From contig CAITNS010000053.1 in the NCBI GenBank assembly GCA_903893815.1, forward strand, positions 129,826 through 193,825: DNA of 64,000 nt, given 5' to 3'. Below the pieces are notes generated by a model that saw nothing but the letters and a program-made list of their open reading frames with translations, was not told the origin of the DNA and ran no database searches. The translations under genes were made by a program, and so were the position numbers. Source of the DNA: an uncultured Bacteroidota bacterium. GTDB taxonomy: Bacteria; Bacteroidota; Bacteroidia; B-17B0; Aurantibacillaceae. The number at the start of each line of letters is the position of its first letter. Position 1 is the first letter of the stretch. Shown here in pieces: positions 1 through 64,000 of this stretch.

Positions 1-3000
1 AAGCATCACAAGCTTCAAGTTCCTTACAAATAAAATGGTTGCACGAGAATTCAACCACACATCATTTTATTATTAATAATGTAGTAAAAGGAAAAGGAAA
101 TGTAACGCTTTCTTATAATGGTGAATCTATTGGATCTGCAGAAAAAGACAGTGAGGAAATTACCATACCAAATGCTACAGAATTTACCTTATTAAATGTA
201 TTAATCAACAATGAGCCTGATCAATTTATAACCCTTCAATTTTCTGATAGAATAGATCCAAATCAAAATTTGGATGGATTAATTTCAATCAATAATCCCA
301 ATGGAACAACAACAACTAACTACAATGAGTATGGAGAAGCTAATAACGAAAAGTTACCCGTTAAAGAATCCAAACTCACGTATTTAATTGAAAATAATTC
401 CATAAAAATTTACACAAACGAACGTTTAGTGGATAGTCGTGAATTGAATATTAGTAATGGCGTAAAAAATTATGAAGGCAAACATTTAAAAGAAGCAATC
501 GTTTATAATTTATTTTTTGAAGATTTAAAACCAAGTGTTCGTTTAGTTGGTAAGGGAGTTATTCTGCCAAACTCTAGCGGATTAATTTTTCCTTTTGAAG
601 CCGTTAACTTAAATGCCGTTGATATTCGTATTACTCGTGTATACGAAAACAACATGTTGCAATTTTTACAAATCAATAATTTAGAAGGTAGTCAGGAATT
701 GCGCCGTGTAGGGAAATTAATTATTAAAAAGAAAATTGCTTTGCAAAATAATGGTATTCCAACTCGTAACAAATGGAATAATTATTCCATTGATTTATCG
801 TCTTTAATTAAAGCAGAACCTGGTGCCTTGTACAATGTTCGCATAAGTTTTAATCGTAATTATTCTACATACAATTGCCAAAGCGATACAAGCTCATCTG
901 AAGAAGATGTGTATGTTGACTCTGAAGCAAATGATGATGAAAAAGAATGGGATTATTACAGCTATTATGATGATTATTATGATGAAGGATATTACTATGA
1001 TTATTCAGAAAGAGAGAATCCTTGCTCAAGAGCTTTCTACAATAACAAATCGGTTACCCGAAATATTTTAGCTACTAACATTGGTTTAATTGCTAAACGT
1101 GGTAATGACGGAAAAATCAATGTATTTACATCGGATTTAATTACTACTAAGCCATTAGGAAATGTTACTATTGAGGCATATGATTACCAACAACAAAAAT
1201 TAAAACAAGTCACAACTAATGCTGAAGGAACTGCCGTTTTAGAAACCAAACAAAAACCATTTGTATTAATTGCCAAACGTGGGCAAGAACGTACCTACTT
1301 AAAACTAGATGATGGAAATTCCTTATCATTAAGTTCATTTGAAGTAGATGGTGATATTGTTCAAAAAGGAATCAAAGGATTTATTTATGGAGAACGCGGC
1401 GTATGGCGCCCAGGTGATAGCTTGTTTTTATCTTTTATATTAGAAAATAAAACTAAAGCATTTCCTGAAAACTATCCTGCGTCCATGGAATTAATAAATC
1501 CACAAGGACAGGTGGTACAAAAATTAACGCGAACAAACCACGTCGATGGTTTTTACAATTTCACAACAAAAACAGAAAGCTCTGCACCAACAGGCGTTTA
1601 TTTAGCAAAAGTAAAAGTAGGTGGTGCAGTCTTCACTAAAAATATTCGTATTGAAACGATTATGCCAAATCGTTTGAAAATAAATTTGGACTACAAAAAA
1701 GATAAAATTTATAGCAGCGATTTAACTTTGAATAGCGATTTATTCATTAACTGGTTACACGGTGCACCTGGTAGAAATCTTGAAACAAAAATTGATGTGT
1801 CACTTTCTCAAATTGAAACCACTTTTAAAGCTTACAAAGGATTTACCTTTGACAATCCTGCTCAAAATTTTTATTCAGAAACACAAACTATTTTTAGTGG
1901 AAGAACTGATGACAACGGTAAAACAGTTGTTAACTCTCAATTAAGTGATACCAAAGATGCGCCAGGTTTTTTAACAGCTAACTTTACTATTCGGGCATTT
2001 GAAGAAGGAGGTTCTTTTAGTACAGATAGATTCACCATTCCTGTTTCGCCATTTACAAATTATGTGGGAGTAAAAATTCCTGCTACAAAAAATGGTGAAC
2101 AATATTTAGAAACCGATATTGCTCACAACGTTGAGATAGCTACTGTTGATGAATTTGGAAAAGCAACCTCGCGTTCTAATATTGAAGTAAAAGTATATAA
2201 ATTAGATTGGCGTTGGTGGTGGGATAATTACAACCAAGATTTATCTTCATACATCGGAAGTAATTATCACGAGCCTATTTATACTGAATCTATTTCTTCA
2301 TCAAACGGAAAAGCAAATTTCAAATTACGGGTTAACCAACCATCTTGGGGACGATATTTAGTATATGTGAAAGATGTTGAAAGTGGACATGCCTGCGGAA
2401 AGGTTGTGTTCATCGACTGGCCAAGTTGGGCAGGTAAATCTCCTAAAGGTAATGAAGGCAGCAATGTATTAACGGTTAATACAGATAAAAACGAATATAA
2501 AGTTGGTGATAAAGCCAAAATTTTAATTCCTAGTCCGCAAGGTGGAAAAGCATTAATTAATATTGAAAACGGAAGTCGCACTTTATTAAGTAAATGGATT
2601 GATACCAAACAAGGCATTACAGAATATGAATTTACGGTGACTAAAGAAATGACTCCAAATATTTATGTGTTTGTGCATTTAATTCAGCCACATGCTCAAA
2701 CAACGAATGATTTACCTATTCGTTTGTATGGTGTGGCATCTTTAATGATTAAAGATGAGCACACGATTTTAAAACCAGTGATAAAAACAGAAGCTGTTTG
2801 GAAACCAGAAAGTAATGAAATAGTAAAAGTAAGCGAAGCTAACGGAAAAGAAATTGCTTATACCTTAGCTATTGTTGACGAAGGCCTCTTAGATATAACG
2901 CGCTTTAAAACACCTGACCCTTGGAAAGCATTTTACGCAAAAGAAGCCTTAGGTGTAAAAACATGGGACGTTTATGATAACGTGATTGGTGCATTTGGTA

Positions 3001-5090
3001 AAGCCATGACACGTATTTTATCGATTGGTGGTGATGATGCTACAAATAATAAACCAGAAAACAGTGCCTTAAGATTTAAACCAATGGTACGTTTTGTAGG
3101 CCCATTTCATTTAAAGAAAGGAGAAACGGCGACGCATAAAATTAATATTCCTCAATATGTAGGTTCTGTGAGAGTGATGGTAATTGCTGGTTATCAAGGA
3201 GCTTATGGCAACGCAGAAAAAGCAGTTCCTGTTCGCAAACCATTAATGATTTTATCCACCTTACCAAGAGTATTGGGTCCAGGCGAAGAAGTGGATTTAC
3301 CTGTGACGGTTTTTGCCATGGAGAAAAAAGTGAAAAATGCCACCGTAACCATTACTACTGATAAATTCACAGAGGCTATTGGAGGCAATACGCAAAACGT
3401 AAGCTTTAGTTCAGTTGGAGATAAAGTAATTAACTTTAAATTAAAAATTAAAGATGTTTTAGGAGTTTCAAAAATTAAAATTGTAGCAAAAGGTGCAGGA
3501 GAAACTGCAACAGAAACAATTGAAATAGCAGTGCGTGCCAATAATCCAAGTGTAACAGATGCAGATGAGTATGTATTAACATCTAATAAAAACTTATCAA
3601 TTAATTACTCTCCAATTGGAATGAGTGGACCCAATAAAGCTTTTATTGAATTATCGACTTTGCCATCTATTAACTTATCGCAGCGTTTAGAATATTTAGT
3701 GCAATATCCACACGGTTGTGTCGAGCAAACAACGTCCTCTGTTTTTGCAGGATTGTATTTAAATGACATTACGGATCTAAGTGACGGTCAGAAAAAATTT
3801 ATTGATAACGCTACTAAATCTGCTATCAATCGATTGAAAGGATTCCAAACTTCTAACGGTGGTTTATCTTACTGGCCAGGATTAAATTCGGCGGATGAAT
3901 GGGGGACCAATTATGCTGGTCATTTTTTAATTGAAGCCAAAACAAAAGGCTATTCACTGCCTTACGGTTTATTAGATAACTGGAAACGTTATCAAAAACA
4001 AAAAGCACAAAATTATACAAGCAATAAAAACACCGCTTACTATGGCGAAGATTTAACACAAGCCTATCGTTTATATACACTAGCCTTAGCAGGTGCGCCA
4101 GAGTTAGGAGCGATGAATCGTTTAAAAGAAAAAGCAAGTTTATCTAATGAAGCTAAATGGCGTTTATCGGCCGCTTATGCTTTAATAGGACAATCAGAAG
4201 TAGCTAAAAAAATGATTTACAATGTACCTTCAACGCCAAAAGCTTATCAGGATTATTATTACACCTATGGAAGTTTAGAGCGTGATGATGCCATGATTTT
4301 AGAAACCATGACGTTATTGAAAGATAATAGTAATGCCTTCTTAAAAGTAATAGCATTAGCTACCAAATTAGGTAATAATGAATATTGGTTCAATACACAA
4401 TCTACCGCTTACTGTTTAATGGCTATTAGCAAATATGCTAAAATAAATGGGGCTAATTCAAACGTAACAGCAGATGTGAAAATTGGAAGTGAAACCATTG
4501 CTGTTTCTGATTTCTCAAAAACTAAATTCAAGATGATAGCATTAAAAAATGCAAATAGCACTACACCTATAAAAGTAACAGTAAAAGGTAATGGTAATTT
4601 ATTTGCACGTATTGTAAAACAAGGTATCCCAAAAGCAGGAACAGAAACCGATAAGTTTAGCAATTTAGAGTTAATCGTTAATTACAAAACGCTGAACGGG
4701 AATCCAATTGATGTGACTAACCTTGAACAAGGAACAGATTTTATGGCAGAGGTGACAATTAAAAACCCAGGTTTAAGAGGTATGTATCGCAACTTAGCCT
4801 TATCGCAAATTTTTGCTAGTGGATGGGAAATTCGCAACCAACGTTTGGATAATATTAATTACGTCAAAGGTGATGTTCCAACTTATCAAGATATTAGAGA
4901 TGATAGAGTTTACTCTTACTTTGATTTAGGAGTTGGTGTTATTAAAACATTTAAAGTATTATTAAATGCTTCTTACAATGGAACTTATTATTTACCAGGC
5001 GTTAACTGCGAAGCAATGTATGATAATAGCGTAACGGCACACGTTTCTGGGAAATGGGTAACTGTAAGAAAACAAGGAGAGATTCAATAA
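1..5090 (+). CDS. alpha-2-macroglobulin family thioester protein, 5' end outside window
   Basis: The frame (codons from nt 3) is open from the window edge, so the TTG at 39 is probably internal. More than 1680 aa. Canonical thioester motif YPHGCVEQTTSS (CVEQ codons 3717-3728). Size and beta-rich repeat pattern are typical of bacterial A2M. Confidence 0.9.
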   Translation, partial: ASQASSSLQIKWLHENSTTHHFIINNVVKGKGNVTLSYNGESIGSAEKDSEEITIPNATEFTLLNVLINNEPDQFITLQFSDRIDPNQNLDGLISINNPNGTTTTNYNEYGEANNEKLPVKESKLTYLIENNSIKIYTNERLVDSRELNISNGVKNYEGKHLKEAIVYNLFFEDLKPSVRLVGKGVILPNSSGLIFPFEAVNLNAVDIRITRVYENNMLQFLQINNLEGSQELRRVGKLIIKKKIALQNNGIPTRNKWNNYSIDLSSLIKAEPGALYNVRISFNRNYSTYNCQSDTSSSEEDVYVDSEANDDEKEWDYYSYYDDYYDEGYYYDYSERENPCSRAFYNNKSVTRNILATNIGLIAKRGNDGKINVFTSDLITTKPLGNVTIEAYDYQQQKLKQVTTNAEGTAVLETKQKPFVLIAKRGQERTYLKLDDGNSLSLSSFEVDGDIVQKGIKGFIYGERGVWRPGDSLFLSFILENKTKAFPENYPASMELINPQGQVVQKLTRTNHVDGFYNFTTKTESSAPTGVYLAKVKVGGAVFTKNIRIETIMPNRLKINLDYKKDKIYSSDLTLNSDLFINWLHGAPGRNLETKIDVSLSQIETTFKAYKGFTFDNPAQNFYSETQTIFSGRTDDNGKTVVNSQLSDTKDAPGFLTANFTIRAFEEGGSFSTDRFTIPVSPFTNYVGVKIPATKNGEQYLETDIAHNVEIATVDEFGKATSRSNIEVKVYKLDWRWWWDNYNQDLSSYIGSNYHEPIYTESISSSNGKANFKLRVNQPSWGRYLVYVKDVESGHACGKVVFIDWPSWAGKSPKGNEGSNVLTVNTDKNEYKVGDKAKILIPSPQGGKALINIENGSRTLLSKWIDTKQGITEYEFTVTKEMTPNIYVFVHLIQPHAQTTNDLPIRLYGVASLMIKDEHTILKPVIKTEAVWKPESNEIVKVSEANGKEIAYTLAIVDEGLLDITRFKTPDPWKAFYAKEALGVKTWDVYDNVIGAFGKAMTRILSIGGDDATNNKPENSALRFKPMVRFVGPFHLKKGETATHKINIPQYVGSVRVMVIAGYQGAYGNAEKAVPVRKPLMILSTLPRVLGPGEEVDLPVTVFAMEKKVKNATVTITTDKFTEAIGGNTQNVSFSSVGDKVINFKLKIKDVLGVSKIKIVAKGAGETATETIEIAVRANNPSVTDADEYVLTSNKNLSINYSPIGMSGPNKAFIELSTLPSINLSQRLEYLVQYPHGCVEQTTSSVFAGLYLNDITDLSDGQKKFIDNATKSAINRLKGFQTSNGGLSYWPGLNSADEWGTNYAGHFLIEAKTKGYSLPYGLLDNWKRYQKQKAQNYTSNKNTAYYGEDLTQAYRLYTLALAGAPELGAMNRLKEKASLSNEAKWRLSAAYALIGQSEVAKKMIYNVPSTPKAYQDYYYTYGSLERDDAMILETMTLLKDNSNAFLKVIALATKLGNNEYWFNTQSTAYCLMAISKYAKINGANSNVTADVKIGSETIAVSDFSKTKFKMIALKNANSTTPIKVTVKGNGNLFARIVKQGIPKAGTETDKFSNLELIVNYKTLNGNPIDVTNLEQGTDFMAEVTIKNPGLRGMYRNLALSQIFASGWEIRNQRLDNINYVKGDVPTYQDIRDDRVYSYFDLGVGVIKTFKVLLNASYNGTYYLPGVNCEAMYDNSVTAHVSGKWVTVRKQGEIQ

Positions 5091-5101
5091 AAATAAATAA
5101 C

Positions 5102-5138
5102 TTAGACCCGAAATGTTTTTAAAACCTTTCGGGTCTAA
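5102..5138 (+). terminator. stem-loop after the A2M gene
   Basis: Perfect 12-bp arms TTAGACCCGAAA (5102-5113) and TTTCGGGTCTAA (5127-5138), 12 nt after the stop. It is followed by an A-rich rather than T-rich tract, so it is not a textbook intrinsic terminator. Confidence 0.55.
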
Positions 5139-5150
5139 AAATAAAAGAAA

Positions 5151-5867
5151 ATGAAACTAGATATATTAGCTATAGGCGTGCACCCGGATGATGTTGAATT
5201 ATCAGCATCAGGAACTATTTTGAAACATATTGCCTTAGGAAAAACAGTAGGCATTTTAGATTTAACTCGTGGCGAATTAGGAACACGTGGTAATGCTGAA
5301 CTAAGAGCGCAGGAAGCAACCCATGCTGCCAAAATATTAGGACTTTCTATCAGAGAACAACTATCGATGGCAGATAGCTTTTTTGAAAATAATGAAGCGC
5401 ATCAAAAAGAAATCATTCGAATCATACGCAAATACCAACCAGAGATTGTATTATGTAATGCTATTACAGATAGACATCCAGACCATGGACGAGCTGCTAA
5501 ATTAACAGAAGACGCTTGTTTTTACAGTGGTTTAGTGAAAGTAGAAACGAAAGAAGACGGCAAAATACAAGCTGTATGGCGACCAAAAGCGGTGTATCAT
5601 TACATTCAAGATCATTTTATTGAACCTGATTTTGTAGTTGATATAACGGCGCACATGGATAAAAAAATGGAATCTATTTTTGCTTATTCATCTCAATTTT
5701 TTGATCCAAATTCAAAAGAGCCTGAAACCCCAATTTCCACTAAAAATTTCCTGGAATATGTAAAATCAAAAGGTAGCTTATTTGGAAGAGCAATTAATGT
5801 AGATTATGCGGAAGGTTATACAGTAAGCAGATATATTGGAATAGAAAATTTATTTGATTTAAAATAA
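5151..5867 (+). CDS. bshB1: PIG-L/LmbE family deacetylase, bacillithiol biosynthesis BshB1-like
   Basis: N-terminal AIGVHPDDVE and later DRHPDHG metal-binding motifs are typical of LmbE/BshB deacetylases. The 238-aa size fits. Confidence 0.8.
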   Translation: MKLDILAIGVHPDDVELSASGTILKHIALGKTVGILDLTRGELGTRGNAELRAQEATHAAKILGLSIREQLSMADSFFENNEAHQKEIIRIIRKYQPEIVLCNAITDRHPDHGRAAKLTEDACFYSGLVKVETKEDGKIQAVWRPKAVYHYIQDHFIEPDFVVDITAHMDKKMESIFAYSSQFFDPNSKEPETPISTKNFLEYVKSKGSLFGRAINVDYAEGYTVSRYIGIENLFDLK

Positions 5868-6467
5868 TTAATCCCTCTCCCACTTTCTTGTACTTCTTCC
5901 TTCTTGTCTCAGCACTTGCCAATTTTCTTTTTGTGCACGCTTTAATAATTTTACGCGCAAACGTTTAGGATAAAAATTTTTGGAGATAACACCAAAGCGT
6001 GATTTGCATTTACATACCTCTGCTTTACTCAATACATCGTAAGCGCCTGCGGCGCAGCGCATTCCTATAAAAGCATAATCGTAAGGCGTTTGTTCGAAAT
6101 ATTTTTTTTCAGTTTCTTTAAATTTCAACACCTGTTCTTCTGTTATTGGAATCACAATTGTTGTGATTTTTAATTTACCTGTATCTCCATGCCACTTTAA
6201 ATCTTTATCAATTCGATATTTTCCTGCACTTTTACTTTTATGTGGAAATATATGCCATTTACCATTATTAGTTCCATAGCTAATAATTTTATTTTCAAGT
6301 TCAAGGTAAACATGCCCGCCATGAATGCCTCCAAATTGTTTTGCTTCTATTTTTTTAAAAGCAGATTTTGGTTTTGAACCATACACAAAATGAACCTTGA
6401 CAAATAAAGAATCTGAGGCAAATAGAGAGTTACAAAGAAATAAAAAAAAGAAAATAAAACGTAACAT
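5868..6467 (-). CDS. hypothetical secreted protein
   Basis: N-terminal hydrophobic signal-like segment MLRFIFFFLFLCNSLFA. It is the last gene of the recG-strand cluster (5-nt gap to the upstream ORF). No family recognised. Confidence 0.55.
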   Translation of the reverse strand: MLRFIFFFLFLCNSLFASDSLFVKVHFVYGSKPKSAFKKIEAKQFGGIHGGHVYLELENKIISYGTNNGKWHIFPHKSKSAGKYRIDKDLKWHGDTGKLKITTIVIPITEEQVLKFKETEKKYFEQTPYDYAFIGMRCAAGAYDVLSKAEVCKCKSRFGVISKNFYPKRLRVKLLKRAQKENWQVLRQEGRSTRKWERD

Positions 6468-6472
6468 GATAA

Positions 6473-6769
6473 TTACATCACATGTAAATTATCCAAAGTG
6501 TCTTTTGTATAAAAGAAATTAATCAAATTTAATACGCTAAAATGAGTAATTGAACTTCCGCCACCTTTGTATGCAGTTGTTTTAACAACCTTTTCTGTTT
6601 TATTGAATGAGCTGTTAGAAACTACTTTCTCAGTAATACGAGGTTTAACAATTTGTGGGTGCTTTACACAATCTTTAGGTTGTTGTTGCACCTTTGGTTG
6701 TGGAGTAGTAGCATGTACTTTGAATAAGCCTGCAAAGATGAAAATATAAATAAAAACTAATGTCTTCAT
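6473..6769 (-). CDS. hypothetical small secreted protein
   Basis: Internal Met at 6769 begins a signal-like MKTLVFIYIFIFAGLFKVHA. The longer ORF reaching 6811 is less likely. No family recognised. Confidence 0.45.
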   Translation of the reverse strand: MKTLVFIYIFIFAGLFKVHATTPQPKVQQQPKDCVKHPQIVKPRITEKVVSNSSFNKTEKVVKTTAYKGGGSSITHFSVLNLINFFYTKDTLDNLHVM

Positions 6770-6820
6770 TTTTAGAGTTTTAACTATATCAAAAATAACG
6801 CTTTTTTTCAAATAAACAAA

Positions 6821-8929
6821 TTATCCAATTTTACTCCAAGAACTCCTTGTTTTGCCTTGAAACTGTAACTGATTCAACAATAATTGGTTCTCCTGACTAG
6901 CTAAATTAGGGTCTTCGTTTAAAATAGCTTGTGCCGCCGAGCGAGCCAGCTGCAAAATCTGTCCATCTTGAGCCAAATCAGCTATTTTCAGATCTAAAAC
7001 TCCGCTTTGTTGTGTTCCATCTAAGTCTCCTGGTCCGCGTAGTCGCAAATCTACTTCGCTAATTTCAAATCCATCGTTAGTTCTTACCATCGTTTCCATT
7101 CGCAATTTGCTATCGGCGCCTAATTTATAAGAAGTCATTAAAATACAATAGGATTTATCTGCTCCTCGCCCTACTCTTCCTCTTAACTGATGTAATTGCG
7201 ATAAACCAAATCGTTCAGCGCTTTCAATAACCATCACAGAAGCATTAGGAATATTTACACCAACTTCAATAACGGTTGTTGCCACCATAATTTGCGTTTC
7301 TTTTTTAATAAAACGCTGCATCTCAAATTCTTTTTCGGCTGGTTTTAATTTACCGTGAACAATACTAATTTGATATTGAGGTACAGGAAAATCATCCAGC
7401 AATGCGTCATAGCCATTTTGCAAATTTTGATAATCCATTTTTTCACTTTCCTGAATTAATGGATACACGATATAAACTTGTCGCCCTAAGGCAATTTCCT
7501 GTTTCATAAAACCAATTAATCGCAAACGCTGACTTTCCATAAAATGCATCGTTGTAATTGGTTTTCGGCCTGGAGGTAATTCATCAATCACAGAGGTATC
7601 TAAATCACCATACAAAGTCATAGCCAATGTTCTTGGAATTGGCGTAGCCGTCATAATTAAAACATGCGGAGGCTGAGTGTTTTTTTTATGCATTTTGCCA
7701 CGTTGTGCAACTCCAAAACGATGCTGTTCATCAATAACCACTAATCCTAAATTTTTAAATACAACTACATCTTCAATTAAAGCGTGTGTTCCAATTAAAA
7801 TATGAATAGCGCCTGATTGTAAATCAGTATGTAATTCTCGTCTTGCTTTTGTTTTAGATGAACCAGTTAATAAAGCTACTTTCAAACCCATTGGTTCTAA
7901 TAATTCTGAAATGGTAGCGAAATGTTGTTTAGCTAAAATTTCAGTAGGCGCCATTAAACAAGCCTGAAATCCATTATCAATGGCCAACAACATACTTAAC
8001 AAAGCTACTAAGGTTTTTCCGCTTCCAACATCACCTTGCACCAAACGACTCATTTGTTTGCCCGAACCCATATCCACACGAATTTCTTTCATCACGCGCT
8101 TTTGCGCATTGGTTAATTGAAAAGGTAAATGATGATTGTAAAAATTATTAAAAGCATCGCCAACTTTATTAAACACAAAGCCCTGAATCATTTGATGCCT
8201 AACCAAATTACTACGCAATAATTTTAATTGCACATAAAACAATTCTTCAAACTTTAATCTGAATCTTGCTTTCTCTAAAAGCGTTTTTGAATCAGGAAAA
8301 TGAATTTGCTTTAAAGCTTCTAATTTTGTGAACAAATTAAAATCTTGAATGATAGAATGCGTTAAGGACTCTTGAATATTTTGTTCATTGAGTTGAATGG
8401 TCAATAATTGTAAGCATTTCCTGATTCCGTCGCTATCTAAATTTCTATACTTTAATTTTTCAGTGCTATGATAAACCGATTGAAAAGAAGATTGATTCAC
8501 TAATAATTCAGGAGTCACTACATCAATTTCGGGATGCGCCATATTGAATCGTCCCATAAAGGCAGTGGCTTTTCCATAAACTATATATTCTGCATTCGAT
8601 TTTAATTTTTCCGCCATCCACTTCGCTCCTTGAAACCAAACCAATTCAATGACACCTGAACTATCTCTAAATTTAGCTACCAAACGTTTGGTACGTTTAT
8701 CCCCTACAAAATCAATTTCAGTAATATGTCCTCGTAACTGGTAATAGGCCGAATCTTCAATTACTTCTCTTACACTATGAAAATGCGTTCTATCAACATA
8801 CCTAAAAGGATAATGTGTTATTAAATCTTTATAAGTAAAAATGAATAATTCTTTTTGCAATACTTCCGCACGCTGTGGGCCAATACCCTTAAGGTAGCCA
8901 ATGGGGGTATCTAAAAAAGCAGCGTTCAT
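6821..8929 (-). CDS. recG: ATP-dependent DNA helicase RecG
   Basis: Walker A GDVGSGKT, DEQH box VIDEQHRFG, wedge-domain-like N-terminus starting LDTPIGYLKGIGPQRAEVL. The likely start is the Met at 8929 rather than 8950. Confidence 0.93.
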   Translation of the reverse strand: MNAAFLDTPIGYLKGIGPQRAEVLQKELFIFTYKDLITHYPFRYVDRTHFHSVREVIEDSAYYQLRGHITEIDFVGDKRTKRLVAKFRDSSGVIELVWFQGAKWMAEKLKSNAEYIVYGKATAFMGRFNMAHPEIDVVTPELLVNQSSFQSVYHSTEKLKYRNLDSDGIRKCLQLLTIQLNEQNIQESLTHSIIQDFNLFTKLEALKQIHFPDSKTLLEKARFRLKFEELFYVQLKLLRSNLVRHQMIQGFVFNKVGDAFNNFYNHHLPFQLTNAQKRVMKEIRVDMGSGKQMSRLVQGDVGSGKTLVALLSMLLAIDNGFQACLMAPTEILAKQHFATISELLEPMGLKVALLTGSSKTKARRELHTDLQSGAIHILIGTHALIEDVVVFKNLGLVVIDEQHRFGVAQRGKMHKKNTQPPHVLIMTATPIPRTLAMTLYGDLDTSVIDELPPGRKPITTMHFMESQRLRLIGFMKQEIALGRQVYIVYPLIQESEKMDYQNLQNGYDALLDDFPVPQYQISIVHGKLKPAEKEFEMQRFIKKETQIMVATTVIEVGVNIPNASVMVIESAERFGLSQLHQLRGRVGRGADKSYCILMTSYKLGADSKLRMETMVRTNDGFEISEVDLRLRGPGDLDGTQQSGVLDLKIADLAQDGQILQLARSAAQAILNEDPNLASQENQLLLNQLQFQGKTRSSWSKIG

Positions 8930-9013
8930 ATTCACAAAATTACTACACATCCTCTGTTAATACAATTTTAAGACATCGATTTATAAACAATCATTCTCTG
9001 TTATTTTTGTGTA

Positions 9014-9682
9014 GTGAGATTTAATGCGATTATTATATTCGTTTTACTTTCCTTTTTTGCAAAGGGACAATTTCTCGACACCTTTAAAGTGTTTTTACAC
9101 TCGCGTCCAAGTATTGATGCTCGTTTAGAATCTCGCTATTCGTTTATGAATAACTCGCCCACAAAAGTAAGTGGTGTAAGGTTAGGCATAAGCTTTAAGA
9201 GAAAATTGCGAGTTGGCATAGGCTACAGTTGGCTAGACACCCCAGTTTATGATAAAGAAATAGTGAAAGATGAATTAGGTAAACCTAAAATAATAACTAG
9301 TTTTTTTAAGTTCGGATATGTATGTTATTACGCCGATTTTGTATTTCACAAAACAAAACGTTGGCAGTTGAGTGTGCCTATACAGGTGGGAACTGGGATG
9401 TATTGGACAAGATATGATGATGGAGAAAAAATAACTAATTCAAAAAAACGTTTATTATTGTTTTATGAACCAGGAATTACAATACAATATAAAATGACTC
9501 GCTGGTGTGGTTTAGGCTTGGATGTTTGCGCCAGACTAGCTTTAAGAAATACCAATTATGTGAGCAATAAACTAAATTCATTTGTATTAGCACCTAAACT
9601 ACTCATTTTGTTTGATCAAATATTTTATATGGCGGCACCAAAATCAAAAATCACAAAAAAACATGGGCCAGCTATGTGGTAA
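9014..9682 (+). CDS. hypothetical outer-membrane beta-barrel-like protein
   Basis: Signal-like N-terminus MRFNAIIIFVLLSFFAKGQ (GTG start), alternating-hydrophobic strands and an aromatic C-terminal residue. Confidence 0.5.
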   Translation: MRFNAIIIFVLLSFFAKGQFLDTFKVFLHSRPSIDARLESRYSFMNNSPTKVSGVRLGISFKRKLRVGIGYSWLDTPVYDKEIVKDELGKPKIITSFFKFGYVCYYADFVFHKTKRWQLSVPIQVGTGMYWTRYDDGEKITNSKKRLLLFYEPGITIQYKMTRWCGLGLDVCARLALRNTNYVSNKLNSFVLAPKLLILFDQIFYMAAPKSKITKKHGPAMW

Positions 9683-9753
9683 TTAATGGCATAAATAATT
9701 AATGCTACAATTTATAGCAGGTGCCTATATTTTAATTTTGTACTTTTACACTA

Positions 9754-10782
9754 ATGAACGAGAATTTAGACGCCAATAACGACAAACTATCCAATACTGA
9801 TAAGGATTATGAAAAAGCCTTACGTCCTGTGGAGTTTAACGACTTTAGTGGGCAAGAATCGGTGGTGGACAATTTGCGCATCTTTGTTCAGGCAGCTAAA
9901 CAGCGTGAGGAAGCTTTGGATCATGTTTTATTGCACGGTCCTCCCGGTTTAGGAAAAACCACCTTAGCACATATTATTTCAAATGACTTAGGCGTTAATT
10001 TAAGAGTGACTAGCGGTCCTGTATTGGATAAGCCAGGCGATTTAGCAGGTTTACTGACTAATTTGGAACCATTTGATGTGTTGTTTGTAGATGAGATTCA
10101 TCGTTTAAGTCCTATAGTAGAAGAGTATTTATACTCTGCTATGGAAGATTACAAGATTGACATTATGATTGATAGCGGACCTAACGCAAGAACGGTTCAA
10201 ATAAAATTAAATCCTTTTACATTAGTTGGAGCTACTACGCGTAGTGGTTTATTAACGGCTCCATTACGTGCACGTTTTGGAATTACATCGCGTTTAAATT
10301 ATTACGATAGTAAAGTATTAACAGGCATTGTGCAACGTAGTTCTGCTATTTTAGGTTTAGAGATTGCTGATGAAGCAGCTTACGAAATTGCCAGAAGAAG
10401 CCGAGGAACACCGAGGATTGCAAATGCCTTATTACGTCGTGTAAGAGATTTTGCTCAAATAAAAGGAGATGGTACTATCAATATTGATATTGCAACTTAT
10501 GGATTAAAAGCCTTAAACGTTGATAAAAACGGATTAGATGAAATGGATATTCGTATTTTATCAGCCATCATCGATAAATTTAAAGGCGGACCAGTTGGAA
10601 TTACTACGATTAGTACAGCCGTTGGTGAAGAATCAGGTACAATTGAAGAAGTATATGAACCTTTTTTAATACAAGAAGGTTATATGAGTCGCACACCGCG
10701 CGGACGCGAAGCAACTGAAAAAGCATATAAGCACTTAGGAAAATCCTATAGAGGCAGAATGGGCGGATTGTTTGAAGACTAA
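9754..10782 (+). CDS. ruvB: Holliday junction branch migration DNA helicase RuvB
   Basis: Walker [12 protein letters not shown], Walker B/sensor [10 protein letters not shown] and [16 protein letters not shown] are typical RuvB. Confidence 0.95.
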
Positions 10783-10787
10783 CTTTT

Positions 10788-11110
10788 ATGAATGTGCTTT
10801 TTATATGTAGTAGAAATAAATGGAGAAGTTTAACAGCCGAAACTATTTATAAAAATTATTCTAAAATAACATTAAAATCAGCCGGAACAGAACCAAGCGC
10901 AAGAATTAAAATATCTGAAAAATTAGTGAATTGGGCAGATATAATTTTTGCAATGGAAAAAAACATAATCAACGGTTAAATGAAAAATTCGAATCAGCTT
11001 GTATTGATAAAGAAATTATAATTCTTGATATTGCTGATGAATATAATTACATGAATCCAGAATTAATAGAATTATTAAAAGATTCAGTAGACCATTATTT
11101 AGAATTATAA
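10788..11110 (+). pseudogene. low-molecular-weight phosphotyrosine-phosphatase-like protein, interrupted by a -1 frameshift
   Basis: The N-terminal part has the CX5RS P-loop (CSRNKWRS) and stops at 10979. The next frame continues a coherent C-terminus [49 protein letters not shown], ending at 11110. The switch lies at the A7 run 10957-10963; A8 would restore a single ORF. Confidence 0.7.
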
Positions 11111-11111
11111 T

Positions 11112-12038
11112 TTGGGAAAAACTAAACATACTCAAATCATTAAACAAGAAGCCAAACGTTTAGGTTTTGATTTTTGTGGCATTAGCAAAGCCGAATTTTT
11201 AGAAGAAGAAGCGCCTAAATTAGAGGCATGGCTAAAAGCGGGAATGCATGGCAAAATGGAATACATGGAAAACCATTTTGATAAACGTTTAAATCCTACG
11301 TTATTAGTGGAAGGCGCAAAATCTGTTGTATCCTTATTGTACAATTATTATCCTGAACAAACACAAACTTCAGAAGCTCCAAAAATTTCGAAATATGCTT
11401 ATGGTTATGATTACCATGAAGTCATCAAAGAGAAACTAAAAGAATTTTTAAATACCCTAAAAGAAAAAATTGGCGACGTAAACGGGAGAGCCTTTGTAGA
11501 TAGTGCGCCAGTTTTGGATAAAGCCTGGGCTAAGAAAAGTGGTTTAGGTTGGATTGGAAAAAATGCCAACCTCATTAATAAACAAAACGGTTCTTTCTTT
11601 TTTATTGCAGAGTTAATTATTGATTTAGATTTAGAATATGACGGCCCTATACAAGACTATTGTGGCACCTGTACCAAATGTATTGACGCCTGCCCTACGG
11701 AAGCCATTGTAGAACCTTTTATAGTGGATGGCAGCAAATGCATTAGTTATTTAACCATTGAATTAAAAGACGCGATCCCAAGTGAATTTAAAAACAAAAT
11801 GGATAATTGGGCATTTGGTTGTGATGTTTGTCAAGATGTTTGTCCATGGAGCAGATTTAGTACACCGCATCACGAAGCTCAATTTAATAACCAAACTGGT
11901 TTATTAAATTTTAGTACAAATGAATGGCACGAAATGACTGAGGAAACATTTAACAAAGTATTTAAACATAGCGCGGTTAAACGTACTAAGTATAAAGGCT
12001 TAAAGAGGAATTTAGAATTTATAAAGCCACTTAGATAA
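11112..12038 (+). CDS. queG: tRNA epoxyqueuosine(34) reductase QueG
   Basis: Two ferredoxin-type clusters [12 protein letters not shown] and [10 protein letters not shown]. The N-terminal layout is typical of QueG. TTG start. Confidence 0.88.
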
Positions 12039-12040
12039 AA

Positions 12041-13081
12041 TTATTTTTGTTTACCTAAATTCAATTGCCATTTCCAAGCGCTTAGCATCATTTCATCCAG
12101 TCCATTTTTTGGATCCCAACCTAATTCCTGCTTAGCTAAATTATTGTTAGCATAAATTTTAATCACGTCTCCTGCTCTTCTTTCTCCTACTTTATAATTC
12201 AACTTTTGTTCACTCACTTTTTCAAATGATTGAATTGCTTCAAATACGGTTACTCCATTTCCTGTTCCTAAATTAAAGATAGACGTATTTGTTTTTTGAT
12301 TATCATTAATCACATAATTCATTGCTTTTACATGAGCATCTGCAATATCACTTACATGAATATAATCTCTAATACAAGAGCCATCGCGAGTATCGTAATC
12401 ATCTCCAAAAACAGTTAACGGAGGTAATATCCCAACAGCACTTTGAGTAATAAATGGCACTAAATTATTTGGTTTATCTTTTGACAATTCACCGTTTAAT
12501 CCTGAATTATGAGCTCCAACAGGGTTGAAATAACGCAACAAAACGGCTTTAAAGGCGGGATTACTTTTAACGTAATTAATCAAAATATCTTCTCCAATTT
12601 GTTTGGTGTGCGCGTACGGCGATTCTGCTTTCGAAAACGGTGTATCCTCTGTTACAGGCAATTTATCAACGTTACCATAAACTGAGCAAGAAGAAGAGAA
12701 GATGAAATTTTTGATTTGAAGTTTTTCTGAAATTTTTAAAAGATTGATCAGCGACTCCAAATTATTATGATAATAGGTTAAAGGCATATTAACCGAATCG
12801 CCCACCGCTTTAAATGCAGCAAAATGAATGATTCCTATTGGATTTTTAATTGTACCAAAAGCTAACTCTAATGCTTCTAGGTTACAAATATCCACATTTA
12901 AATTTTTAACGCGTTTACCTGTGATAGATTCAATTCTATCAAAAGTATCAGCATTTGAGTTAGAGAAATTATCTATTGAAACGATTATATAATCTGTTTG
13001 TTGTAATAGTTCAATAATAGTATGAGAGCCAATATAACCAGCGCCTCCGGTAACAATAATAGTTGGTGTTTGATTTGACAT
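12041..13081 (-). CDS. galE: UDP-glucose 4-epimerase GalE
   Basis: Rossmann motif GGAGYIGSH, catalytic YAHTK (YxxxK) and overall GalE-like length. Confidence 0.85.
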   Translation of the reverse strand: MSNQTPTIIVTGGAGYIGSHTIIELLQQTDYIIVSIDNFSNSNADTFDRIESITGKRVKNLNVDICNLEALELAFGTIKNPIGIIHFAAFKAVGDSVNMPLTYYHNNLESLINLLKISEKLQIKNFIFSSSCSVYGNVDKLPVTEDTPFSKAESPYAHTKQIGEDILINYVKSNPAFKAVLLRYFNPVGAHNSGLNGELSKDKPNNLVPFITQSAVGILPPLTVFGDDYDTRDGSCIRDYIHVSDIADAHVKAMNYVINDNQKTNTSIFNLGTGNGVTVFEAIQSFEKVSEQKLNYKVGERRAGDVIKIYANNNLAKQELGWDPKNGLDEMMLSAWKWQLNLGKQK

Positions 13082-13092
13082 TTTAAAATATT

Positions 13093-14325
13093 TTAATTAA
13101 ATGAGTTATAAACGCTTGCATATTTTTCAATACCATCTTGTAAAGAAAAATAGCTTGAAGCAGCTGTAACAGTATTACTCATGTACAAGTTACGATTTTC
13201 TAATAAATCAGAAACCGCCTGTTGATATTCTCTTTTGTTAAAATCAGAAACAATAACTCCACACTTAGTTTCATCAATAATACTATCAACATCGCCAACA
13301 CCGGCATTTGTTACTATAGGAACTTGCATAGATAATAATTCGCCCATTTTGGTAGGAGATGATGCTGATTTAGAAAATGAAGGTCTAATGAAAAATAAAG
13401 AGGCAGATGATAATGAAATGTAATAAGGCATATCTACTCTTGATGAAGAAATAACAGTTAATTTATCAAGAGGTACTTGATGTTTTGCTGCCGCTTGATG
13501 AACTAATTCCTCGTTATCTTTTGTGATAATTAAAAAATGACTGTCTATTTTATCAGATAATTCTTTAAAAAACTCAAGCATCTCATCAGCCATATACCAA
13601 GTACCTAAAGAACCAACGTAGCTTAACACAAATTTATTTTTAAGTTGAGGGAATCTATCCTGAAATGCAATAAAATGCTTTTCTTCAATGTTATTTTTAG
13701 AGAAATGATCTAAATCTGCACAACAAGGAATAACGGTAATTTTAGAATCATTAATTCCCAAATTCCAATTTAAAATAATTGATTTTGCTTTGTTGGTTAA
13801 TGAAATAATCGCATCAGAATTTACGAGCATCTCTTTTTCTTTTTTCTTAAAGTATTTATATAAATAAGCTCCAATTGGGCTAGATTTTTTCCAAATACCA
13901 CCTTCAATTCTCTCATCCGCCCAAAAGCCGCGCATATCAAAAATAAAACCTGTGTTAAACTTTTGCTTAGCGTTTAACCCAATTAAACCCGCCAAATAAC
14001 TTCTACAATGCAAAATCGTTTGACCTTCCGTATCTTTAATTTTCCGGAAAACTATTCTTTTAAGTGATTTGAAATTTTGTTGTTGCGATATAAAAGGCTT
14101 TCCAGTTTTATAAAAAGAATAGTCCCATGATATATTAGCTTCACTCGTGATTTTTTCAATAATTTTGTGATGTAATTTCCAGTTTCCTTTTTTCTCGCAA
14201 CTCACAATTTCAATTTTATTTCCTTTACTTGCTAAAACTACCAAATAGGGTAAAACTTGTGACTGTCCTAAAGGGTCGGTCATCCCATCGATAGAAACAA
14301 ATATAAAGGTTTTGATATTGGTCAT
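13093..14325 (-). CDS. glycosyltransferase family 4 (GT-B fold)
   Basis: GT4-like N-terminus FVSIDGMTDPLGQSQVL and a C-terminal nucleotide-sugar binding region (PTKMGELLSMQVPIVTN). Confidence 0.75.
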   Translation of the reverse strand: MTNIKTFIFVSIDGMTDPLGQSQVLPYLVVLASKGNKIEIVSCEKKGNWKLHHKIIEKITSEANISWDYSFYKTGKPFISQQQNFKSLKRIVFRKIKDTEGQTILHCRSYLAGLIGLNAKQKFNTGFIFDMRGFWADERIEGGIWKKSSPIGAYLYKYFKKKEKEMLVNSDAIISLTNKAKSIILNWNLGINDSKITVIPCCADLDHFSKNNIEEKHFIAFQDRFPQLKNKFVLSYVGSLGTWYMADEMLEFFKELSDKIDSHFLIITKDNEELVHQAAAKHQVPLDKLTVISSSRVDMPYYISLSSASLFFIRPSFSKSASSPTKMGELLSMQVPIVTNAGVGDVDSIIDETKCGVIVSDFNKREYQQAVSDLLENRNLYMSNTVTAASSYFSLQDGIEKYASVYNSFN

Positions 14326-14419
14326 AAATTGAAGTAAAAATAGTATTTTTATGGTTGTAGATTCATTGTTTTTAGCAAATACAATAAATCATTTTAAAAT
14401 AATCATTCGACCATAATAA

Positions 14420-15760
14420 ATGAACAATAATCTAACCATTTTTGACATTTTATTGCCTCCTTTTTATATATTGGCAGCAATCGCCTATGGTTATTGGATT
14501 ACTAAAAAAAATATTAGAACAAATCCTGAATATGAATATTTTACACGTGGTTTAATTGTTCGCATTTTTGGTGCTATTGCATTAGGCCTGATTTACTTTT
14601 TTTATTATTCAGGAGGTGACACAACTAACTATTTTCAAACTTCATCAGCATATTCAAAATTAATGTTTAAAGACTTGGATAGCTTTTGGATAGGCTGGCT
14701 TGGAGATGCTAAACATTACTATTTTTCATTTGATGATTCAACTGGTTATCCAGTTTATACTCCAAAAGATCATCATTCATTTTTCGTAGTAAGACTTTTA
14801 ATTCCTATTGTAACGTTGGGCTGTCATTCTTATTTTCCAACTGCTGTATTAGTTGGTTGTATTACATATGGCGGTATGTGGAAACTATACCAAACCTTTT
14901 TACTAGAATTTCCCAACTTAAAAAGGGAGTTTGCCATTGCCTGTTTATTTATTCCTTCTTGCGTCTTTTGGGGTTCAGGATTAATGAAAGATTCTTTTAC
15001 ATTATCTGCGGTGGGTTGGTTTACATTTGCATTTTATCACTTTTTTATCAAAAAACAACGTAAAGTATCCTATGGATTGTATTTGTTTATCGCAGCTTTC
15101 GTCATATTAGCAATTAAACCTTATATCTTTTTTGCGCTCTTACCTGGGTCGATACTATGGTTAAGTAATAATACAGTCAAAAAGATTAATCATGGCTTTA
15201 TAAAAATGATAGCTTCACCAATTATTTTAGGTCTAGGAATCATTTCTGGTTATTATGCTTTAGATAATATGGGGGACAATTTAGGTCAATATAAATTAGA
15301 TACAGTTTTAGATAAAGCTGTTGTGACACAAAAAGACATGAAGGCAGAATATTATGGTGGAAAAACCTACGACATTGGAGAATTTGATGCTAGTATTGGT
15401 GGAATAGCATCTAAAGCCCCAATAGCCATTTTTTCAGGAATATTTAGACCAGGCATATGGGATGTACGAAATCCAGTAATGCTTATATCATCATTAGAAA
15501 ACACATATCTTTTATTTTTAACTATATTCCTTCTTATAAAACTAAAGGTTTTTGGATTCTTTTTTTTAATTAGAAAGAACCCCATGCTTTTGTTTTGTAT
15601 GTTATTCTCTTTATTCTTCGCATTTTCTGTTGGACTAACGGTTGCCAATTTCGGATCTTTAGTGAGGCTAAGATTACCGGAATTACCATTTTTTGTAGCG
15701 GGAATATTTATGTTGAGACATTTATACGAAAAGCAAAGCGGAGTAAAAATGAAATTTTAA
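14420..15760 (+). CDS. polytopic membrane protein, possible EpsG/Wzy-like polymerase
   Basis: About 10 predicted hydrophobic helices, an SGGDTTNY motif after the second helix (resembling the EpsG-family GxDxxxY) and a large soluble loop near residues 285-335. The function is tentative. Confidence 0.55.
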   Translation: MNNNLTIFDILLPPFYILAAIAYGYWITKKNIRTNPEYEYFTRGLIVRIFGAIALGLIYFFYYSGGDTTNYFQTSSAYSKLMFKDLDSFWIGWLGDAKHYYFSFDDSTGYPVYTPKDHHSFFVVRLLIPIVTLGCHSYFPTAVLVGCITYGGMWKLYQTFLLEFPNLKREFAIACLFIPSCVFWGSGLMKDSFTLSAVGWFTFAFYHFFIKKQRKVSYGLYLFIAAFVILAIKPYIFFALLPGSILWLSNNTVKKINHGFIKMIASPIILGLGIISGYYALDNMGDNLGQYKLDTVLDKAVVTQKDMKAEYYGGKTYDIGEFDASIGGIASKAPIAIFSGIFRPGIWDVRNPVMLISSLENTYLLFLTIFLLIKLKVFGFFFLIRKNPMLLFCMLFSLFFAFSVGLTVANFGSLVRLRLPELPFFVAGIFMLRHLYEKQSGVKMKF

Positions 15761-17661
15761 TTCATCCACTTTTCATACCACATTTGGAACATTAAGGCAT
15801 ACCAAAGTTTCAATGCTAGTTCTTTTTTGCCAGAATAAAAATCGGATTTTATTATATGGATAAATTCGATATTAAACACCCCTTGTTGATTAATTTTTTT
15901 ATCATCTAAATAATAATGTACTTTATCTTTCAAATCATTTATTAACCAATTTTCAATGGGAATAGCAAATCCCATTTTTGGTCTATCCATTAATTGCTTT
16001 GGAATATATTGATGAACAATTTCTTTAATAATATGTTTTTTGCTTCCTTTATAATATTTATAGTCATCGGGCAATTGAGCGGCCCATTCTATGATGCGGT
16101 GATCTAAAAAAGGCTCTCTGCCTTCTAAACTCACGGTCATAGAGGCTCTATCAACTTTTTGTAAAATATCATCTACTAGATACGTTTGATAATCAATAGC
16201 CATCATATATGCTAAAGGAGAATAACTTATCTTTTTTAGTTCGTTGCTTTGATACGCAGTTTCAAAAAAACCGGTTTTAGTTTTCATTAATTCACTTATC
16301 TCTTTTTCATCAAATTGCCTGCTCAAATTCAGCATCATGTTTTTCGGTGAAGGATCTTTTAGTAAACCTTTTAATTTTTCATATCTGCTATGAAAATTAT
16401 ATTTATTTTTCATAATAGGAATTTTATCAGATGGGATAAAATTCATAATATCAGCAGTGCCTTTTCTAAGTAACCTTGGAAATTGATTTAATCTTTTACC
16501 ATATTTCATCAAATAATCGTAGCGATTATATCCAGCAAAAATTTCATCACCTGCATCTGCACTTAACGCAACAGTTACTTGTTGTTTAGCCATTTTACAT
16601 ACTAAAGTAGTAGGGATGGCGCTGCTATCAGCAAATGGTTCATCATAAAAGAAAGGTAAATCATCAATTAAACTGAGCGATTCATTATAAGTACACACAT
16701 ACTCATAATGCTCTGTTCCTAAATGTTTAGCAACATCTTTAGCATAAGGAGCCTCATTTAAGCCAATATCAGGCACTGCAATAGTATATGTTTTTAATTT
16801 TTCAGTTCTATCTTTTTGAAGCAATGCAGTTACGCATGCACTATCATAGCCACCACTTAAAAATACACCAACAGGTACGTCAGAAATCATACGATAATCA
16901 AAAGCTGATTTTAATATTTTTTCTGTTTCTATTTTTGCATCTTCAAAATTAATATCTAGTTTAGGCTTATTATAAGAATCGTAAACATCCCAATATTTGT
17001 GAGTTGAAAAATCAGAACTAGCAAGAGATAAGCGTAAATAATAACCAGGTTTTAATTTATAACAATTATTAAAAATACAATGTGGAGTTGGAACATTTCC
17101 AAACTGCATAAAAGCCGCCACAGCATCTAAATTTAGTTCTTTATGAAATCTTGGGTGCTTATGAAAAGCTTTTAGTTCAGAAGCAAATAAAAACAATCCA
17201 TCCTTCCAATAATAAAAAAACGGCTTCACACCAGCTCTATCTCTTACACATAAGATTTCTTCTTTTATTGTGTCATATATCACAAATGCAAACATGCCAA
17301 TAAATTTTTGGATACATGAAATTCCCCACTCAGCAAAAGCATGTAATATAACCTCAGTATCTGAATGTCCGCAAAACTTATGCTTTAAAATAATTAATTC
17401 CTGTTTAATTTCATTATAATTATAAATTTCTCCATTGAAAGTAATCCACAAATGCTCAAATTGCATAGGTTGTTTCCCAGCATCAGTCAAATCTATAATA
17501 GACAATCTTCTATGTCCTAATCCAACTTGACAAGTTTTGGTTTGAAGAAATTCTAATCCGCTTCCATCTGGTCCTCTATGATAGAGGGTATCAGACATTA
17601 TTTGAAGCACATCAAATGAAGAGCTTTGTTTAAAATCTATTAAGCCTGAAATACCACACAT
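15757..17661 (-). CDS. asparagine synthase (glutamine-hydrolysing)-type amidotransferase, copy 1
   Basis: MCGISG Ntn-glutaminase nucleophile, HRGPDG, RRLSIIDL and the PP-loop FLSGGYDS. 634 aa. Confidence 0.9.
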   Translation of the reverse strand: MCGISGLIDFKQSSSFDVLQIMSDTLYHRGPDGSGLEFLQTKTCQVGLGHRRLSIIDLTDAGKQPMQFEHLWITFNGEIYNYNEIKQELIILKHKFCGHSDTEVILHAFAEWGISCIQKFIGMFAFVIYDTIKEEILCVRDRAGVKPFFYYWKDGLFLFASELKAFHKHPRFHKELNLDAVAAFMQFGNVPTPHCIFNNCYKLKPGYYLRLSLASSDFSTHKYWDVYDSYNKPKLDINFEDAKIETEKILKSAFDYRMISDVPVGVFLSGGYDSACVTALLQKDRTEKLKTYTIAVPDIGLNEAPYAKDVAKHLGTEHYEYVCTYNESLSLIDDLPFFYDEPFADSSAIPTTLVCKMAKQQVTVALSADAGDEIFAGYNRYDYLMKYGKRLNQFPRLLRKGTADIMNFIPSDKIPIMKNKYNFHSRYEKLKGLLKDPSPKNMMLNLSRQFDEKEISELMKTKTGFFETAYQSNELKKISYSPLAYMMAIDYQTYLVDDILQKVDRASMTVSLEGREPFLDHRIIEWAAQLPDDYKYYKGSKKHIIKEIVHQYIPKQLMDRPKMGFAIPIENWLINDLKDKVHYYLDDKKINQQGVFNIEFIHIIKSDFYSGKKELALKLWYALMFQMWYEKWMN

Positions 17662-17664
17662 AAC

Positions 17665-18546
17665 TTACTCTGTTAATTCAACTTCTTTTTCTTTATATTT
17701 CAACTTAGAAGCTGTTTTTTCAATAATTTTTGATGGAACACGATGTTTAAAAAGGGTAAGTAAAATTAAAAATATATAAAAAAATGGTACCAAATACGTG
17801 GTAAATTTTGTTATGCGATGAAACAACAACATATTTTTTGCTGGAAATTCATTTACCTCGCCATACTGAACCTTCTCCATAATTTTATCAAATATAGGCC
17901 TAGCGATAATCCCATCATAAGCTAAAAAAAGAGAATCCTGATATTGTTTATAATAAGCAATACTTTCGTGATGATTGATGATTTTTTCCCAATTTGGCTC
18001 TAAATTAACGTCATACATGTGCCATTTACCATGATAATACACTTCAGCTAAAAAATGTCCAGGTCCCGCTTTATAACCAAGACCAACCCATCGTGCTTTA
18101 ATTCCTTTGCGTTTTAAAATTTCTAAAAACACGATAGTTTGTTGACTGCAAAGCCCTTGATTATAATCTAGAATATCATCAGGGTCAACAATAGCGACTA
18201 AATGATTCCAAAATAACTTGCCGCCGATATAAGTTATCCAATTATCTTTAATTGAATATTCTGATAAACCATGATAGAATCTTTTCTTAACAATATCACT
18301 TGTAGCTTTTATGTATGCAAGGGTATCTATTTCCGATGAAAGATGTGTGGCCGAATAAATACCATCAATATGTGCAGTGATGCCTTCTAAGCTTTTAAAT
18401 CTTGAAAGCTCAATATTAAATAACTCCTTGTTATTATAAGAGCTTTTTAAATTTGATACGGTAGAAAATACAATTGGTGTAATACTAATTGCTAACAATA
18501 TCAGATAGATAAATAGCCTAATTTTATAAGATTTAAGAAGAAACAA
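17665..18546 (-). CDS. membrane-anchored transglutaminase-like (papain-fold) protein
   Basis: N- and C-terminal hydrophobic helices. The core GLCSQQTIVFLEILKRKGIKARWV...GPGHFLAEVYYHGKWHMYDVN matches the Cys-His-Asp spacing of transglutaminase-like enzymes (Cys133 codon 18148-18150). Its stop lies 3 nt from the AsnB start. Confidence 0.6.
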   Translation of the reverse strand: MFLLKSYKIRLFIYLILLAISITPIVFSTVSNLKSSYNNKELFNIELSRFKSLEGITAHIDGIYSATHLSSEIDTLAYIKATSDIVKKRFYHGLSEYSIKDNWITYIGGKLFWNHLVAIVDPDDILDYNQGLCSQQTIVFLEILKRKGIKARWVGLGYKAGPGHFLAEVYYHGKWHMYDVNLEPNWEKIINHHESIAYYKQYQDSLFLAYDGIIARPIFDKIMEKVQYGEVNEFPAKNMLLFHRITKFTTYLVPFFYIFLILLTLFKHRVPSKIIEKTASKLKYKEKEVELTE

Positions 18547-18589
18547 AGCGTTATGTATACATCAATAAAAAGGTGAATGTAACAATGTT

Positions 18590-19495
18590 TTAATTTAAAA
18601 ACAAATGTTTAATAAAAGCCAATGTCCTAATTCTAAACAATTCAAAGAGACTTTTTTTCAGTCCATTCATTAAGAATGTTATTGCGGATTGCTTATTACC
18701 AGAAAGTAACAAATGAAGCGCAGAATAAGTAAGCATATGAGCGTGTATTTTATTTATAATTTTTTGTCCGTATATCCCTACAAACATTTTATCGTTTAGT
18801 AAATTATTAACAATTAAATTTGTTCTTGTTAACAATTTAACCTCATTAAAACTCATTACGCTTCTTCCATCATGCTGAATCATACAACCAGATATTTGAG
18901 ACTGAAAATGTATTTTATAGCGAGCAGAAACTACTAACCATAATAACCAATCCTCAGAACCACTCAATGCTCTATCTTCTTCAAATTTTAAGTCTTTAAA
19001 AATATCGGCTTTCAAAAACATCCCGAAACAACTAAATATATTTCCTTTCAAGACAGCAATGTTTAAATTTTTATTCTTAGGATAATTCACTTTTCTTATC
19101 AATTCATTATTTTGATTTCTAAATTCGTAAGCACAATGAAAAACTTTTACATCTTTCTTCTTTAAAATGAAATCTGAAGCTAAAGCCAAATGATTTGAAT
19201 AAAACACATCATCAGAATCTAAAAAAGTAATAAAGTTTCCACGTGATTTTTGAATACCATAATTTCTAGCAGCCCCCCTTTCTCCATTTGATTTATAATG
19301 ATAGTGCCAATTTTTTATTTGATAATTACTGATATAATCTGCAACAGTTTCTTTTGTGTTATCAGAACTCCCATCATCTATTATAAGTAGTTCATAATTT
19401 TTAAAGTGCTGGTCTCTGATACTATCAAGCGTTTTTAAAATTAAATGAGCTCTATTATATGTGGGGATTATAATTGAAAATACAGGCGTTTCCAC
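18590..19495 (-). CDS. glycosyltransferase family 2
   Basis: FSIIIPTYNR, DDGSSDNT and DSDD (DxD) motifs. Confidence 0.85.
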   Translation of the reverse strand: METPVFSIIIPTYNRAHLILKTLDSIRDQHFKNYELLIIDDGSSDNTKETVADYISNYQIKNWHYHYKSNGERGAARNYGIQKSRGNFITFLDSDDVFYSNHLALASDFILKKKDVKVFHCAYEFRNQNNELIRKVNYPKNKNLNIAVLKGNIFSCFGMFLKADIFKDLKFEEDRALSGSEDWLLWLVVSARYKIHFQSQISGCMIQHDGRSVMSFNEVKLLTRTNLIVNNLLNDKMFVGIYGQKIINKIHAHMLTYSALHLLLSGNKQSAITFLMNGLKKSLFELFRIRTLAFIKHLFLN

Positions 19496-19505
19496 AATTT
19501 CGGTT

Positions 19506-20603
19506 TTACTGTTTAATTAATAAATCTTGATGTAACTTAATTATTTCATTTATATCAAATCTTTTCTCCACAGTTTTTTTCAACTGATTTCCTAACTTAC
19601 TAATATCAATTCTATTCTCATAAACATCTATAAGTTTTAATTTAAGTTCTTGAATTGTATTATTTTTATCGATAACAATGCCATTAAATCCATCTTCTAT
19701 ATAATCGCTAAAATCGCCAACATTTTCACAAACTAATGCGGGTTTCGAAAGCACGCCAGCTTCTTTAGGCATATGACAACTAGCTTCAGAATTAGATGTG
19801 TGTATCAATAAATCAGCTGCTGCAATATAGTCTTGAACATTATTGACATGCCCTATTAAAAAAACATTGTCTATTAATCGCTTCTGAATAATCGCCTTTT
19901 TCAAATCCTCTTCTAACTCGCCTGTGCCAAGAATCATTAATTTAACATCATATCCAGAAGCCACCAAATCACTTATAGTTTCTATAGCTAAATTTACTCG
20001 CTTTAACGGGATCAAACGCCCTACAATAACCAATAATAATTTTGCATTATATTGATTCTTTATTTGATTAATTTTTAGGTCTGATGTCTTCGTAAAAAAA
20101 TTAAAATTATAACCAAGGTGTATTAAATTAACTTTATTGGCTTTTACTTTTTCGACATTTATAATTTGAGAATACGAAAAATTTGAAATAACAATAATAT
20201 ATTTTGATAACGAGTTAATTAGTTTGTCAATAATTTTTTCCTTCCAAGTACCATAAAGATAAACACTATCTGAATGGTGTCGCCAAGTAATAACTTCAGA
20301 TTTAATGAAAAATTGCGAGAAAATTGCGATAATGCTGCATTGTTGCAAATTCGAGTATACAACATCAATTTTATTGCTCTTGCAAAATTTTATCAAAAAT
20401 ACAATTTGATTAAAATAATAAAACCTATTAAACTTTTTTACAGAAAAAACTTTACCTCCAAGTTTACTAATATTATCATGTAAAATTCCTTTTTCAGAAT
20501 GCGTTAGTAGATAAACATTATATCCCCTATAAATATAAGCTTCCGCAAGAGCTTCAACATCTTTTGCGGTTTGATTAGCTGGATGGTATATTAATATATT
20601 CAA
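19506..20603 (-). CDS. glycosyltransferase family 4
   Basis: GT-B architecture. C-terminal motif SNSEASCHMPKEAGVLSKPALV resembles the GT4 E-x7-E region. Confidence 0.75.
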   Translation of the reverse strand: MNILIYHPANQTAKDVEALAEAYIYRGYNVYLLTHSEKGILHDNISKLGGKVFSVKKFNRFYYFNQIVFLIKFCKSNKIDVVYSNLQQCSIIAIFSQFFIKSEVITWRHHSDSVYLYGTWKEKIIDKLINSLSKYIIVISNFSYSQIINVEKVKANKVNLIHLGYNFNFFTKTSDLKINQIKNQYNAKLLLVIVGRLIPLKRVNLAIETISDLVASGYDVKLMILGTGELEEDLKKAIIQKRLIDNVFLIGHVNNVQDYIAAADLLIHTSNSEASCHMPKEAGVLSKPALVCENVGDFSDYIEDGFNGIVIDKNNTIQELKLKLIDVYENRIDISKLGNQLKKTVEKRFDINEIIKLHQDLLIKQ

Positions 20604-20652
20604 AATTTACAATTTTCGCAGCAAAGCGTTTTAAATCAGTCTACAAATTAAA

Positions 20653-21423
20653 TTAATTTTTACTTTGCAATAACTGTACATCAAACAAATCATGAATATT
20701 TAAAAAATCTTCCTTTAAAATTTTACTGTTTTTTAAAAAAACATCATATCCATTTATAGTTACAAATTCATAAATTTCATCAAGTGAACCACCAAATTTC
20801 TCTATAGCACCTGGATGAAGGGCTAAATTTATTTTTGGCATATCTCTTGAAATTGTATTTTGTAACCCTTTTAAAACAAGATACTCTGCACCTTCAGCAT
20901 CAATCTTCACAAAATTAATCCGTGAAATATTGCTTGATTCAACAAAACTATCAATAGATAAAACGTCAACGTTTACACCTTCATTACCAGTACTATCTGT
21001 AAATGGAATGAGACTATTTGAAGCGTCTACAGAATGTCTGGAAACTCTAAAAAAAGCAGTTGTATTTCTATCGGCTATTGCTTTTTGATAAGCAATAACA
21101 TTTTTATTCAAACCATTAATTGCAATCATTTCAGAGAAATAATGAAACGTTTCGGGTGTAGGTTCAAATGAGAATACTTTTCCTTTATTCCCAACTAAAT
21201 CTGAAAAAATTTTAGTCATTAATCCTAGTTGAGCTCCGATGTCAATAACGAAATCGCCTTCTTTTACTTCTTTTTTAAAAAAAGCAATGTTTTCAGTTTC
21301 ATAATCCTGTGGATAGTATTTATAAAATCTGATTGGCAATCGAAGGGTCGTTCCTGAAATTGTAGTTTTTACGCCTTTATTTTTAAAAATAATTTCTAAT
21401 ATCTTATATATAATATTTTTCAT
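20653..21423 (-). CDS. FkbM family methyltransferase
   Basis: SAM motif VIDIGAQLGLMT and the FkbM-type VKIDAEGAEYLVLKG. Confidence 0.8.
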   Translation of the reverse strand: MKNIIYKILEIIFKNKGVKTTISGTTLRLPIRFYKYYPQDYETENIAFFKKEVKEGDFVIDIGAQLGLMTKIFSDLVGNKGKVFSFEPTPETFHYFSEMIAINGLNKNVIAYQKAIADRNTTAFFRVSRHSVDASNSLIPFTDSTGNEGVNVDVLSIDSFVESSNISRINFVKIDAEGAEYLVLKGLQNTISRDMPKINLALHPGAIEKFGGSLDEIYEFVTINGYDVFLKNSKILKEDFLNIHDLFDVQLLQSKN

Positions 21424-21488
21424 ATTGTGGTTTTATGCTGTTCTATAGATTTAGCTCAAAATAGCTTTGTATTTGAAGTTAAAAGAAA

Positions 21489-22628
21489 TTATTTACCATT
21501 GTATACTTTCTCCAATTTATATATCATGTCCTTCACATCAAATTTATCATATATATCAATTTTAGCCTGAGCTATAATCTTACGTTTAAGCTCATCATTT
21601 TCCATTAATAATTTTAAACCTTCATAGATTGCTTCAGAATTCTGATAATCAACGACTACTGCATTACTTCTATCAACAATATACTCTTCAGCAACTCCTG
21701 ATAAGGTACAAATCATTGGAACAGATGCAGCCATCACTTCAACATAAACTTGACCAAACGCTTCTATTTCTGAATCAATTGGAACATGTACAAAGTAATC
21801 AAATGTATTAATAAGCGCAAATACATCATCTTCATAAGGAATTTCGGTATAAGTTTTTGGGTCGAGTTCTTTTAAAAGAGAATGAATAAAATCTTCCCTT
21901 ATTCCACCTGCATTTGCAAGTATAAGTTTAGCATTAGGAAAGACTGACACAATTTTTTTAAATGCTTCAATCGTATACTCAACGCCTTTCCATTCATCAT
22001 ATCTTGAAATAGATCCAATAACAATAGACACGTCATTTAAGTTATATTTTTCTTTAATGGCTGCAAGTCTGTTGTTATTAATATTCGAAAACATTGATAA
22101 ATCAAAGCCATGATGCACTTTTTTTATTTTATTAAACTGCACGTTTTCAAAATCCATTAATACTTTTGTGACAACGTCTGATATTGATATAATGGATGTG
22201 GAAATTTTATTAAAATATTTTTCAAAGTTTCGCGTACCTTTCAAATACCGATATCGTTGTGTAGTTGTATGTCTGGTATAAACTCTAACAGGTACTCTCA
22301 TGATCCAAGCAGCTGTTAATCCCAATAAATTAGCGTCAAAATAATGCGTATGAACAACGTGCGGTTTAAATTTAATGATCTCAAGCATTAGTTTACAAAT
22401 TGTAAAAAGCATTTCTAATTTATTTTTTCCTGAATAATTTATACGTTTATAAGGTATGCCTGTTTCTAAAATATATTTTTCGAAATTTGAATCTTTATTA
22501 TCTATATGCAATAGTAAAACATCGTAACCTCTTTCTTTTAATTTATTGCCAATCCACTCATAGGCAATTGCCCTACCTTTTAAGTGAGAGGTTATTAATA
22601 TGACTTTCTTATTTTTAAAAGTACTCAT
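21489..22628 (-). CDS. glycosyltransferase family 4
   Basis: GT-B layout. C-terminal EAFGQVYVEVMAASVPMICT matches the GT4 nucleotide-sugar binding motif. Confidence 0.8.
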   Translation of the reverse strand: MSTFKNKKVILITSHLKGRAIAYEWIGNKLKERGYDVLLLHIDNKDSNFEKYILETGIPYKRINYSGKNKLEMLFTICKLMLEIIKFKPHVVHTHYFDANLLGLTAAWIMRVPVRVYTRHTTTQRYRYLKGTRNFEKYFNKISTSIISISDVVTKVLMDFENVQFNKIKKVHHGFDLSMFSNINNNRLAAIKEKYNLNDVSIVIGSISRYDEWKGVEYTIEAFKKIVSVFPNAKLILANAGGIREDFIHSLLKELDPKTYTEIPYEDDVFALINTFDYFVHVPIDSEIEAFGQVYVEVMAASVPMICTLSGVAEEYIVDRSNAVVVDYQNSEAIYEGLKLLMENDELKRKIIAQAKIDIYDKFDVKDMIYKLEKVYNGK

Positions 22629-22632
22629 TCGG

Positions 22633-23589
22633 CTAATTAAATGCTTGTTTAATGCGGTCTTTTAACCAATACAATCCGTCATAGATTTCTTTCCAAGGTT
22701 TTAAAGAGATACATGAAGCACGCAACGTGTAATAAAAACCTGAGATGATATTTTTAAAACGCAAATCAAATAAACCTTTGTCTTTGAATATGAAAAACTC
22801 ATTTGTCTTTTGGATTTTAATTAAAAATTCCTTGTTACTGTTTTTCTCCAGCACTTTTGTGTTTAAATATGTTTTTAATTTCAACCTCACCAATCTTTTC
22901 GCCTCCCACATTCTTTTGTGATTACTACTCATATTAACGTCATGCGACCTGATAAGTGTAGCTGTTTCATCTGCTTTTAAATAATGAAAAACGGCATCAT
23001 TTAAAATAAATCTAAACCAAAAATCCCAGTCTTCTAATGATTTTAATGTGATATCAAATTCACCAATTTCTTGTACTATAGATTTGTGAAATAATGGCGC
23101 GCTCACTAAAAAAACATTGTCCTTAACCAAATGTGGCAAAACATCTGTGTATTTACCTGAAATTTCAGGTATATCACGCCATGTAAATATGCCTTTTTTG
23201 TTGTTTTCCTTTGTAAAATGCTTTATAGCACCATATACCAATTTTACTGATTCGTTATTTTCTAAAAGTTCAACGTGTTCTTTAAGTTTTTCATTTTCAA
23301 TCAAATCATCTGCATCAAGTAACTGAATATACTTCCCTAATGAATGTTTGATACCCGTATTCCTAGAAGCTGAAAGCCCCTGATTTTTTTGGTAAATGTA
23401 TTTAATCCTATTATCCTTAATAGTGTATTGTTTAACTACTTCCGCACTATTATCCGCAGAACCATCGTCAACAACAATACATTCCCAATCGCTAAAGGTT
23501 TGATGTAAAATACAATCTAAAGTTTCTGGCAAAAATTGCGCATAATTATAACAAGGAATTATTATACTTACTACAACATTGTTTGCCAT
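22633..23589 (-). CDS. glycosyltransferase family 2
   Basis: VSIIIPCYN, DDGSADNS and LDADD motifs. Confidence 0.85.
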   Translation of the reverse strand: MANNVVVSIIIPCYNYAQFLPETLDCILHQTFSDWECIVVDDGSADNSAEVVKQYTIKDNRIKYIYQKNQGLSASRNTGIKHSLGKYIQLLDADDLIENEKLKEHVELLENNESVKLVYGAIKHFTKENNKKGIFTWRDIPEISGKYTDVLPHLVKDNVFLVSAPLFHKSIVQEIGEFDITLKSLEDWDFWFRFILNDAVFHYLKADETATLIRSHDVNMSSNHKRMWEAKRLVRLKLKTYLNTKVLEKNSNKEFLIKIQKTNEFFIFKDKGLFDLRFKNIISGFYYTLRASCISLKPWKEIYDGLYWLKDRIKQAFN

Positions 23590-23602
23590 GATTTATACTA
23601 TG

Positions 23603-24604
23603 TTATTTTAAATTAAGTTGAGAAGATTTAGCATCAATAATTTTCCCCAACTCACTATCTTTTACAAATAAGTAATTGTTAACTTTTTCAAAGTCAAGCT
23701 CGTTACTTTTTTTAATTTTTATAATCCTTGAAATATTTTGATCATCGCTTAATGCATAACAAGTATATTTTCTTTCATTTAAAAAATCAAAAATCTCAAT
23801 ACCCTCTGTATTATGGGACAAAATTTCTGTCAATATAACAGGAGAAAAGATGTCTAATGTATTTTTCCCAGCTTTTAAAATAGATAATTCATTTCCTTCG
23901 GTATCTATTTTTAAAATTTTTGGAGAAAGAGTTGTATTATTTTTCATGTAATCATCTAAAGTGATTGCTTGCACTTTTATTGCTTCAACAGTTCCTGAAG
24001 CCTTATCCATTTCAGCGTTTTCTTTAAATATGCTACTCATATATGATGATGGGGAAACATAAAATTCTAATTCTCCTGCTTTATCTGAAAGACATATATT
24101 TTCAAATTTATAGTTCGAGAACTTATTTTGATTAAACACATTTTCCGAAAAAACTTTCAGTTTGCTATTTGGTTCAAATAAAATTACTGGCCTATTAATA
24201 GATAATGGATATAAAGAACGCAAGCCCATATTGGCGCCAATATCGAAATAATGATAATTTGAAGGATAAAAATCATTAACAATAGCCTCTGCAATTGTTA
24301 AACATTTATCAGACCATTTATAACTTAACGCAAATTCCCACGACTTGATATCATTTGCTGAAACTGGAACTTCAACTATTTTTGAATTCAGTAATTTGAT
24401 TTTCCAATTAAAATTAAATGTAGGTTGCTTGGCATGCCCCCAAATATAGTTTATAAGCCATGATGGAGCCTTTTCGTAAATTGAATTTATAATAAAAACA
24501 CTATTTTTTTTTAGTAAAATTTTATTAATAAGTACCTGAATTACTTTTTTGCTTGAATTTTTAAATATCGAAACCATACTTTCGTTTTTAGCTATTGGAA
24601 CCAA
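23603..24604 (-). CDS. FkbM family methyltransferase
   Basis: FDIGANMGLRS SAM motif and KIDTEGNELSILKAG. An alternative start at 24577 would remove the 17-nt overlap with the upstream epimerase gene. Confidence 0.7.
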   Translation of the reverse strand: MVPIAKNESMVSIFKNSSKKVIQVLINKILLKKNSVFIINSIYEKAPSWLINYIWGHAKQPTFNFNWKIKLLNSKIVEVPVSANDIKSWEFALSYKWSDKCLTIAEAIVNDFYPSNYHYFDIGANMGLRSLYPLSINRPVILFEPNSKLKVFSENVFNQNKFSNYKFENICLSDKAGELEFYVSPSSYMSSIFKENAEMDKASGTVEAIKVQAITLDDYMKNNTTLSPKILKIDTEGNELSILKAGKNTLDIFSPVILTEILSHNTEGIEIFDFLNERKYTCYALSDDQNISRIIKIKKSNELDFEKVNNYLFVKDSELGKIIDAKSSQLNLK

Positions 24605-25541
24605 GCCACGTTTTAAATTTCATTAAACCTGACAGTAAATCTATTTTTGGATCGTACCCCAACATTCTTTTTGCTTTTTCAATATTAGCGTAGGTTATAG
24701 GAACATCGCCATCCTGATGAGGTAAATATTTAATGTTTGCTTTTATTTCAAAAACTGTTTCTAATGAAGCAATCAAATCATTTAAAGTTATTAAAGTGCT
24801 ATTTCCTAAATTAAAAATCTCATACTTAGATTGGTCGTAACTAATAGCTGCTATTATTCCATTCACTATATCATCAACATAAGTATAATCTCTTCCTGTT
24901 TTTCCATCTCCAAATACAGTTATAGCCTCATTATTCATTAACATTTTTGAAAATTTGTGAATTGCTAAATCGGGTCTTTGTCGAGGTCCAAAAACAGTAA
25001 AAAATCTTAGCGCAATAAATCGGATATCATACAAATAGCTATAAGTATGTCCTAATAATTCTGCTGATATTTTAGATGATGCATACGGACTTATAGGCTG
25101 TAATTGTTTGTCTGATTCAGACCATGGCAATTGGGAATTTATACCATATACACTGCTTGATGAGGCGAAAACAAACTGTTTAATTTTATTCAACTTGGCA
25201 AACTCCAAAAGATTTTGTGTTCCTATCAAATTAACATTTTGATATGTAATAGGGTCTTTAATACTTGGGCCAACGCCAGCTTTTGCGGCTAAATGTATAA
25301 TCACGTCATAATTTCCAGATAAATTATTTTTCAATTTTTCAAAATCTAAAATATCAAGCTCGTGAAAACTAACATTAGGATTGCCTATTAAATAGGCAAT
25401 ATTTTGTTGTTTTATCGCTTTATCATAAAAGGGATCAAAATTATCGATGGATGTAATTTTATAGCCTCCAATTTCAATTAATTTATCAATTAAATTACTG
25501 CCAATAAATCCAGCACCTCCAGTAATTAATAGTTTCTTCAT
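24588..25541 (-). CDS. NAD-dependent epimerase/dehydratase, UDP-glucuronate 4-epimerase-like
   Basis: GGAGFIGSN, YASSK (YxxxK) and LRFFTVFGPRQRPDLAIHKF closely resemble the UDP-GlcA 4-epimerase subgroup of extended SDRs. Confidence 0.75.
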   Translation of the reverse strand: MKKLLITGGAGFIGSNLIDKLIEIGGYKITSIDNFDPFYDKAIKQQNIAYLIGNPNVSFHELDILDFEKLKNNLSGNYDVIIHLAAKAGVGPSIKDPITYQNVNLIGTQNLLEFAKLNKIKQFVFASSSSVYGINSQLPWSESDKQLQPISPYASSKISAELLGHTYSYLYDIRFIALRFFTVFGPRQRPDLAIHKFSKMLMNNEAITVFGDGKTGRDYTYVDDIVNGIIAAISYDQSKYEIFNLGNSTLITLNDLIASLETVFEIKANIKYLPHQDGDVPITYANIEKAKRMLGYDPKIDLLSGLMKFKTWLGSNS

Positions 25542-25590
25542 ATAATAATTTTTAATAGTGTAAAAAACACTTCATAAATATATGAAAATA

Positions 25591-26727
25591 CTACAAAACA
25601 GACTCAATTAGCTTACTGTAATTACTAAACATTTTTTGTGGCGAAAACTCCTGTTCTGCTCTACGCAGATTCATTTGTGCGATTTTTCCTCTCAAATCAT
25701 CATTATCTATAAATGTTAAAATATGATTTGCAAATGCTTGATAATCAGAAATTGCAGCTAAATAGGGGTAATCATCTCCTAGCGCTTCACGTATACCAAT
25801 AATATCCGTGGCTACCATGGGCAACTCTGCATTCATACACTCTAACACACCATTTGGACAACCTTCAAAACGGGAGCTAAAAACTCCCAAATCTGTCACG
25901 CTCAATAAACCAGCAATATCGTCTACTTGATCTAAAAATCTAACATTACTCTCAATATTTAGCTCCTGAGCTTGTAATTTTAATTCTTCATATTTATGAT
26001 CAAACCTCCCGGCTAAAAACAAAATTGGCGTCTTATTTTTTGTATTGTCACAAACTATTTTCCAAGCATCCAATAATGTTTTATGATCTTTGTAACCATG
26101 CAAATTGGCAATCATTGTTGCCACAAAATGCTTTTCATTTATGTTTAAAGTATTCTTCCAGTACTCTTTTGATTTGATTGGGTTTGGTAAGTTTACAGAA
26201 TTATGAATTAACCGAATATTATCTTTTTTAATATTTAAGTGATTTGCAAGAAATAATCTTCCTTCTTCAGAATTTGAAACAAAAACTGGTGCTTTCTTTA
26301 ACGCATATTCTTCCAATGCATGATTTGTAACTCCTCTTCCTTCGTCCCTTTGATTCCATAAACAAGTTTTGGCTCCAGTGAAATTCCAAATGGCGCAGCA
26401 AATTACATTTGGCCAGTAGGTAAAAGGCATTATTATGTCGGGTTTAAACTTTCGAATCGCAATTATCAACTTAATCAGTTCCTTTATTCTCTTTATTTTT
26501 CCAGCGTATCTATCTAGCGGATGTAATTTCCAAGGCACGCCTAACTCATCTAATAATTCAGCTCCCTTACCAGCTCTATCAATAGCCCAGACCTCAACAT
26601 TACATTTCTCTGTGTTTTTTAAATAACCCGAAAGTAGGATTGCTTGCTTTTCGGCACCCCCCATTAAAAGGGTGTCTAAAAAAATAAGTATTTTTTTTTC
26701 TGATAAAGTGTTTCTAGTTTTTTTCAT
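25591..26727 (-). CDS. glycosyltransferase family 4
   Basis: GT-B layout. FEGCPNGVLECMNAELPMVATD is a GT4 motif. The start abuts the upstream AsnB stop. Confidence 0.8.
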   Translation of the reverse strand: MKKTRNTLSEKKILIFLDTLLMGGAEKQAILLSGYLKNTEKCNVEVWAIDRAGKGAELLDELGVPWKLHPLDRYAGKIKRIKELIKLIIAIRKFKPDIIMPFTYWPNVICCAIWNFTGAKTCLWNQRDEGRGVTNHALEEYALKKAPVFVSNSEEGRLFLANHLNIKKDNIRLIHNSVNLPNPIKSKEYWKNTLNINEKHFVATMIANLHGYKDHKTLLDAWKIVCDNTKNKTPILFLAGRFDHKYEELKLQAQELNIESNVRFLDQVDDIAGLLSVTDLGVFSSRFEGCPNGVLECMNAELPMVATDIIGIREALGDDYPYLAAISDYQAFANHILTFIDNDDLRGKIAQMNLRRAEQEFSPQKMFSNYSKLIESVL

Positions 26728-28614
26728 CTATTTTGAAAAATTAAATGCAACATCTTTATTCTTCTCAAACCATAGCCCTAAAACTAAAAATAACCACAAA
26801 ATACCGGCATTATCAATATTATTCTTGCCATGCTCTTTCATCAGGTTTTTAATTTCATCGACATTAAACAATTGATTAATCGATTTATTATCCTGTAAAA
26901 TAGTATTTAACATCTTATAGCCTTGTTTATTTTCTAAAAACCAATAATAAGATGGAAGTCCGAAGCCTTGTTTTTTTCTATATACAAACTCATCATCAAA
27001 ATATTTTTGTGCAATTTTTTTTAAGCCATATTTACCTGTCATAAAATCTTTAACCTTATGATATTTCATAGATAAAGGTAAACGAGCTGCTAATTCAACC
27101 ACTTTTACATCAACAAACGGAGGTCTTACTTCCAAACCGTGACACATACTTGCTATATCAACTTTATTCAATATATCGCAAGGCAAGTATGTTTGAAAAT
27201 CAATATACTGTGCGTATGATAGCCGATTATAATTCACTGCTTTTTCTGAAGCTAACTCAAAAAGTTTATCAGGAACATTTATAACATAATGCAGTTCTTT
27301 TTTCCATAATTTCTCCCTACGCGTTTTTGCGGCATATAAAATATGATTTTGCCATGATTCCAAAACATTAAAAGTTCTATGCTTTATAAATTGTTTAACG
27401 CCATTTAATGCTATCCTAGAACCCCAATAAGGATTTTCTAGAAATGTACTTCGTGCATTGACTAGCGGATGATTTTTCATCCAACGAATATAAGAATCGT
27501 AACCACCAAAAGTCTCGTCTCCTCCATCACCCGACAAAACCATAGGAACATGTTCTCTGGCTAATTTTGAAACATACCATGTTGGAATACTTGAACTATC
27601 CCCAAAAGGCTCTCCATAATGCTCAACTAGGTCTGGCAATATATCCAAGGCATTTTCAGTTATATTTTCACTAATTAATTCAACATTACATTTTGCAGCT
27701 GCTTTTTTAGCATACTCTAGTTCCGAAAATTCCTTTTCATGAAAGTTGATGGTAAATGCTTTTAATTTACTGACTGAAACTTCCTGCATTTTTAATGCAA
27801 TTAAACTCGAATCAATACCACCGGAAAGAAAGACGCCGAAAGGTACATCGGAAACTAAATGTTTTTTAACAGAATCATCAATTACATTCTCTATTTCTTC
27901 TATCCATTCATTTTCGGATTTATTTTTTTCTTCAGAAAAATTAATATCCCAATATTTTTTAAGGTTGTGCATTTTTCCATCAAATTCAATTTCGACAGTA
28001 TGTGCAGGAGGTAACTTATAAATATTTTTGTAAATAGTATGTGGAGTTGGTATATACTGATATCTCAAATAAAAATCGATTGCCTGTAAATTTCCCTCAG
28101 CAGTAACATTTTCTATTTTTTTTAGTGCCGTAATTTCAGATGAAAAGGCTAGATAATTTTCTTCTTTTCTGTAAACCAAAGGTTTTATACCAAAATGATC
28201 TCGTGCCAAAAAATATTTTTTATTAGAAATATCTGCAATTACAAAAGCAAACATTCCCCTGAATTTTTTAACGCAGTCTATTCCCCATTTTTCATAGGAA
28301 TAAATAATCACTTCCGTATCAGAGTTTGTTCTGAATTCATAACCAAAATCTGTGAGTTCTTTTTTTAATTCCTGGTAATTATATATTTCGCCATTAAATG
28401 TAATCCATATCGTCTCGTTAAAGTTACTCATGGGCTGCTTGCCACCTTCAAGATCTATAATCGAAAGTCGTCTGTGACCGAAAGCGAAATTTTCCTTTAA
28501 TACAATGCCCAAGCCATCGGGTCCCCTGTGATCGACAGAATTAGTTAAACTTAATATCTCTTCCTCAGAGATTTTTTCATTATTCCATTTTAAAATGCCA
28601 ACTATACCACACAT
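26728..28614 (-). CDS. asparagine synthase (glutamine-hydrolysing)-type amidotransferase, copy 2
   Basis: MCGIVG nucleophile, HRGPDG, RRLSIIDL and PP-loop FLSGGIDS. 628 aa. It is a paralog of 15757..17661 but clearly diverged. Confidence 0.9.
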   Translation of the reverse strand: MCGIVGILKWNNEKISEEEILSLTNSVDHRGPDGLGIVLKENFAFGHRRLSIIDLEGGKQPMSNFNETIWITFNGEIYNYQELKKELTDFGYEFRTNSDTEVIIYSYEKWGIDCVKKFRGMFAFVIADISNKKYFLARDHFGIKPLVYRKEENYLAFSSEITALKKIENVTAEGNLQAIDFYLRYQYIPTPHTIYKNIYKLPPAHTVEIEFDGKMHNLKKYWDINFSEEKNKSENEWIEEIENVIDDSVKKHLVSDVPFGVFLSGGIDSSLIALKMQEVSVSKLKAFTINFHEKEFSELEYAKKAAAKCNVELISENITENALDILPDLVEHYGEPFGDSSSIPTWYVSKLAREHVPMVLSGDGGDETFGGYDSYIRWMKNHPLVNARSTFLENPYWGSRIALNGVKQFIKHRTFNVLESWQNHILYAAKTRREKLWKKELHYVINVPDKLFELASEKAVNYNRLSYAQYIDFQTYLPCDILNKVDIASMCHGLEVRPPFVDVKVVELAARLPLSMKYHKVKDFMTGKYGLKKIAQKYFDDEFVYRKKQGFGLPSYYWFLENKQGYKMLNTILQDNKSINQLFNVDEIKNLMKEHGKNNIDNAGILWLFLVLGLWFEKNKDVAFNFSK

Positions 28615-28627
28615 TATTTAACGTTTC

Positions 28628-29380
28628 TTACTTAACTTTTTTCACTACACAAACTAAATGAGGATAAATAATTTCCTCATCCTTTTTCAGAATATTTGAG
28701 TTAATTAAGAAATTCTTAATTCGCCGCTTGAAAGTCAAATTAGTATTTTTCATTGCAGGCTGAGAAAAATTTGTAGTGAATATATCTACCAACTTCAAGC
28801 CTTTTTGTTCCACGTATTTAGTCAATGAATTTTTAGACCAACTACGTTCATGCTGCCAACGGTGAAATTCATGGTCGCAACTCGGACAATAAATCATTGA
28901 TTTACTTAAATCTTCATTATTTGGCGTTGTAAATATTGCTACGCCATCATCAGAAAGAAATTCTTTCATGTCGTTAAAAACATCGTCTAAATATTTATCA
29001 CTTAAATGTTCAATTACTTCAACAACAATTATCAAATCATACTTAAGTCCGTTTTTTCTAATTTCCTCCTGACTAACAGCCCCAACAAAATTGGGCTCAT
29101 TTTTAAACTTTCTTGAAACTTCATCTCGCGATATGTCAGAGAATTCTAATGCAGATGTATTTAATCCTTTTTTTAGTATATATGGAATCAAAAAACCCGG
29201 GCCAGAACCATAATCAAGAGCAGATTTCGCATTTATAAAATATTTATGCAGAAAATCAATAACATTTTCACCAACCTGAAACGTGAAATAATTTTCTTTA
29301 TGCTGCGCTTCATAGTCCCAAAACTTTTTTACATTTTCAGATGTCCATATTAATTTTTTGTATTCTTTTTTTTGTACCAT
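28628..29380 (-). CDS. class I SAM-dependent methyltransferase
   Basis: SAM-binding ALDYGSGPGF, followed by a Cys/His pattern (CPSCDHEFHRWQHE) near the C-terminus. Confidence 0.7.
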   Translation of the reverse strand: MVQKKEYKKLIWTSENVKKFWDYEAQHKENYFTFQVGENVIDFLHKYFINAKSALDYGSGPGFLIPYILKKGLNTSALEFSDISRDEVSRKFKNEPNFVGAVSQEEIRKNGLKYDLIIVVEVIEHLSDKYLDDVFNDMKEFLSDDGVAIFTTPNNEDLSKSMIYCPSCDHEFHRWQHERSWSKNSLTKYVEQKGLKLVDIFTTNFSQPAMKNTNLTFKRRIKNFLINSNILKKDEEIIYPHLVCVVKKVK

Positions 29381-29450
29381 AAGTTTTTGTATAAAGGCTG
29401 TTTAGCAGTATTTTACTAAATTAATGTTTTATTATTAAAAACAATAAAAC

Positions 29451-30572
29451 TTAAAATAATTTAAATATACCTGAAACCCGATCCAGATTTAAATTAATAA
29501 ATTTTACAAAAGGATAAAATAACCGCTTTATTTTTGTATGATTTTTATGATTATTTAGAAAAATTAAAGCGCTTTCCATATTTAGATTAGGCTTTTCAAA
29601 ATACTGTTCCTTTATGGCATTAATCAAAACTTGAAAAACTGCCTTTTCATTATAGTCTGTCACTGCCCTTTTCCATCCTGCAGCTGCAATTTTTCGTCTT
29701 TCTTCATCATGACTTAAGTAATACTTAGTAAGCTCAATAGCTTCTTCAACAGTATCAAAGCCTACAGCTTCCTCATTCAATTTAAATATTTCGCCTAAAT
29801 GACTTTTGTTGTCACAAAGTAACATTACACCATTTGCAGGTAATGTGTACGTGCGGAAATTAATTGGTCCGGAAGAATTATGAAAGTTTGGGCCAATTTT
29901 AGTATTTTGGTACATTTTTACTTTTTGGTCTTCAGGAAAAAAACCAGCCTGCCAACCTTGTCCGTAATATTTTCCGTTTGGAAATTCTTTTGAGAACTTA
30001 TCCAATCGTTCAGCTCTCCAATCTGATTTTCGCTCACATAATAATGCAATGTCCGTTTCTCTGTTTCCTGCTAAAATAGTATCATAGGTCAAATTTGGAT
30101 CATAATCGGAAGAAAAAAAACCCATGGGCCAAAACCTTACATTTTTTATTCCCCAACTTTTATAAGTTTCAATTTCAGCAATATTACCAATCATACACAA
30201 ATCATATGCATATGCCACAGGCTTAGATAAATTATCTGATGACTCTGGATCATCAAAACAACCATATACATTAAACGTTGGTAGTTTTAAAACAAACTCT
30301 GGATGGAGGTTGATTCCATTCCAATTAACAAATACATCAAAATTTTCCAATTTTTGAGCAAGTTCTTTATACAAGTCCAATAATTCCTGATCGCCTCTTT
30401 TCCATCTAGCATCTAAATCTTTCCATACTAATCTGCCTGCTGGAGGATTTATAGTTAAAGGAAAACTTTCGATGTATGTATTTTCATCAGCAATTCTTAA
30501 TAGCCAGTTATTAACCCATGTTTTTACATCAAATGGATTTTGATAATAACTGTAGCCTAAAAGAATTCGCAT
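29451..30572 (-). CDS. CgeB-like glycosyltransferase family protein (tentative)
   Basis: The C-terminal half (RTYTLPANGVMLLCD...VGFDTVEEAIELTKYYLSHDEERRKIAAAGWKR) resembles the CgeB/Glyco_trans_1_2 type. The N-terminal half was not recognised. Confidence 0.5.
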   Translation of the reverse strand: MRILLGYSYYQNPFDVKTWVNNWLLRIADENTYIESFPLTINPPAGRLVWKDLDARWKRGDQELLDLYKELAQKLENFDVFVNWNGINLHPEFVLKLPTFNVYGCFDDPESSDNLSKPVAYAYDLCMIGNIAEIETYKSWGIKNVRFWPMGFFSSDYDPNLTYDTILAGNRETDIALLCERKSDWRAERLDKFSKEFPNGKYYGQGWQAGFFPEDQKVKMYQNTKIGPNFHNSSGPINFRTYTLPANGVMLLCDNKSHLGEIFKLNEEAVGFDTVEEAIELTKYYLSHDEERRKIAAAGWKRAVTDYNEKAVFQVLINAIKEQYFEKPNLNMESALIFLNNHKNHTKIKRLFYPFVKFINLNLDRVSGIFKLF

Positions 30573-30578
30573 TGAGAT

Positions 30579-31316
30579 TTAATTTACACGATATATACCA
30601 ACCCAAGAATCACGAATGTGATAAATTCTACCATTTAATTTACCATCCGCGTATAGTTTTTCAACACCTGCGCATACGGTATGTATCCAGCTATGTTTTT
30701 TTGTAAGTTCAAGATTAAAGTCATGCCATAGTATGAAAGATCCGGATTTCATGGAAGATAGTATTTTTAACGTGTCATTATACACAAAATCGGTGTCATG
30801 CGAACCATCAATAAAAGCGACATCAATGTTACCAATGTTTGGTTCCCACTTTGCAGAATTGGAAAGTATTTGAACAATGTTCTTTATGTTTTTTTCTCGG
30901 AAATAAATACCTACTTTTTCTCTTTCAAGTGCAATGGTTGTGTATTTGCCTCCTTCGCCAGATAAAATTTCTTCCGGAGGAATATTCATCGTATGAATAG
31001 TTGCCTGTGGAGCGTTCGTAGCCATTAAAGCAGTTGTGTGTCCTGTTGAAGTTCCAATTTCTAATGCAATATTAGGCTTGCCATTTGCCATCACTACAGC
31101 AATAGATTCGGCATCTCTTATCCTTCTTTCATTAACATCTTCTAAATAATCGAACTCATTCAAAATTGGGTCATTTAAAATTGGAGTATTTTTCCACCCG
31201 AATATTTTTTTTAGCTCTTCAACATTATTAATTTCTATAACGGAAGATTCAAGCATTGAAAAATGATTATTAAACAAACGCTTTTTAATTAGATATTTAA
31301 TTTTACTAAATGCCAT
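30579..31316 (-). CDS. class I SAM-dependent methyltransferase (Methyltransf_24-like)
   Basis: ALEIGTSTGHTT SAM motif and AFIDGSHDTDFVYNDT, typical of the O-methyltransferase/CmcI-like group. Confidence 0.6.
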   Translation of the reverse strand: MAFSKIKYLIKKRLFNNHFSMLESSVIEINNVEELKKIFGWKNTPILNDPILNEFDYLEDVNERRIRDAESIAVVMANGKPNIALEIGTSTGHTTALMATNAPQATIHTMNIPPEEILSGEGGKYTTIALEREKVGIYFREKNIKNIVQILSNSAKWEPNIGNIDVAFIDGSHDTDFVYNDTLKILSSMKSGSFILWHDFNLELTKKHSWIHTVCAGVEKLYADGKLNGRIYHIRDSWVGIYRVN

Positions 31317-31331
31317 AAAATAATTTAAAAT

Positions 31332-32180
31332 TTAAAAATCAAGTAACGACTTTTTAGTTTTTGCAATTTCACTAGGTATTGCCCAAACATTTGCACTATA
31401 CTTATAATTTCCACACTCAGTTAAAAATTCAGTAACACTTGGAAAAGGCATCTTGGTTTTTTCAGAGTATAAAACATAACCCAATTTTTCAAGCTTTTCT
31501 TTAAGAGTTATAGCATCTGAACCAGCAACAAATAAATTCAGGTTTGCAAACTCCACCAATATAATCGGTGAATTTTTTTTAAAAAATTCTACAGCACCAT
31601 CTACAAAAAATGGTTCATGTCCATCAATATCAATTTTAATGAAATCAATCTTCTCAATATTTTCTTTTTCTAAAATATCATCTAACCGTTGCAATTCAAT
31701 TTCTTCATAATTTGAAGGTGGTGTATTTGGCGTCCAATGAAGTGATGCGCTTGTATTATCCATTCCAATTTTTAATTTACAAGCTTTATCAGAAAGACCA
31801 AAAGGATATATTTTTACGATATCAGAAAAATGATTTGCTTTTACGTGCCACTCTACTTGGCTTCGGTAACCGCTAACAGGTTCAAATGCAAAAATAGCAC
31901 CCGATTTACCAACTTGCTTTGATATAATATTTGTGAAATAGCCAATATTTGCGCCAATATCTAAAACCCTCATTCCAGGCCTAACAATAGACTTTACTAA
32001 TTCCGTTGTTTCTGGTTCAAAAGTTTTTTCAACTGCAATCGTGCGATCAATATATCTATCTAAACACAATTTCCACTTTAGTCCTTGTATTTCAAATTCA
32101 TGCCATCCAGTAGTTGGTATTTTCTTTTTAAATAAGCGAACAAAAAGATTATAAAATTTTAATGTAATTCTTTTAATCAT
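31332..32180 (-). CDS. FkbM family methyltransferase
   Basis: VLDIGANIGYFT and IKIDIDGHEPFF motifs. Confidence 0.8.
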   Translation of the reverse strand: MIKRITLKFYNLFVRLFKKKIPTTGWHEFEIQGLKWKLCLDRYIDRTIAVEKTFEPETTELVKSIVRPGMRVLDIGANIGYFTNIISKQVGKSGAIFAFEPVSGYRSQVEWHVKANHFSDIVKIYPFGLSDKACKLKIGMDNTSASLHWTPNTPPSNYEEIELQRLDDILEKENIEKIDFIKIDIDGHEPFFVDGAVEFFKKNSPIILVEFANLNLFVAGSDAITLKEKLEKLGYVLYSEKTKMPFPSVTEFLTECGNYKYSANVWAIPSEIAKTKKSLLDF

Positions 32181-32212
32181 AAATAGTTAATTTTATTGGT
32201 ATTAAGTAGGTT

Positions 32213-33460
32213 TTAAGTTGTTAGCAGTTTATTATTCCAGTTAATGAAAGGACTTATTTTACTTCTTATAGTATCTCCGGAATAAGCAATATTAATTTTA
32301 TTAGAAGAAGTGATATCAATAGGTATTCTGATTCCCAATTCAGGGGTACACATTTTTACATTATAAATTCCTGCATGAATTCGTATTTCATAACTAACAG
32401 CAGCCAATAAATTTGAAGGAATAGTTGCCGTAGCAACATAATGCCTTGGCATCACAACGGGAATTTCTTCAAGATTTTCATCATTAAAGCTTCTTATTAA
32501 AATATTTTCATCGTTATCACACAAATCAAAATACACTCTTAAGCCAAGGCATTGTTTTAATACTTTGTAATGAATTTCGATTTGAAATGATTCTCCGTTA
32601 AGTAACTGACTTCCTTCTTGCTGGTTTTGTTTAATACAAATATTTTCTAGCTTAAAATCCGAATCAGAAGGAAGGTTATCTATCAACGCTTTTATCTCGC
32701 CATAAGAAGTATTCACAGAGGTTGTTTTTAAATAATTATCTGAAATATCTCTACTTAAGCCATCAGCAACAACTTTACCTCCATGAATCCAAACTATACG
32801 TTTACATAATTGTTGAACAGCTTTCATATTATGGCTTACAAACAAAACGGTTCGTCCTTCGTTTTTACTAACGTCCTCCATCTTACCCATACATTTTTTC
32901 TGAAACTCCGCATCCCCAACTGCTAATACCTCATCAATAATTAAAATCTCATTTTCTAAAAATGCGGCAACAGCAAATGCTAAACGCAATTGCATACCAC
33001 TACTATAATGCTTTAAGGGAGTATCTAAAAATTTCTCCACACCTGCGAAATCAATAATGGCATCAAAGTTTTTTTGAATTTCGGCCCTTTTCATGCCTAA
33101 AATCGAACCATTTAAAAAAATATTTTCTCTTCCGGATAATTCTGCATGAAAACCCGTTCCTACTTCTAATAAGCTAGCTATTCTTCCGCGCGAAATTATT
33201 TTACCCGAAGATGGTGGTGTAATTTTAGACAATATTTTTAACAAAGTTGATTTTCCTGCGCCATTTTTACCAATAATGCCAATACTTTCGCCAGCATTTA
33301 CATTAAAACTAACATCGTTTAATGCGTAAAAATCTTCTGAACTAGACTTACTTTTTTTAAACACAGATACCAAAGAATCCCTTAAACTTAAATAAGGTTG
33401 ATTCTCGTGATGAATACGGAATTTTTTGGATATGTTTTGAATTTCAAGAACTGGCTTCAT
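32213..33460 (-). CDS. wzt: polysaccharide ABC exporter ATP-binding protein (Wzt/TagH-like) with extra C-terminal domain
   Basis: Walker A GKNGAGKST, signature YSSGMQLR, Walker B LIIDEV, plus about 170 additional C-terminal residues (nt 32213-32725). Confidence 0.85.
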   Translation of the reverse strand: MKPVLEIQNISKKFRIHHENQPYLSLRDSLVSVFKKSKSSSEDFYALNDVSFNVNAGESIGIIGKNGAGKSTLLKILSKITPPSSGKIISRGRIASLLEVGTGFHAELSGRENIFLNGSILGMKRAEIQKNFDAIIDFAGVEKFLDTPLKHYSSGMQLRLAFAVAAFLENEILIIDEVLAVGDAEFQKKCMGKMEDVSKNEGRTVLFVSHNMKAVQQLCKRIVWIHGGKVVADGLSRDISDNYLKTTSVNTSYGEIKALIDNLPSDSDFKLENICIKQNQQEGSQLLNGESFQIEIHYKVLKQCLGLRVYFDLCDNDENILIRSFNDENLEEIPVVMPRHYVATATIPSNLLAAVSYEIRIHAGIYNVKMCTPELGIRIPIDITSSNKINIAYSGDTIRSKISPFINWNNKLLTT

Positions 33461-33461
33461 G

Positions 33462-34280
33462 TTAGGCTAAATCCGCAAAATAATTTTCAGTTTTTCTAAA
33501 ATAATACAACCCAATAATGAAACACAAAATTGATGATAAAAGACTGATTAAAATCAAATTCATATCAACTGGAACATCAATTATTCCATGTCTAAATAAA
33601 GTAATTGCCGAATACATGGGATTCAAAGCAACTATATACTTAACCCATTCGTTTGTTAATATAGATATAGGATAGATTACTGGTGTAATAAATAAAAGAG
33701 CCTGCACCAAAAATGGAATCACATATCTAAAATCTCTATATTTAATATTTAAAGCAGCCAATAAAGTTCCCATTCCAAAAGTGGAAACGCTGGTGACAAT
33801 TATACCTAATGGCACATAAATTAAAAAATTAATAAAATTAATATGAAACTGATAATAAATCAGCATACCAATAAATATGAGGAAAGCCATTAAAAAATCG
33901 AAAAGTGATACCAAAACAGAAGATATTGGAATAATTAATCTTGGGAAGTAGATTTTTTTGATAATATTAGCGTTTGAAATCATTCCATTTCCCGCTACAG
34001 TTACACCTACCGAAAAAACATTCCATAAAATAAGACCCGAAAAAACAAATAATGGATAAGGGATATTTTCCGATGGAATATTAAGTCCTTTTCCGAAAAA
34101 AAGAGAAAAAATTACCATCATAAAAAAGGGCTGAAGTATAACCCAAGCAAAACCTAAAGTGGTTTGTTTATATTTAACTTTTACATCACGCCAGGTAAAA
34201 AAATAAAACAACTCTTTATACTGCCATAACTCTCTTAATCCCAAACTAAACTTTTCTTTGGGCTTAATTTCGTACTCCAT
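33462..34280 (-). CDS. wzm: polysaccharide ABC exporter permease (ABC-2 type, Wzm-like)
   Basis: Six hydrophobic helices and an N-terminal ELWQYKELFYFFTWRDVKVKYKQT motif typical of ABC-2 permeases. A 1-nt gap separates it from wzt. Confidence 0.85.
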   Translation of the reverse strand: MEYEIKPKEKFSLGLRELWQYKELFYFFTWRDVKVKYKQTTLGFAWVILQPFFMMVIFSLFFGKGLNIPSENIPYPLFVFSGLILWNVFSVGVTVAGNGMISNANIIKKIYFPRLIIPISSVLVSLFDFLMAFLIFIGMLIYYQFHINFINFLIYVPLGIIVTSVSTFGMGTLLAALNIKYRDFRYVIPFLVQALLFITPVIYPISILTNEWVKYIVALNPMYSAITLFRHGIIDVPVDMNLILISLLSSILCFIIGLYYFRKTENYFADLA

Positions 34281-34367
34281 ATTACATTTTTAATTTCCAA
34301 GTAAAAGTAGTAAATTTAAGGCAGGAAATAGCTTATTTTTTAGAATATATTTAAAAAACAGATTTAA

Positions 34368-37300
34368 ATGAAATTTAACAGTATAATAATTATATTCTTT
34401 TTTTTTATTTACACAAACATAAAATCTCAGGTTACTTTTTTACCTACAAATTTATCGGGTTTATCCTTATGGTTAACGGGCGATAGTGTCAGTTTATCTT
34501 CTGGAAATAGCATTGATACTTGTTATGATCTTTCTCCAAATTTAAATCATGCTTTTCAATCAAATTTATCAACACAACCCGTTTCTTTAAATTCAACTCT
34601 AAATGGCCATAAAGCTATGCAGTTTGACGGAGTGGATGACGTTATTCAATTTACAGGAATTAATAACATAAGAACTGTTTTTTGGGTTGTGAACGAAGAT
34701 GTTAGTGCTACATCAAATTATAGATCTTTATTAGGGACTACATCGGCATCATCAACTATTTACCACTTTTTAAGAGGAGCGAATAAAGAAATATGGGAGT
34801 CTAGTTTTGCTGCTTCCGAAGTTAAATCAGGTATAACAAAGGTTAACTTTTTTCCTGTTAACGGCACATCTACTATTTTGCCTAATAATTATTCAATAAT
34901 ATCATGTGCCACTACTGGAACAGTTAGCGCTGATAACTTTAGCAGCGACAGAAGTATTGCAAATAGGGTATGGCAAGGCAACATGGTTGAATTGATTATT
35001 TATAATCAAGCACTCACTCCAACTGAAGTAATTCAGGTGGAACAATACCTCAACGATAAATACGCTCCTAAAGTGGCATTGCCTGCCGACATAATTCTTA
35101 CTAATACTTTTTGCGATACAACTATTACCACTAATTCTTCGTTTACAAATTATTTGTGGTCAAATGGTTTAACAACGCCTACTATATCTGTTAATCAAAG
35201 TGGTAAATTTTGGGTAAGAGCCACTAATGTTTTTGGCGAAGTTTCAAGCGATACTATCCTTGTTCAATATCCCACAATTGCTCAACCATCAAAAAATTAT
35301 TTTTGCTCAAAAGACACCTTAATTTGGGATACTCAGCTATCAAATTCAGATTTTAGTTTTTTATGGCAAAACAGCAATAGTGATTCCTTAATAAAAATAT
35401 ATCAACCAGGTCCATATTTTGTTACAATCAATGATGGCTTCGGCTGCTCAGTTTCATCAAACACTATTAATATTACCGAAGACACTTTCCCTGTCGATGC
35501 TTCACTTGGGGCAGATACACCATTATGTTCTGGGAATTTTATTACCCTAATTTCTGGGATAAGCCCTGCATTAACTTACACTTGGAGCGATGGATCGAAT
35601 AATGATTCTTTACTGATTACGTCAGGCGGACAGTATTCTGTAGTTGTTACAAATACTAATAACTGCATTGCAAAGGACACCATTAACATTACTTATTTGG
35701 GGCAGGCACCCATTGCAAATTTTACAACCAGCATCGCTTGCGATAATTCAGCAGTTTCATTTACAGATTTATCTACGACTTTTTCGGGAAACACAATTAA
35801 TTCTTATTATTGGGATTTTGGAGATCTATTATCTCTTACATCAAACACATCCTCAGTAAGTAATCCATTTCATACATTTAGCGACACAGGCATTTATACG
35901 GTTTATTTAAAAATAATTACCAATGCTCCTTGCGAACAATCCATTACCAAAACTATTCACATTGCCGAAACTCCTACGGTTAATTTTTCGAGTCAAATTG
36001 CTTGTCAAAATGATAGCATGCTCTTCATTAATCAAAGTTCTAATTCATTAGGCTACTTTACTTCATCATCTTTATGGAATTTCGGAGATGCTGCAAGTGG
36101 CTCAAATACATCAAATTTAATTTCACCAAAGCATTATTATAGCAGTTCGGGTAATTATTTCGTCAAACTCATCACCACAAATAACTTAGGTTGTAAAGAT
36201 TCATTAACAAAATATATAACCGCCATTGATAATACTAATTTTAATTTTCCTGCTACAATTCCTGGTTTAAAACTATGGATTAATGGAGATTGTATTCATA
36301 AAACTTTATCACAAGTGGATACATGTTTTGATTTATCTTCAAATTTTAATCATGCTATACAAACGAATACAACTAAACAGCCTATTTCTATTCCTAATTC
36401 ATTAAATGGGCATAACACTATAAAATTTGATGGCATTGATGATTATGTTCAGTTTAACCAAATTAAAGATATTAGAACTGTTTTTTGGGTAGCCTATGAA
36501 GATACAAATGCAACTTCCAATTATAGATCTCTACTTGGACACACAAGCTATTATAATTTTTTAAGAGGGCAAAATAAGCAAGTTTGGGACAGCGTCAACG
36601 GAAGTTCTAATGTTTTATTAGGTCAAACAAAAATAAATTTTTTCGTTATAAATGGGAAAACTACCATTTTACCAAAAAATTACGCCTTGATCTCTACAGT
36701 GACTACAGACACTGTTAGAGCCGATAATTTTAGTAACGATAGAAACATAACAGACCATTTTTGGCAAGGAAATTTAGCGGAACTGATTATATATAATCAA
36801 GCCCTAAGTCCTACTCAGGTTACACAAGTGGAACAGTATTTGAATGACAAATATGCGCCTGATGTTAAATTACCTGAAGATATAACCGTTACTAATTCGT
36901 TTTGTGATACTACAATTACACCAAACTTTTCATTTGTTGATTACCTATGGTCTAATGGCGCCACAACACCAACTATATCAGTAAATAAAAGTGGGAAATA
37001 TTGGGTTGATGTTATAAATATGTTTGGAAAAACATCATCAGATACGATTTTAGTGACATACCCTGGTAATTTTTTAACTCAAAACTCAGCACTATGTCAA
37101 GGCGATTCTATCATATGGAATACAAACCTTCCTAATAATTCATATACTTTTCAATGGCAAAATAATTCAACAGATTCAACTTTTACTATTACCCAAGGCG
37201 GGCCTTATTATGTAAAAGTAACAGATGGTAATGGATGTTCAGCAACTTCAAATACAATCACAATTACTCAAGATAATTTTCAAACAACGGCCTCACTTGG

Positions 37301-39344
37301 CAACGATACATTTTTATGTTCTGGTAACTCCATAACGCTTACTTCGGGTGGAGCAGCAACGAATAGCTACACCTGGAGCACAGGATCAAATAACGATTCA
37401 CTTCTTATTATTAATGCTGGGCAATACTCTGTCATTGTAACTAACACTAATAATTGTGTTGCAAAAGATACAATAGATATAACCATACAAGGATTTGCTC
37501 CTACGGCAAATTTTTCCTCAAATATTGGTTGTATAAATCAAACAGTATATTTTAATGATTTATCAATTCCACCAAGTGGTAACTCCATTAGTAATTATGA
37601 ATGGGATTTTGGTGATAGTGCATCTCCTACAAATACTTCAACTACTTCAAATCCCTCGCATACGTATTCAAATACGGGAACATATAATGTACACTTAACA
37701 GTAACAACCAATTCAAACTGTGCGCAATCCGTCACAAAAATAATAAATGTGTATCCTGTTCCTACAGCCACATTTGCTATTGGAACCTCTTGCCAAAATG
37801 ATAGTACTGCTTTTTTAAATCAAAGTTCAGGTGCTATTGGTTATTCTGTTACAAATTCATATTGGAATTTTGGTGACGCTAGTTCCACTGCAACCACAAC
37901 GATCATTTCTCCAAAACATATGTATACGAATGCTTCAATCTATACAGTGAAACTTTTAGTAACAAATAGTGTTGGGTGTAAAGATTCTCTATATAAAACA
38001 GTAAATGTTCAATCAGAAGTAAAAGCAAACTTTACAAATGGACCCTCTTGTCTAAATACTACCACTCAATTTCAAAGTACATCCATTATCCCCACGTCTG
38101 GAACACCTACCTATGATTGGAATTTTAGCAATAACGGTAATGCAAATACAGCTGCTCCCATAAAAACTTTCACAAATACAGGAGTGTATTCGGTCACACT
38201 TACCGTAGATGGAAATAATGGTTGTACCTCAACTATTACCAAATTAGTAAATGTGTATCTTTCCCCTATCACAAGTTTTTCGATTCAGGCATTTTGCGCA
38301 AAGGATACAACAAATATTATTAATTTATCGAATCCACAAAGCGGCATTATATCCTCGTATAATTGGAAGCTAAATAACATTACATTTTCATCGGTTCAAA
38401 GCCCAACTCTTTCACTTACAAATCCAGGAAATAATTCTGTGAGATTAACTACCATTAATTCGTTTGGGTGTAAAGATTCAACAACTAATTCTTTAATTGT
38501 ATTTCCTTTACCCGTTGTTGATTTTTCAACAACTCCTACTGCTTTTTATTTCATAAATGAACCTATAAATTTTACACCATCAATTAATAATGCTAGTTCG
38601 TATTTATGGAATATGAATACCACATCAACATATAGCATTCAAAACCCTACAGAAACATTTAACACTGAAGGTTCTTTTAATGTTAGTTTGAATTTGAAGG
38701 ATCAAAATGGCTGTAAGGGCTCCAAAACCAAAAACATTACTATAAACGAACGTTATTTAGATTTAGCCGTTTTAAAGGTAAATACAAACAAAGACAATAA
38801 TGGCTTTATGACTGTGGTTGCCGACATAGCTAACTACGGTTCTGTTCCCATCAATTCATTTAAAATGGGTTATCAAATTAGCGATGGAGGAACTATTAAA
38901 GAAACGTGGAATGGAACTTTAAACCCTAATTCATTTTATACGTTCACATTTAATGCTGAAAGTGCAAGTACACAAAACAGCGTAAACAATATTACCTGTG
39001 TTGAAATTGAAAAAGTAAATACAAGTATTGATGATAATACAACTAACAATTCTTTTTGCAATAGTTTAAATACTAACGATATATATGTTGGTAATCCCCT
39101 ACCTAATCCAACTGACGGTGACATTGTACTTCCCATCACCTTAAATAAAGATATAGATTTTACAATTTCTATCTATAATTCTATTGGAAAAATCCAGTAT
39201 GAAGAAACCACTAAAAAAGGAATTGAAGGATTAAATTTTGTAAAACTCAATACTTCATCATATGCGCGTGGTGCTTATATCATTAAATTAATGATTGATG
39301 AAAAAATATTTATCAAGAAATTTATAAAAATTAGTTACGAATAA
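34368..39344 (+). CDS. large T9SS-secreted LamG / Ig-like / PKD / CARDB-like multidomain protein
   Basis: Signal peptide MKFNSIIIIFFFFIYTNIKSQ and two LamG-like modules. Cys-containing Ig-like repeats (YLWSNGxTTPTISVNxSGKYWV) and multiple PKD-like repeats (WxFGD...NPxHxY...GxYxVxL) are present. A CARDB-like segment lies near 38750-39060, and a C-terminal T9SS type-A sorting-domain-like tail (ARGAYIIKLMIDEKIFIKKFIKISYE) follows. Confidence 0.85.
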   Translation: MKFNSIIIIFFFFIYTNIKSQVTFLPTNLSGLSLWLTGDSVSLSSGNSIDTCYDLSPNLNHAFQSNLSTQPVSLNSTLNGHKAMQFDGVDDVIQFTGINNIRTVFWVVNEDVSATSNYRSLLGTTSASSTIYHFLRGANKEIWESSFAASEVKSGITKVNFFPVNGTSTILPNNYSIISCATTGTVSADNFSSDRSIANRVWQGNMVELIIYNQALTPTEVIQVEQYLNDKYAPKVALPADIILTNTFCDTTITTNSSFTNYLWSNGLTTPTISVNQSGKFWVRATNVFGEVSSDTILVQYPTIAQPSKNYFCSKDTLIWDTQLSNSDFSFLWQNSNSDSLIKIYQPGPYFVTINDGFGCSVSSNTINITEDTFPVDASLGADTPLCSGNFITLISGISPALTYTWSDGSNNDSLLITSGGQYSVVVTNTNNCIAKDTINITYLGQAPIANFTTSIACDNSAVSFTDLSTTFSGNTINSYYWDFGDLLSLTSNTSSVSNPFHTFSDTGIYTVYLKIITNAPCEQSITKTIHIAETPTVNFSSQIACQNDSMLFINQSSNSLGYFTSSSLWNFGDAASGSNTSNLISPKHYYSSSGNYFVKLITTNNLGCKDSLTKYITAIDNTNFNFPATIPGLKLWINGDCIHKTLSQVDTCFDLSSNFNHAIQTNTTKQPISIPNSLNGHNTIKFDGIDDYVQFNQIKDIRTVFWVAYEDTNATSNYRSLLGHTSYYNFLRGQNKQVWDSVNGSSNVLLGQTKINFFVINGKTTILPKNYALISTVTTDTVRADNFSNDRNITDHFWQGNLAELIIYNQALSPTQVTQVEQYLNDKYAPDVKLPEDITVTNSFCDTTITPNFSFVDYLWSNGATTPTISVNKSGKYWVDVINMFGKTSSDTILVTYPGNFLTQNSALCQGDSIIWNTNLPNNSYTFQWQNNSTDSTFTITQGGPYYVKVTDGNGCSATSNTITITQDNFQTTASLGNDTFLCSGNSITLTSGGAATNSYTWSTGSNNDSLLIINAGQYSVIVTNTNNCVAKDTIDITIQGFAPTANFSSNIGCINQTVYFNDLSIPPSGNSISNYEWDFGDSASPTNTSTTSNPSHTYSNTGTYNVHLTVTTNSNCAQSVTKIINVYPVPTATFAIGTSCQNDSTAFLNQSSGAIGYSVTNSYWNFGDASSTATTTIISPKHMYTNASIYTVKLLVTNSVGCKDSLYKTVNVQSEVKANFTNGPSCLNTTTQFQSTSIIPTSGTPTYDWNFSNNGNANTAAPIKTFTNTGVYSVTLTVDGNNGCTSTITKLVNVYLSPITSFSIQAFCAKDTTNIINLSNPQSGIISSYNWKLNNITFSSVQSPTLSLTNPGNNSVRLTTINSFGCKDSTTNSLIVFPLPVVDFSTTPTAFYFINEPINFTPSINNASSYLWNMNTTSTYSIQNPTETFNTEGSFNVSLNLKDQNGCKGSKTKNITINERYLDLAVLKVNTNKDNNGFMTVVADIANYGSVPINSFKMGYQISDGGTIKETWNGTLNPNSFYTFTFNAESASTQNSVNNITCVEIEKVNTSIDDNTTNNSFCNSLNTNDIYVGNPLPNPTDGDIVLPITLNKDIDFTISIYNSIGKIQYEETTKKGIEGLNFVKLNTSSYARGAYIIKLMIDEKIFIKKFIKISYE
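34431..38010 (+). repeat. intragenic tandem duplication, two ~1.8-kb modules (34431-36235 and 36236-38010)
   Basis: Each module encodes LamG-like + Ig-like x3 + PKD x2 in the same order. The protein segments are colinear, for example FDGVDDVIQFTGINNIRTVFWVVNED vs FDGIDDYVQFNQIKDIRTVFWVAYED, and ELIIYNQALTPTEVIQVEQYLNDKYAP vs ELIIYNQALSPTQVTQVEQYLNDKYAP. Confidence 0.85.
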
Positions 39345-39345
39345 C

Positions 39346-40479
39346 CTATTTCGATTTATAAAAGTCAAGTATTGAATTAATCACCACACTTTGTTCTTTG
39401 TACTTTAAATCATAAAACAAAGGTAATCTCACTAAACAATTCGTGTACTTATCTGCATTCTCTAAAACAACATCTGCATTTTGTTTTTTATAAAATGGGC
39501 TACTATGCAACGATATATAATGAAATACAGCCAAAATACCATCCTGTTTTAGTTTATTAATTAAAGCTGTTCTTTCTTTTATCGAACTACAAATAATATA
39601 GAATATATGAGCATTATTTGTAGCATAGTTTGGAATTTTTGGTAAAGCTATCTTTCCAGATTTCTCAAGTATTAAAAGCTCTTCATTATACCTTTTCCAA
39701 ATACCTAGTCTTTTTTTCTGAATTAATTCTATGTTTTCTAATTGAGCAAACAAAAAAGCAGCCGTTAATTCGGATGGTAAAAAAGAAGAGCCAATGTCAA
39801 CCCAATCATACTTATCTATTTCTCCTCTAAAAAACTGAGATCTATTAGTTCCTTTTTCTCGAATGATTTCAGCACGCTTTATAAAACGTTCATCGTTTAT
39901 AACTAGCATTCCTCCTTCTCCAGAAATAATATTCTTGGTTTCGTGAAACGAAAATGCACCCAAGTGTCCTATACTGCCTAAAGGTTTTTGTTTATGAAAG
40001 CTATCAATAGATTGAGCCGCATCTTCAATGACTAATAAATTGTGCTTTTTTGCGATATCCATAACCGCATCCATATCACAAGCAATACCTGCATAATGAA
40101 CCACTACAATAGCCTTAGTTTTAAAGGTAATTAAAGATTCAATGGTATCTGCATCAATATTAGGATTAATAGAATTACTGTCTGTAAAAACAATTTTAGC
40201 TCCTCTCAAAACAAAAGCATTTGCTGTTGAAACAAAAGTATACGATGGCATAATGATTTCATCTCCTGCTTTTGTGTCAATTAAAATAGCAGCCATTTCT
40301 AAAGCATCGGTACAAGAAGTCGTTAATAATACTTTCTTAAAACCATATCGCTTCTCAAAAAAATCATGACATTTTTCAGTAAACATACCATCACCTGATA
40401 TTTTCCCAGACTTTACGGCCTGAGAAATGTACTTGGTTTCATTTCCAATAAAAAAAGGTTTATTGAATGGTATCTTCAT
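39346..40479 (-). CDS. wecE: dTDP-4-amino-4,6-dideoxygalactose transaminase (WecE/DegT family)
   Basis: Strong resemblance to WecE throughout: PSYTFVSTANAFVLRGAKIVF, FSFHETKN (PLP lysine), REKGTNRSQFFRGEIDKY. Confidence 0.85.
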   Translation of the reverse strand: MKIPFNKPFFIGNETKYISQAVKSGKISGDGMFTEKCHDFFEKRYGFKKVLLTTSCTDALEMAAILIDTKAGDEIIMPSYTFVSTANAFVLRGAKIVFTDSNSINPNIDADTIESLITFKTKAIVVVHYAGIACDMDAVMDIAKKHNLLVIEDAAQSIDSFHKQKPLGSIGHLGAFSFHETKNIISGEGGMLVINDERFIKRAEIIREKGTNRSQFFRGEIDKYDWVDIGSSFLPSELTAAFLFAQLENIELIQKKRLGIWKRYNEELLILEKSGKIALPKIPNYATNNAHIFYIICSSIKERTALINKLKQDGILAVFHYISLHSSPFYKKQNADVVLENADKYTNCLVRLPLFYDLKYKEQSVVINSILDFYKSK

Positions 40480-40562
40480 AAAAATTAAATCCTAAATTTA
40501 AATTTACAAATTATATTTTTAGTAATTAAAATTAAAACGAAACAATATTATATACTCGCACT

Positions 40563-41141
40563 ATGACAAAACTCATTTTCGCCACTCATAATAAAAACAA
40601 GTTAAAAGAAGTTAGAAGTTTAATTCCTAGCAGCATTGAATTATTGAGTCTTGATGACATTAATTTATTAGAAGAAATAGAAGAAACCGCTGCAACCATT
40701 GAAGGTAATGCAATATTAAAAGCTCAAACCATTTACAATCAAACGGGAATTAACTGTTTTGCGGACGATAGTGGTTTACTGGTTGATGCCTTAAATGGAG
40801 CGCCTGGTGTTTATTCGGCCAGATATGCTGGCGAACATAAAAATGATAGTGATAATTTGGAAAAGCTATTAAATGAATTAGGCAAAAACGATAACAGAAA
40901 TGCTCACTTTAAAACCGTGATGGCTTTAATTATTGATGGCAAAGAATATTTGTTTGAAGGTATTATCAATGGAACAATCACCACTCAAAAATCAGGTGCT
41001 AATGGTTTTGGTTACGACCCTATTTTTTTACCAAATGGTTATACTGAAACATTTGCTGAAATGAGTTCAGAGATAAAAAATGTAATTTCGCACAGAGCAA
41101 AAGCGATGAAACAATTAGTTGAATTTGTCAATTCACTTTAG
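40563..41141 (+). CDS. rdgB: non-canonical purine NTP pyrophosphatase RdgB/HAM1
   Basis: IFATHNKNKLKE, DDSGL and FGYDPIF motifs. Confidence 0.9.
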   Translation: MTKLIFATHNKNKLKEVRSLIPSSIELLSLDDINLLEEIEETAATIEGNAILKAQTIYNQTGINCFADDSGLLVDALNGAPGVYSARYAGEHKNDSDNLEKLLNELGKNDNRNAHFKTVMALIIDGKEYLFEGIINGTITTQKSGANGFGYDPIFLPNGYTETFAEMSSEIKNVISHRAKAMKQLVEFVNSL

Positions 41142-42331
41142 TTAGTTTCCTCTAGTCTGTCCTGCTTAGATGCCTTTTTAGAACCACTATACATTTCGTA
41201 TTTCAACAATTTACATTCTAAAGAAGCATTAAACAAAGTCATTTTTTTACTTGGATGTAAACCAATAGATTTTATAGCTTCCATATTGGAAGAAATAATC
41301 CAACAAGTCCAACCTCCAAAATCTTTTTTTAACTTGTCTCCGATTTGCTTATAAAAAGCGTTGGTATCTTCCATTTTAATACGTTCATCATAAGGAGGAT
41401 TCAATAAAATAGTGCCGTGTGGTTTAGTTGGCATTAAATCAAAAAAAGAAATATGTTCGTATTGAATTACATCATCTACTTTGGCTACAGCTCCGTTACG
41501 CTTAGCCATTTCTAGCGGCACAATATCAATATCGCTAGAGATAATATTAGGCATATCATCCTTAATTCGATTAATTGTACTTTCATAAATTGTATCCCAC
41601 AACTCTTTATCATAGTCGTGCCATTTCATAAAACCAAACTCTTCTCTAAAAACTCCTGGAGGAATATTATTAGCAAATAAAGCTGCTTCAATTCCTAATG
41701 TTCCGCTACCGCACATACCATCAATTAATGGTAAATGTGGTTGCCAATTAGATAACAATACCATTCCTGCTGCCAACACTTCTTTCATTGGCGCGGTATC
41801 AATGTCAACACGGTAACCTCTTTTAAATAAAGAATCTCCGCTACTATCCAAACTCACATTAACTTGATTTCTAAAAATGTGAACATATATTCTAACGGTT
41901 GGCCTATCCAAATCAACATTGGGTCTTACGTCAAATTTATCTACAAATCGATCACAAATTGCATCTTTTGTTTTTTGAGAAACATACAAAGAGTGATTAA
42001 ATTCATCTGAATTAACAGTTGCATTAATCGCCAACGTATCATCCGTATTCAACAATTCTTCCCACTCATATTCCTTCATTTTAGCATACAGTTCATGTTC
42101 ATTATTTGCTGTAAAAGAATAAATAGGAACCAATACTTTTAAAGCTGTACGTAAACACAAATTAGCCTTGTACATAAAGCCTTTATCTCCTGTAAAAGAA
42201 ACGCCTCGTTTAAACGGAACAATATCGCGTGCTCCCAACTTCATCAATTCATTTACTAATACATCTTCTAAACCATGAAAAGTCGTGGCTTTCATTTCAA
42301 AATCGTGTTCGGTATTTTTTTTATCTTTCAA
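41138..42331 (-). CDS. THUMP domain-containing class I SAM-dependent RNA methyltransferase
   Basis: The N-terminal THUMP-like region and the methyltransferase motifs DGMCGSGT and LNPPYDERI are typical of the RlmL/UPF0020 group. Confidence 0.8.
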   Translation of the reverse strand: MKDKKNTEHDFEMKATTFHGLEDVLVNELMKLGARDIVPFKRGVSFTGDKGFMYKANLCLRTALKVLVPIYSFTANNEHELYAKMKEYEWEELLNTDDTLAINATVNSDEFNHSLYVSQKTKDAICDRFVDKFDVRPNVDLDRPTVRIYVHIFRNQVNVSLDSSGDSLFKRGYRVDIDTAPMKEVLAAGMVLLSNWQPHLPLIDGMCGSGTLGIEAALFANNIPPGVFREEFGFMKWHDYDKELWDTIYESTINRIKDDMPNIISSDIDIVPLEMAKRNGAVAKVDDVIQYEHISFFDLMPTKPHGTILLNPPYDERIKMEDTNAFYKQIGDKLKKDFGGWTCWIISSNMEAIKSIGLHPSKKMTLFNASLECKLLKYEMYSGSKKASKQDRLEETN

Positions 42332-42391
42332 TTGTTGTGAATTTATAGTAAGGAATTTATTTTTATTGTTGTTTAACTTTCAGTATAATTA

Positions 42392-42416
42392 AGGCTTCGA
42401 CTCCGCTCAGCCTGAC
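42392..42416. repeat. short GC-rich palindromic element (REP-like), single copy in window
   Basis: AGGCTtcgactccgctcAGCCTgac stands out as a GC-rich island in an AT-rich spacer. It resembles interspersed palindromic units I recall from Bacteroidota intergenic regions, which I cannot verify here. Confidence 0.25.
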
Positions 42417-42427
42417 AACACATGTAT

Positions 42428-43189
42428 TTATTTTTTATTAACGGCATTAAATACTTCTTTCATAAAACCAGAAGCAAATACGAAATCAACTAATTCGGGA
42501 TTTGTTGTTTTTAAAATATCTTGGCTATTGCCTGTCCACCATGGCTTACCTTTATAGATGTATAGAATTTTTTCCCCAATTTCCACCACCGAATTCATAT
42601 CGTGGGTAATCACAATCGTTGTAATATTAAATTCGTGCGTTAAGCTTTGAATTAAATTATCAATGACGATGGATGTTTTGGGATCTAAACCAGAGTTTGG
42701 TTCATCACAAAATAAATACTGCGGGTTATTAGCAATAGCTCTTGCTAAAGCCGCACGCTTTTTCATACCACCAGATAATTCGCCAGGATATAAACTATTA
42801 CGATTGGTTAATTGTACTTTATCCAAACAAAAATTCACACGATCCAACTTCTCTTCCTTAGTCATGGCGGTAAACATATCTAAAGGGAAACGTACATTTT
42901 CTTCTAAGGTTTGTGAATCAAATAAAGCGCCGCCTTGAAAAAGCATGCCGATTTTTTTTCGCACTTCTTGTTTTTCTTTAACGCCTAATGTTGGAAAATT
43001 TTCTCCATCATATAAAACTTCGCCGCTATCCACTTCATGCAAACCAACCATTAGTTTCATGACGGTTGTTTTTCCGCTACCACTTTCTCCAATAATTAAA
43101 TTGGTTTTACCTTTATCAAAAGTAAAAGAAACATCGTCAATGACTTTTCTATCGCCAAAGCTTTTAGATATGTTTTTAATTTCGATCAT
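42428..43189 (-). CDS. mlaF: ABC transporter ATP-binding protein, MlaF-like
   Basis: Walker A GESGSGKTT, signature LSGGMKKR, Walker B LFCDEP. It overlaps the upstream MlaE-like permease by 4 nt. Confidence 0.8.
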   Translation of the reverse strand: MIEIKNISKSFGDRKVIDDVSFTFDKGKTNLIIGESGSGKTTVMKLMVGLHEVDSGEVLYDGENFPTLGVKEKQEVRKKIGMLFQGGALFDSQTLEENVRFPLDMFTAMTKEEKLDRVNFCLDKVQLTNRNSLYPGELSGGMKKRAALARAIANNPQYLFCDEPNSGLDPKTSIVIDNLIQSLTHEFNITTIVITHDMNSVVEIGEKILYIYKGKPWWTGNSQDILKTTNPELVDFVFASGFMKEVFNAVNKK

Positions 43190-43926
43190 GTTAAAAATAA
43201 TTGTGTTAACAAGAAATTAAAAATCAAAATTAAGATGCTGCTGTACACAACTGCTGCTGTACTGCTTTTACCAACTTCTAAAGCTCCACCGTGTGTATAA
43301 TAACCAAAATAAGAAGAAATAGATGTGATTAAAAAAGCAAATGTTATAACCTTCGTAAAGGAGTAATATAACTTCCATGGCTCAAAAAACGCTTGAATTC
43401 CAAAAATGTATTCGTAAGATGAACAAGCTCCTGTTGCAATTCCCATAACGTATCCTCCAAAAATCCCTAAAAACATACTTATAGCAATTAAAAAAGGCAT
43501 AATCAACATACCAGCTGCAATTTTAGGAAGTATTAAATAACCTGCCGAATTAATTCCCATAATTTCTAAGGCATCAATTTGCTCGGTAATACGCATAGAG
43601 CCAATTTCGGAAGCAATATTAGAGCCTATTTTTCCAGCTAAAATTAAACATACAATGGTTGGTGAAAACTCTAACAACATAGATTCACGGGCTGTATAAC
43701 CCACAGCATATAAAGGAACCAAAGGACTCGTAAAACCAAAAGCAGATTGTATAGTAATTACACCTCCCATAAAAAAAGAAATGATGGCAATAATAGGCAA
43801 AGAACTAATTCCAATATTATCAATTTCATGAATAATTTGCCTCATATATACCGATAGTTTTTCTGGCTTACTAAACACACGTTTAATAAGAATAAAATAT
43901 CTACCTAAATGAAAAAATAAGTTCAT
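43186..43926 (-). CDS. mlaE: ABC transporter permease, MlaE-like
   Basis: The five-helix permease with TEQIDALEIMGIN motif is characteristic of the MlaE/Ttg2B family. Confidence 0.8.
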   Translation of the reverse strand: MNLFFHLGRYFILIKRVFSKPEKLSVYMRQIIHEIDNIGISSLPIIAIISFFMGGVITIQSAFGFTSPLVPLYAVGYTARESMLLEFSPTIVCLILAGKIGSNIASEIGSMRITEQIDALEIMGINSAGYLILPKIAAGMLIMPFLIAISMFLGIFGGYVMGIATGACSSYEYIFGIQAFFEPWKLYYSFTKVITFAFLITSISSYFGYYTHGGALEVGKSSTAAVVYSSILILIFNFLLTQLFLT

Positions 43927-43963
43927 AATTTTGAAGGGCTAATATACGACTAAGGCTTGTAAA

Positions 43964-43997
43964 TAAAAAACGCCATCCGAATAAGGGATAGCGTTTT
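43964..43997 (-). terminator. intrinsic terminator after the universal stress protein gene
   Basis: On the minus strand, AAAACGCTATCC-loop-GGATGGCGTTTT (one mismatch) is followed by a T-run, 20 nt downstream of the stop at 44017. Confidence 0.5.
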
Positions 43998-44016
43998 CTG
44001 ATTTTAAAATTAAATA

Positions 44017-44844
44017 TTATAAGCCTGTACCAAAATGAGTCATACTTTCTTTTTTAGAAGGATTAATCGTCATTACTGGCAAATTACTAATATCAACTAC
44101 TTTTTGAGCTTCAGTACCACTAAAAACCTCTTTAATGCTTAAAGTAGGTTTGTTCATAATCACAATTAAATCCGACTCAATTTTATTTGCATACTCCACA
44201 ATGGTATCTGCTACGCTATCGCTAGCTAATGATTTATTTGAGCAAGAAATACCTTTGCCTTTGATATATTGTTTTACTTGGTGAGAATACGCTAATAATT
44301 GATTCTCATAAGCTGCATCAGATAAACTAAATACTCCCAAAATACGAATTGAGGCTCCAAAATAGTGAGCAAATTGGACTGCTACATCTACTTTTTCACG
44401 AGATTCGCGAGATAAATCCAATGGTAATAAGATGTTCTCACAACCATCTTTGTGATCTTTTCCTCTAATAGAAATAACAGGGCAAGAACACTCTCTAATC
44501 ATTTTAGAAGCACTGGCTCCAACAATGTTTTTGGTGCTCATGTGGCTTTCTAAACCAACAATTACTAAAGTTGCCGTTATTTCATCTGCCACTCTAGGTA
44601 CTTCGCTATAAATATTGCCCTTTACATTCATAAACTCAGTAGGAACGCCACTTTCAGTTTCTGTTTGCTTAGTTAAGACCTTTAATTCATCATATTTTTC
44701 TTCTCCAACTTTTTCGTATGTGTGAAGTAACACAATTTTAGAGTGTGTGTACTTAGCCAAGTTGTAAGCCTGTTTGATGGCTAAAAGCGACTGTTCAGTG
44801 AAATCAATAGGAATTAATAAGGTGCCACGCTCTTGTAACTTCAT
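44017..44844 (-). CDS. universal stress protein (tandem Usp domains)
   Basis: Two Usp-like halves, each ending in a G-x2-G-x9-G(S/T)-like nucleotide motif (IVGLESHMSTKNIVGASASKM and KPTLSIKEVFSGTEAQKV). Confidence 0.75.
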   Translation of the reverse strand: MKLQERGTLLIPIDFTEQSLLAIKQAYNLAKYTHSKIVLLHTYEKVGEEKYDELKVLTKQTETESGVPTEFMNVKGNIYSEVPRVADEITATLVIVGLESHMSTKNIVGASASKMIRECSCPVISIRGKDHKDGCENILLPLDLSRESREKVDVAVQFAHYFGASIRILGVFSLSDAAYENQLLAYSHQVKQYIKGKGISCSNKSLASDSVADTIVEYANKIESDLIVIMNKPTLSIKEVFSGTEAQKVVDISNLPVMTINPSKKESMTHFGTGL

Positions 44845-44997
44845 ATAAAAAGGTTTTAAGTTTAAAAATTTAACGTATAACTTACAAAATTAGTCAAATT
44901 AATGATATTTAATGCTTTATAAAAATAATTTTCAAGAATAGAGTGTTAATTAAATAAAATTGCCGATATTTGCAGCCCAAACTTAAAAAATAATAAA

Positions 44998-45534
44998 ATG
45001 GCAGTAAAGATTAGACTACAAAGACACGGTAAGAAAGACGCAGCGTTTTTCCACGTGGTAGCAGCGGATGGTCGTGCACCAAGAGATGGAGCTTTTATAG
45101 AAAAATTAGGAACTTACAATCCTAATACGAACCCAGCAACTATTGATTTAAATTTCGAAAATACCTTAAAATGGTTACAAAACGGTGCTGTACCAACAGA
45201 TACTTGTAAAGCTATTTTATCTTACAAAGGTATTTTAATGAAAAAACACTTATTAGATGGTGTTAAAAAAGGTGCGTTAACTGAAGCGCAAGTTGAAGAG
45301 CGTTTTGCTAAATGGTTAGACCAAAAATCTAGCAAAATCAGCATTAAAAAAGATGATTTATCTGCAGCAGGTAAAAAAGCAGTTGCTGATAAATTTAAAG
45401 CAGAAACTGCATCTAAAGATGCTAGAGCAGCTAAAATTGCAGCTAAAACAGCAGTGGTTGAAGAAACTCCAGCAGTTGAAGAAACAGCAGCTCCTGAAAC
45501 TGATGCTCCTGCAGCAGAAAACACAGAAGCATAG
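44998..45534 (+). CDS. rpsP: 30S ribosomal protein S16 with A/E/K-rich C-terminal extension
   Basis: [13 protein letters not shown] start and a conserved S16 core. The low-complexity tail is common in Bacteroidota S16. Confidence 0.93.
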
Positions 45535-45552
45535 TTTTAAATTAAATACAAC

Positions 45553-45590
45553 AAAAAGCCCGATATGGAATCCATATCGGGCTTTTTGTT
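45553..45590. terminator. bidirectional intrinsic terminator between rpsP and the convergent lipoprotein gene
   Basis: Arms AGCCCGATATGG (45557-45568) and CCATATCGGGCT (45572-45583) are flanked by AAAAA upstream and TTTTTGTTT downstream. This gives a U-tract on both strands. Confidence 0.8.
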
Positions 45591-45654
45591 TCTCTAATAT
45601 TTAGTATTTTACTACAACTAACTTTTTAGACATTAAGTTTTTGCCTTAGCCATA

Positions 45655-46386
45655 TTATTGTATCACATTATATCTTCTTAATAACCAAACTTTATTACTA
45701 TCTATATCTATTCGTTTTATTATACCCGTGTTTTTGGATATATAGTTTTTATATTTATATTTTAAATAATTGGTCGTTAAGCCTCCTTCATAGTAATTCT
45801 CAAATACAGCTACATTATTAAAGGTAAATGTATTTACTGTCATCGAGTTAATTTCTCCTTTAGAAGTACACTTCTCCATGTAACCATAGCCACCACCCTC
45901 AACTCCATTTGTAAAATTATTAAAAATGTGTGTATATGCTCCAAAATAAATTCCTGATATTACGCTTCCGTTCGTATCAAGTTTTGATGGTCTGTTCCAA
46001 TGAGCTTTACAAAAATACCTGCTATTACAACATTTAGCAGTCTGCGCTGCATCTTCATCATGTATTTCATATTGCCTACTATCACCAATACTATTTTTGG
46101 TAAACATATTATAGTAATTAAATGTACCAGTATAGTCTTTTCCAGCATTAGCATCGATATTGTAACTTACAACTTGGGCGCTAGTTACATAAGTGCAGTC
46201 AATGTCGCCAGAAATGCTATCTTGGTAAACCCAATAAGACCCCTGCTTAAAATAACAATAATCGGCAAGATTTATAGGTGGCGTATAAACACCATAATCC
46301 GTAACAGGTTCTTTACTTTTTTCTTTACATTTTTGGCAGCCTGTTAAACAAATACTAATAAATAGTACATAAGCTATCTTTTTCAT
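45655..46386 (-). CDS. hypothetical lipoprotein, paralog 1
   Basis: Lipobox MKKIAYVLFISICLTGC. The likely start is 46386 (or 46392), not 46419. It shares YFKxGxYWVYQDSISG and a C-terminal DSNxxWxLxRYNxIQ with 46996..47673. Confidence 0.7.
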   Translation of the reverse strand: MKKIAYVLFISICLTGCQKCKEKSKEPVTDYGVYTPPINLADYCYFKQGSYWVYQDSISGDIDCTYVTSAQVVSYNIDANAGKDYTGTFNYYNMFTKNSIGDSRQYEIHDEDAAQTAKCCNSRYFCKAHWNRPSKLDTNGSVISGIYFGAYTHIFNNFTNGVEGGGYGYMEKCTSKGEINSMTVNTFTFNNVAVFENYYEGGLTTNYLKYKYKNYISKNTGIIKRIDIDSNKVWLLRRYNVIQ

Positions 46387-46456
46387 AGGCATAAATTTTA
46401 TGTTATTTAAAGGTAGCATATTTTGTTTTATGACGCAAAACTAGATTGGATGAATT

Positions 46457-46488
46457 AATTTGCCAACAGCAAATTTGAGATAGTCTCA
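46457..46488 (-). promoter_or_regulatory. two adjacent palindromes in the conserved leader (candidate operator or RNA hairpins)
   Basis: AATTTGCcaacaGCAAATT (46457-46475) is immediately followed by TGAGAtagTCTCA (46476-88). The same sequence recurs at 47744-47775. Confidence 0.3.
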
Positions 46489-46521
46489 CATTTAAGAAAT
46501 AATTAAAAAGATAACAATTTG

Positions 46522-46529
46522 CAAATATA
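46522..46529 (-). promoter_or_regulatory. candidate Bacteroidota -7 promoter box TAtaTTTG for lipoprotein paralog 1
   Basis: The minus strand reads TATATTTG, a perfect match to the TAnnTTTG consensus, about 135 nt upstream of the start. No convincing -33 TTTG at proper spacing. The equivalent site in copy 2 reads GATATTTA. Confidence 0.3.
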
Positions 46530-46615
46530 TAAAGTCTCTCAACTGCCTTACGGATATTGAAATCTTCAAATTCTACAAATAAATTCCAGTAAAATATTTA
46601 ATCGTATCATAACAA

Positions 46616-46810
46616 TTATAGAACAAAGAAATAGCTTAGTTTGAAATCTACGAAAGACTGATAGGTAAAAAAATAACGGCGGAAGCGTTCGCGCATTGTC
46701 CAGTATTTTAAATTTAATTGTTCTTCGGTGTTTTGTGCGCTGCAGATAGTTGTTTCGCTGAGTATCAAGGCTACGCCAAGCACTACTTTTTTAAGTAGAT
46801 GTAAATTCAT
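46616..46810 (-). other. 64-codon ORF, probable 5' gene remnant fused to repeat sequence
   Basis: The N-terminal 35-40 aa look like a genuine signal peptide (MNLHLLKKVVLGVALILSETTICSAQ). The rest is encoded by the distal part of repeat copy 1 and is low-complexity. Confidence 0.25.
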
Positions 46811-46995
46811 GTTCTTTTGTTTTGATTAATTTATGATTATGCTATAAGTGAATGTGTTTCTAAGTAATTACTTTGATTCGATTCTAACGCTATTAATTAA
46901 TATCTATTTGATGGTGTTTAATTGTTTCATTTCATAAAAAACTATTACTCATTTTTTAAATTCATATATCACATTACACTATTCATATTAAACAT

Positions 46996-47673
46996 TTACT
47001 GAATAATATTATAACGTATTAAATTCCAAGTTCGGTTGCTATCTAACTGTTCTCGTCTAACAATGCCAATATTTTTTGCTATATAATAATTTGTATTCTG
47101 TTCGTCATCAATAATACTTTTACTATTAAACCATTTTTGTGTTGAAGAAAAATTATTTGTTAATACAGGGAAATTAGGGTAATTTTTTTCAAAAACAACT
47201 TTATCTGGATAGATATACAATTCTTTTCCAGTTGAAACTGTAGCTATATGAATTGTATTACCAGAATTATAACCACTGCCTGGCATTTGAAATTTTTCTC
47301 TAAAAACTCTAGGTATATTATTATTAACCTCAAAACTTTGATCCATCCAATTTTCGTATTTGTAATGATCATAACTACTAATAGCATCACATTTAAACCA
47401 AATAAATGTACCACGGTAATAGCCTTGGGCAACTTCCGCATCGCCATTAGTATAAGTGCCTTTATTGGCATATATAACATAAACACTATCTAAAATGCCA
47501 CTAATACTATCTTGATATACCCAATATGTACCCGCTTTAAAATAACCATAAGCATATAGATCTGTATTAACGGGAGCACTGAATCCTTGGTCTGGCTCAG
47601 GAGTTTTTTTCTTGCACTTTTGGCAGCCTGTAAGGCAAATACTAATAATCAGTACATAAGCTATCTTTTTCAT
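46996..47673 (-). CDS. hypothetical lipoprotein, paralog 2
   Basis: Lipobox MKKIAYVLIISICLTGC with likely start at 47673. It is a paralog of 45655..46386. Confidence 0.7.
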   Translation of the reverse strand: MKKIAYVLIISICLTGCQKCKKKTPEPDQGFSAPVNTDLYAYGYFKAGTYWVYQDSISGILDSVYVIYANKGTYTNGDAEVAQGYYRGTFIWFKCDAISSYDHYKYENWMDQSFEVNNNIPRVFREKFQMPGSGYNSGNTIHIATVSTGKELYIYPDKVVFEKNYPNFPVLTNNFSSTQKWFNSKSIIDDEQNTNYYIAKNIGIVRREQLDSNRTWNLIRYNIIQ

Positions 47674-47968
47674 AGGCATAAATTTTATGTTATTTAAAGA
47701 TAGCATATTTTGTTTTATGACGCAAAACTAGATTGGATGAATTAATTTGCCAACAGCAAATTTGAGATAGTCTCACATTTAAGAAATAATTAAAAAGATA
47801 ACAATTTGTAAATATCTAGATTCACTCAACTGCCCTAATTATATTGAGATCTTAAATTCTACATAAAAATTCAAGCTGAAAATAATTAATGGTATCGTAA
47901 CAATTATGGAACAGAGAAATAGCTTAGTTCTCCATCTTCAGAAGACCGGTAGGTAAAAAATAGCGTAA
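47608..47968. repeat. direct repeat copy 2 (signal-peptide coding region + leader + upstream region)
   Basis: See copy 1. The homology ends a few nt before the stop of the TPR gene at 47979. Confidence 0.85.
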
Positions 47969-47978
47969 TTTTACTAAA

Positions 47979-49007
47979 CTACTTTCCTAAAGAGTTCAGT
48001 CCTTCCACCGCTGGCTCATAGTTTGGTTTTAACTGCAAACACATTTGATAATCAGCAGAGGCATTACTATTATCTTTCATCTCTTGGTAACATGCTCCTC
48101 TTGCAAAATAAGCTTCCGCATATTTAGGATTAGCATTAATGGCACGAGTAAAATAATCCATCGCTACTTGAGGATTATGATTGATCCCAAATTCGATGGC
48201 GCCTAAATTATAAATAGAAAAAATGTGATTTGGGTCTATTTTCAGAATTTGATTATACATTACAACAGCTTCTTTAATCTGATTTATGTCCTGCATTAAT
48301 TTTGCTTTAGCATATAAGGCTTCTGTATTTGAAGGGTTAATAGAAATCGCATTATTATAATATTCAAAAGCTAGAGCATTTTTTTTAGCTCCATAAATTA
48401 ACCCTAATGCTAAAAAAGCGCCATAGTTTTTATTATCTTGTTCAATAGCTGTTTCTAAACTCGAAATAGCTTTTCCTGTATCTCCAACTTCTTTATAAAT
48501 ACTTCCCTTTAAATAATAACCCTTTGCTAAATTTTCATTTACTTTTAAAGCTTGATTTATTTTAGAAAATGCATTTTCATATTGCTTTACAAAGTAATAG
48601 AGCTCGCCTAATTTTAATAAACCATCTGTATTTTCAGGAAACTTCTTTACTACATTTTCTAGAACGTCTTTTGCATTTCGAGTTTCGTTAGCAGCAAAAA
48701 AAATGTCGGCTTCTGTTAAATAAAAAGCAGCGTTAGTCGTATCAATTCTTATCGAACGTTTTGCATCACTAATGGCATCTTCAAATTGTTTAAATTGTAA
48801 ATAAATTTTAGCACGCTCGTTGTATAAACTTGCATCATCCGGATTATCTAATATTTTTTTATTTATTGCCGCTAACTCAGGCGAATTAATAACCTTTAAA
48901 AGAGAGTCCGTTCTACGAGAATTTTCTTCAGTTTCACTTTCCCCTTTTGGTTTACAAGAAACAAATGCAATAATAATGACAGCAATAACTATTGATATTT
49001 TTTTCAT
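47979..49007 (-). CDS. tetratricopeptide repeat lipoprotein
   Basis: Lipobox-like AFVSC. Repeated 34-aa TPR units, for example AKGYYLKGSIYKEVGDTGKAISSLETAIEQDNKN. Confidence 0.85.
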   Translation of the reverse strand: MKKISIVIAVIIIAFVSCKPKGESETEENSRRTDSLLKVINSPELAAINKKILDNPDDASLYNERAKIYLQFKQFEDAISDAKRSIRIDTTNAAFYLTEADIFFAANETRNAKDVLENVVKKFPENTDGLLKLGELYYFVKQYENAFSKINQALKVNENLAKGYYLKGSIYKEVGDTGKAISSLETAIEQDNKNYGAFLALGLIYGAKKNALAFEYYNNAISINPSNTEALYAKAKLMQDINQIKEAVVMYNQILKIDPNHIFSIYNLGAIEFGINHNPQVAMDYFTRAINANPKYAEAYFARGACYQEMKDNSNASADYQMCLQLKPNYEPAVEGLNSLGK

Positions 49008-49015
49008 TTAGCTTT

Positions 49016-49804
49016 TTATAAATCGTTAGCTGAAGCAATTAATTCTGCCACATCTAATACTTTGGTTTTATCTTCTTTATTAAAATGTTTCACTCCATCT
49101 GTCATCATGGTATTACAAAACGGACAACCAACAGCAATCACATCCGGATTGTGAGATAAGGCTTCTTCGGCACGCTCAACATTTACTTCTTTTGCCCCTT
49201 TTTCTGCTTCTTTAAACATTTGTGCTCCACCAGCTCCACAACATAAACCATTGGCTTTACTACGTTTCATTTCCACTAACTCGGCGTCTAGTTTTTGAAT
49301 AACATCACGAGGTGCTTCATACACATTATTTGCTCTTCCTAAATAACAAGGATCGTGAAAAACAATTTTTTTACCTTTAAATTCACCGCCTTGTACTTTT
49401 AATTTTCCTTCGTTAATTAATTGTTGCACTAATTCGGTATGATGAATGACTTCGTATTTACCACCTAACTCAGGATACTCATTTTTAATCGTATTAAAGC
49501 AATGAGGACAAGCAGTAACTATTTTTTTAACATCATACCCATTTAAAATAGTGATGTTTTGCATAGCCTGCATTTGAAATAAAAATTCGTTACCAGAACG
49601 TTTTGCTGGATCGCCTGAACAAGATTCTTCAACACCTAGCACGGCGAAATTAGCACCTACATGATTTAAAATACGCACAATGGCTTTAGTAATTTTTTTT
49701 GCTCGATCATCAAAACTACCGCTGCAACCTACCCAAAATAAAATATCTGGAGTTTCGCCGTTGGCAATTTTTTCCTGCATTGTTGGAACCTTTATTGAAT
49801 TCAT
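49016..49804 (-). CDS. (Fe-S)-binding protein with two CCG cysteine-rich domains (heterodisulfide-reductase-B / GlpC / LutA-like)
   Basis: Motifs CPHCFNT, CCGAGG and GCPFCNTM. Confidence 0.8.
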   Translation of the reverse strand: MNSIKVPTMQEKIANGETPDILFWVGCSGSFDDRAKKITKAIVRILNHVGANFAVLGVEESCSGDPAKRSGNEFLFQMQAMQNITILNGYDVKKIVTACPHCFNTIKNEYPELGGKYEVIHHTELVQQLINEGKLKVQGGEFKGKKIVFHDPCYLGRANNVYEAPRDVIQKLDAELVEMKRSKANGLCCGAGGAQMFKEAEKGAKEVNVERAEEALSHNPDVIAVGCPFCNTMMTDGVKHFNKEDKTKVLDVAELIASANDL

Positions 49805-49808
49805 GTTC

Positions 49809-50108
49809 TTATTTTAATTTTAAAGATTTTGTAATTAATCTAGATGAATGATGTACTCGAAGAATATAAATTTTATGTTTTTTATTGGTATATATTATTC
49901 TGTAATTCCCTTCTATTAACTCTTTAATCGGTGTTTTATTTATTTCTGGAACAACTCTTCCTGCATTTGGAAACTCAATGAGTATTTTAACTCTTTCAAA
50001 AAACGACTCAATTGTTTTTCTTGCATATAATTCTGAATCTTTAGCAATATAATCGTGAATATCAATAGTATCACGAAATGCTAATTTTGTCCAGATTATT
50101 TCTTCCAT
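49809..50108 (-). CDS. type II toxin-antitoxin system RelE/ParE family toxin
   Basis: 99 aa. The pattern IDIHDYIAKDS...FPNAGRVVPE...ELIEGNYRIIYTNKKHKIYILRVHHSSR is typical of ParE/RelE-fold toxins. It overlaps the upstream small ORF by 13 nt. Confidence 0.8.
   Translation of the reverse strand: MEEIIWTKLAFRDTIDIHDYIAKDSELYARKTIESFFERVKILIEFPNAGRVVPEINKTPIKELIEGNYRIIYTNKKHKIYILRVHHSSRLITKSLKLK
49811..49821. repeat. 11-bp direct repeat ATTTTAATTTT, right-hand copy at TA cassette junction
   Basis: Identical 11-mer at 50288-50298. The two copies sit exactly at the two junctions of the TA pair with the flanking Fe-S genes. Confidence 0.4.
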
Positions 50109-50278
50109 TTCTTTTTGAAATATGATTCCACCTCCGAATTCAAAACAACCTGATTTGCATCAATTTGCGCCAACCCTTTTTCAACCTTATCAATCAAAAT
50201 TAATTTTTCCAAAAAATCATCAAGATTAACATTTTTACCCATCTCGTTTACAGCTTGAATAATTTTTTCTTTTTTCAT
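50096..50278 (-). CDS. putative antitoxin partner of the ParE/RelE toxin
   Basis: A small acidic/basic 60-aa ORF lies immediately upstream of and overlapping the toxin. ATG at 50278 (a TTG at 50287 is also possible). The family was not recognised; the call rests on position. Confidence 0.5.
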   Translation of the reverse strand: MKKEKIIQAVNEMGKNVNLDDFLEKLILIDKVEKGLAQIDANQVVLNSEVESYFKKKWKK

Positions 50279-50287
50279 TTTTTCCAA

Positions 50288-50298
50288 ATTTTAATTTT
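50288..50298. repeat. 11-bp direct repeat ATTTTAATTTT, left-hand copy at TA cassette junction
   Basis: See 49811-49821. It contains the stop codon of the 4Fe-4S membrane protein gene. Confidence 0.4.
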
Positions 50299-51616
50299 CG
50301 TTAATCCAATTTGCTCTGTCTGCTGGACTAAATTGCCAAGGGGCTCCATTGTTTTCTAAATTAGAAAACATACCATTTAATTCGTTTGGTGCAGAACTTT
50401 GCTCTAACACTAATTGCTGACGTAAGCCAACAATAATTGCTAATGGATCAATATTTACTGGACACTCTTGCACGCAAGCATTGCAAGTATTACAAGCCCA
50501 AATTTCTTCGTGTTTAATATAATCTCCTAATAAAGTTTTTCCATCATCTACAAAGGTACCACCATTTTTGTCTATGTTCTTGCCAACCTCTTCTAATCTA
50601 TCTCTGGTATCCATCATAATTTTACGAGGAGACAAAGCTTTACCTGTGATGTTTTGTGGACATGCAGAAGTACAACGACCACACTCTGTGCACGAATACG
50701 CATCTAATAAATTTTTCCAGGTTAAATCTGTAACATCTTTAACTCCAAATTTGATAACAGCATTTGGATCAAGCACAGGTTGATACGCTGGATCGAAATT
50801 AGGTTTCACCACATCTGTTACTTCAAACAAATTAGTAAATTGTCCTTTAGCTTTTAGGTTTGAGAAATACACGTTAGGGAAAGCTAATAACACGTGCAAA
50901 TGTTTTGATTTTGGTAAATAATTTAAAAAGGCAAATACCATCATGATATGTCCCCACCAACCAATACGCTCAATCACATGTAAACCCGCATTTGGCATAC
51001 CGCCATAAATTAACGGACCTAAGTGACTGCTAATCGTTAAACCTAATGAACCATCTCCTAAATTTTCAGCGTGTGATTGTCCTCTTGAGTATAAAACTTC
51101 ATCAGCCCCATTCATCATGAAGATGAAAGTGATTAAAATAACTTCCATAATTAAAATAATATTGGCGTCTAGTTTTGGCCAGCCGTTTAATTCGCTTTTT
51201 ACTAAGCGAGGAACTTTTAATAAATTTCTTCTTGCTAAAAAAGCAATGGTTCCAATGAAAGCTAATACTGATAAAATCTCAATAAAGCTTACGATAAATG
51301 TATAAAAGCCTCCTAACGAAGCTCTGAAAGCACGGTGATGTCCAGTAATTCCATCAAATACAATTTCTAATAATTCGATTTGTGTAATGACGAATGCGGC
51401 ATATAAAAACAAATGCAAAATTGCTGGAATAGGACGTGTAAACATTTTCTTTTGACCTAAGGCCACCAATACCATTGTTTTAAAGCGTTCTCCTCGGTTG
51501 TCGGTTATAGAAATATCTTTTCCTAATAATATATTACGACGGACTTTTTTTGCATTAATGTAAAAAAACGTACTAGAAACAATTAGCAGGGCAATAAAAA
51601 TGATTGATGAAATCAT
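50291..51616 (-). CDS. membrane-bound 4Fe-4S dicluster protein (partner of the CCG-domain protein)
   Basis: N-terminal hydrophobic helices (about five by eye), then CTECGRCTSACP and CNTCNACVQECP ferredoxin-type motifs. Confidence 0.8.
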   Translation of the reverse strand: MISSIIFIALLIVSSTFFYINAKKVRRNILLGKDISITDNRGERFKTMVLVALGQKKMFTRPIPAILHLFLYAAFVITQIELLEIVFDGITGHHRAFRASLGGFYTFIVSFIEILSVLAFIGTIAFLARRNLLKVPRLVKSELNGWPKLDANIILIMEVILITFIFMMNGADEVLYSRGQSHAENLGDGSLGLTISSHLGPLIYGGMPNAGLHVIERIGWWGHIMMVFAFLNYLPKSKHLHVLLAFPNVYFSNLKAKGQFTNLFEVTDVVKPNFDPAYQPVLDPNAVIKFGVKDVTDLTWKNLLDAYSCTECGRCTSACPQNITGKALSPRKIMMDTRDRLEEVGKNIDKNGGTFVDDGKTLLGDYIKHEEIWACNTCNACVQECPVNIDPLAIIVGLRQQLVLEQSSAPNELNGMFSNLENNGAPWQFSPADRANWINEN

Positions 51617-51625
51617 GGAGCAAAA

Positions 51626-52609
51626 TTAAAGTTTAGGTTTGTTTTTATCTTTTCTACCAAATACAGAGAAATGGATATAGCGTTCTGGATTGATACGTAA
51701 ATCTTTCATTAACTTATCTAAATCATCACTCGCTTTATTTAAGTTATTGTACAAAGAATCGTTTTTAGCCAATTTACCAAGTGTACCTTGACCTGAATTA
51801 ATTTGAGCAACTAATTTATTTAACTCTGCCAATGTTTTATCAGCTTCGTCAATTGCTCCCTTTAAATTAGATTTAGCTAAACTATCCGATAGATTACTAA
51901 AATTACCGATGATGTTATCTATCTTACCAGAATTTTGTTCGAGCATTCCGGCCAATGTATTTAACTTAGTCAAAATAGATGAAATCTTTGATTTTTCAGA
52001 AGCCACTAAATCATCTAATTTATAAGCAGTTTGTTCTAAACTTTGAATGGCTAACTTTATACTCTCAAATGACTTACTTAAATTTTCACGAGTTTTATCA
52101 TTCAATACAACTTCAACAATAGTCATCACTGAATCCACGGAAGATAATAAACCTTCCATCTTTTTTTGCAATGGAGCTAATTGTTTACTAACCGCTGTTT
52201 TTAAACCTTCTTCTGTTTCTGCAACCAGTGTATCTCCGGATTGAACAAACTCGGTTTCATTACTATAAATAATTTCCACAGCTTTTGAACCCAATAAGTC
52301 TGAACTTACCGCTTTGGCAATAGAATGCTTCGGAATATTAACATCTTCCGTCAATAAAAACTTAACTAATACAGAGTACTCGCCGTTTTTATCTTTTATT
52401 AAAGAAATTTTATTGATTTGCCCAACTTTAAAACCATTTACTAAAAGAGGATTTGCCTCAATAAGTCCATCAATCTTAGGATAAACAGCATACAATTCGT
52501 ACTTATGGCTAAATAGATTACTTCCTTTAAGGAAATTAAATCCCCAAATAAAAAAGCCAATAGCAGACGTAACAACAATACCTATTTTAAACTCTTTAGA
52601 AATTTTCAC
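51626..52609 (-). CDS. mlaD: MlaD/MCE family protein
   Basis: N-terminal anchor plus MCE domain (DGLIEANPLLVNGFKVGQINKISL) and a long coiled-coil-like C-terminus. Confidence 0.8.
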   Translation of the reverse strand: MKISKEFKIGIVVTSAIGFFIWGFNFLKGSNLFSHKYELYAVYPKIDGLIEANPLLVNGFKVGQINKISLIKDKNGEYSVLVKFLLTEDVNIPKHSIAKAVSSDLLGSKAVEIIYSNETEFVQSGDTLVAETEEGLKTAVSKQLAPLQKKMEGLLSSVDSVMTIVEVVLNDKTRENLSKSFESIKLAIQSLEQTAYKLDDLVASEKSKISSILTKLNTLAGMLEQNSGKIDNIIGNFSNLSDSLAKSNLKGAIDEADKTLAELNKLVAQINSGQGTLGKLAKNDSLYNNLNKASDDLDKLMKDLRINPERYIHFSVFGRKDKNKPKL

Positions 52610-52681
52610 AACATTTTTTTTGAAGCCCTAATATACAGATTAAATATGAAATAAAAGCTACTGAAAATAGACTTTAGATGC

Positions 52682-53665
52682 TTATTTCTTAACAGGTATT
52701 ACCGATTTGATAATGCCTTGAAATGAGGTGATATTGAGTGGAAATTCTAAAAAAACATGCAAAAAACTTAAAAAATAGAGCGCTTTTAAGCCAATATTAT
52801 AATCAATCACATATAAAACCACCGAAAACACCCATAATACAAGCGTAATATATAACGTCTTTTTTGGCACTTTATGCCACTGAATAACGGATGTTTTAGA
52901 AAACCAATTTAAATAATGATACGTATAGGCGAATGCGATAAAACGCATGACAATAAATCCAGCATTAGTTGCATAAACCAAAGCTCTTTCACTTGTTAAG
53001 GTCGTTTCCAAACCAAAAAATTCGATTAAAAATTTATTTAATAAATAAAACAATTCATAGCTTTTTCCGACATAAGCAGAAACTTCATATTGAAGTCCTG
53101 GTGCTTTAATTACAAAAAATGAAACGCCAATTAAGATTAATGCAATGATTGATAAATAACCTGAAAATGATTTATTTTTTAAAACACCATAAAACATAAA
53201 GGCCCAAGTGAAAATAAATACATGAATAATAGTTGGTAAAAATATACCCACCCAAATGACGTAATCAAATCCCATTTTAGATACTGATATCCCGATAACC
53301 GCTAATACAGCCAAAACAATGCGGTATAAGTTATCCTTTATAAAAACAAAAATAAGAGCTAATAAAATCCCATACAATATAAGGTTAGGGATAATCGTTT
53401 GATTTTTTGTGGGATTAACGTACGAAAAATAAAAAACCAACACACATAACACACTTAAAAACACGAAATCATATTTACCTTTAGTAAAATAATTTTTTTT
53501 ATGTAGCCAGCCAATCTCTGTTAAATAATGTAAGGGACCCAATACAGCATAAGAAAACAAAAACAATTCGAAAGGAAGAATAAATGCCAATACAGCTGAC
53601 AAAAGCATTAAGCCAATGTTTACGTAATTTATTTGATCGTTATTGAGGGCAGATAGTTTAAACAA
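52682..53665 (-). CDS. hypothetical polytopic membrane protein
   Basis: About 8-9 hydrophobic helices across 327 aa. No family recognised. Confidence 0.55.
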   Translation of the reverse strand: MFKLSALNNDQINYVNIGLMLLSAVLAFILPFELFLFSYAVLGPLHYLTEIGWLHKKNYFTKGKYDFVFLSVLCVLVFYFSYVNPTKNQTIIPNLILYGILLALIFVFIKDNLYRIVLAVLAVIGISVSKMGFDYVIWVGIFLPTIIHVFIFTWAFMFYGVLKNKSFSGYLSIIALILIGVSFFVIKAPGLQYEVSAYVGKSYELFYLLNKFLIEFFGLETTLTSERALVYATNAGFIVMRFIAFAYTYHYLNWFSKTSVIQWHKVPKKTLYITLVLWVFSVVLYVIDYNIGLKALYFLSFLHVFLEFPLNITSFQGIIKSVIPVKK

Positions 53666-53736
53666 AGTGTTCTTTATTAAGTATAATCAAATATCTAAAA
53701 ATAAATTGGATTGTAAAATTTGTAGTTTCTAATAAG

Positions 53737-53907
53737 CTATTTCTTATCGTTTTCAAACTTACCTGTTTTTTTATTATATCCGTAAGGACAATGCTTACAG
53801 CCATTTTTACAGCAATAACCACGCTTTAAATGGTATTTCTCAGTAAAAATTATATAACCTTCTGGGCTATAATAAAAATCTTCGGGATCTAATTGCTTAC
53901 TAAACAT
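53737..53907 (-). CDS. small cysteine-rich protein (DUF5522-like), not in the ORF track
   Basis: Minus strand, ATG at 53907 to TAG at 53737. It encodes MFSKQLDPEDFYYSPEGYIIFTEKYHLKRGYCCKNGCKHCPYGYNKKTGKFENDKK (56 aa). The GYCCxNGCxHCPYG motif matches a conserved small-protein family as I recall it. Confidence 0.55.
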   Translation of the reverse strand: MFSKQLDPEDFYYSPEGYIIFTEKYHLKRGYCCKNGCKHCPYGYNKKTGKFENDKK

Positions 53908-53931
53908 TAAATTAATGATTAATTTTGCTGA

Positions 53932-55092
53932 ATGAATTCTGCTAGCAAATATAGTATTTTAATTGTTTTTATCCTTTTAGCATTATCGTTGAATGCGCAA
54001 CAAGATTCTACAAATAAAAAGCTGATTAATATTCAACTGAAAAATGATTCGAATGTTTTGTTTCAAAACAAAAAACTAAATGTTGACGAAAAAACGAATG
54101 AACCTAAATTAGAAATTGGCGCATATCTTAGCACCTATTATGCGTTTTATTCTGAAGACAATTCTAACCCTTACGTAAAGCACGCCACGATGGCTGCTCG
54201 CAATAACCAATTTGGGTTAAATATGGCCATGGTTTCGTTAGCTTATAAATCAAAAAAAATAAGAAGTAACATTAGCTTACATTATGGCGATATAGCTGAA
54301 AGCACTTGGCCAACAAAGTTTAATTTAATACAAGAGGCAAATGTAGGTTATGAGTTTATAAAAAATTTATGGTTTGATGTAGGTGTTTTTAGATCACATA
54401 TTGGGCTTGAAAGCACACAACCTAGAGAAAACATTACCTCAAGCATGACACTAGCAAATGTATATGAACCTTATTATTTTTCCGGTGCCAAACTAACTTA
54501 TTTACTTAATCCTAAATTAAGCATTCAAGTCAATGCTTTTAATAGTTTTAGCTCTATCATCGAAACTAACAAAAATAAATTGCTAGGGAGTTCCATCATA
54601 TTTGCACCAAACGACTATTTAACTATGACCTATAATTTTATTACCGGCGATGACACTCCAGATTCAGTAGAATTAAAGCATCAACGCTACTATCATAACT
54701 TTTATTTAACCTATCAAAAGAAAAAAATAAGTATTGGTGCTGAATTTAATTATGGAATACAAGAATACAGCAAGCGTATTAACGAATATATAATAGGCAC
54801 TGCCTATATGAATAGTTCTCTATTATTATTGAAACATCAAAGTTTTAAAAAAGTAGCCTTTTATGGTCGTGGGGAATGGTTTAGTGATGAGGATGAAATT
54901 TTAAGCGCTGGAACTAACATGGGCAAGTATACATATGGCGCAACGGTTGGCGTTGAGTATAAACCCTTAAAAAACTTAGTATTTAGTATCGAAGGGCGAC
55001 AATTATCTTCTGAAAAGGAAAATTTTTATTATAACGGCGATTATCATAAAGAACGTAACGAATTTATATTTTGTGTGGATGTTTGGTTTTAA
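53932..55092 (+). CDS. outer membrane beta-barrel (porin-like) protein
   Basis: Signal peptide ending LSLNAQ, amphipathic beta-strand periodicity and a C-terminal aromatic residue (VDVWF). Confidence 0.55.
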   Translation: MNSASKYSILIVFILLALSLNAQQDSTNKKLINIQLKNDSNVLFQNKKLNVDEKTNEPKLEIGAYLSTYYAFYSEDNSNPYVKHATMAARNNQFGLNMAMVSLAYKSKKIRSNISLHYGDIAESTWPTKFNLIQEANVGYEFIKNLWFDVGVFRSHIGLESTQPRENITSSMTLANVYEPYYFSGAKLTYLLNPKLSIQVNAFNSFSSIIETNKNKLLGSSIIFAPNDYLTMTYNFITGDDTPDSVELKHQRYYHNFYLTYQKKKISIGAEFNYGIQEYSKRINEYIIGTAYMNSSLLLLKHQSFKKVAFYGRGEWFSDEDEILSAGTNMGKYTYGATVGVEYKPLKNLVFSIEGRQLSSEKENFYYNGDYHKERNEFIFCVDVWF

Positions 55093-55101
55093 TAATCTAA
55101 G

Positions 55102-55980
55102 ATGATAAACTATAAACCTATCATAAACACAATTAACTATAACGGTTATCAAATTGGTGTTTTACGTTTGGATTTAATTCATCCCGAAATTTCTGGTAAT
55201 AAATGGTTTAAATTAAAATACAATTTAGCGCAAGCAAAAAAGGTAAATAAAAGCACCATCATTACCTTTGGTGGTGCATTTTCGAACCATATAGCAGCTA
55301 CAGCTGTTGCTTGCAAATTAGAAGGTTTAAAAAGCATAGGTATTATTAGAGGTGAAGAAAGTTCTGCTGCTAACCCTACTCTATCGTTAGCAAAACAAAA
55401 TGGTATGGAATTATTATTTGTGAGCAGAGATGAATATTCGCAAAAAAATGACGGCGGATATATGCAGCGTTTACGTTACATGTATCCTGAAGCCTATATT
55501 ATTCCTGAAGGTGGCGACAATTTATTAGGAGAAAAAGGTTGTGAAGAAATTTTGACTCAAGAAACAAATCTTTACACTTATATTTTTTGTGCCCATGGTA
55601 CAGGAACTACTTACCGAGGCATTTCAAAATCATTACAAGCACATCAAGAATTGAACGTTGTGAATGTTCTAAACTTTGAAGCCATTGCCAATGAGCCACA
55701 AACAAGTATTTTAAATAATTATCATTTTGGAGGCTACGCAAAGCATAAGCCAGAGTTATTAGAATTTAAAACTTGGTTTGAAGAAAACTTCCACATTGAA
55801 TTAGATTATGTGTACACCGCTAAATTATTTTTTGCTGCATTTGATTTAATGAAACAAGAAAAATCAGATAAACAAAAATCTATTTTACTAATTCATTGTG
55901 GTGGTTTGCAAGGAAATAAAAGTTACGAAGAACGTTATAACCTAAAGCCTAAACGCCAAGTAAACGACGCCCAAGGATAA
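55102..55980 (+). CDS. 1-aminocyclopropane-1-carboxylate deaminase / D-cysteine desulfhydrase family PLP enzyme
   Basis: ISGNKWFKLKYNL (PLP-lysine region), FGGAFSNHIAA and IPEGG motifs. Confidence 0.75.
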   Translation: MINYKPIINTINYNGYQIGVLRLDLIHPEISGNKWFKLKYNLAQAKKVNKSTIITFGGAFSNHIAATAVACKLEGLKSIGIIRGEESSAANPTLSLAKQNGMELLFVSRDEYSQKNDGGYMQRLRYMYPEAYIIPEGGDNLLGEKGCEEILTQETNLYTYIFCAHGTGTTYRGISKSLQAHQELNVVNVLNFEAIANEPQTSILNNYHFGGYAKHKPELLEFKTWFEENFHIELDYVYTAKLFFAAFDLMKQEKSDKQKSILLIHCGGLQGNKSYEERYNLKPKRQVNDAQG

Positions 55981-56864
55981 ACTTGTTTGGTATCAAGCCC
56001 GCCTCTTCCAGCATATTTTTCGGAAAGTTTAAAAAAGCCAACGCCAACAACTACAGTGCTAGTCATTCTTTTTCCACTGCTTTTAAAAATACCATTTTGC
56101 AATTGAAACGTTAATCCTTCAATACCACCTAATGTCATGTCTGTTCCATAACGCACTCGGGGGCCAAAAAAATATTTTAATTGTGGTTTTAAATCGTGGT
56201 AATAATTTATATCTATTCCTGAGATAATTCCAGTTCCAATATTTCGTTTTACAGGAGCATTGTTTGAATTAGTGTTGTTGTTGTTTGAAGTATTTGTATT
56301 CGTTGAACTTGAGTTATTGCTCGTAGAACTTGAATTTGAACTATTTGAAGAAAATTCTGCTAAAGCACCTAAGCCATCATAAGTTAAACTCAATGGTATT
56401 TTTATACCAACTGATTTATTTGCTAATAACCTTTCATAAGAAACAGTAAATCTTCCAAAAACAAAATCAGGAATATAAAAACCTAGAATACCATTTGGCA
56501 ACAATGCTTCTTTTTCTTTCCATTCTTTCATCAATCTCGCCTTTCGTTGTTCTCTGGTTTCATTCATTTCGGGCATAGATGAAAACATAGTTGTATTATT
56601 TTGTACAACAAAAGCAGGTTGTTCTTTGCTAAACAAATAAACCGTTTCTGTTTTGCCGTATTCAGTCATTAAAATATCATTTTTAGGTAAAGTAATTAAG
56701 GCTGAATTTGGAATGGTATCTTGATAACTAATGGTGTTTTCAGAGATAGCCATAATCTTACAAGGAATTATTTTTCCATTACGCAAAAACACTTTGTCTT
56801 GCGCAACAGCTGTTACAGAGACAAAAAGTAACATCCAAAATATAATATGTGAGTAATACTTCAT
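55935..56864 (-). CDS. hypothetical outer-membrane protein with Ser/Asn/Thr-rich insert
   Basis: The likely start is 56864 (MKYYSHIIFWMLLFVSVTAVAQ). The low-complexity run SSNSSNSSSTSNNSSSTNTNTSNNNNTNSNN is encoded around 56270-56350. The C-terminus is beta-barrel-like. Its 3' end overlaps the convergent gene by 46 nt. Confidence 0.5.
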   Translation of the reverse strand: MKYYSHIIFWMLLFVSVTAVAQDKVFLRNGKIIPCKIMAISENTISYQDTIPNSALITLPKNDILMTEYGKTETVYLFSKEQPAFVVQNNTTMFSSMPEMNETREQRKARLMKEWKEKEALLPNGILGFYIPDFVFGRFTVSYERLLANKSVGIKIPLSLTYDGLGALAEFSSNSSNSSSTSNNSSSTNTNTSNNNNTNSNNAPVKRNIGTGIISGIDINYYHDLKPQLKYFFGPRVRYGTDMTLGGIEGLTFQLQNGIFKSSGKRMTSTVVVGVGFFKLSEKYAGRGGLDTKQVYPWASFTWRLGFRL

Positions 56865-56866
56865 GT

Positions 56867-57778
56867 TTAAAAACGGTATCCGAGACAATAACCTAAATAA
56901 ATTTTCGGGTAATTACCATAATTTCGTGTTCCCCTAGAGTTAGTTACTTCTAATGGTGTTGAATTAATTTGACCTCCCACAGATCCAAATATTTTAAAAT
57001 TAAAATTTGGAGTAACTCTAAATACCCAACCATTAGTAACCAAAATACCCAGTTGATAGCCGCTTTCTTTTTGATAACTTTTTTGATTATTGGTATTATC
57101 TACAACATTCAAATAATCATAAGCCATGTACTTTGCTAAAACTCCCACAAAATATTGAACTCTTTTAGTATTACGAGGCATATAATTAATTCCAAATCCT
57201 GCATCGTATTTTTTCTTGGCTCCATCTTTCGCGTCTGCAATAAATAAATTTAAACCACCCATACGTCTATTAAAACTATAACCACCTAAAAATGATAAAG
57301 ACATTTTCCCCTGAAACAAATCTCTGTCATACATCACGGTTACATCACCATTAGCTAAAGCCAAGGCATTGATGGATATCATATTGCTATTTAAATAATA
57401 TAAATTATAATCTTTTTTCTCTCCTTTTTTTCCTTTAGCATAAGGATCATTTTTATCAAAAGGTTTTGATGCAGGTTTTTCAATTGGCTTTTCTATGGGG
57501 GCTACGGTTGCTGTAAGTTTTGGAGCTAAAGTATTAGGATTATCATTAATCACCTCGGTGGTTCCGTTTGAGTATTGAATTAACACCACATCCGCTTTGG
57601 CTATCACGTATGTTGGCCCTTCTAAATTATTGAAATCTTTGTATTTAATATCTTTTGTATTAATTTCAGTAACCTTTCCTTTCAGTTTGCTTCCAGCTGT
57701 TGTATATAATACATCCTGACAGTATGCTAAATTAGCAAACAAAAAAAAGGTGATTATTACTGAAAGTTTAAGACGCAT
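56867..57778 (-). CDS. hypothetical outer-membrane protein, distant paralog of 55935..56864
   Basis: Signal peptide MRLKLSVIITFFLFANLAYCQ. It has the same N-terminal small-domain pattern (LKGKVTEINTKDIKYKD vs IPCKIMAISENTISYQD) followed by beta-barrel-like strands. Confidence 0.5.
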   Translation of the reverse strand: MRLKLSVIITFFLFANLAYCQDVLYTTAGSKLKGKVTEINTKDIKYKDFNNLEGPTYVIAKADVVLIQYSNGTTEVINDNPNTLAPKLTATVAPIEKPIEKPASKPFDKNDPYAKGKKGEKKDYNLYYLNSNMISINALALANGDVTVMYDRDLFQGKMSLSFLGGYSFNRRMGGLNLFIADAKDGAKKKYDAGFGINYMPRNTKRVQYFVGVLAKYMAYDYLNVVDNTNNQKSYQKESGYQLGILVTNGWVFRVTPNFNFKIFGSVGGQINSTPLEVTNSRGTRNYGNYPKIYLGYCLGYRF

Positions 57779-57911
57779 TTAAAATAAATTAAGCAATGCT
57801 AAAAATAGTGAATAAATACTGATATAAAAATAGATTTATTAGTATTCTACGCACATTAAAATATGGGATAATTAAGGCAATTTCATTAATTTAGTGGACT
57901 TAATTTGAGCC

Positions 57912-59357
57912 ATGTTTAAACTTAAAAATTATATTAATGGTGAGTTAGTTGATCCTACCTCAAACCAACATATCGAAAACTACGATCCGTCGCGCGGAAT
58001 TGTTTATTCCTTAATTCCTGATAGCGATGAGCGTGACGCTGAAAATGCTATTGCAGCAGCCAAAGAAGCCTTTAAAACCTGGAGCATCACGCCTAAGGAA
58101 ACTCGTTCTAAATATCTATTAAAAATCGCTTCTTTAATTGAAGATCAGTTACATGATTTAGCTTTAGCTGAAAGTATAGATAATGGCAAACCTTTACACT
58201 TAGCTAAAACAGTTGATATACCAAGAGCAGCTGCTAACTTTCATTTCTATGGAACGGGCATTTTGCACTATGCTGCTCATGCGCATAGCATGGAAGATAC
58301 AGCTATTAATTATACCTTGCGTCAACCTGTTGGTGTAGCAGGCTGTATTTCTCCTTGGAATTTACCCTTGTATTTATTCTCTTGGAAAATTGCTCCAGCT
58401 TTAGCTGCTGGTTGCACAGTAGTTGCCAAGCCATCTGAAATTACACCAATGACGGCTTACCTACTTTCTGAAATATGCATCAAAGCAGGTTTACCAAAAG
58501 GCGTTTTAAATATTGTGCATGGTTACGGACATAAAGTTGGCAACGCTATTGTAAGTAGTACTGATGTGCCTTTAATTTCGTTTACTGGTGGTACAAAAAC
58601 TGGTGCTAATATTGCAAGTATTGCTGCGCCCATGTTTAAAAAACTATCATTGGAATTAGGTGGTAAAAATCCAAATATCATTTTTGCGGATTGCGATTAC
58701 GATAAAATGTTGTCTACTACCATGCTATCGTCGTTTGCCAATCAAGGACAAATTTGTTTATGTGGCTCAAGAATATTTGTGGAGCGTTCTATCTACGAAA
58801 AATTTAAAATAGATTTTGTAGCTAAAACACAAAAACTAGTAGTGGGCGCGCCGTTAGATGAAAAAACAAAAATTGGTGCGGTTGTTTCTAAACCACACAT
58901 GGAAAAGATTTTATCTTATGTTGAGCTAGCAAAGCAAGAAGGCGGTAAAGTATTATGTGGTGGTAAACAAGCAATGGTTGGTGGTGAATTTGAAAATGGT
59001 TATTATTTAGAACCAACCATCATCGAAAACTTAGAGTATGATTGCCGGACTAACCAAGAAGAAATTTTTGGACCTGTTGTTACCATTATGCCTTTTGATA
59101 CAGAAGAAGAAGTTCTGAAATTTGCTAACTCAACTCAATATGGTTTAGCATCGGTATTATGGACACAAGACATTACACGTGCCAACCGCATGGCAATGGA
59201 TTTACATACAGGGATTGTTTGGATTAACTGCTGGTTATTGCGCGATTTACGTACCCCATTTGGTGGAGTTAAATCGTCAGGAGTTGGAAGAGAAGGTGGT
59301 TTTGAAGCATTAGACTTTTTTACAGAACCTAAGAATGTTTGCGTTAAACTTAAATAA
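57912..59357 (+). CDS. aldehyde dehydrogenase, ALDH8 / 2-hydroxy(amino)muconic semialdehyde dehydrogenase-like
   Basis: Catalytic ELGGKNP and NQGQICLCGSR. The N-terminal region with DIPRAAANFHFY resembles the ALDH8A1/XylG group. Confidence 0.85.
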   Translation: MFKLKNYINGELVDPTSNQHIENYDPSRGIVYSLIPDSDERDAENAIAAAKEAFKTWSITPKETRSKYLLKIASLIEDQLHDLALAESIDNGKPLHLAKTVDIPRAAANFHFYGTGILHYAAHAHSMEDTAINYTLRQPVGVAGCISPWNLPLYLFSWKIAPALAAGCTVVAKPSEITPMTAYLLSEICIKAGLPKGVLNIVHGYGHKVGNAIVSSTDVPLISFTGGTKTGANIASIAAPMFKKLSLELGGKNPNIIFADCDYDKMLSTTMLSSFANQGQICLCGSRIFVERSIYEKFKIDFVAKTQKLVVGAPLDEKTKIGAVVSKPHMEKILSYVELAKQEGGKVLCGGKQAMVGGEFENGYYLEPTIIENLEYDCRTNQEEIFGPVVTIMPFDTEEEVLKFANSTQYGLASVLWTQDITRANRMAMDLHTGIVWINCWLLRDLRTPFGGVKSSGVGREGGFEALDFFTEPKNVCVKLK

Positions 59358-59392
59358 AAGAATAGAATACGAATTTATAATTACAAATCGTA

Positions 59393-59412
59393 TACGAATA
59401 TACGAATCTGTG
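59393..59412. repeat. left arm of perfect 20-bp inverted repeat flanking the GxxExxY gene
   Basis: TACGAATATACGAATCTGTG is the exact reverse complement of 59836-59855. Further TACGAAT units lie upstream (59368 region), mirrored by ATTCGTA units downstream. Confidence 0.85.
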
Positions 59413-59420
59413 TATGAGAG

Positions 59421-59822
59421 ATGAATAAAATGATTCAAAAACAAGATTTAATATATCCTGAATTGAGCTATAAATTAGTTGGTTTAGCTTATAATGTCTT
59501 TAATGAATTGGGTCACGGACATTTAGAGAAAATATACCAAAAAGCATACGCAAAAGAATTAAAAGAGGCTGGAATTGTATTTAAAGAGCAAGCACCATAT
59601 CAAGTAATTTACAAAGAGGAAGTTATTGGAAATAATTATTTAGATTTTTTAATTGAAGAAAAAGTAATTATTGAATTAAAAAGAAGTGATTTTTATTCGA
59701 AAAAATATATTGATCAAGTATCTAACTATATTAAAGTTTCGAATTTAAAATTAGCTATATTAATAAACTTCACGAGTAACGGCGTAAGAATTAAACGCAT
59801 TGTAAATGAAACAAACAAATAA
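59421..59822 (+). CDS. GxxExxY protein (PD-(D/E)XK nuclease superfamily)
   Basis: Signature GHLEKIY (GxxExxY) near the N-terminus, DFLIEEKVIIELK core and a 133-aa size typical of the family. Confidence 0.85.
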   Translation: MNKMIQKQDLIYPELSYKLVGLAYNVFNELGHGHLEKIYQKAYAKELKEAGIVFKEQAPYQVIYKEEVIGNNYLDFLIEEKVIIELKRSDFYSKKYIDQVSNYIKVSNLKLAILINFTSNGVRIKRIVNETNK

Positions 59823-59835
59823 ACACAGTGACCAA

Positions 59836-59855
59836 CACAGATTCGTATATTCGTA
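59836..59855. repeat. right arm of perfect 20-bp inverted repeat flanking the GxxExxY gene
   Basis: CACAGATTCGTATATTCGTA starts 13 nt after the stop codon. The left arm ends 8 nt before the start codon. Confidence 0.85.
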
Positions 59856-59875
59856 CAAATTCGTAATCAAATAAA

Positions 59876-60922
59876 ATGCTAGAAAATACAGAAAGAACAG
59901 AATTAACAACATTAGGTGAGTTTGGATTAATTAAACACTTAACTGAACACGTGGAAATACATAACGATTCATCTATCAAAGGAATTGGTGATGATGCCGC
60001 CGTTATAAAATACAATGGAGAAAAACACACTTTAGTTTCTACGGACATGTTAGTAGAAGGCGTGCACTTTGATTTAACGTATGTGCCTTTAAAACATTTA
60101 GGATACAAAGCCATCATCGTTAACTTATCGGACATTTGTGCTATGAATGGCACGCCAAAGCAAGTCACCGTGAGCATTGCAGCCTCTAACCGTTTTTCGG
60201 TAGAAGCTTTAGAAGAATTATATGCAGGGATGATTTTTGCATGTAACAAATACAACGTTGATTTAGTTGGCGGAGATACCACTTCAACAACTAGCGGCTT
60301 AGTAATTAGCGTTACTGCAATTGGCGAGGCTAATAAAGAAGATATTGTTTACCGTAATGGTGCCAAAGAAAAAGATTTGTTATGTGTAAGCGGCGATTTA
60401 GGTGGGGCTTATATGGGTTTGCAAATTTTAGAAAGAGAGAAATTTGTATTTAAAGATAACCCGAATGTACAACCTGATTTAGTTGGTAGCGATTATATTT
60501 TAGAACGCCAATTAAAGCCTGAAGCACGTGTTGATATTATTGAATTACTAAAAGATTTAAATGTAAAACCAACCAGTATGATAGATGTGAGCGATGGCTT
60601 AGCTTCAGAATTAATGCACCTTTGCACACAAAGCGAATTGGGTTGTGAATTGTATGAAGAAAAAATTCCTCTAGACCCACAAACATTTGATACCGCTCGA
60701 GAGTTTAATTTAGACCCAACGGTTTGCGCCCTAAGTGGTGGCGAAGACTATGAATTATTATTTACCATTTCGATGGCAGATTATGATAAAATAAAACACG
60801 TACCTGATTTTACAATTATTGGACACATGACACCAAAAGCAAGCGGCATTAATTTAATTGCCAAAGCTGGAACCTCACACCCCATACAAGCACAAGGCTG
60901 GAATGCATTTAAACAAGACTAA
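59876..60922 (+). CDS. thiL: thiamine-phosphate kinase ThiL
   Basis: GIGDDAAV, STDMLVEGVHF and GGDTTS motifs. Confidence 0.9.
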   Translation: MLENTERTELTTLGEFGLIKHLTEHVEIHNDSSIKGIGDDAAVIKYNGEKHTLVSTDMLVEGVHFDLTYVPLKHLGYKAIIVNLSDICAMNGTPKQVTVSIAASNRFSVEALEELYAGMIFACNKYNVDLVGGDTTSTTSGLVISVTAIGEANKEDIVYRNGAKEKDLLCVSGDLGGAYMGLQILEREKFVFKDNPNVQPDLVGSDYILERQLKPEARVDIIELLKDLNVKPTSMIDVSDGLASELMHLCTQSELGCELYEEKIPLDPQTFDTAREFNLDPTVCALSGGEDYELLFTISMADYDKIKHVPDFTIIGHMTPKASGINLIAKAGTSHPIQAQGWNAFKQD

Positions 60923-60923
60923 G

Positions 60924-61265
60924 ATGAACAAAATATTTCTTATACTACTAACAGCAATAACATTATTGGCTTGCGACAGTAAAAAAACAAGCATCGCTGG
61001 AACGGTTGTAAATGCTGTAACAGGCGAGCCTTTGCCAAATGTATTGATAAGCTATGTGCAATGTAAAGAGAACGGAGATGATTGCACGGAGGTTATCATC
61101 GGGCAAATGTACACTTTGCAAGACGGTACTTTTAAGATAGACCAAAAGCGTGCTAACAAATCCAAAACACGTTGGATAACAGTTCACAAAGCCACCAAAA
61201 AAATAGGCCAAGTAGATAATGTAGGTCTGACGGATAAAAGCATTACAATCGCAGTAACACCCTAA
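60924..61265 (+). CDS. small lipoprotein with carboxypeptidase-regulatory-like beta-sandwich
   Basis: MNKIFLILLTAITLLACDSKK lipobox, then IAGTVVNAVTGEPLPNVLISY, typical of CarboxypepD_reg-like domains. The longer ORF from 60858 overlaps thiL and is unlikely. Confidence 0.6.
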   Translation: MNKIFLILLTAITLLACDSKKTSIAGTVVNAVTGEPLPNVLISYVQCKENGDDCTEVIIGQMYTLQDGTFKIDQKRANKSKTRWITVHKATKKIGQVDNVGLTDKSITIAVTP

Positions 61266-61331
61266 ACATTAATAATTAATTACTCAACTTTCTAAACCTT
61301 CATAACCTTTCAACTTTCAAAACTTAACGAT

Positions 61332-61754
61332 ATGAGCACAGAAAATTCAATTGAATCATCAAAAGCACCTGAACCAGTTGGTTTATATCCCCACGCACGC
61401 CGTGTTGGTAATTTATTATTTTTAAGTGGTGTTGGTCCACGTGAGCGTGGTACTAAAAAAATACCAGGAGTTGAATTAGATGAAAACGGAAACATCACTT
61501 CTTATGATATTGCCGCGCAATGCCACAGCGTATTTCGTAACATTAAATATATTTTAGAAGACTCTGGTAGCAGCTGGGATAAAATTGTGGACGTACAAGT
61601 TTTTTTAACCAATATGAAAGATGACTTTAAAATTTACAACGCTTTGTGGGCTGAGTATTTTAAAGAAAATCCTCCTTGCCGAACTACTATAGAAATTAAT
61701 TGTTTGCCTACTCCTATTGGGATTGAGTTAAAGGTGATTGCGACGATTGATTAG
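61332..61754 (+). CDS. RidA family protein (reactive intermediate / enamine-imine deaminase)
   Basis: YPHARRVGNLLFLSGVGP and the C-terminal CRTTIEINCLPTPIGIELKVIA are typical of the YjgF/RidA fold. Confidence 0.88.
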   Translation: MSTENSIESSKAPEPVGLYPHARRVGNLLFLSGVGPRERGTKKIPGVELDENGNITSYDIAAQCHSVFRNIKYILEDSGSSWDKIVDVQVFLTNMKDDFKIYNALWAEYFKENPPCRTTIEINCLPTPIGIELKVIATID

Positions 61755-61785
61755 AAAGTTCATTAAATAAATAACATTTACTGCC

Positions 61786-62646
61786 ATGCAACGACCACAA
61801 ACTATACAGATTTTTTTACCTGATGGCAATCCAACAAGTATTAAAATAGCAGATTTAACAAACAGGATGATGACTGCTGTTCTTTTCCCAAGGAACAAAT
61901 TAGTTGAAGTTGGTGCAAGAGATGAAGTAAAAAAATATGGCGTTTATTTCCTATTTGGATATAGTGATGAAAAGGCAAAGCCAATTTGCTATATAGGTGA
62001 AACAGAAGATTGTTTTGAAAGAATTAAAAATCATAATAAAAATAAAGACTTTTGGAATCACGCAATTGTTATAACATCTAAGTCAAATACATTTACAAAA
62101 TCACACGTCAAATATTTAGAGTATTTATGTATTAAAAATGCAAATGAAATTGGTCGTTTTGATACAGAAAACTTAGCTACTCCTTCAAAACCCCATATAA
62201 CTGAAAGCATGGAGGCTGATTTGCTAGATAATTACGACACTGTGAAAATATTATTAGCGACGTTGGGTTATCCTATATTTGAAGAAATTAAAAAATCATT
62301 AGAAAAGAAAAAAGAAATACTTTTTTGTAAAGGAAAGGATGCAAATGCAGAAGGTGATATGGTTGATGATGGTTTTGTTGTTTTTAAAGGTTCAACTGCA
62401 AATAAAGAAGAATCAAATACTGCAGGTACCTGGGTTACTGGAACTAGGAAGAAGTTAATAGACAGCAAAATTTTGGTTGAAGAAGAAGGAATTTATATAT
62501 TCACTGAAGATTATTTATTTGGATCACCTAGTACTGCCGCGGCTACAGTTTTAGGCAGAAGAGCAAATGGATGGACTGAGTGGAAAAATGACCAAGGGAA
62601 AACAATTGATAAATTGTTCAGGTCTGATTCTACAGATGTAATTTAA
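61786..62646 (+). CDS. GIY-YIG nuclease family protein with DUF4357-like C-terminal domain
   Basis: GIY-YIG elements YGVYFLFG ... CYIGETEDCFERIKNHN. C-terminal SPSTAAATVLGRRANGWTEWK. Confidence 0.7.
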   Translation: MQRPQTIQIFLPDGNPTSIKIADLTNRMMTAVLFPRNKLVEVGARDEVKKYGVYFLFGYSDEKAKPICYIGETEDCFERIKNHNKNKDFWNHAIVITSKSNTFTKSHVKYLEYLCIKNANEIGRFDTENLATPSKPHITESMEADLLDNYDTVKILLATLGYPIFEEIKKSLEKKKEILFCKGKDANAEGDMVDDGFVVFKGSTANKEESNTAGTWVTGTRKKLIDSKILVEEEGIYIFTEDYLFGSPSTAAATVLGRRANGWTEWKNDQGKTIDKLFRSDSTDVI

Positions 62647-62658
62647 TGCCTGTAAAAA

Positions 62659-63054
62659 ATGCTCCAATCCCTTGCCCACATAGCTTTATTAGTTAATGAT
62701 TATGATGAAGCCATTAAATTTTATACTCAAACATTACATTTTGTCTTATTAGAAGATAAAGTAATGAGCCCAACTAAACGTTGGGTAATGATAGCGCCGC
62801 AAGGCAGCACTGGAACAAGTATATTACTAGTAAAAGCAAGTAATGAGGAACAACAAAATAGAGTAGGTAATCAAACAGGCGGACGCGTATTTTTGTTTTT
62901 ATATTCGGATGATATTAAAAGAGATTACCAAAATTTATTAGAAAAAAAAGTTACTATTGTTGAAGAACTAACCAATAAACCACACGGAACTGTTTTGGTG
63001 TTTGCTGATTTGTATGGCAATTTGTGGGATTTGATTGAACCTCGTATAATTTAA
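62659..63054 (+). CDS. VOC (glyoxalase/bleomycin-resistance/dioxygenase) family protein
   Basis: The LAHIALLVNDYDEAIKFYTQTL start and C-terminal PHGTVLVFADLYGNLWDLIEP are typical of VOC proteins. Confidence 0.8.
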   Translation: MLQSLAHIALLVNDYDEAIKFYTQTLHFVLLEDKVMSPTKRWVMIAPQGSTGTSILLVKASNEEQQNRVGNQTGGRVFLFLYSDDIKRDYQNLLEKKVTIVEELTNKPHGTVLVFADLYGNLWDLIEPRII

Positions 63055-63097
63055 AACACATAGTCACATAGTATCTATAACTATGTGACTATGTGTT
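63055..63097 (+). terminator. perfect 17-bp stem-loop after the VOC gene
   Basis: AACACATAGTCACATAG (63055-63071), a 9-nt loop, then CTATGTGACTATGTGTT (63081-63097), starting right after the stop. It is followed by an A9 run rather than T, so terminator function is uncertain. Confidence 0.45.
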
Positions 63098-63169
63098 AAA
63101 AAAAAATCTTATCATACGTAAAGAACACATATATAAATATTGACGAACTTTACATAGTAAATTTATACC

Positions 63170-63594
63170 ATGGAACGCAAGGAATTTATAACATCAAAAA
63201 TTTTCATCAATCTTCCAGTAAAAAATTTACAAAAGTCTATGGACTTTTATACTAAACTTGGGTTTAGCAATAATCCACAATTTACGAATGAATTGGCAGC
63301 TTGCATGGTTTTAAACGAAACTATCTTTGTGATGCACTTAACCTATGAGCATTTTAAAAATTTTACAAAAAAAGAGATTGCAGATGCACAAAAATCAACA
63401 CAATTGTTATTGGCTATAGAGGTTGAAAGCGTTGAAAAAGTGAAAGAACTAGTCAATATTGCCAAGAATCAGGTGGAGAAATATACATGGATGCTGCTGA
63501 TCATGGGTGGATGTATCAGCATAGTTTTGCTGATTTAGATGGTCACCAATGGGAGCTAGGCTATATGGATATGAGTAAATTCCCACAACAATAG
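63170..63594 (+). pseudogene. VOC/glyoxalase-like family protein interrupted by a 1-nt frameshift
   Basis: Frame 1 ends at 63538 with a nonsense tail. Frame +2 from about 63466 reads ESGGEIYMDAADHGWMYQHSFADLDGHQWELGYMDMSKFPQQ and stops at 63594, a typical C-terminus for this family. One extra base between 63463 and 63466 (GCCAAnGAATCAGG) would restore a single ORF. Confidence 0.65.
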
Positions 63595-63742
63595 GCAGTT
63601 TAAAAAGATAGAATTTGGTAACGTTTATTATACATTGATGTATATCATCATTTATCCACAATTCATCTAATTTCTTTCTCAAAATCTGAGATTATAGCTA
63701 TATTTAACCTTCAAAAATTAAAAACAATCTGATTAAAAACAT

Positions 63743-64000
63743 ATGGAAAAAGTACTAAAATCATTAGGTATTAAAGACTTAAACAATGGATGCGCTACTG
63801 GTAAAAATTATTTTGCAAGCGGAGATGTTATAGAATCTTATAGTCCGGTTGACGGAAAACTAATTGCTAAAGTACAAGTAGCAAATGAATCAGATTACGA
63901 AAAAGTAGTTCAGGTAGCATCAGAAGCATTTAAAGTATGGCGTAATATTCCAGCGCCCAAGCGTGGTGAAATTGTTCGTCAGTATGGCGAAAAATTACGT
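63743..64000 (+). CDS. aldehyde dehydrogenase family protein (ALDH7 / aminoadipate-semialdehyde dehydrogenase-like), 3' end outside window
   Basis: ATG at 63743 with an open frame to the window edge (86 codons): MEKVLKSLGIKDLNNGCATGKNYFASGDVIESYSPVDGKLIAKV...WRNIPAPKRGEIVRQYGEKLR. This resembles the N-terminus of piperideine-6-carboxylate dehydrogenases. Confidence 0.75.
   Translation, partial: MEKVLKSLGIKDLNNGCATGKNYFASGDVIESYSPVDGKLIAKVQVANESDYEKVVQVASEAFKVWRNIPAPKRGEIVRQYGEKLR

Follow-up and report, generated by a model that had tools for sequence, protein, structure and literature searches.

The deamidase WbmE of Bordetella bronchiseptica is a periplasmic member of the transglutaminase superfamily that acts on O-antigen uronamides in complete LPS (King et al. 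2009, PMC2615507). Its catalytic triad is formed by C165, H201, and D216, and its gene is located in an ABC-transporter-dependent locus together with the glutamine amidotransferase genes wbmC, wbmI, and wbmZ (PMC2615507). Amidotransferases of the AsnB type are represented by WbpS (P. aeruginosa O6), WbqG (E. coli O121), and PGN_1234 (P. gingivalis), which belong to the family TIGR03108; WbqG and PGN_1234 are needed for uronamide formation (PMC7468200). Transglutaminase activity has also been detected in vitro for the periplasmic domain of the P. aeruginosa protein TgpA (PA2873) (PMC3507681).

A transglutaminase-like protein in a polysaccharide locus

The window (the whole 64-kb stretch of DNA analyzed) comes from an uncultured Bacteroidota bacterium (GCA_903893815.1, CAITNS010000053.1, positions 129,826-193,825 of the forward strand). 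Profile matches define a minus-strand block at 12041-34280 that contains GT2 and GT4 glycosyltransferases, methyltransferases (three FkbM and two others), two epimerases, two AsnB-type amidotransferases, called AsnB1 and AsnB2, and a Wzm/Wzt exporter (Table 1). The polysaccharide produced by this pathway is most likely of the O-antigen type. No gene for a UDP-sugar 6-dehydrogenase was found in the window or in any of the Bacteroidota loci surveyed; a uronic acid is, therefore, a putative constituent of the glycan.

Table 1. Position of the relevant features within the window
Feature	Coordinates	Strand	Description and basis
GalE	12041..13081	-	UDP-glucose 4-epimerase, end of the conserved module; TIGR01179 363 bits (cut-off 262), synteny
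GT4c	13093..14325	-	GT4 glycosyltransferase of the conserved module; Pfam
MEMB446	14420..15760	+	Orphan 446-aa polytopic membrane protein, probably GT-C fold
AsnB1	15757..17661	-	634-aa glutamine-dependent amidotransferase, WbpS/WbqG type, cytoplasmic; Pfam, NCBIfam, identity to WbqG
TG	17665..18546	-	293-aa membrane-tethered transglutaminase-like protein; ORF, TTG start
TG, C-terminal transmembrane helix	17749..17805	-	Residues ~248-266, Lys/Arg-rich tail after; hydropathy, model helix
TG, Asp179 codon	18010..18012	-	Motif WH.YDV (MYDVN in TG); invariant in 39 homologs
TG, His164 codon	18055..18057	-	Motif GPGHFL (GPGHFLAEV in TG); invariant in 39 homologs
TG, Cys133 codon	18148..18150	-	Predicted nucleophile, motif GLCSQQ (GLCSQQT in TG); invariant in 39 homologs
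TG, N-terminal transmembrane helix	18457..18516	-	Residues ~11-30, preceded by K5, K8, R10; hydropathy, model helix, charge
GT2	18590..19495	-	Glycosyltransferase directly upstream of TG; Pfam
AsnB2	26728..28614	-	Second AsnB-type amidotransferase, variable part of the locus
Wzt	32213-33460	-	ABC-2 polysaccharide exporter
Wzm	33462-34280	-	ABC-2 polysaccharide exporter

The TG product belongs to the transglutaminase-like superfamily. Residues 121-179 match the Pfam model Transglut_core (PF01841) with 25.7 bits (cut-off 23), and the same model is matched by 24 of 39 homologs, aligned down to 44% identity. The AlphaFold model of TG has a pLDDT of 82.9 and its coherent Foldseek matches, although weak (E>=6e-3), all fall in this superfamily: Rad4, the TGase 4xz7, the putative cysteine protease 3isr from Cytophaga, PNGase, vasohibin, NAT, and TglA. 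Database searches retrieve 286 homologs at 90% identity clustering and 498 clusters at 50% identity (E<=1e-3). Because of these homologs and of its invariant triad, TG is not a chance reading frame.

Hydropathy values above 1.6 are restricted to two windows, around residues 2-33 and 245-270, and the AlphaFold model places helices at 7-26 and 237-268. Mean net charge across the homologs is about +2.4 at the N-terminus and +3.9 in the C-terminal tail, while the loops flanking the domain carry about +1. With membrane helices on both sides of the catalytic domain and positive charge at both termini, the charge rule predicts a periplasmic location for this domain.

The adjacent amidotransferase and the conserved neighborhood

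Only GTT separates the TG stop codon (TAA, 17665-17667) from the AsnB1 ATG at 17661, a gap of 3 nt. The translational coupling proposed by the first-pass annotation is a putative reading of this gap. AsnB1 starts with MCGISG, which provides Cys2, and carries the PP-loop SGGYDS at residue 269. Pfam detects Asn_synthase (7e-90) as well as GATase_7 and GATase_6 domains, and the generic glutamine-hydrolyzing model TIGR01536 is passed with 452 bits (cut-off 267). The best-scoring family is TIGR03108, with 568 bits, a value under its cut-off of 817. The closest characterized relative of AsnB1 is WbqG (38% identity over the full length, E 9e-149), which is nearer to it than its own paralog AsnB2 (35%); AsnB2 is also 35% identical to WbqG. 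By analogy with this enzyme type, AsnB1 probably turns sugar acids into amides.

Pairing of TG with AsnB is conserved but not obligatory. Among 48 informative related loci, AsnB is directly downstream of TG in 25 (gaps from -50 to +44 nt), no more than four genes away in nine more, and absent in 14. An AsnB-type gene of some kind is present within 10 kb on either side of TG in 44 of 56 loci. The approximately nine loci in which TG has no such gene within 10 kb (for instance L003, L006, and L011) retain an intact triad, indicating that TG does not strictly depend on an adjacent amidotransferase. In L007 and L065, AsnB1 is missing and TG abuts WbuX, HisH, and AglZ/HisF2, a glutamine-dependent sugar amidotransferase system that is not homologous to AsnB1. 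Outside the Bacteroidota, TG relatives are not accompanied by MEMB446; one of them, from the alphaproteobacterium Allosphingosinicella, converges on AsnB next to an Ugd-like gene, and a further gene at this locus resembles, by our own reading, a UDP-uronate 4-epimerase.

Glycosyltransferases are the constant neighbors of TG in 58 loci. In 39 of 44 loci, the gene directly upstream of TG encodes a GT2 enzyme; GT4c is downstream in 37 and MEMB446 within six genes in 36, so that linkage of TG to MEMB446 and GT4c is slightly more constant than linkage to AsnB (34/48). MEMB446 is convergent with AsnB1, the stop codons of both genes overlapping. It has more than 1690 homologs and no Pfam or NCBIfam match (DUF2142 is weakly matched by two of 51 homologs), but its coherent Foldseek matches are exclusively GT-C enzymes, namely DPY19, STT3, and ArnT (probability 0.84-0.85, query TM-score 0.38-0.40, but E 0.4-1.5). 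A GT-C fold is probable. Because L064 and L066 have MEMB446, GT4c, and GalE but no TG, this core does not need TG. Eight loci were sampled through MEMB446: five contain TG and AsnB (in two of them TG was assigned by gene size and position alone), one contains TG with WbuXYZ, two contain neither, and none contains AsnB1 without TG.

These results agree with what the first-pass annotation had read from the DNA. Its papain-like or transglutaminase assignment, the Cys133/His164/Asp179 positions, and the hydrophobic helices at both ends of TG were recovered, as were the spacing of the two genes, the Cys2 and PP-loop of the 634-aa ORF, and its description as a true glutamine amidotransferase. The location among glycosyl- and methyltransferases matches the content of the block, and the survey of gene neighborhoods that it had suggested revealed a recurrent module, the alphaproteobacterial relative being likewise located beside an AsnB gene.

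Putative function of the pair

The reading that we favor, to which we assign about an even chance, is that TG and AsnB1 play an accessory part in a surface polysaccharide pathway that depends on an ABC transporter, carrying out amidation in the cytoplasm followed by deamidation or transamidation in the periplasm. At the expense of glutamine and ATP, AsnB1 would form a primary amide from the carboxylate of a sugar, which by precedent would be that at C6 of a uronic acid; its substrate would be either the nucleotide sugar or the chain under synthesis. Wzm/Wzt would then export the finished chain, and TG, anchored in the inner membrane through its two terminal helices, would expose its catalytic domain to the periplasm. 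There, the cysteine would attack the carboxamide, with release of ammonia and formation of a thioester. Resolution of this thioester by water would result in deamidation to a charged uronic acid, as in WbmE; less probably, resolution by an amine would lead to transamidation. The arrangement of both genes suggests that they are probably co-expressed and, given the 3-nt gap, the amide may be a transient group that masks charge or activates. The first-pass annotation had guessed in general terms that amide-linked substituents of the glycan are made or remodeled by the pair at the membrane, and this is supported as a putative role.

TG could instead act chiefly on a conserved portion of the glycoconjugate, in partnership with MEMB446, GT4c, and the GT2 encoded upstream, AsnB1 being an optional decoration enzyme located beside TG by chance. 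The function of TG might then be the removal of N-acyl or peptidyl groups, acceptor trimming, or the processing of a periplasmic partner protein. Amidases do exist among the papain- and transglutaminase-like enzymes, for example PNGase as well as PeiW and PeiP, which are pseudomurein endoisopeptidases. The constancy of the three neighbors points in this direction, as do the loci in which TG is directly beside MEMB446 without AsnB (L003, L006, L007, L011, L020, and L026) and the invariant triad of the AsnB-less members P0043 and P0059. However, the core genes occur without TG, TG and AsnB appear to be gained or lost together in the loci sampled through MEMB446 (with the two size-and-position calls mentioned above), TG relatives outside the Bacteroidota lack MEMB446 and one is again beside AsnB, and AsnB1 is replaced in L007 by a different glutamine amidotransferase system. 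This explanation is rather unlikely, albeit one to be taken seriously.

It is quite improbable that TG is a true periplasmic transamidase for which the amide made by AsnB1, paid with ATP in the cytoplasm, serves as a pre-activated acyl donor. In this scheme, TG would transfer it to an amine, which could belong to a lysine of a protein, to phosphatidylethanolamine, or to an amino sugar, and would so cross-link or anchor the glycan in a compartment that lacks ATP. Conversion of a carboxamide and an amine into an amide and ammonia is the defining transglutaminase chemistry (PMC2615507), and the periplasmic domain of TgpA shows transglutaminase activity in vitro (PMC3507681); the gene spacing favors an obligatory two-step process over regulated tuning, and the membrane tether would hold TG near the export site. 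On the other hand, any amine acceptor is hypothetical, the sole characterized member acting on polysaccharides, WbmE, only deamidates, and some loci have TG without AsnB. As for the maturation of a lasso peptide or another RiPP by a protease, a lactam synthetase, and an ABC exporter, whose logic the first-pass annotation had evoked, the likeness is a superficial pairing of two folds with an ABC transporter in the same region, and it deserves practically no credence. AsnB1 reaches 227 bits with the lasso cyclase model NF033535 (cut-off 525) and keeps its glutaminase nucleophile; a profile search of the neighboring genes found no RRE or PqqD-type domain. The short precursor-like ORFs whose search had been proposed have no room in intergenic gaps of 3, 43, and 10 nt, all ORFs of at least 25 aa being nested inside large genes. 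Moreover, TG is a membrane protein whose domain is predicted to lie outside the cytoplasm, the transporter is an ABC-2 Wzm/Wzt type located 14 kb away, and synteny is always with glycosyltransferases. Cyclase score, precursor, RRE, compartment, and exporter type together effectively refute this reading of the pair.

Comparison with known systems

For the two-compartment amide chemistry that we favor, WbmE provides the nearest parallel, contrary to the initial statement that the pair could not be mapped onto any characterized polysaccharide-modification step. Both proteins have a Cys-His-Asp triad, with spacings of 36 and 15 residues in WbmE and 31 and 15 in TG, both are on the periplasmic side (WbmE demonstrated, TG predicted), and both are encoded in ABC-transporter polysaccharide loci with glutamine-dependent amidotransferases. 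The common logic would be amidation in the cytoplasm and amide chemistry after export, the latter being a proposal in the case of TG. Their demonstrated likeness is at the superfamily level. WbmE, from Betaproteobacteria, is soluble after cleavage of its signal peptide, whereas TG, from Bacteroidota, retains both terminal membrane helices and has the GT-C-like orphan MEMB446 as a linked neighbor. Expression of wbmE is Bvg-regulated, and deamidation may adjust the surface charge of Bordetella; in contrast, TG lies 3 nt from an amidotransferase gene, and its amide may be transient.

AsnB1 shares with WbpS, WbqG, and PGN_1234 the two-domain architecture, the location in a polysaccharide locus, and TIGR03108 as best family, although it remains under the cut-off of that model. 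Unlike the AsnB1 locus, those of E. coli O121 and O65 lack a transglutaminase-like partner. TgpA resembles TG in its inner-membrane anchor, periplasmic PF01841 domain, and conserved triad, but it has six helices and a DUF3488 domain in a chain of 668 aa (688 aa elsewhere in PMC3507681), it is important for viability, and it has not been reported in a glycan locus (PMC3507681). The combination of an amidotransferase and a transglutaminase-like enzyme predicted to face outward has, therefore, a characterized precedent in Bordetella and is not new in kind; what is new here is an unannotated family anchored by two helices, its host range in the Bacteroidota, and its conserved proximity to MEMB446, the GT-C-like orphan.

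Features of the glycan locus and its border in the window
Feature	Coordinates	Strand	Characteristics
GalE	12041..13081	-	
GT4c	13093..14325	-	GT4 glycosyltransferase
Membrane protein	14420..15760	+	446 aa, polytopic, orphan
AsnB1	15757..17661	-	634-aa ORF
TG	17665..18546	-	293-aa ORF, TTG start
GT2	18590..19495	-	
Methyltransferases	20653..32180	-	three FkbM-type, two other
AsnB2	26728..28614	-	AsnB-type, variable part of the locus
Wzt	32213..33460	-	415 aa
PKD-repeat protein	34368..39344	+	1658 aa

Fold, family and topology of TG

The genes coding for TG, a transglutaminase-like protein, and AsnB1, an AsnB-type glutamine amidotransferase, are separated by 3 nt (TAA-GTT-ATG, from the TG stop codon to the AsnB1 start codon). 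TG contains hydrophobic stretches at residues ~11-30 and ~248-266, and nowhere else, and its motifs GLCSQQT, GPGHFLAEV and MYDVN provide Cys133, His164 and Asp179. These three residues are invariant, and appear in that order, in an alignment of 39 sequences that goes down to 44% identity. In the blocks of this alignment their contexts are invariant as well: (G/A)(L/I)CSQQ, GHFL.E and W..(Y/H/F)D..EP.W. The codon positions of the triad, the 3-nt gap, the helices at both ends of TG and the MCGISG and SGGYDS motifs of AsnB1 are exactly as described in the first-pass annotation, whose assignment of TG to the transglutaminase/papain-like enzymes is also supported; the translational coupling of the two genes stated there is putative.

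The Pfam model PF01841 (Transglut_core) matches residues 121-179 of TG with 25.7 bits, above its gathering threshold of 23, and is matched individually by 24 of the 39 homologs (E<=0.01). An AlphaFold model of TG based on the 39-member alignment (mean pLDDT 82.9, pTM 0.78) was compared with the PDB by Foldseek. Essentially all the top matches belong to the transglutaminase-like superfamily, such as Rad4/XPC, the bacterial TGase 4xz7, the Cytophaga putative cysteine protease 3isr, PNGase, vasohibins, arylamine N-acetyltransferase, the amide synthase GdmF, and TglA. These matches are coherent if weak (best E 6e-3, query TM-score 0.23-0.30), partly because the model includes two long membrane helices. 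Together with the PF01841 match and the invariant residues, the agreement among these structures gives good support to the predicted transglutaminase-like fold of TG. Searches of TG and its family profile against PDB sequences gave nothing useful, only a chance match to tachylectin (E 1.9), and tblastn of TG against plasmids produced no match.

Homologs of TG number 286 in a 90%-identity protein collection, almost all of them unnamed or called "hypothetical", and neither Pfam nor NCBIfam has a model dedicated to the family. When 1.84 billion cluster representatives (clusters at 50% identity) were searched with the TG profile, 498 clusters matched at E<=1e-3. Among the 150 clusters listed, nearly all representatives are 200-340 aa long and most cover most of the TG profile, including both terminal helices. 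One relative of 576 aa (P0504) is a fusion of a methyltransferase-like N-terminal half and a TG-like C-terminal half in which TPAQQS replaces the motif with the catalytic Cys; this protein may have degenerated or taken on a regulatory role.

Over the family, the mean net charge is about +2.4 in the ten residues preceding helix 1 and about +3.9 in the 15 residues following helix 2, while the flanks on the domain side of the helices reach only about +0.8 to +1.0. According to the positive-inside rule, this pattern would place both termini in the cytoplasm and the Cys-His-Asp domain in the periplasm. AsnB1 should be cytoplasmic, since it needs ATP and glutamine and has neither a signal sequence nor a membrane segment. 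The membrane would therefore separate the two proteins, AsnB1 working before export and TG after it, an arrangement incompatible with a joint maturation complex of the lasso type.

AsnB1 and the surrounding glycan locus

AsnB1 carries the N-terminal MCGISG motif (the Cys2 glutaminase) and a PP-loop, SGGYDS, at residue 269. It is matched by the Pfam families GATase_7, GATase_6 and Asn_synthase and passes TIGR01536, the generic model of glutamine-hydrolysing asparagine synthases (452 vs 267 bits), in agreement with the earlier view of this protein as a true glutamine amidotransferase. Its best NCBIfam family is TIGR03108 (eps_aminotran_1), with 568.5 bits, below the cut-off of 816.9; for this reason AsnB1 is called WbqG-like here and is not filed as a member of that XrtA-linked equivalog. 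Among complete E. coli genomes, a search at the DNA level gave matches in 21 only, in asnB genes of O-antigen loci (including those of O121 and O65 strains). The O121 asnB gene, which we take to be wbqG from its position (wzy on one side and two GT4 genes on the other), codes for a protein that is 38% identical to AsnB1 over its full length (644 columns, E 9e-149), a higher identity than that between AsnB1 and its paralog AsnB2 (35%).

TIGR03108 includes WbpS of P. aeruginosa, WbqG of E. coli O121 and PGN_1234 of P. gingivalis, and uronamide formation requires WbqG and PGN_1234 (PMC7468200). By homology, AsnB1 is best read as an amidotransferase of sugar carboxylates (uronic acids). AsnB2 shares 35% identity with AsnB1 and 35% with WbqG of E. 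coli O121, and more than one residue of the glycan may therefore be amidated. With E. coli Ugd as query, neither the window nor any of the Bacteroidota loci yielded a UDP-sugar 6-dehydrogenase, a result that neither confirms nor excludes a uronic acid. Outside two E. coli O-antigen loci, one of them the source of the query, the sole match was in an alphaproteobacterial locus (L057). A link to PEP-CTERM/exosortase systems, suggested by the best NCBIfam matches of AsnB1 and of the GT4 genes, was set aside: all the scores are far under the cut-offs, and no exosortase was found.

Positions 12041-34280 form a single minus-strand block that includes Wzm/Wzt, AsnB1 and AsnB2. It starts with Wzm and Wzt, followed by three FkbM-type and two other methyltransferases, several GT2/GT4/GT1-like glycosyltransferases, an SDR epimerase, AsnB2, a GT2 glycosyltransferase, TG, AsnB1, GT4c and GalE. 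The G+C content is 28-30% in the locus and 34% in the flanks; such a dip is typical of polysaccharide loci. The block has the architecture of an ABC-transporter-dependent polysaccharide locus, and the location of TG and AsnB1 amid glycosyl- and methyltransferases, as first proposed, is thus confirmed. A GtrB-like role for the GT2 upstream of TG was considered and rejected: in our own reading its sequence lacks C-terminal membrane helices, and its best matches are GT2 enzymes of the soluble type, such as TuaG and WcaA.

Two other characteristics of the locus deserve mention. Wzt has a C-terminal extension of ~170 aa with no Pfam match, and the locus includes five methyltransferases. In E. coli O8/O9a the C-terminal domain of Wzt recognises the methylated end of the chain, and the combination present in the window is reminiscent of systems of this type. 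Adjoining the Wzm end there is a PKD-repeat protein that carries a C-terminal sorting domain for type IX secretion; homologs of this protein occupy the same locus border in three of the relatives (L002, L009, L020). By analogy with A-LPS in Porphyromonas, a link between this glycan and the anchoring of type IX cargo is conceivable.

Conservation of the module and the orphan membrane protein

A total of 58 genomic loci with TG relatives were compared, as ORFs, with the window. Nearly all come from Bacteroidota metagenome-assembled genomes, the others being two Alphaproteobacteria and one Sumerlaeota. An AsnB-type gene lies directly downstream of TG on the same strand in 25/48 loci, with gaps of -50 to +44 nt, and within four genes downstream, though not immediately, in 9 more. 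The remaining 14 show no AsnB-type gene among the genes downstream of TG, and in six of these TG is directly beside the membrane-protein gene. Some AsnB-type gene is present within +-10 kb of TG in 44 of 56 loci. A GT2 gene is found directly upstream of TG in 39/44, and the membrane protein (36/44) and GT4c (37/44) within six genes of it. The AsnB genes located downstream of TG are 49-80% identical to AsnB1, whereas those from the variable regions upstream reach only 31-42%, which indicates that AsnB1 belongs to a conserved distal module. On gene content and order, this module is composed of GT2, TG, AsnB1, the membrane protein, GT4c and GalE, and abuts a variable, serotype-like region. Two further genomes have it in full (GT2, TG, AsnB, membrane protein, GT4): that of the cultured species Aurantibacillus circumpalustris (L059, CP121197.1, positions 1391581-1412957) and that of Sphingobacteriaceae bacterium CNR22 (L060), which is near-complete. 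The TG homologs of these two genomes have no Pfam annotation, and hhalign against the family alignment gave E-values of 5e-30 and 8e-80, respectively.

An independent sample was obtained by choosing eight loci via the membrane protein rather than TG. Both TG and AsnB are present in five of them (L059, L060, L063 and the contigs of proteins P0278 and P0260, in the last two of which TG was identified by gene size and position only), TG without AsnB in one (L065, identical to L007), neither in two (L064, L066), and AsnB1 without TG in none. Proteins of 286 aa (L064) and 289 aa (L066) encoded near the membrane-protein gene were tested, and neither is a TG homolog. In L007 (7380..9920) and L065 (11291..13834), AsnB1 is absent and TG adjoins a non-homologous set for glutamine-dependent sugar amidotransfer, consisting of a WbuX-type N-acetyl sugar amidotransferase, HisH and AglZ/HisF2 (acetamidino-modification). 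Another locus, L036, possesses both this trio and an AsnB.

The association also appears outside Bacteroidota. For instance, in an EPS-like locus of Allosphingosinicella sp. (L057, 9740..12754) a TG relative (9740..10657; motifs ALCSQQ, RGHF and FDTD) converges on a 677-aa AsnB; tblastn detects a Ugd-like gene there, and we read by eye other neighbours as a probable priming sugar transferase and a UDP-uronate-epimerase-like protein. The second alphaproteobacterial relative (L056) is located among glycolysis genes, with no glycan context. TG is therefore genuinely associated with nitrogen-installing amidotransferases, in more than one phylum, but the association is facultative: AsnB is near TG in 34/48 loci and absent downstream in 14/48.

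The membrane protein is more conserved than TG (84% identity where TG shows 53%). It has more than 1690 homologs, all hypothetical, no match in Pfam or NCBIfam, and an empty profile search against PDB sequences. The DUF2142 family, which groups polytopic proteins of rhamnan cell-wall polysaccharide loci (PMC9746298), is matched weakly by 2/51 of its homologs (best E 2e-4). In the AlphaFold model (pLDDT 80.5, pTM 0.85), the sole coherent Foldseek matches are GT-C enzymes (the C-mannosyltransferase DPY19, STT3 and ArnT), with probability 0.84-0.85 and query TM-score 0.38-0.40 but E 0.4-1.5; all the others have TM-scores of ~0.1-0.3. An invariant G-D-T-x-N-Y, usually with Gly at 65, occupies residues 66-71, after the second helix, the place where GT-C enzymes carry a catalytic acidic residue. 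A GT-C enzyme is thus a likely but unproven identity for this protein, as modelled.

The convergent stop codons of AsnB1 and the membrane protein overlap by 4 nt (15757..15760), leaving no room for a terminator. The overlap is the same in L063 and becomes a 1-nt gap in L060. The genes for the membrane protein, GT4c and GalE remain together in L064 and L066, where TG, AsnB and the variable glycan region are all missing; in L066 the expected site of the locus is taken by a transposase and a fragment of an acyltransferase. This arrangement indicates that the membrane protein/GT4c/GalE core is independent of the TG/AsnB pair.

Possible roles of the pair and comparison with known systems

The lasso-peptide logic that had been seen in the pair is effectively refuted, as is any RiPP reading, on account of the cyclase score, topology, exporter type, and lack of a precursor gene or RRE domain. 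The lasso cyclase model NF033535 gives AsnB1 227 bits against a cut-off of 525, and TG, with two membrane helices and a predicted periplasmic domain, does not correspond to a cytoplasmic leader protease. The suggested search for short precursor-like ORFs gave no precursor peptide gene, since all the ORFs of at least 25 aa in 15.7-19.6 kb are nested in large genes (intergenic gaps of 3, 43 and 10 nt), and the neighbouring genes contain no RRE/PqqD-type recognition domain. The sequence observation of the first-pass annotation stands, and its interpretation is supported in part, for fold, amidotransferase and linkage but not for the lasso peptide.

The best explanation, to which we attribute about an even chance, is a reaction sequence like that of WbmE, the periplasmic O-antigen uronamide deamidase of Bordetella bronchiseptica. 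AsnB1 would amidate a sugar carboxylate in the cytoplasm, Wzm/Wzt would export the chain, and the tethered TG would attack the carboxamide via Cys133 and then hydrolyse it, as WbmE does. Co-expression of TG and AsnB1, inferred from their genes, suggests that the amide could be a transient masking or activating group. The main rival, which is rather unlikely, is that TG works with the conserved membrane protein/GT4c/GT2 core and acts on another amide bond, AsnB1 being an optional neighbour. The TG loci devoid of AsnB argue for it. A transamidase, or energy-relay, reading appears quite improbable: AsnB1 would spend ATP on the carboxamide and, after export, TG would use it as acyl donor to cross-link the glycan to an amine-bearing protein, lipid or other glycan, resulting in covalent attachment of the polysaccharide. 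In such a relay TG may act together with the GT-C-like membrane protein; if true, it would be a carbohydrate counterpart of Gln-Lys protein cross-linking.

WbmE-like editing of polysaccharide amides after export, carried out by a previously unannotated membrane-tethered family, would thus best explain the system by analogy. What is new is a sizeable unannotated family, mainly from environmental Bacteroidota, recurrently wired to sugar amidotransferases, together with a widespread orphan membrane protein that is likely a new GT-C-type enzyme. The presence of the module in the cultured A. circumpalustris makes the hypothesis directly testable.

The literature searched offered no description of a Bacteroidota counterpart of the pair and no transglutaminase-fold enzyme acting on polysaccharides other than WbmE. 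P. aeruginosa TgpA is membrane-anchored, with a periplasmic PF01841 domain and transglutaminase activity in vitro (PMC3507681), but its architecture differs from that of TG. The pair had been considered to match no characterised glycan-modification step; Bordetella WbmE and the wbmC, wbmI and wbmZ products constitute such a step. Once the LPS is complete and exported, WbmE removes the amide of its uronamides, converting L-GalNAc3NAcAN to L-GalNAc3NAcA (King et al., PMC2615507), and the wbm locus, which follows the ABC-transporter model, contains those three glutamine-dependent amidotransferase genes (PMC2615507). The window likewise combines Wzm/Wzt with AsnB1 and AsnB2. The amidation/export logic and the predicted compartments are the same, and the triad spacings are similar, with 31 and 15 residues in TG and 36 and 15 in WbmE; the similarity between the two proteins is at the superfamily level. 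Unlike WbmE, which is released and soluble and whose gene is Bvg-regulated, TG is permanently tethered by two helices, is encoded 3 nt from an amidotransferase gene, belongs to another phylum and is syntenic with an orphan membrane protein. This comparison suggests that amidating inside and reworking the amide outside could be a route to surface-glycan editing that is more widespread than the lone Bordetella case implies, with, in this variant, an enzyme probably tethered where the chain is exported.
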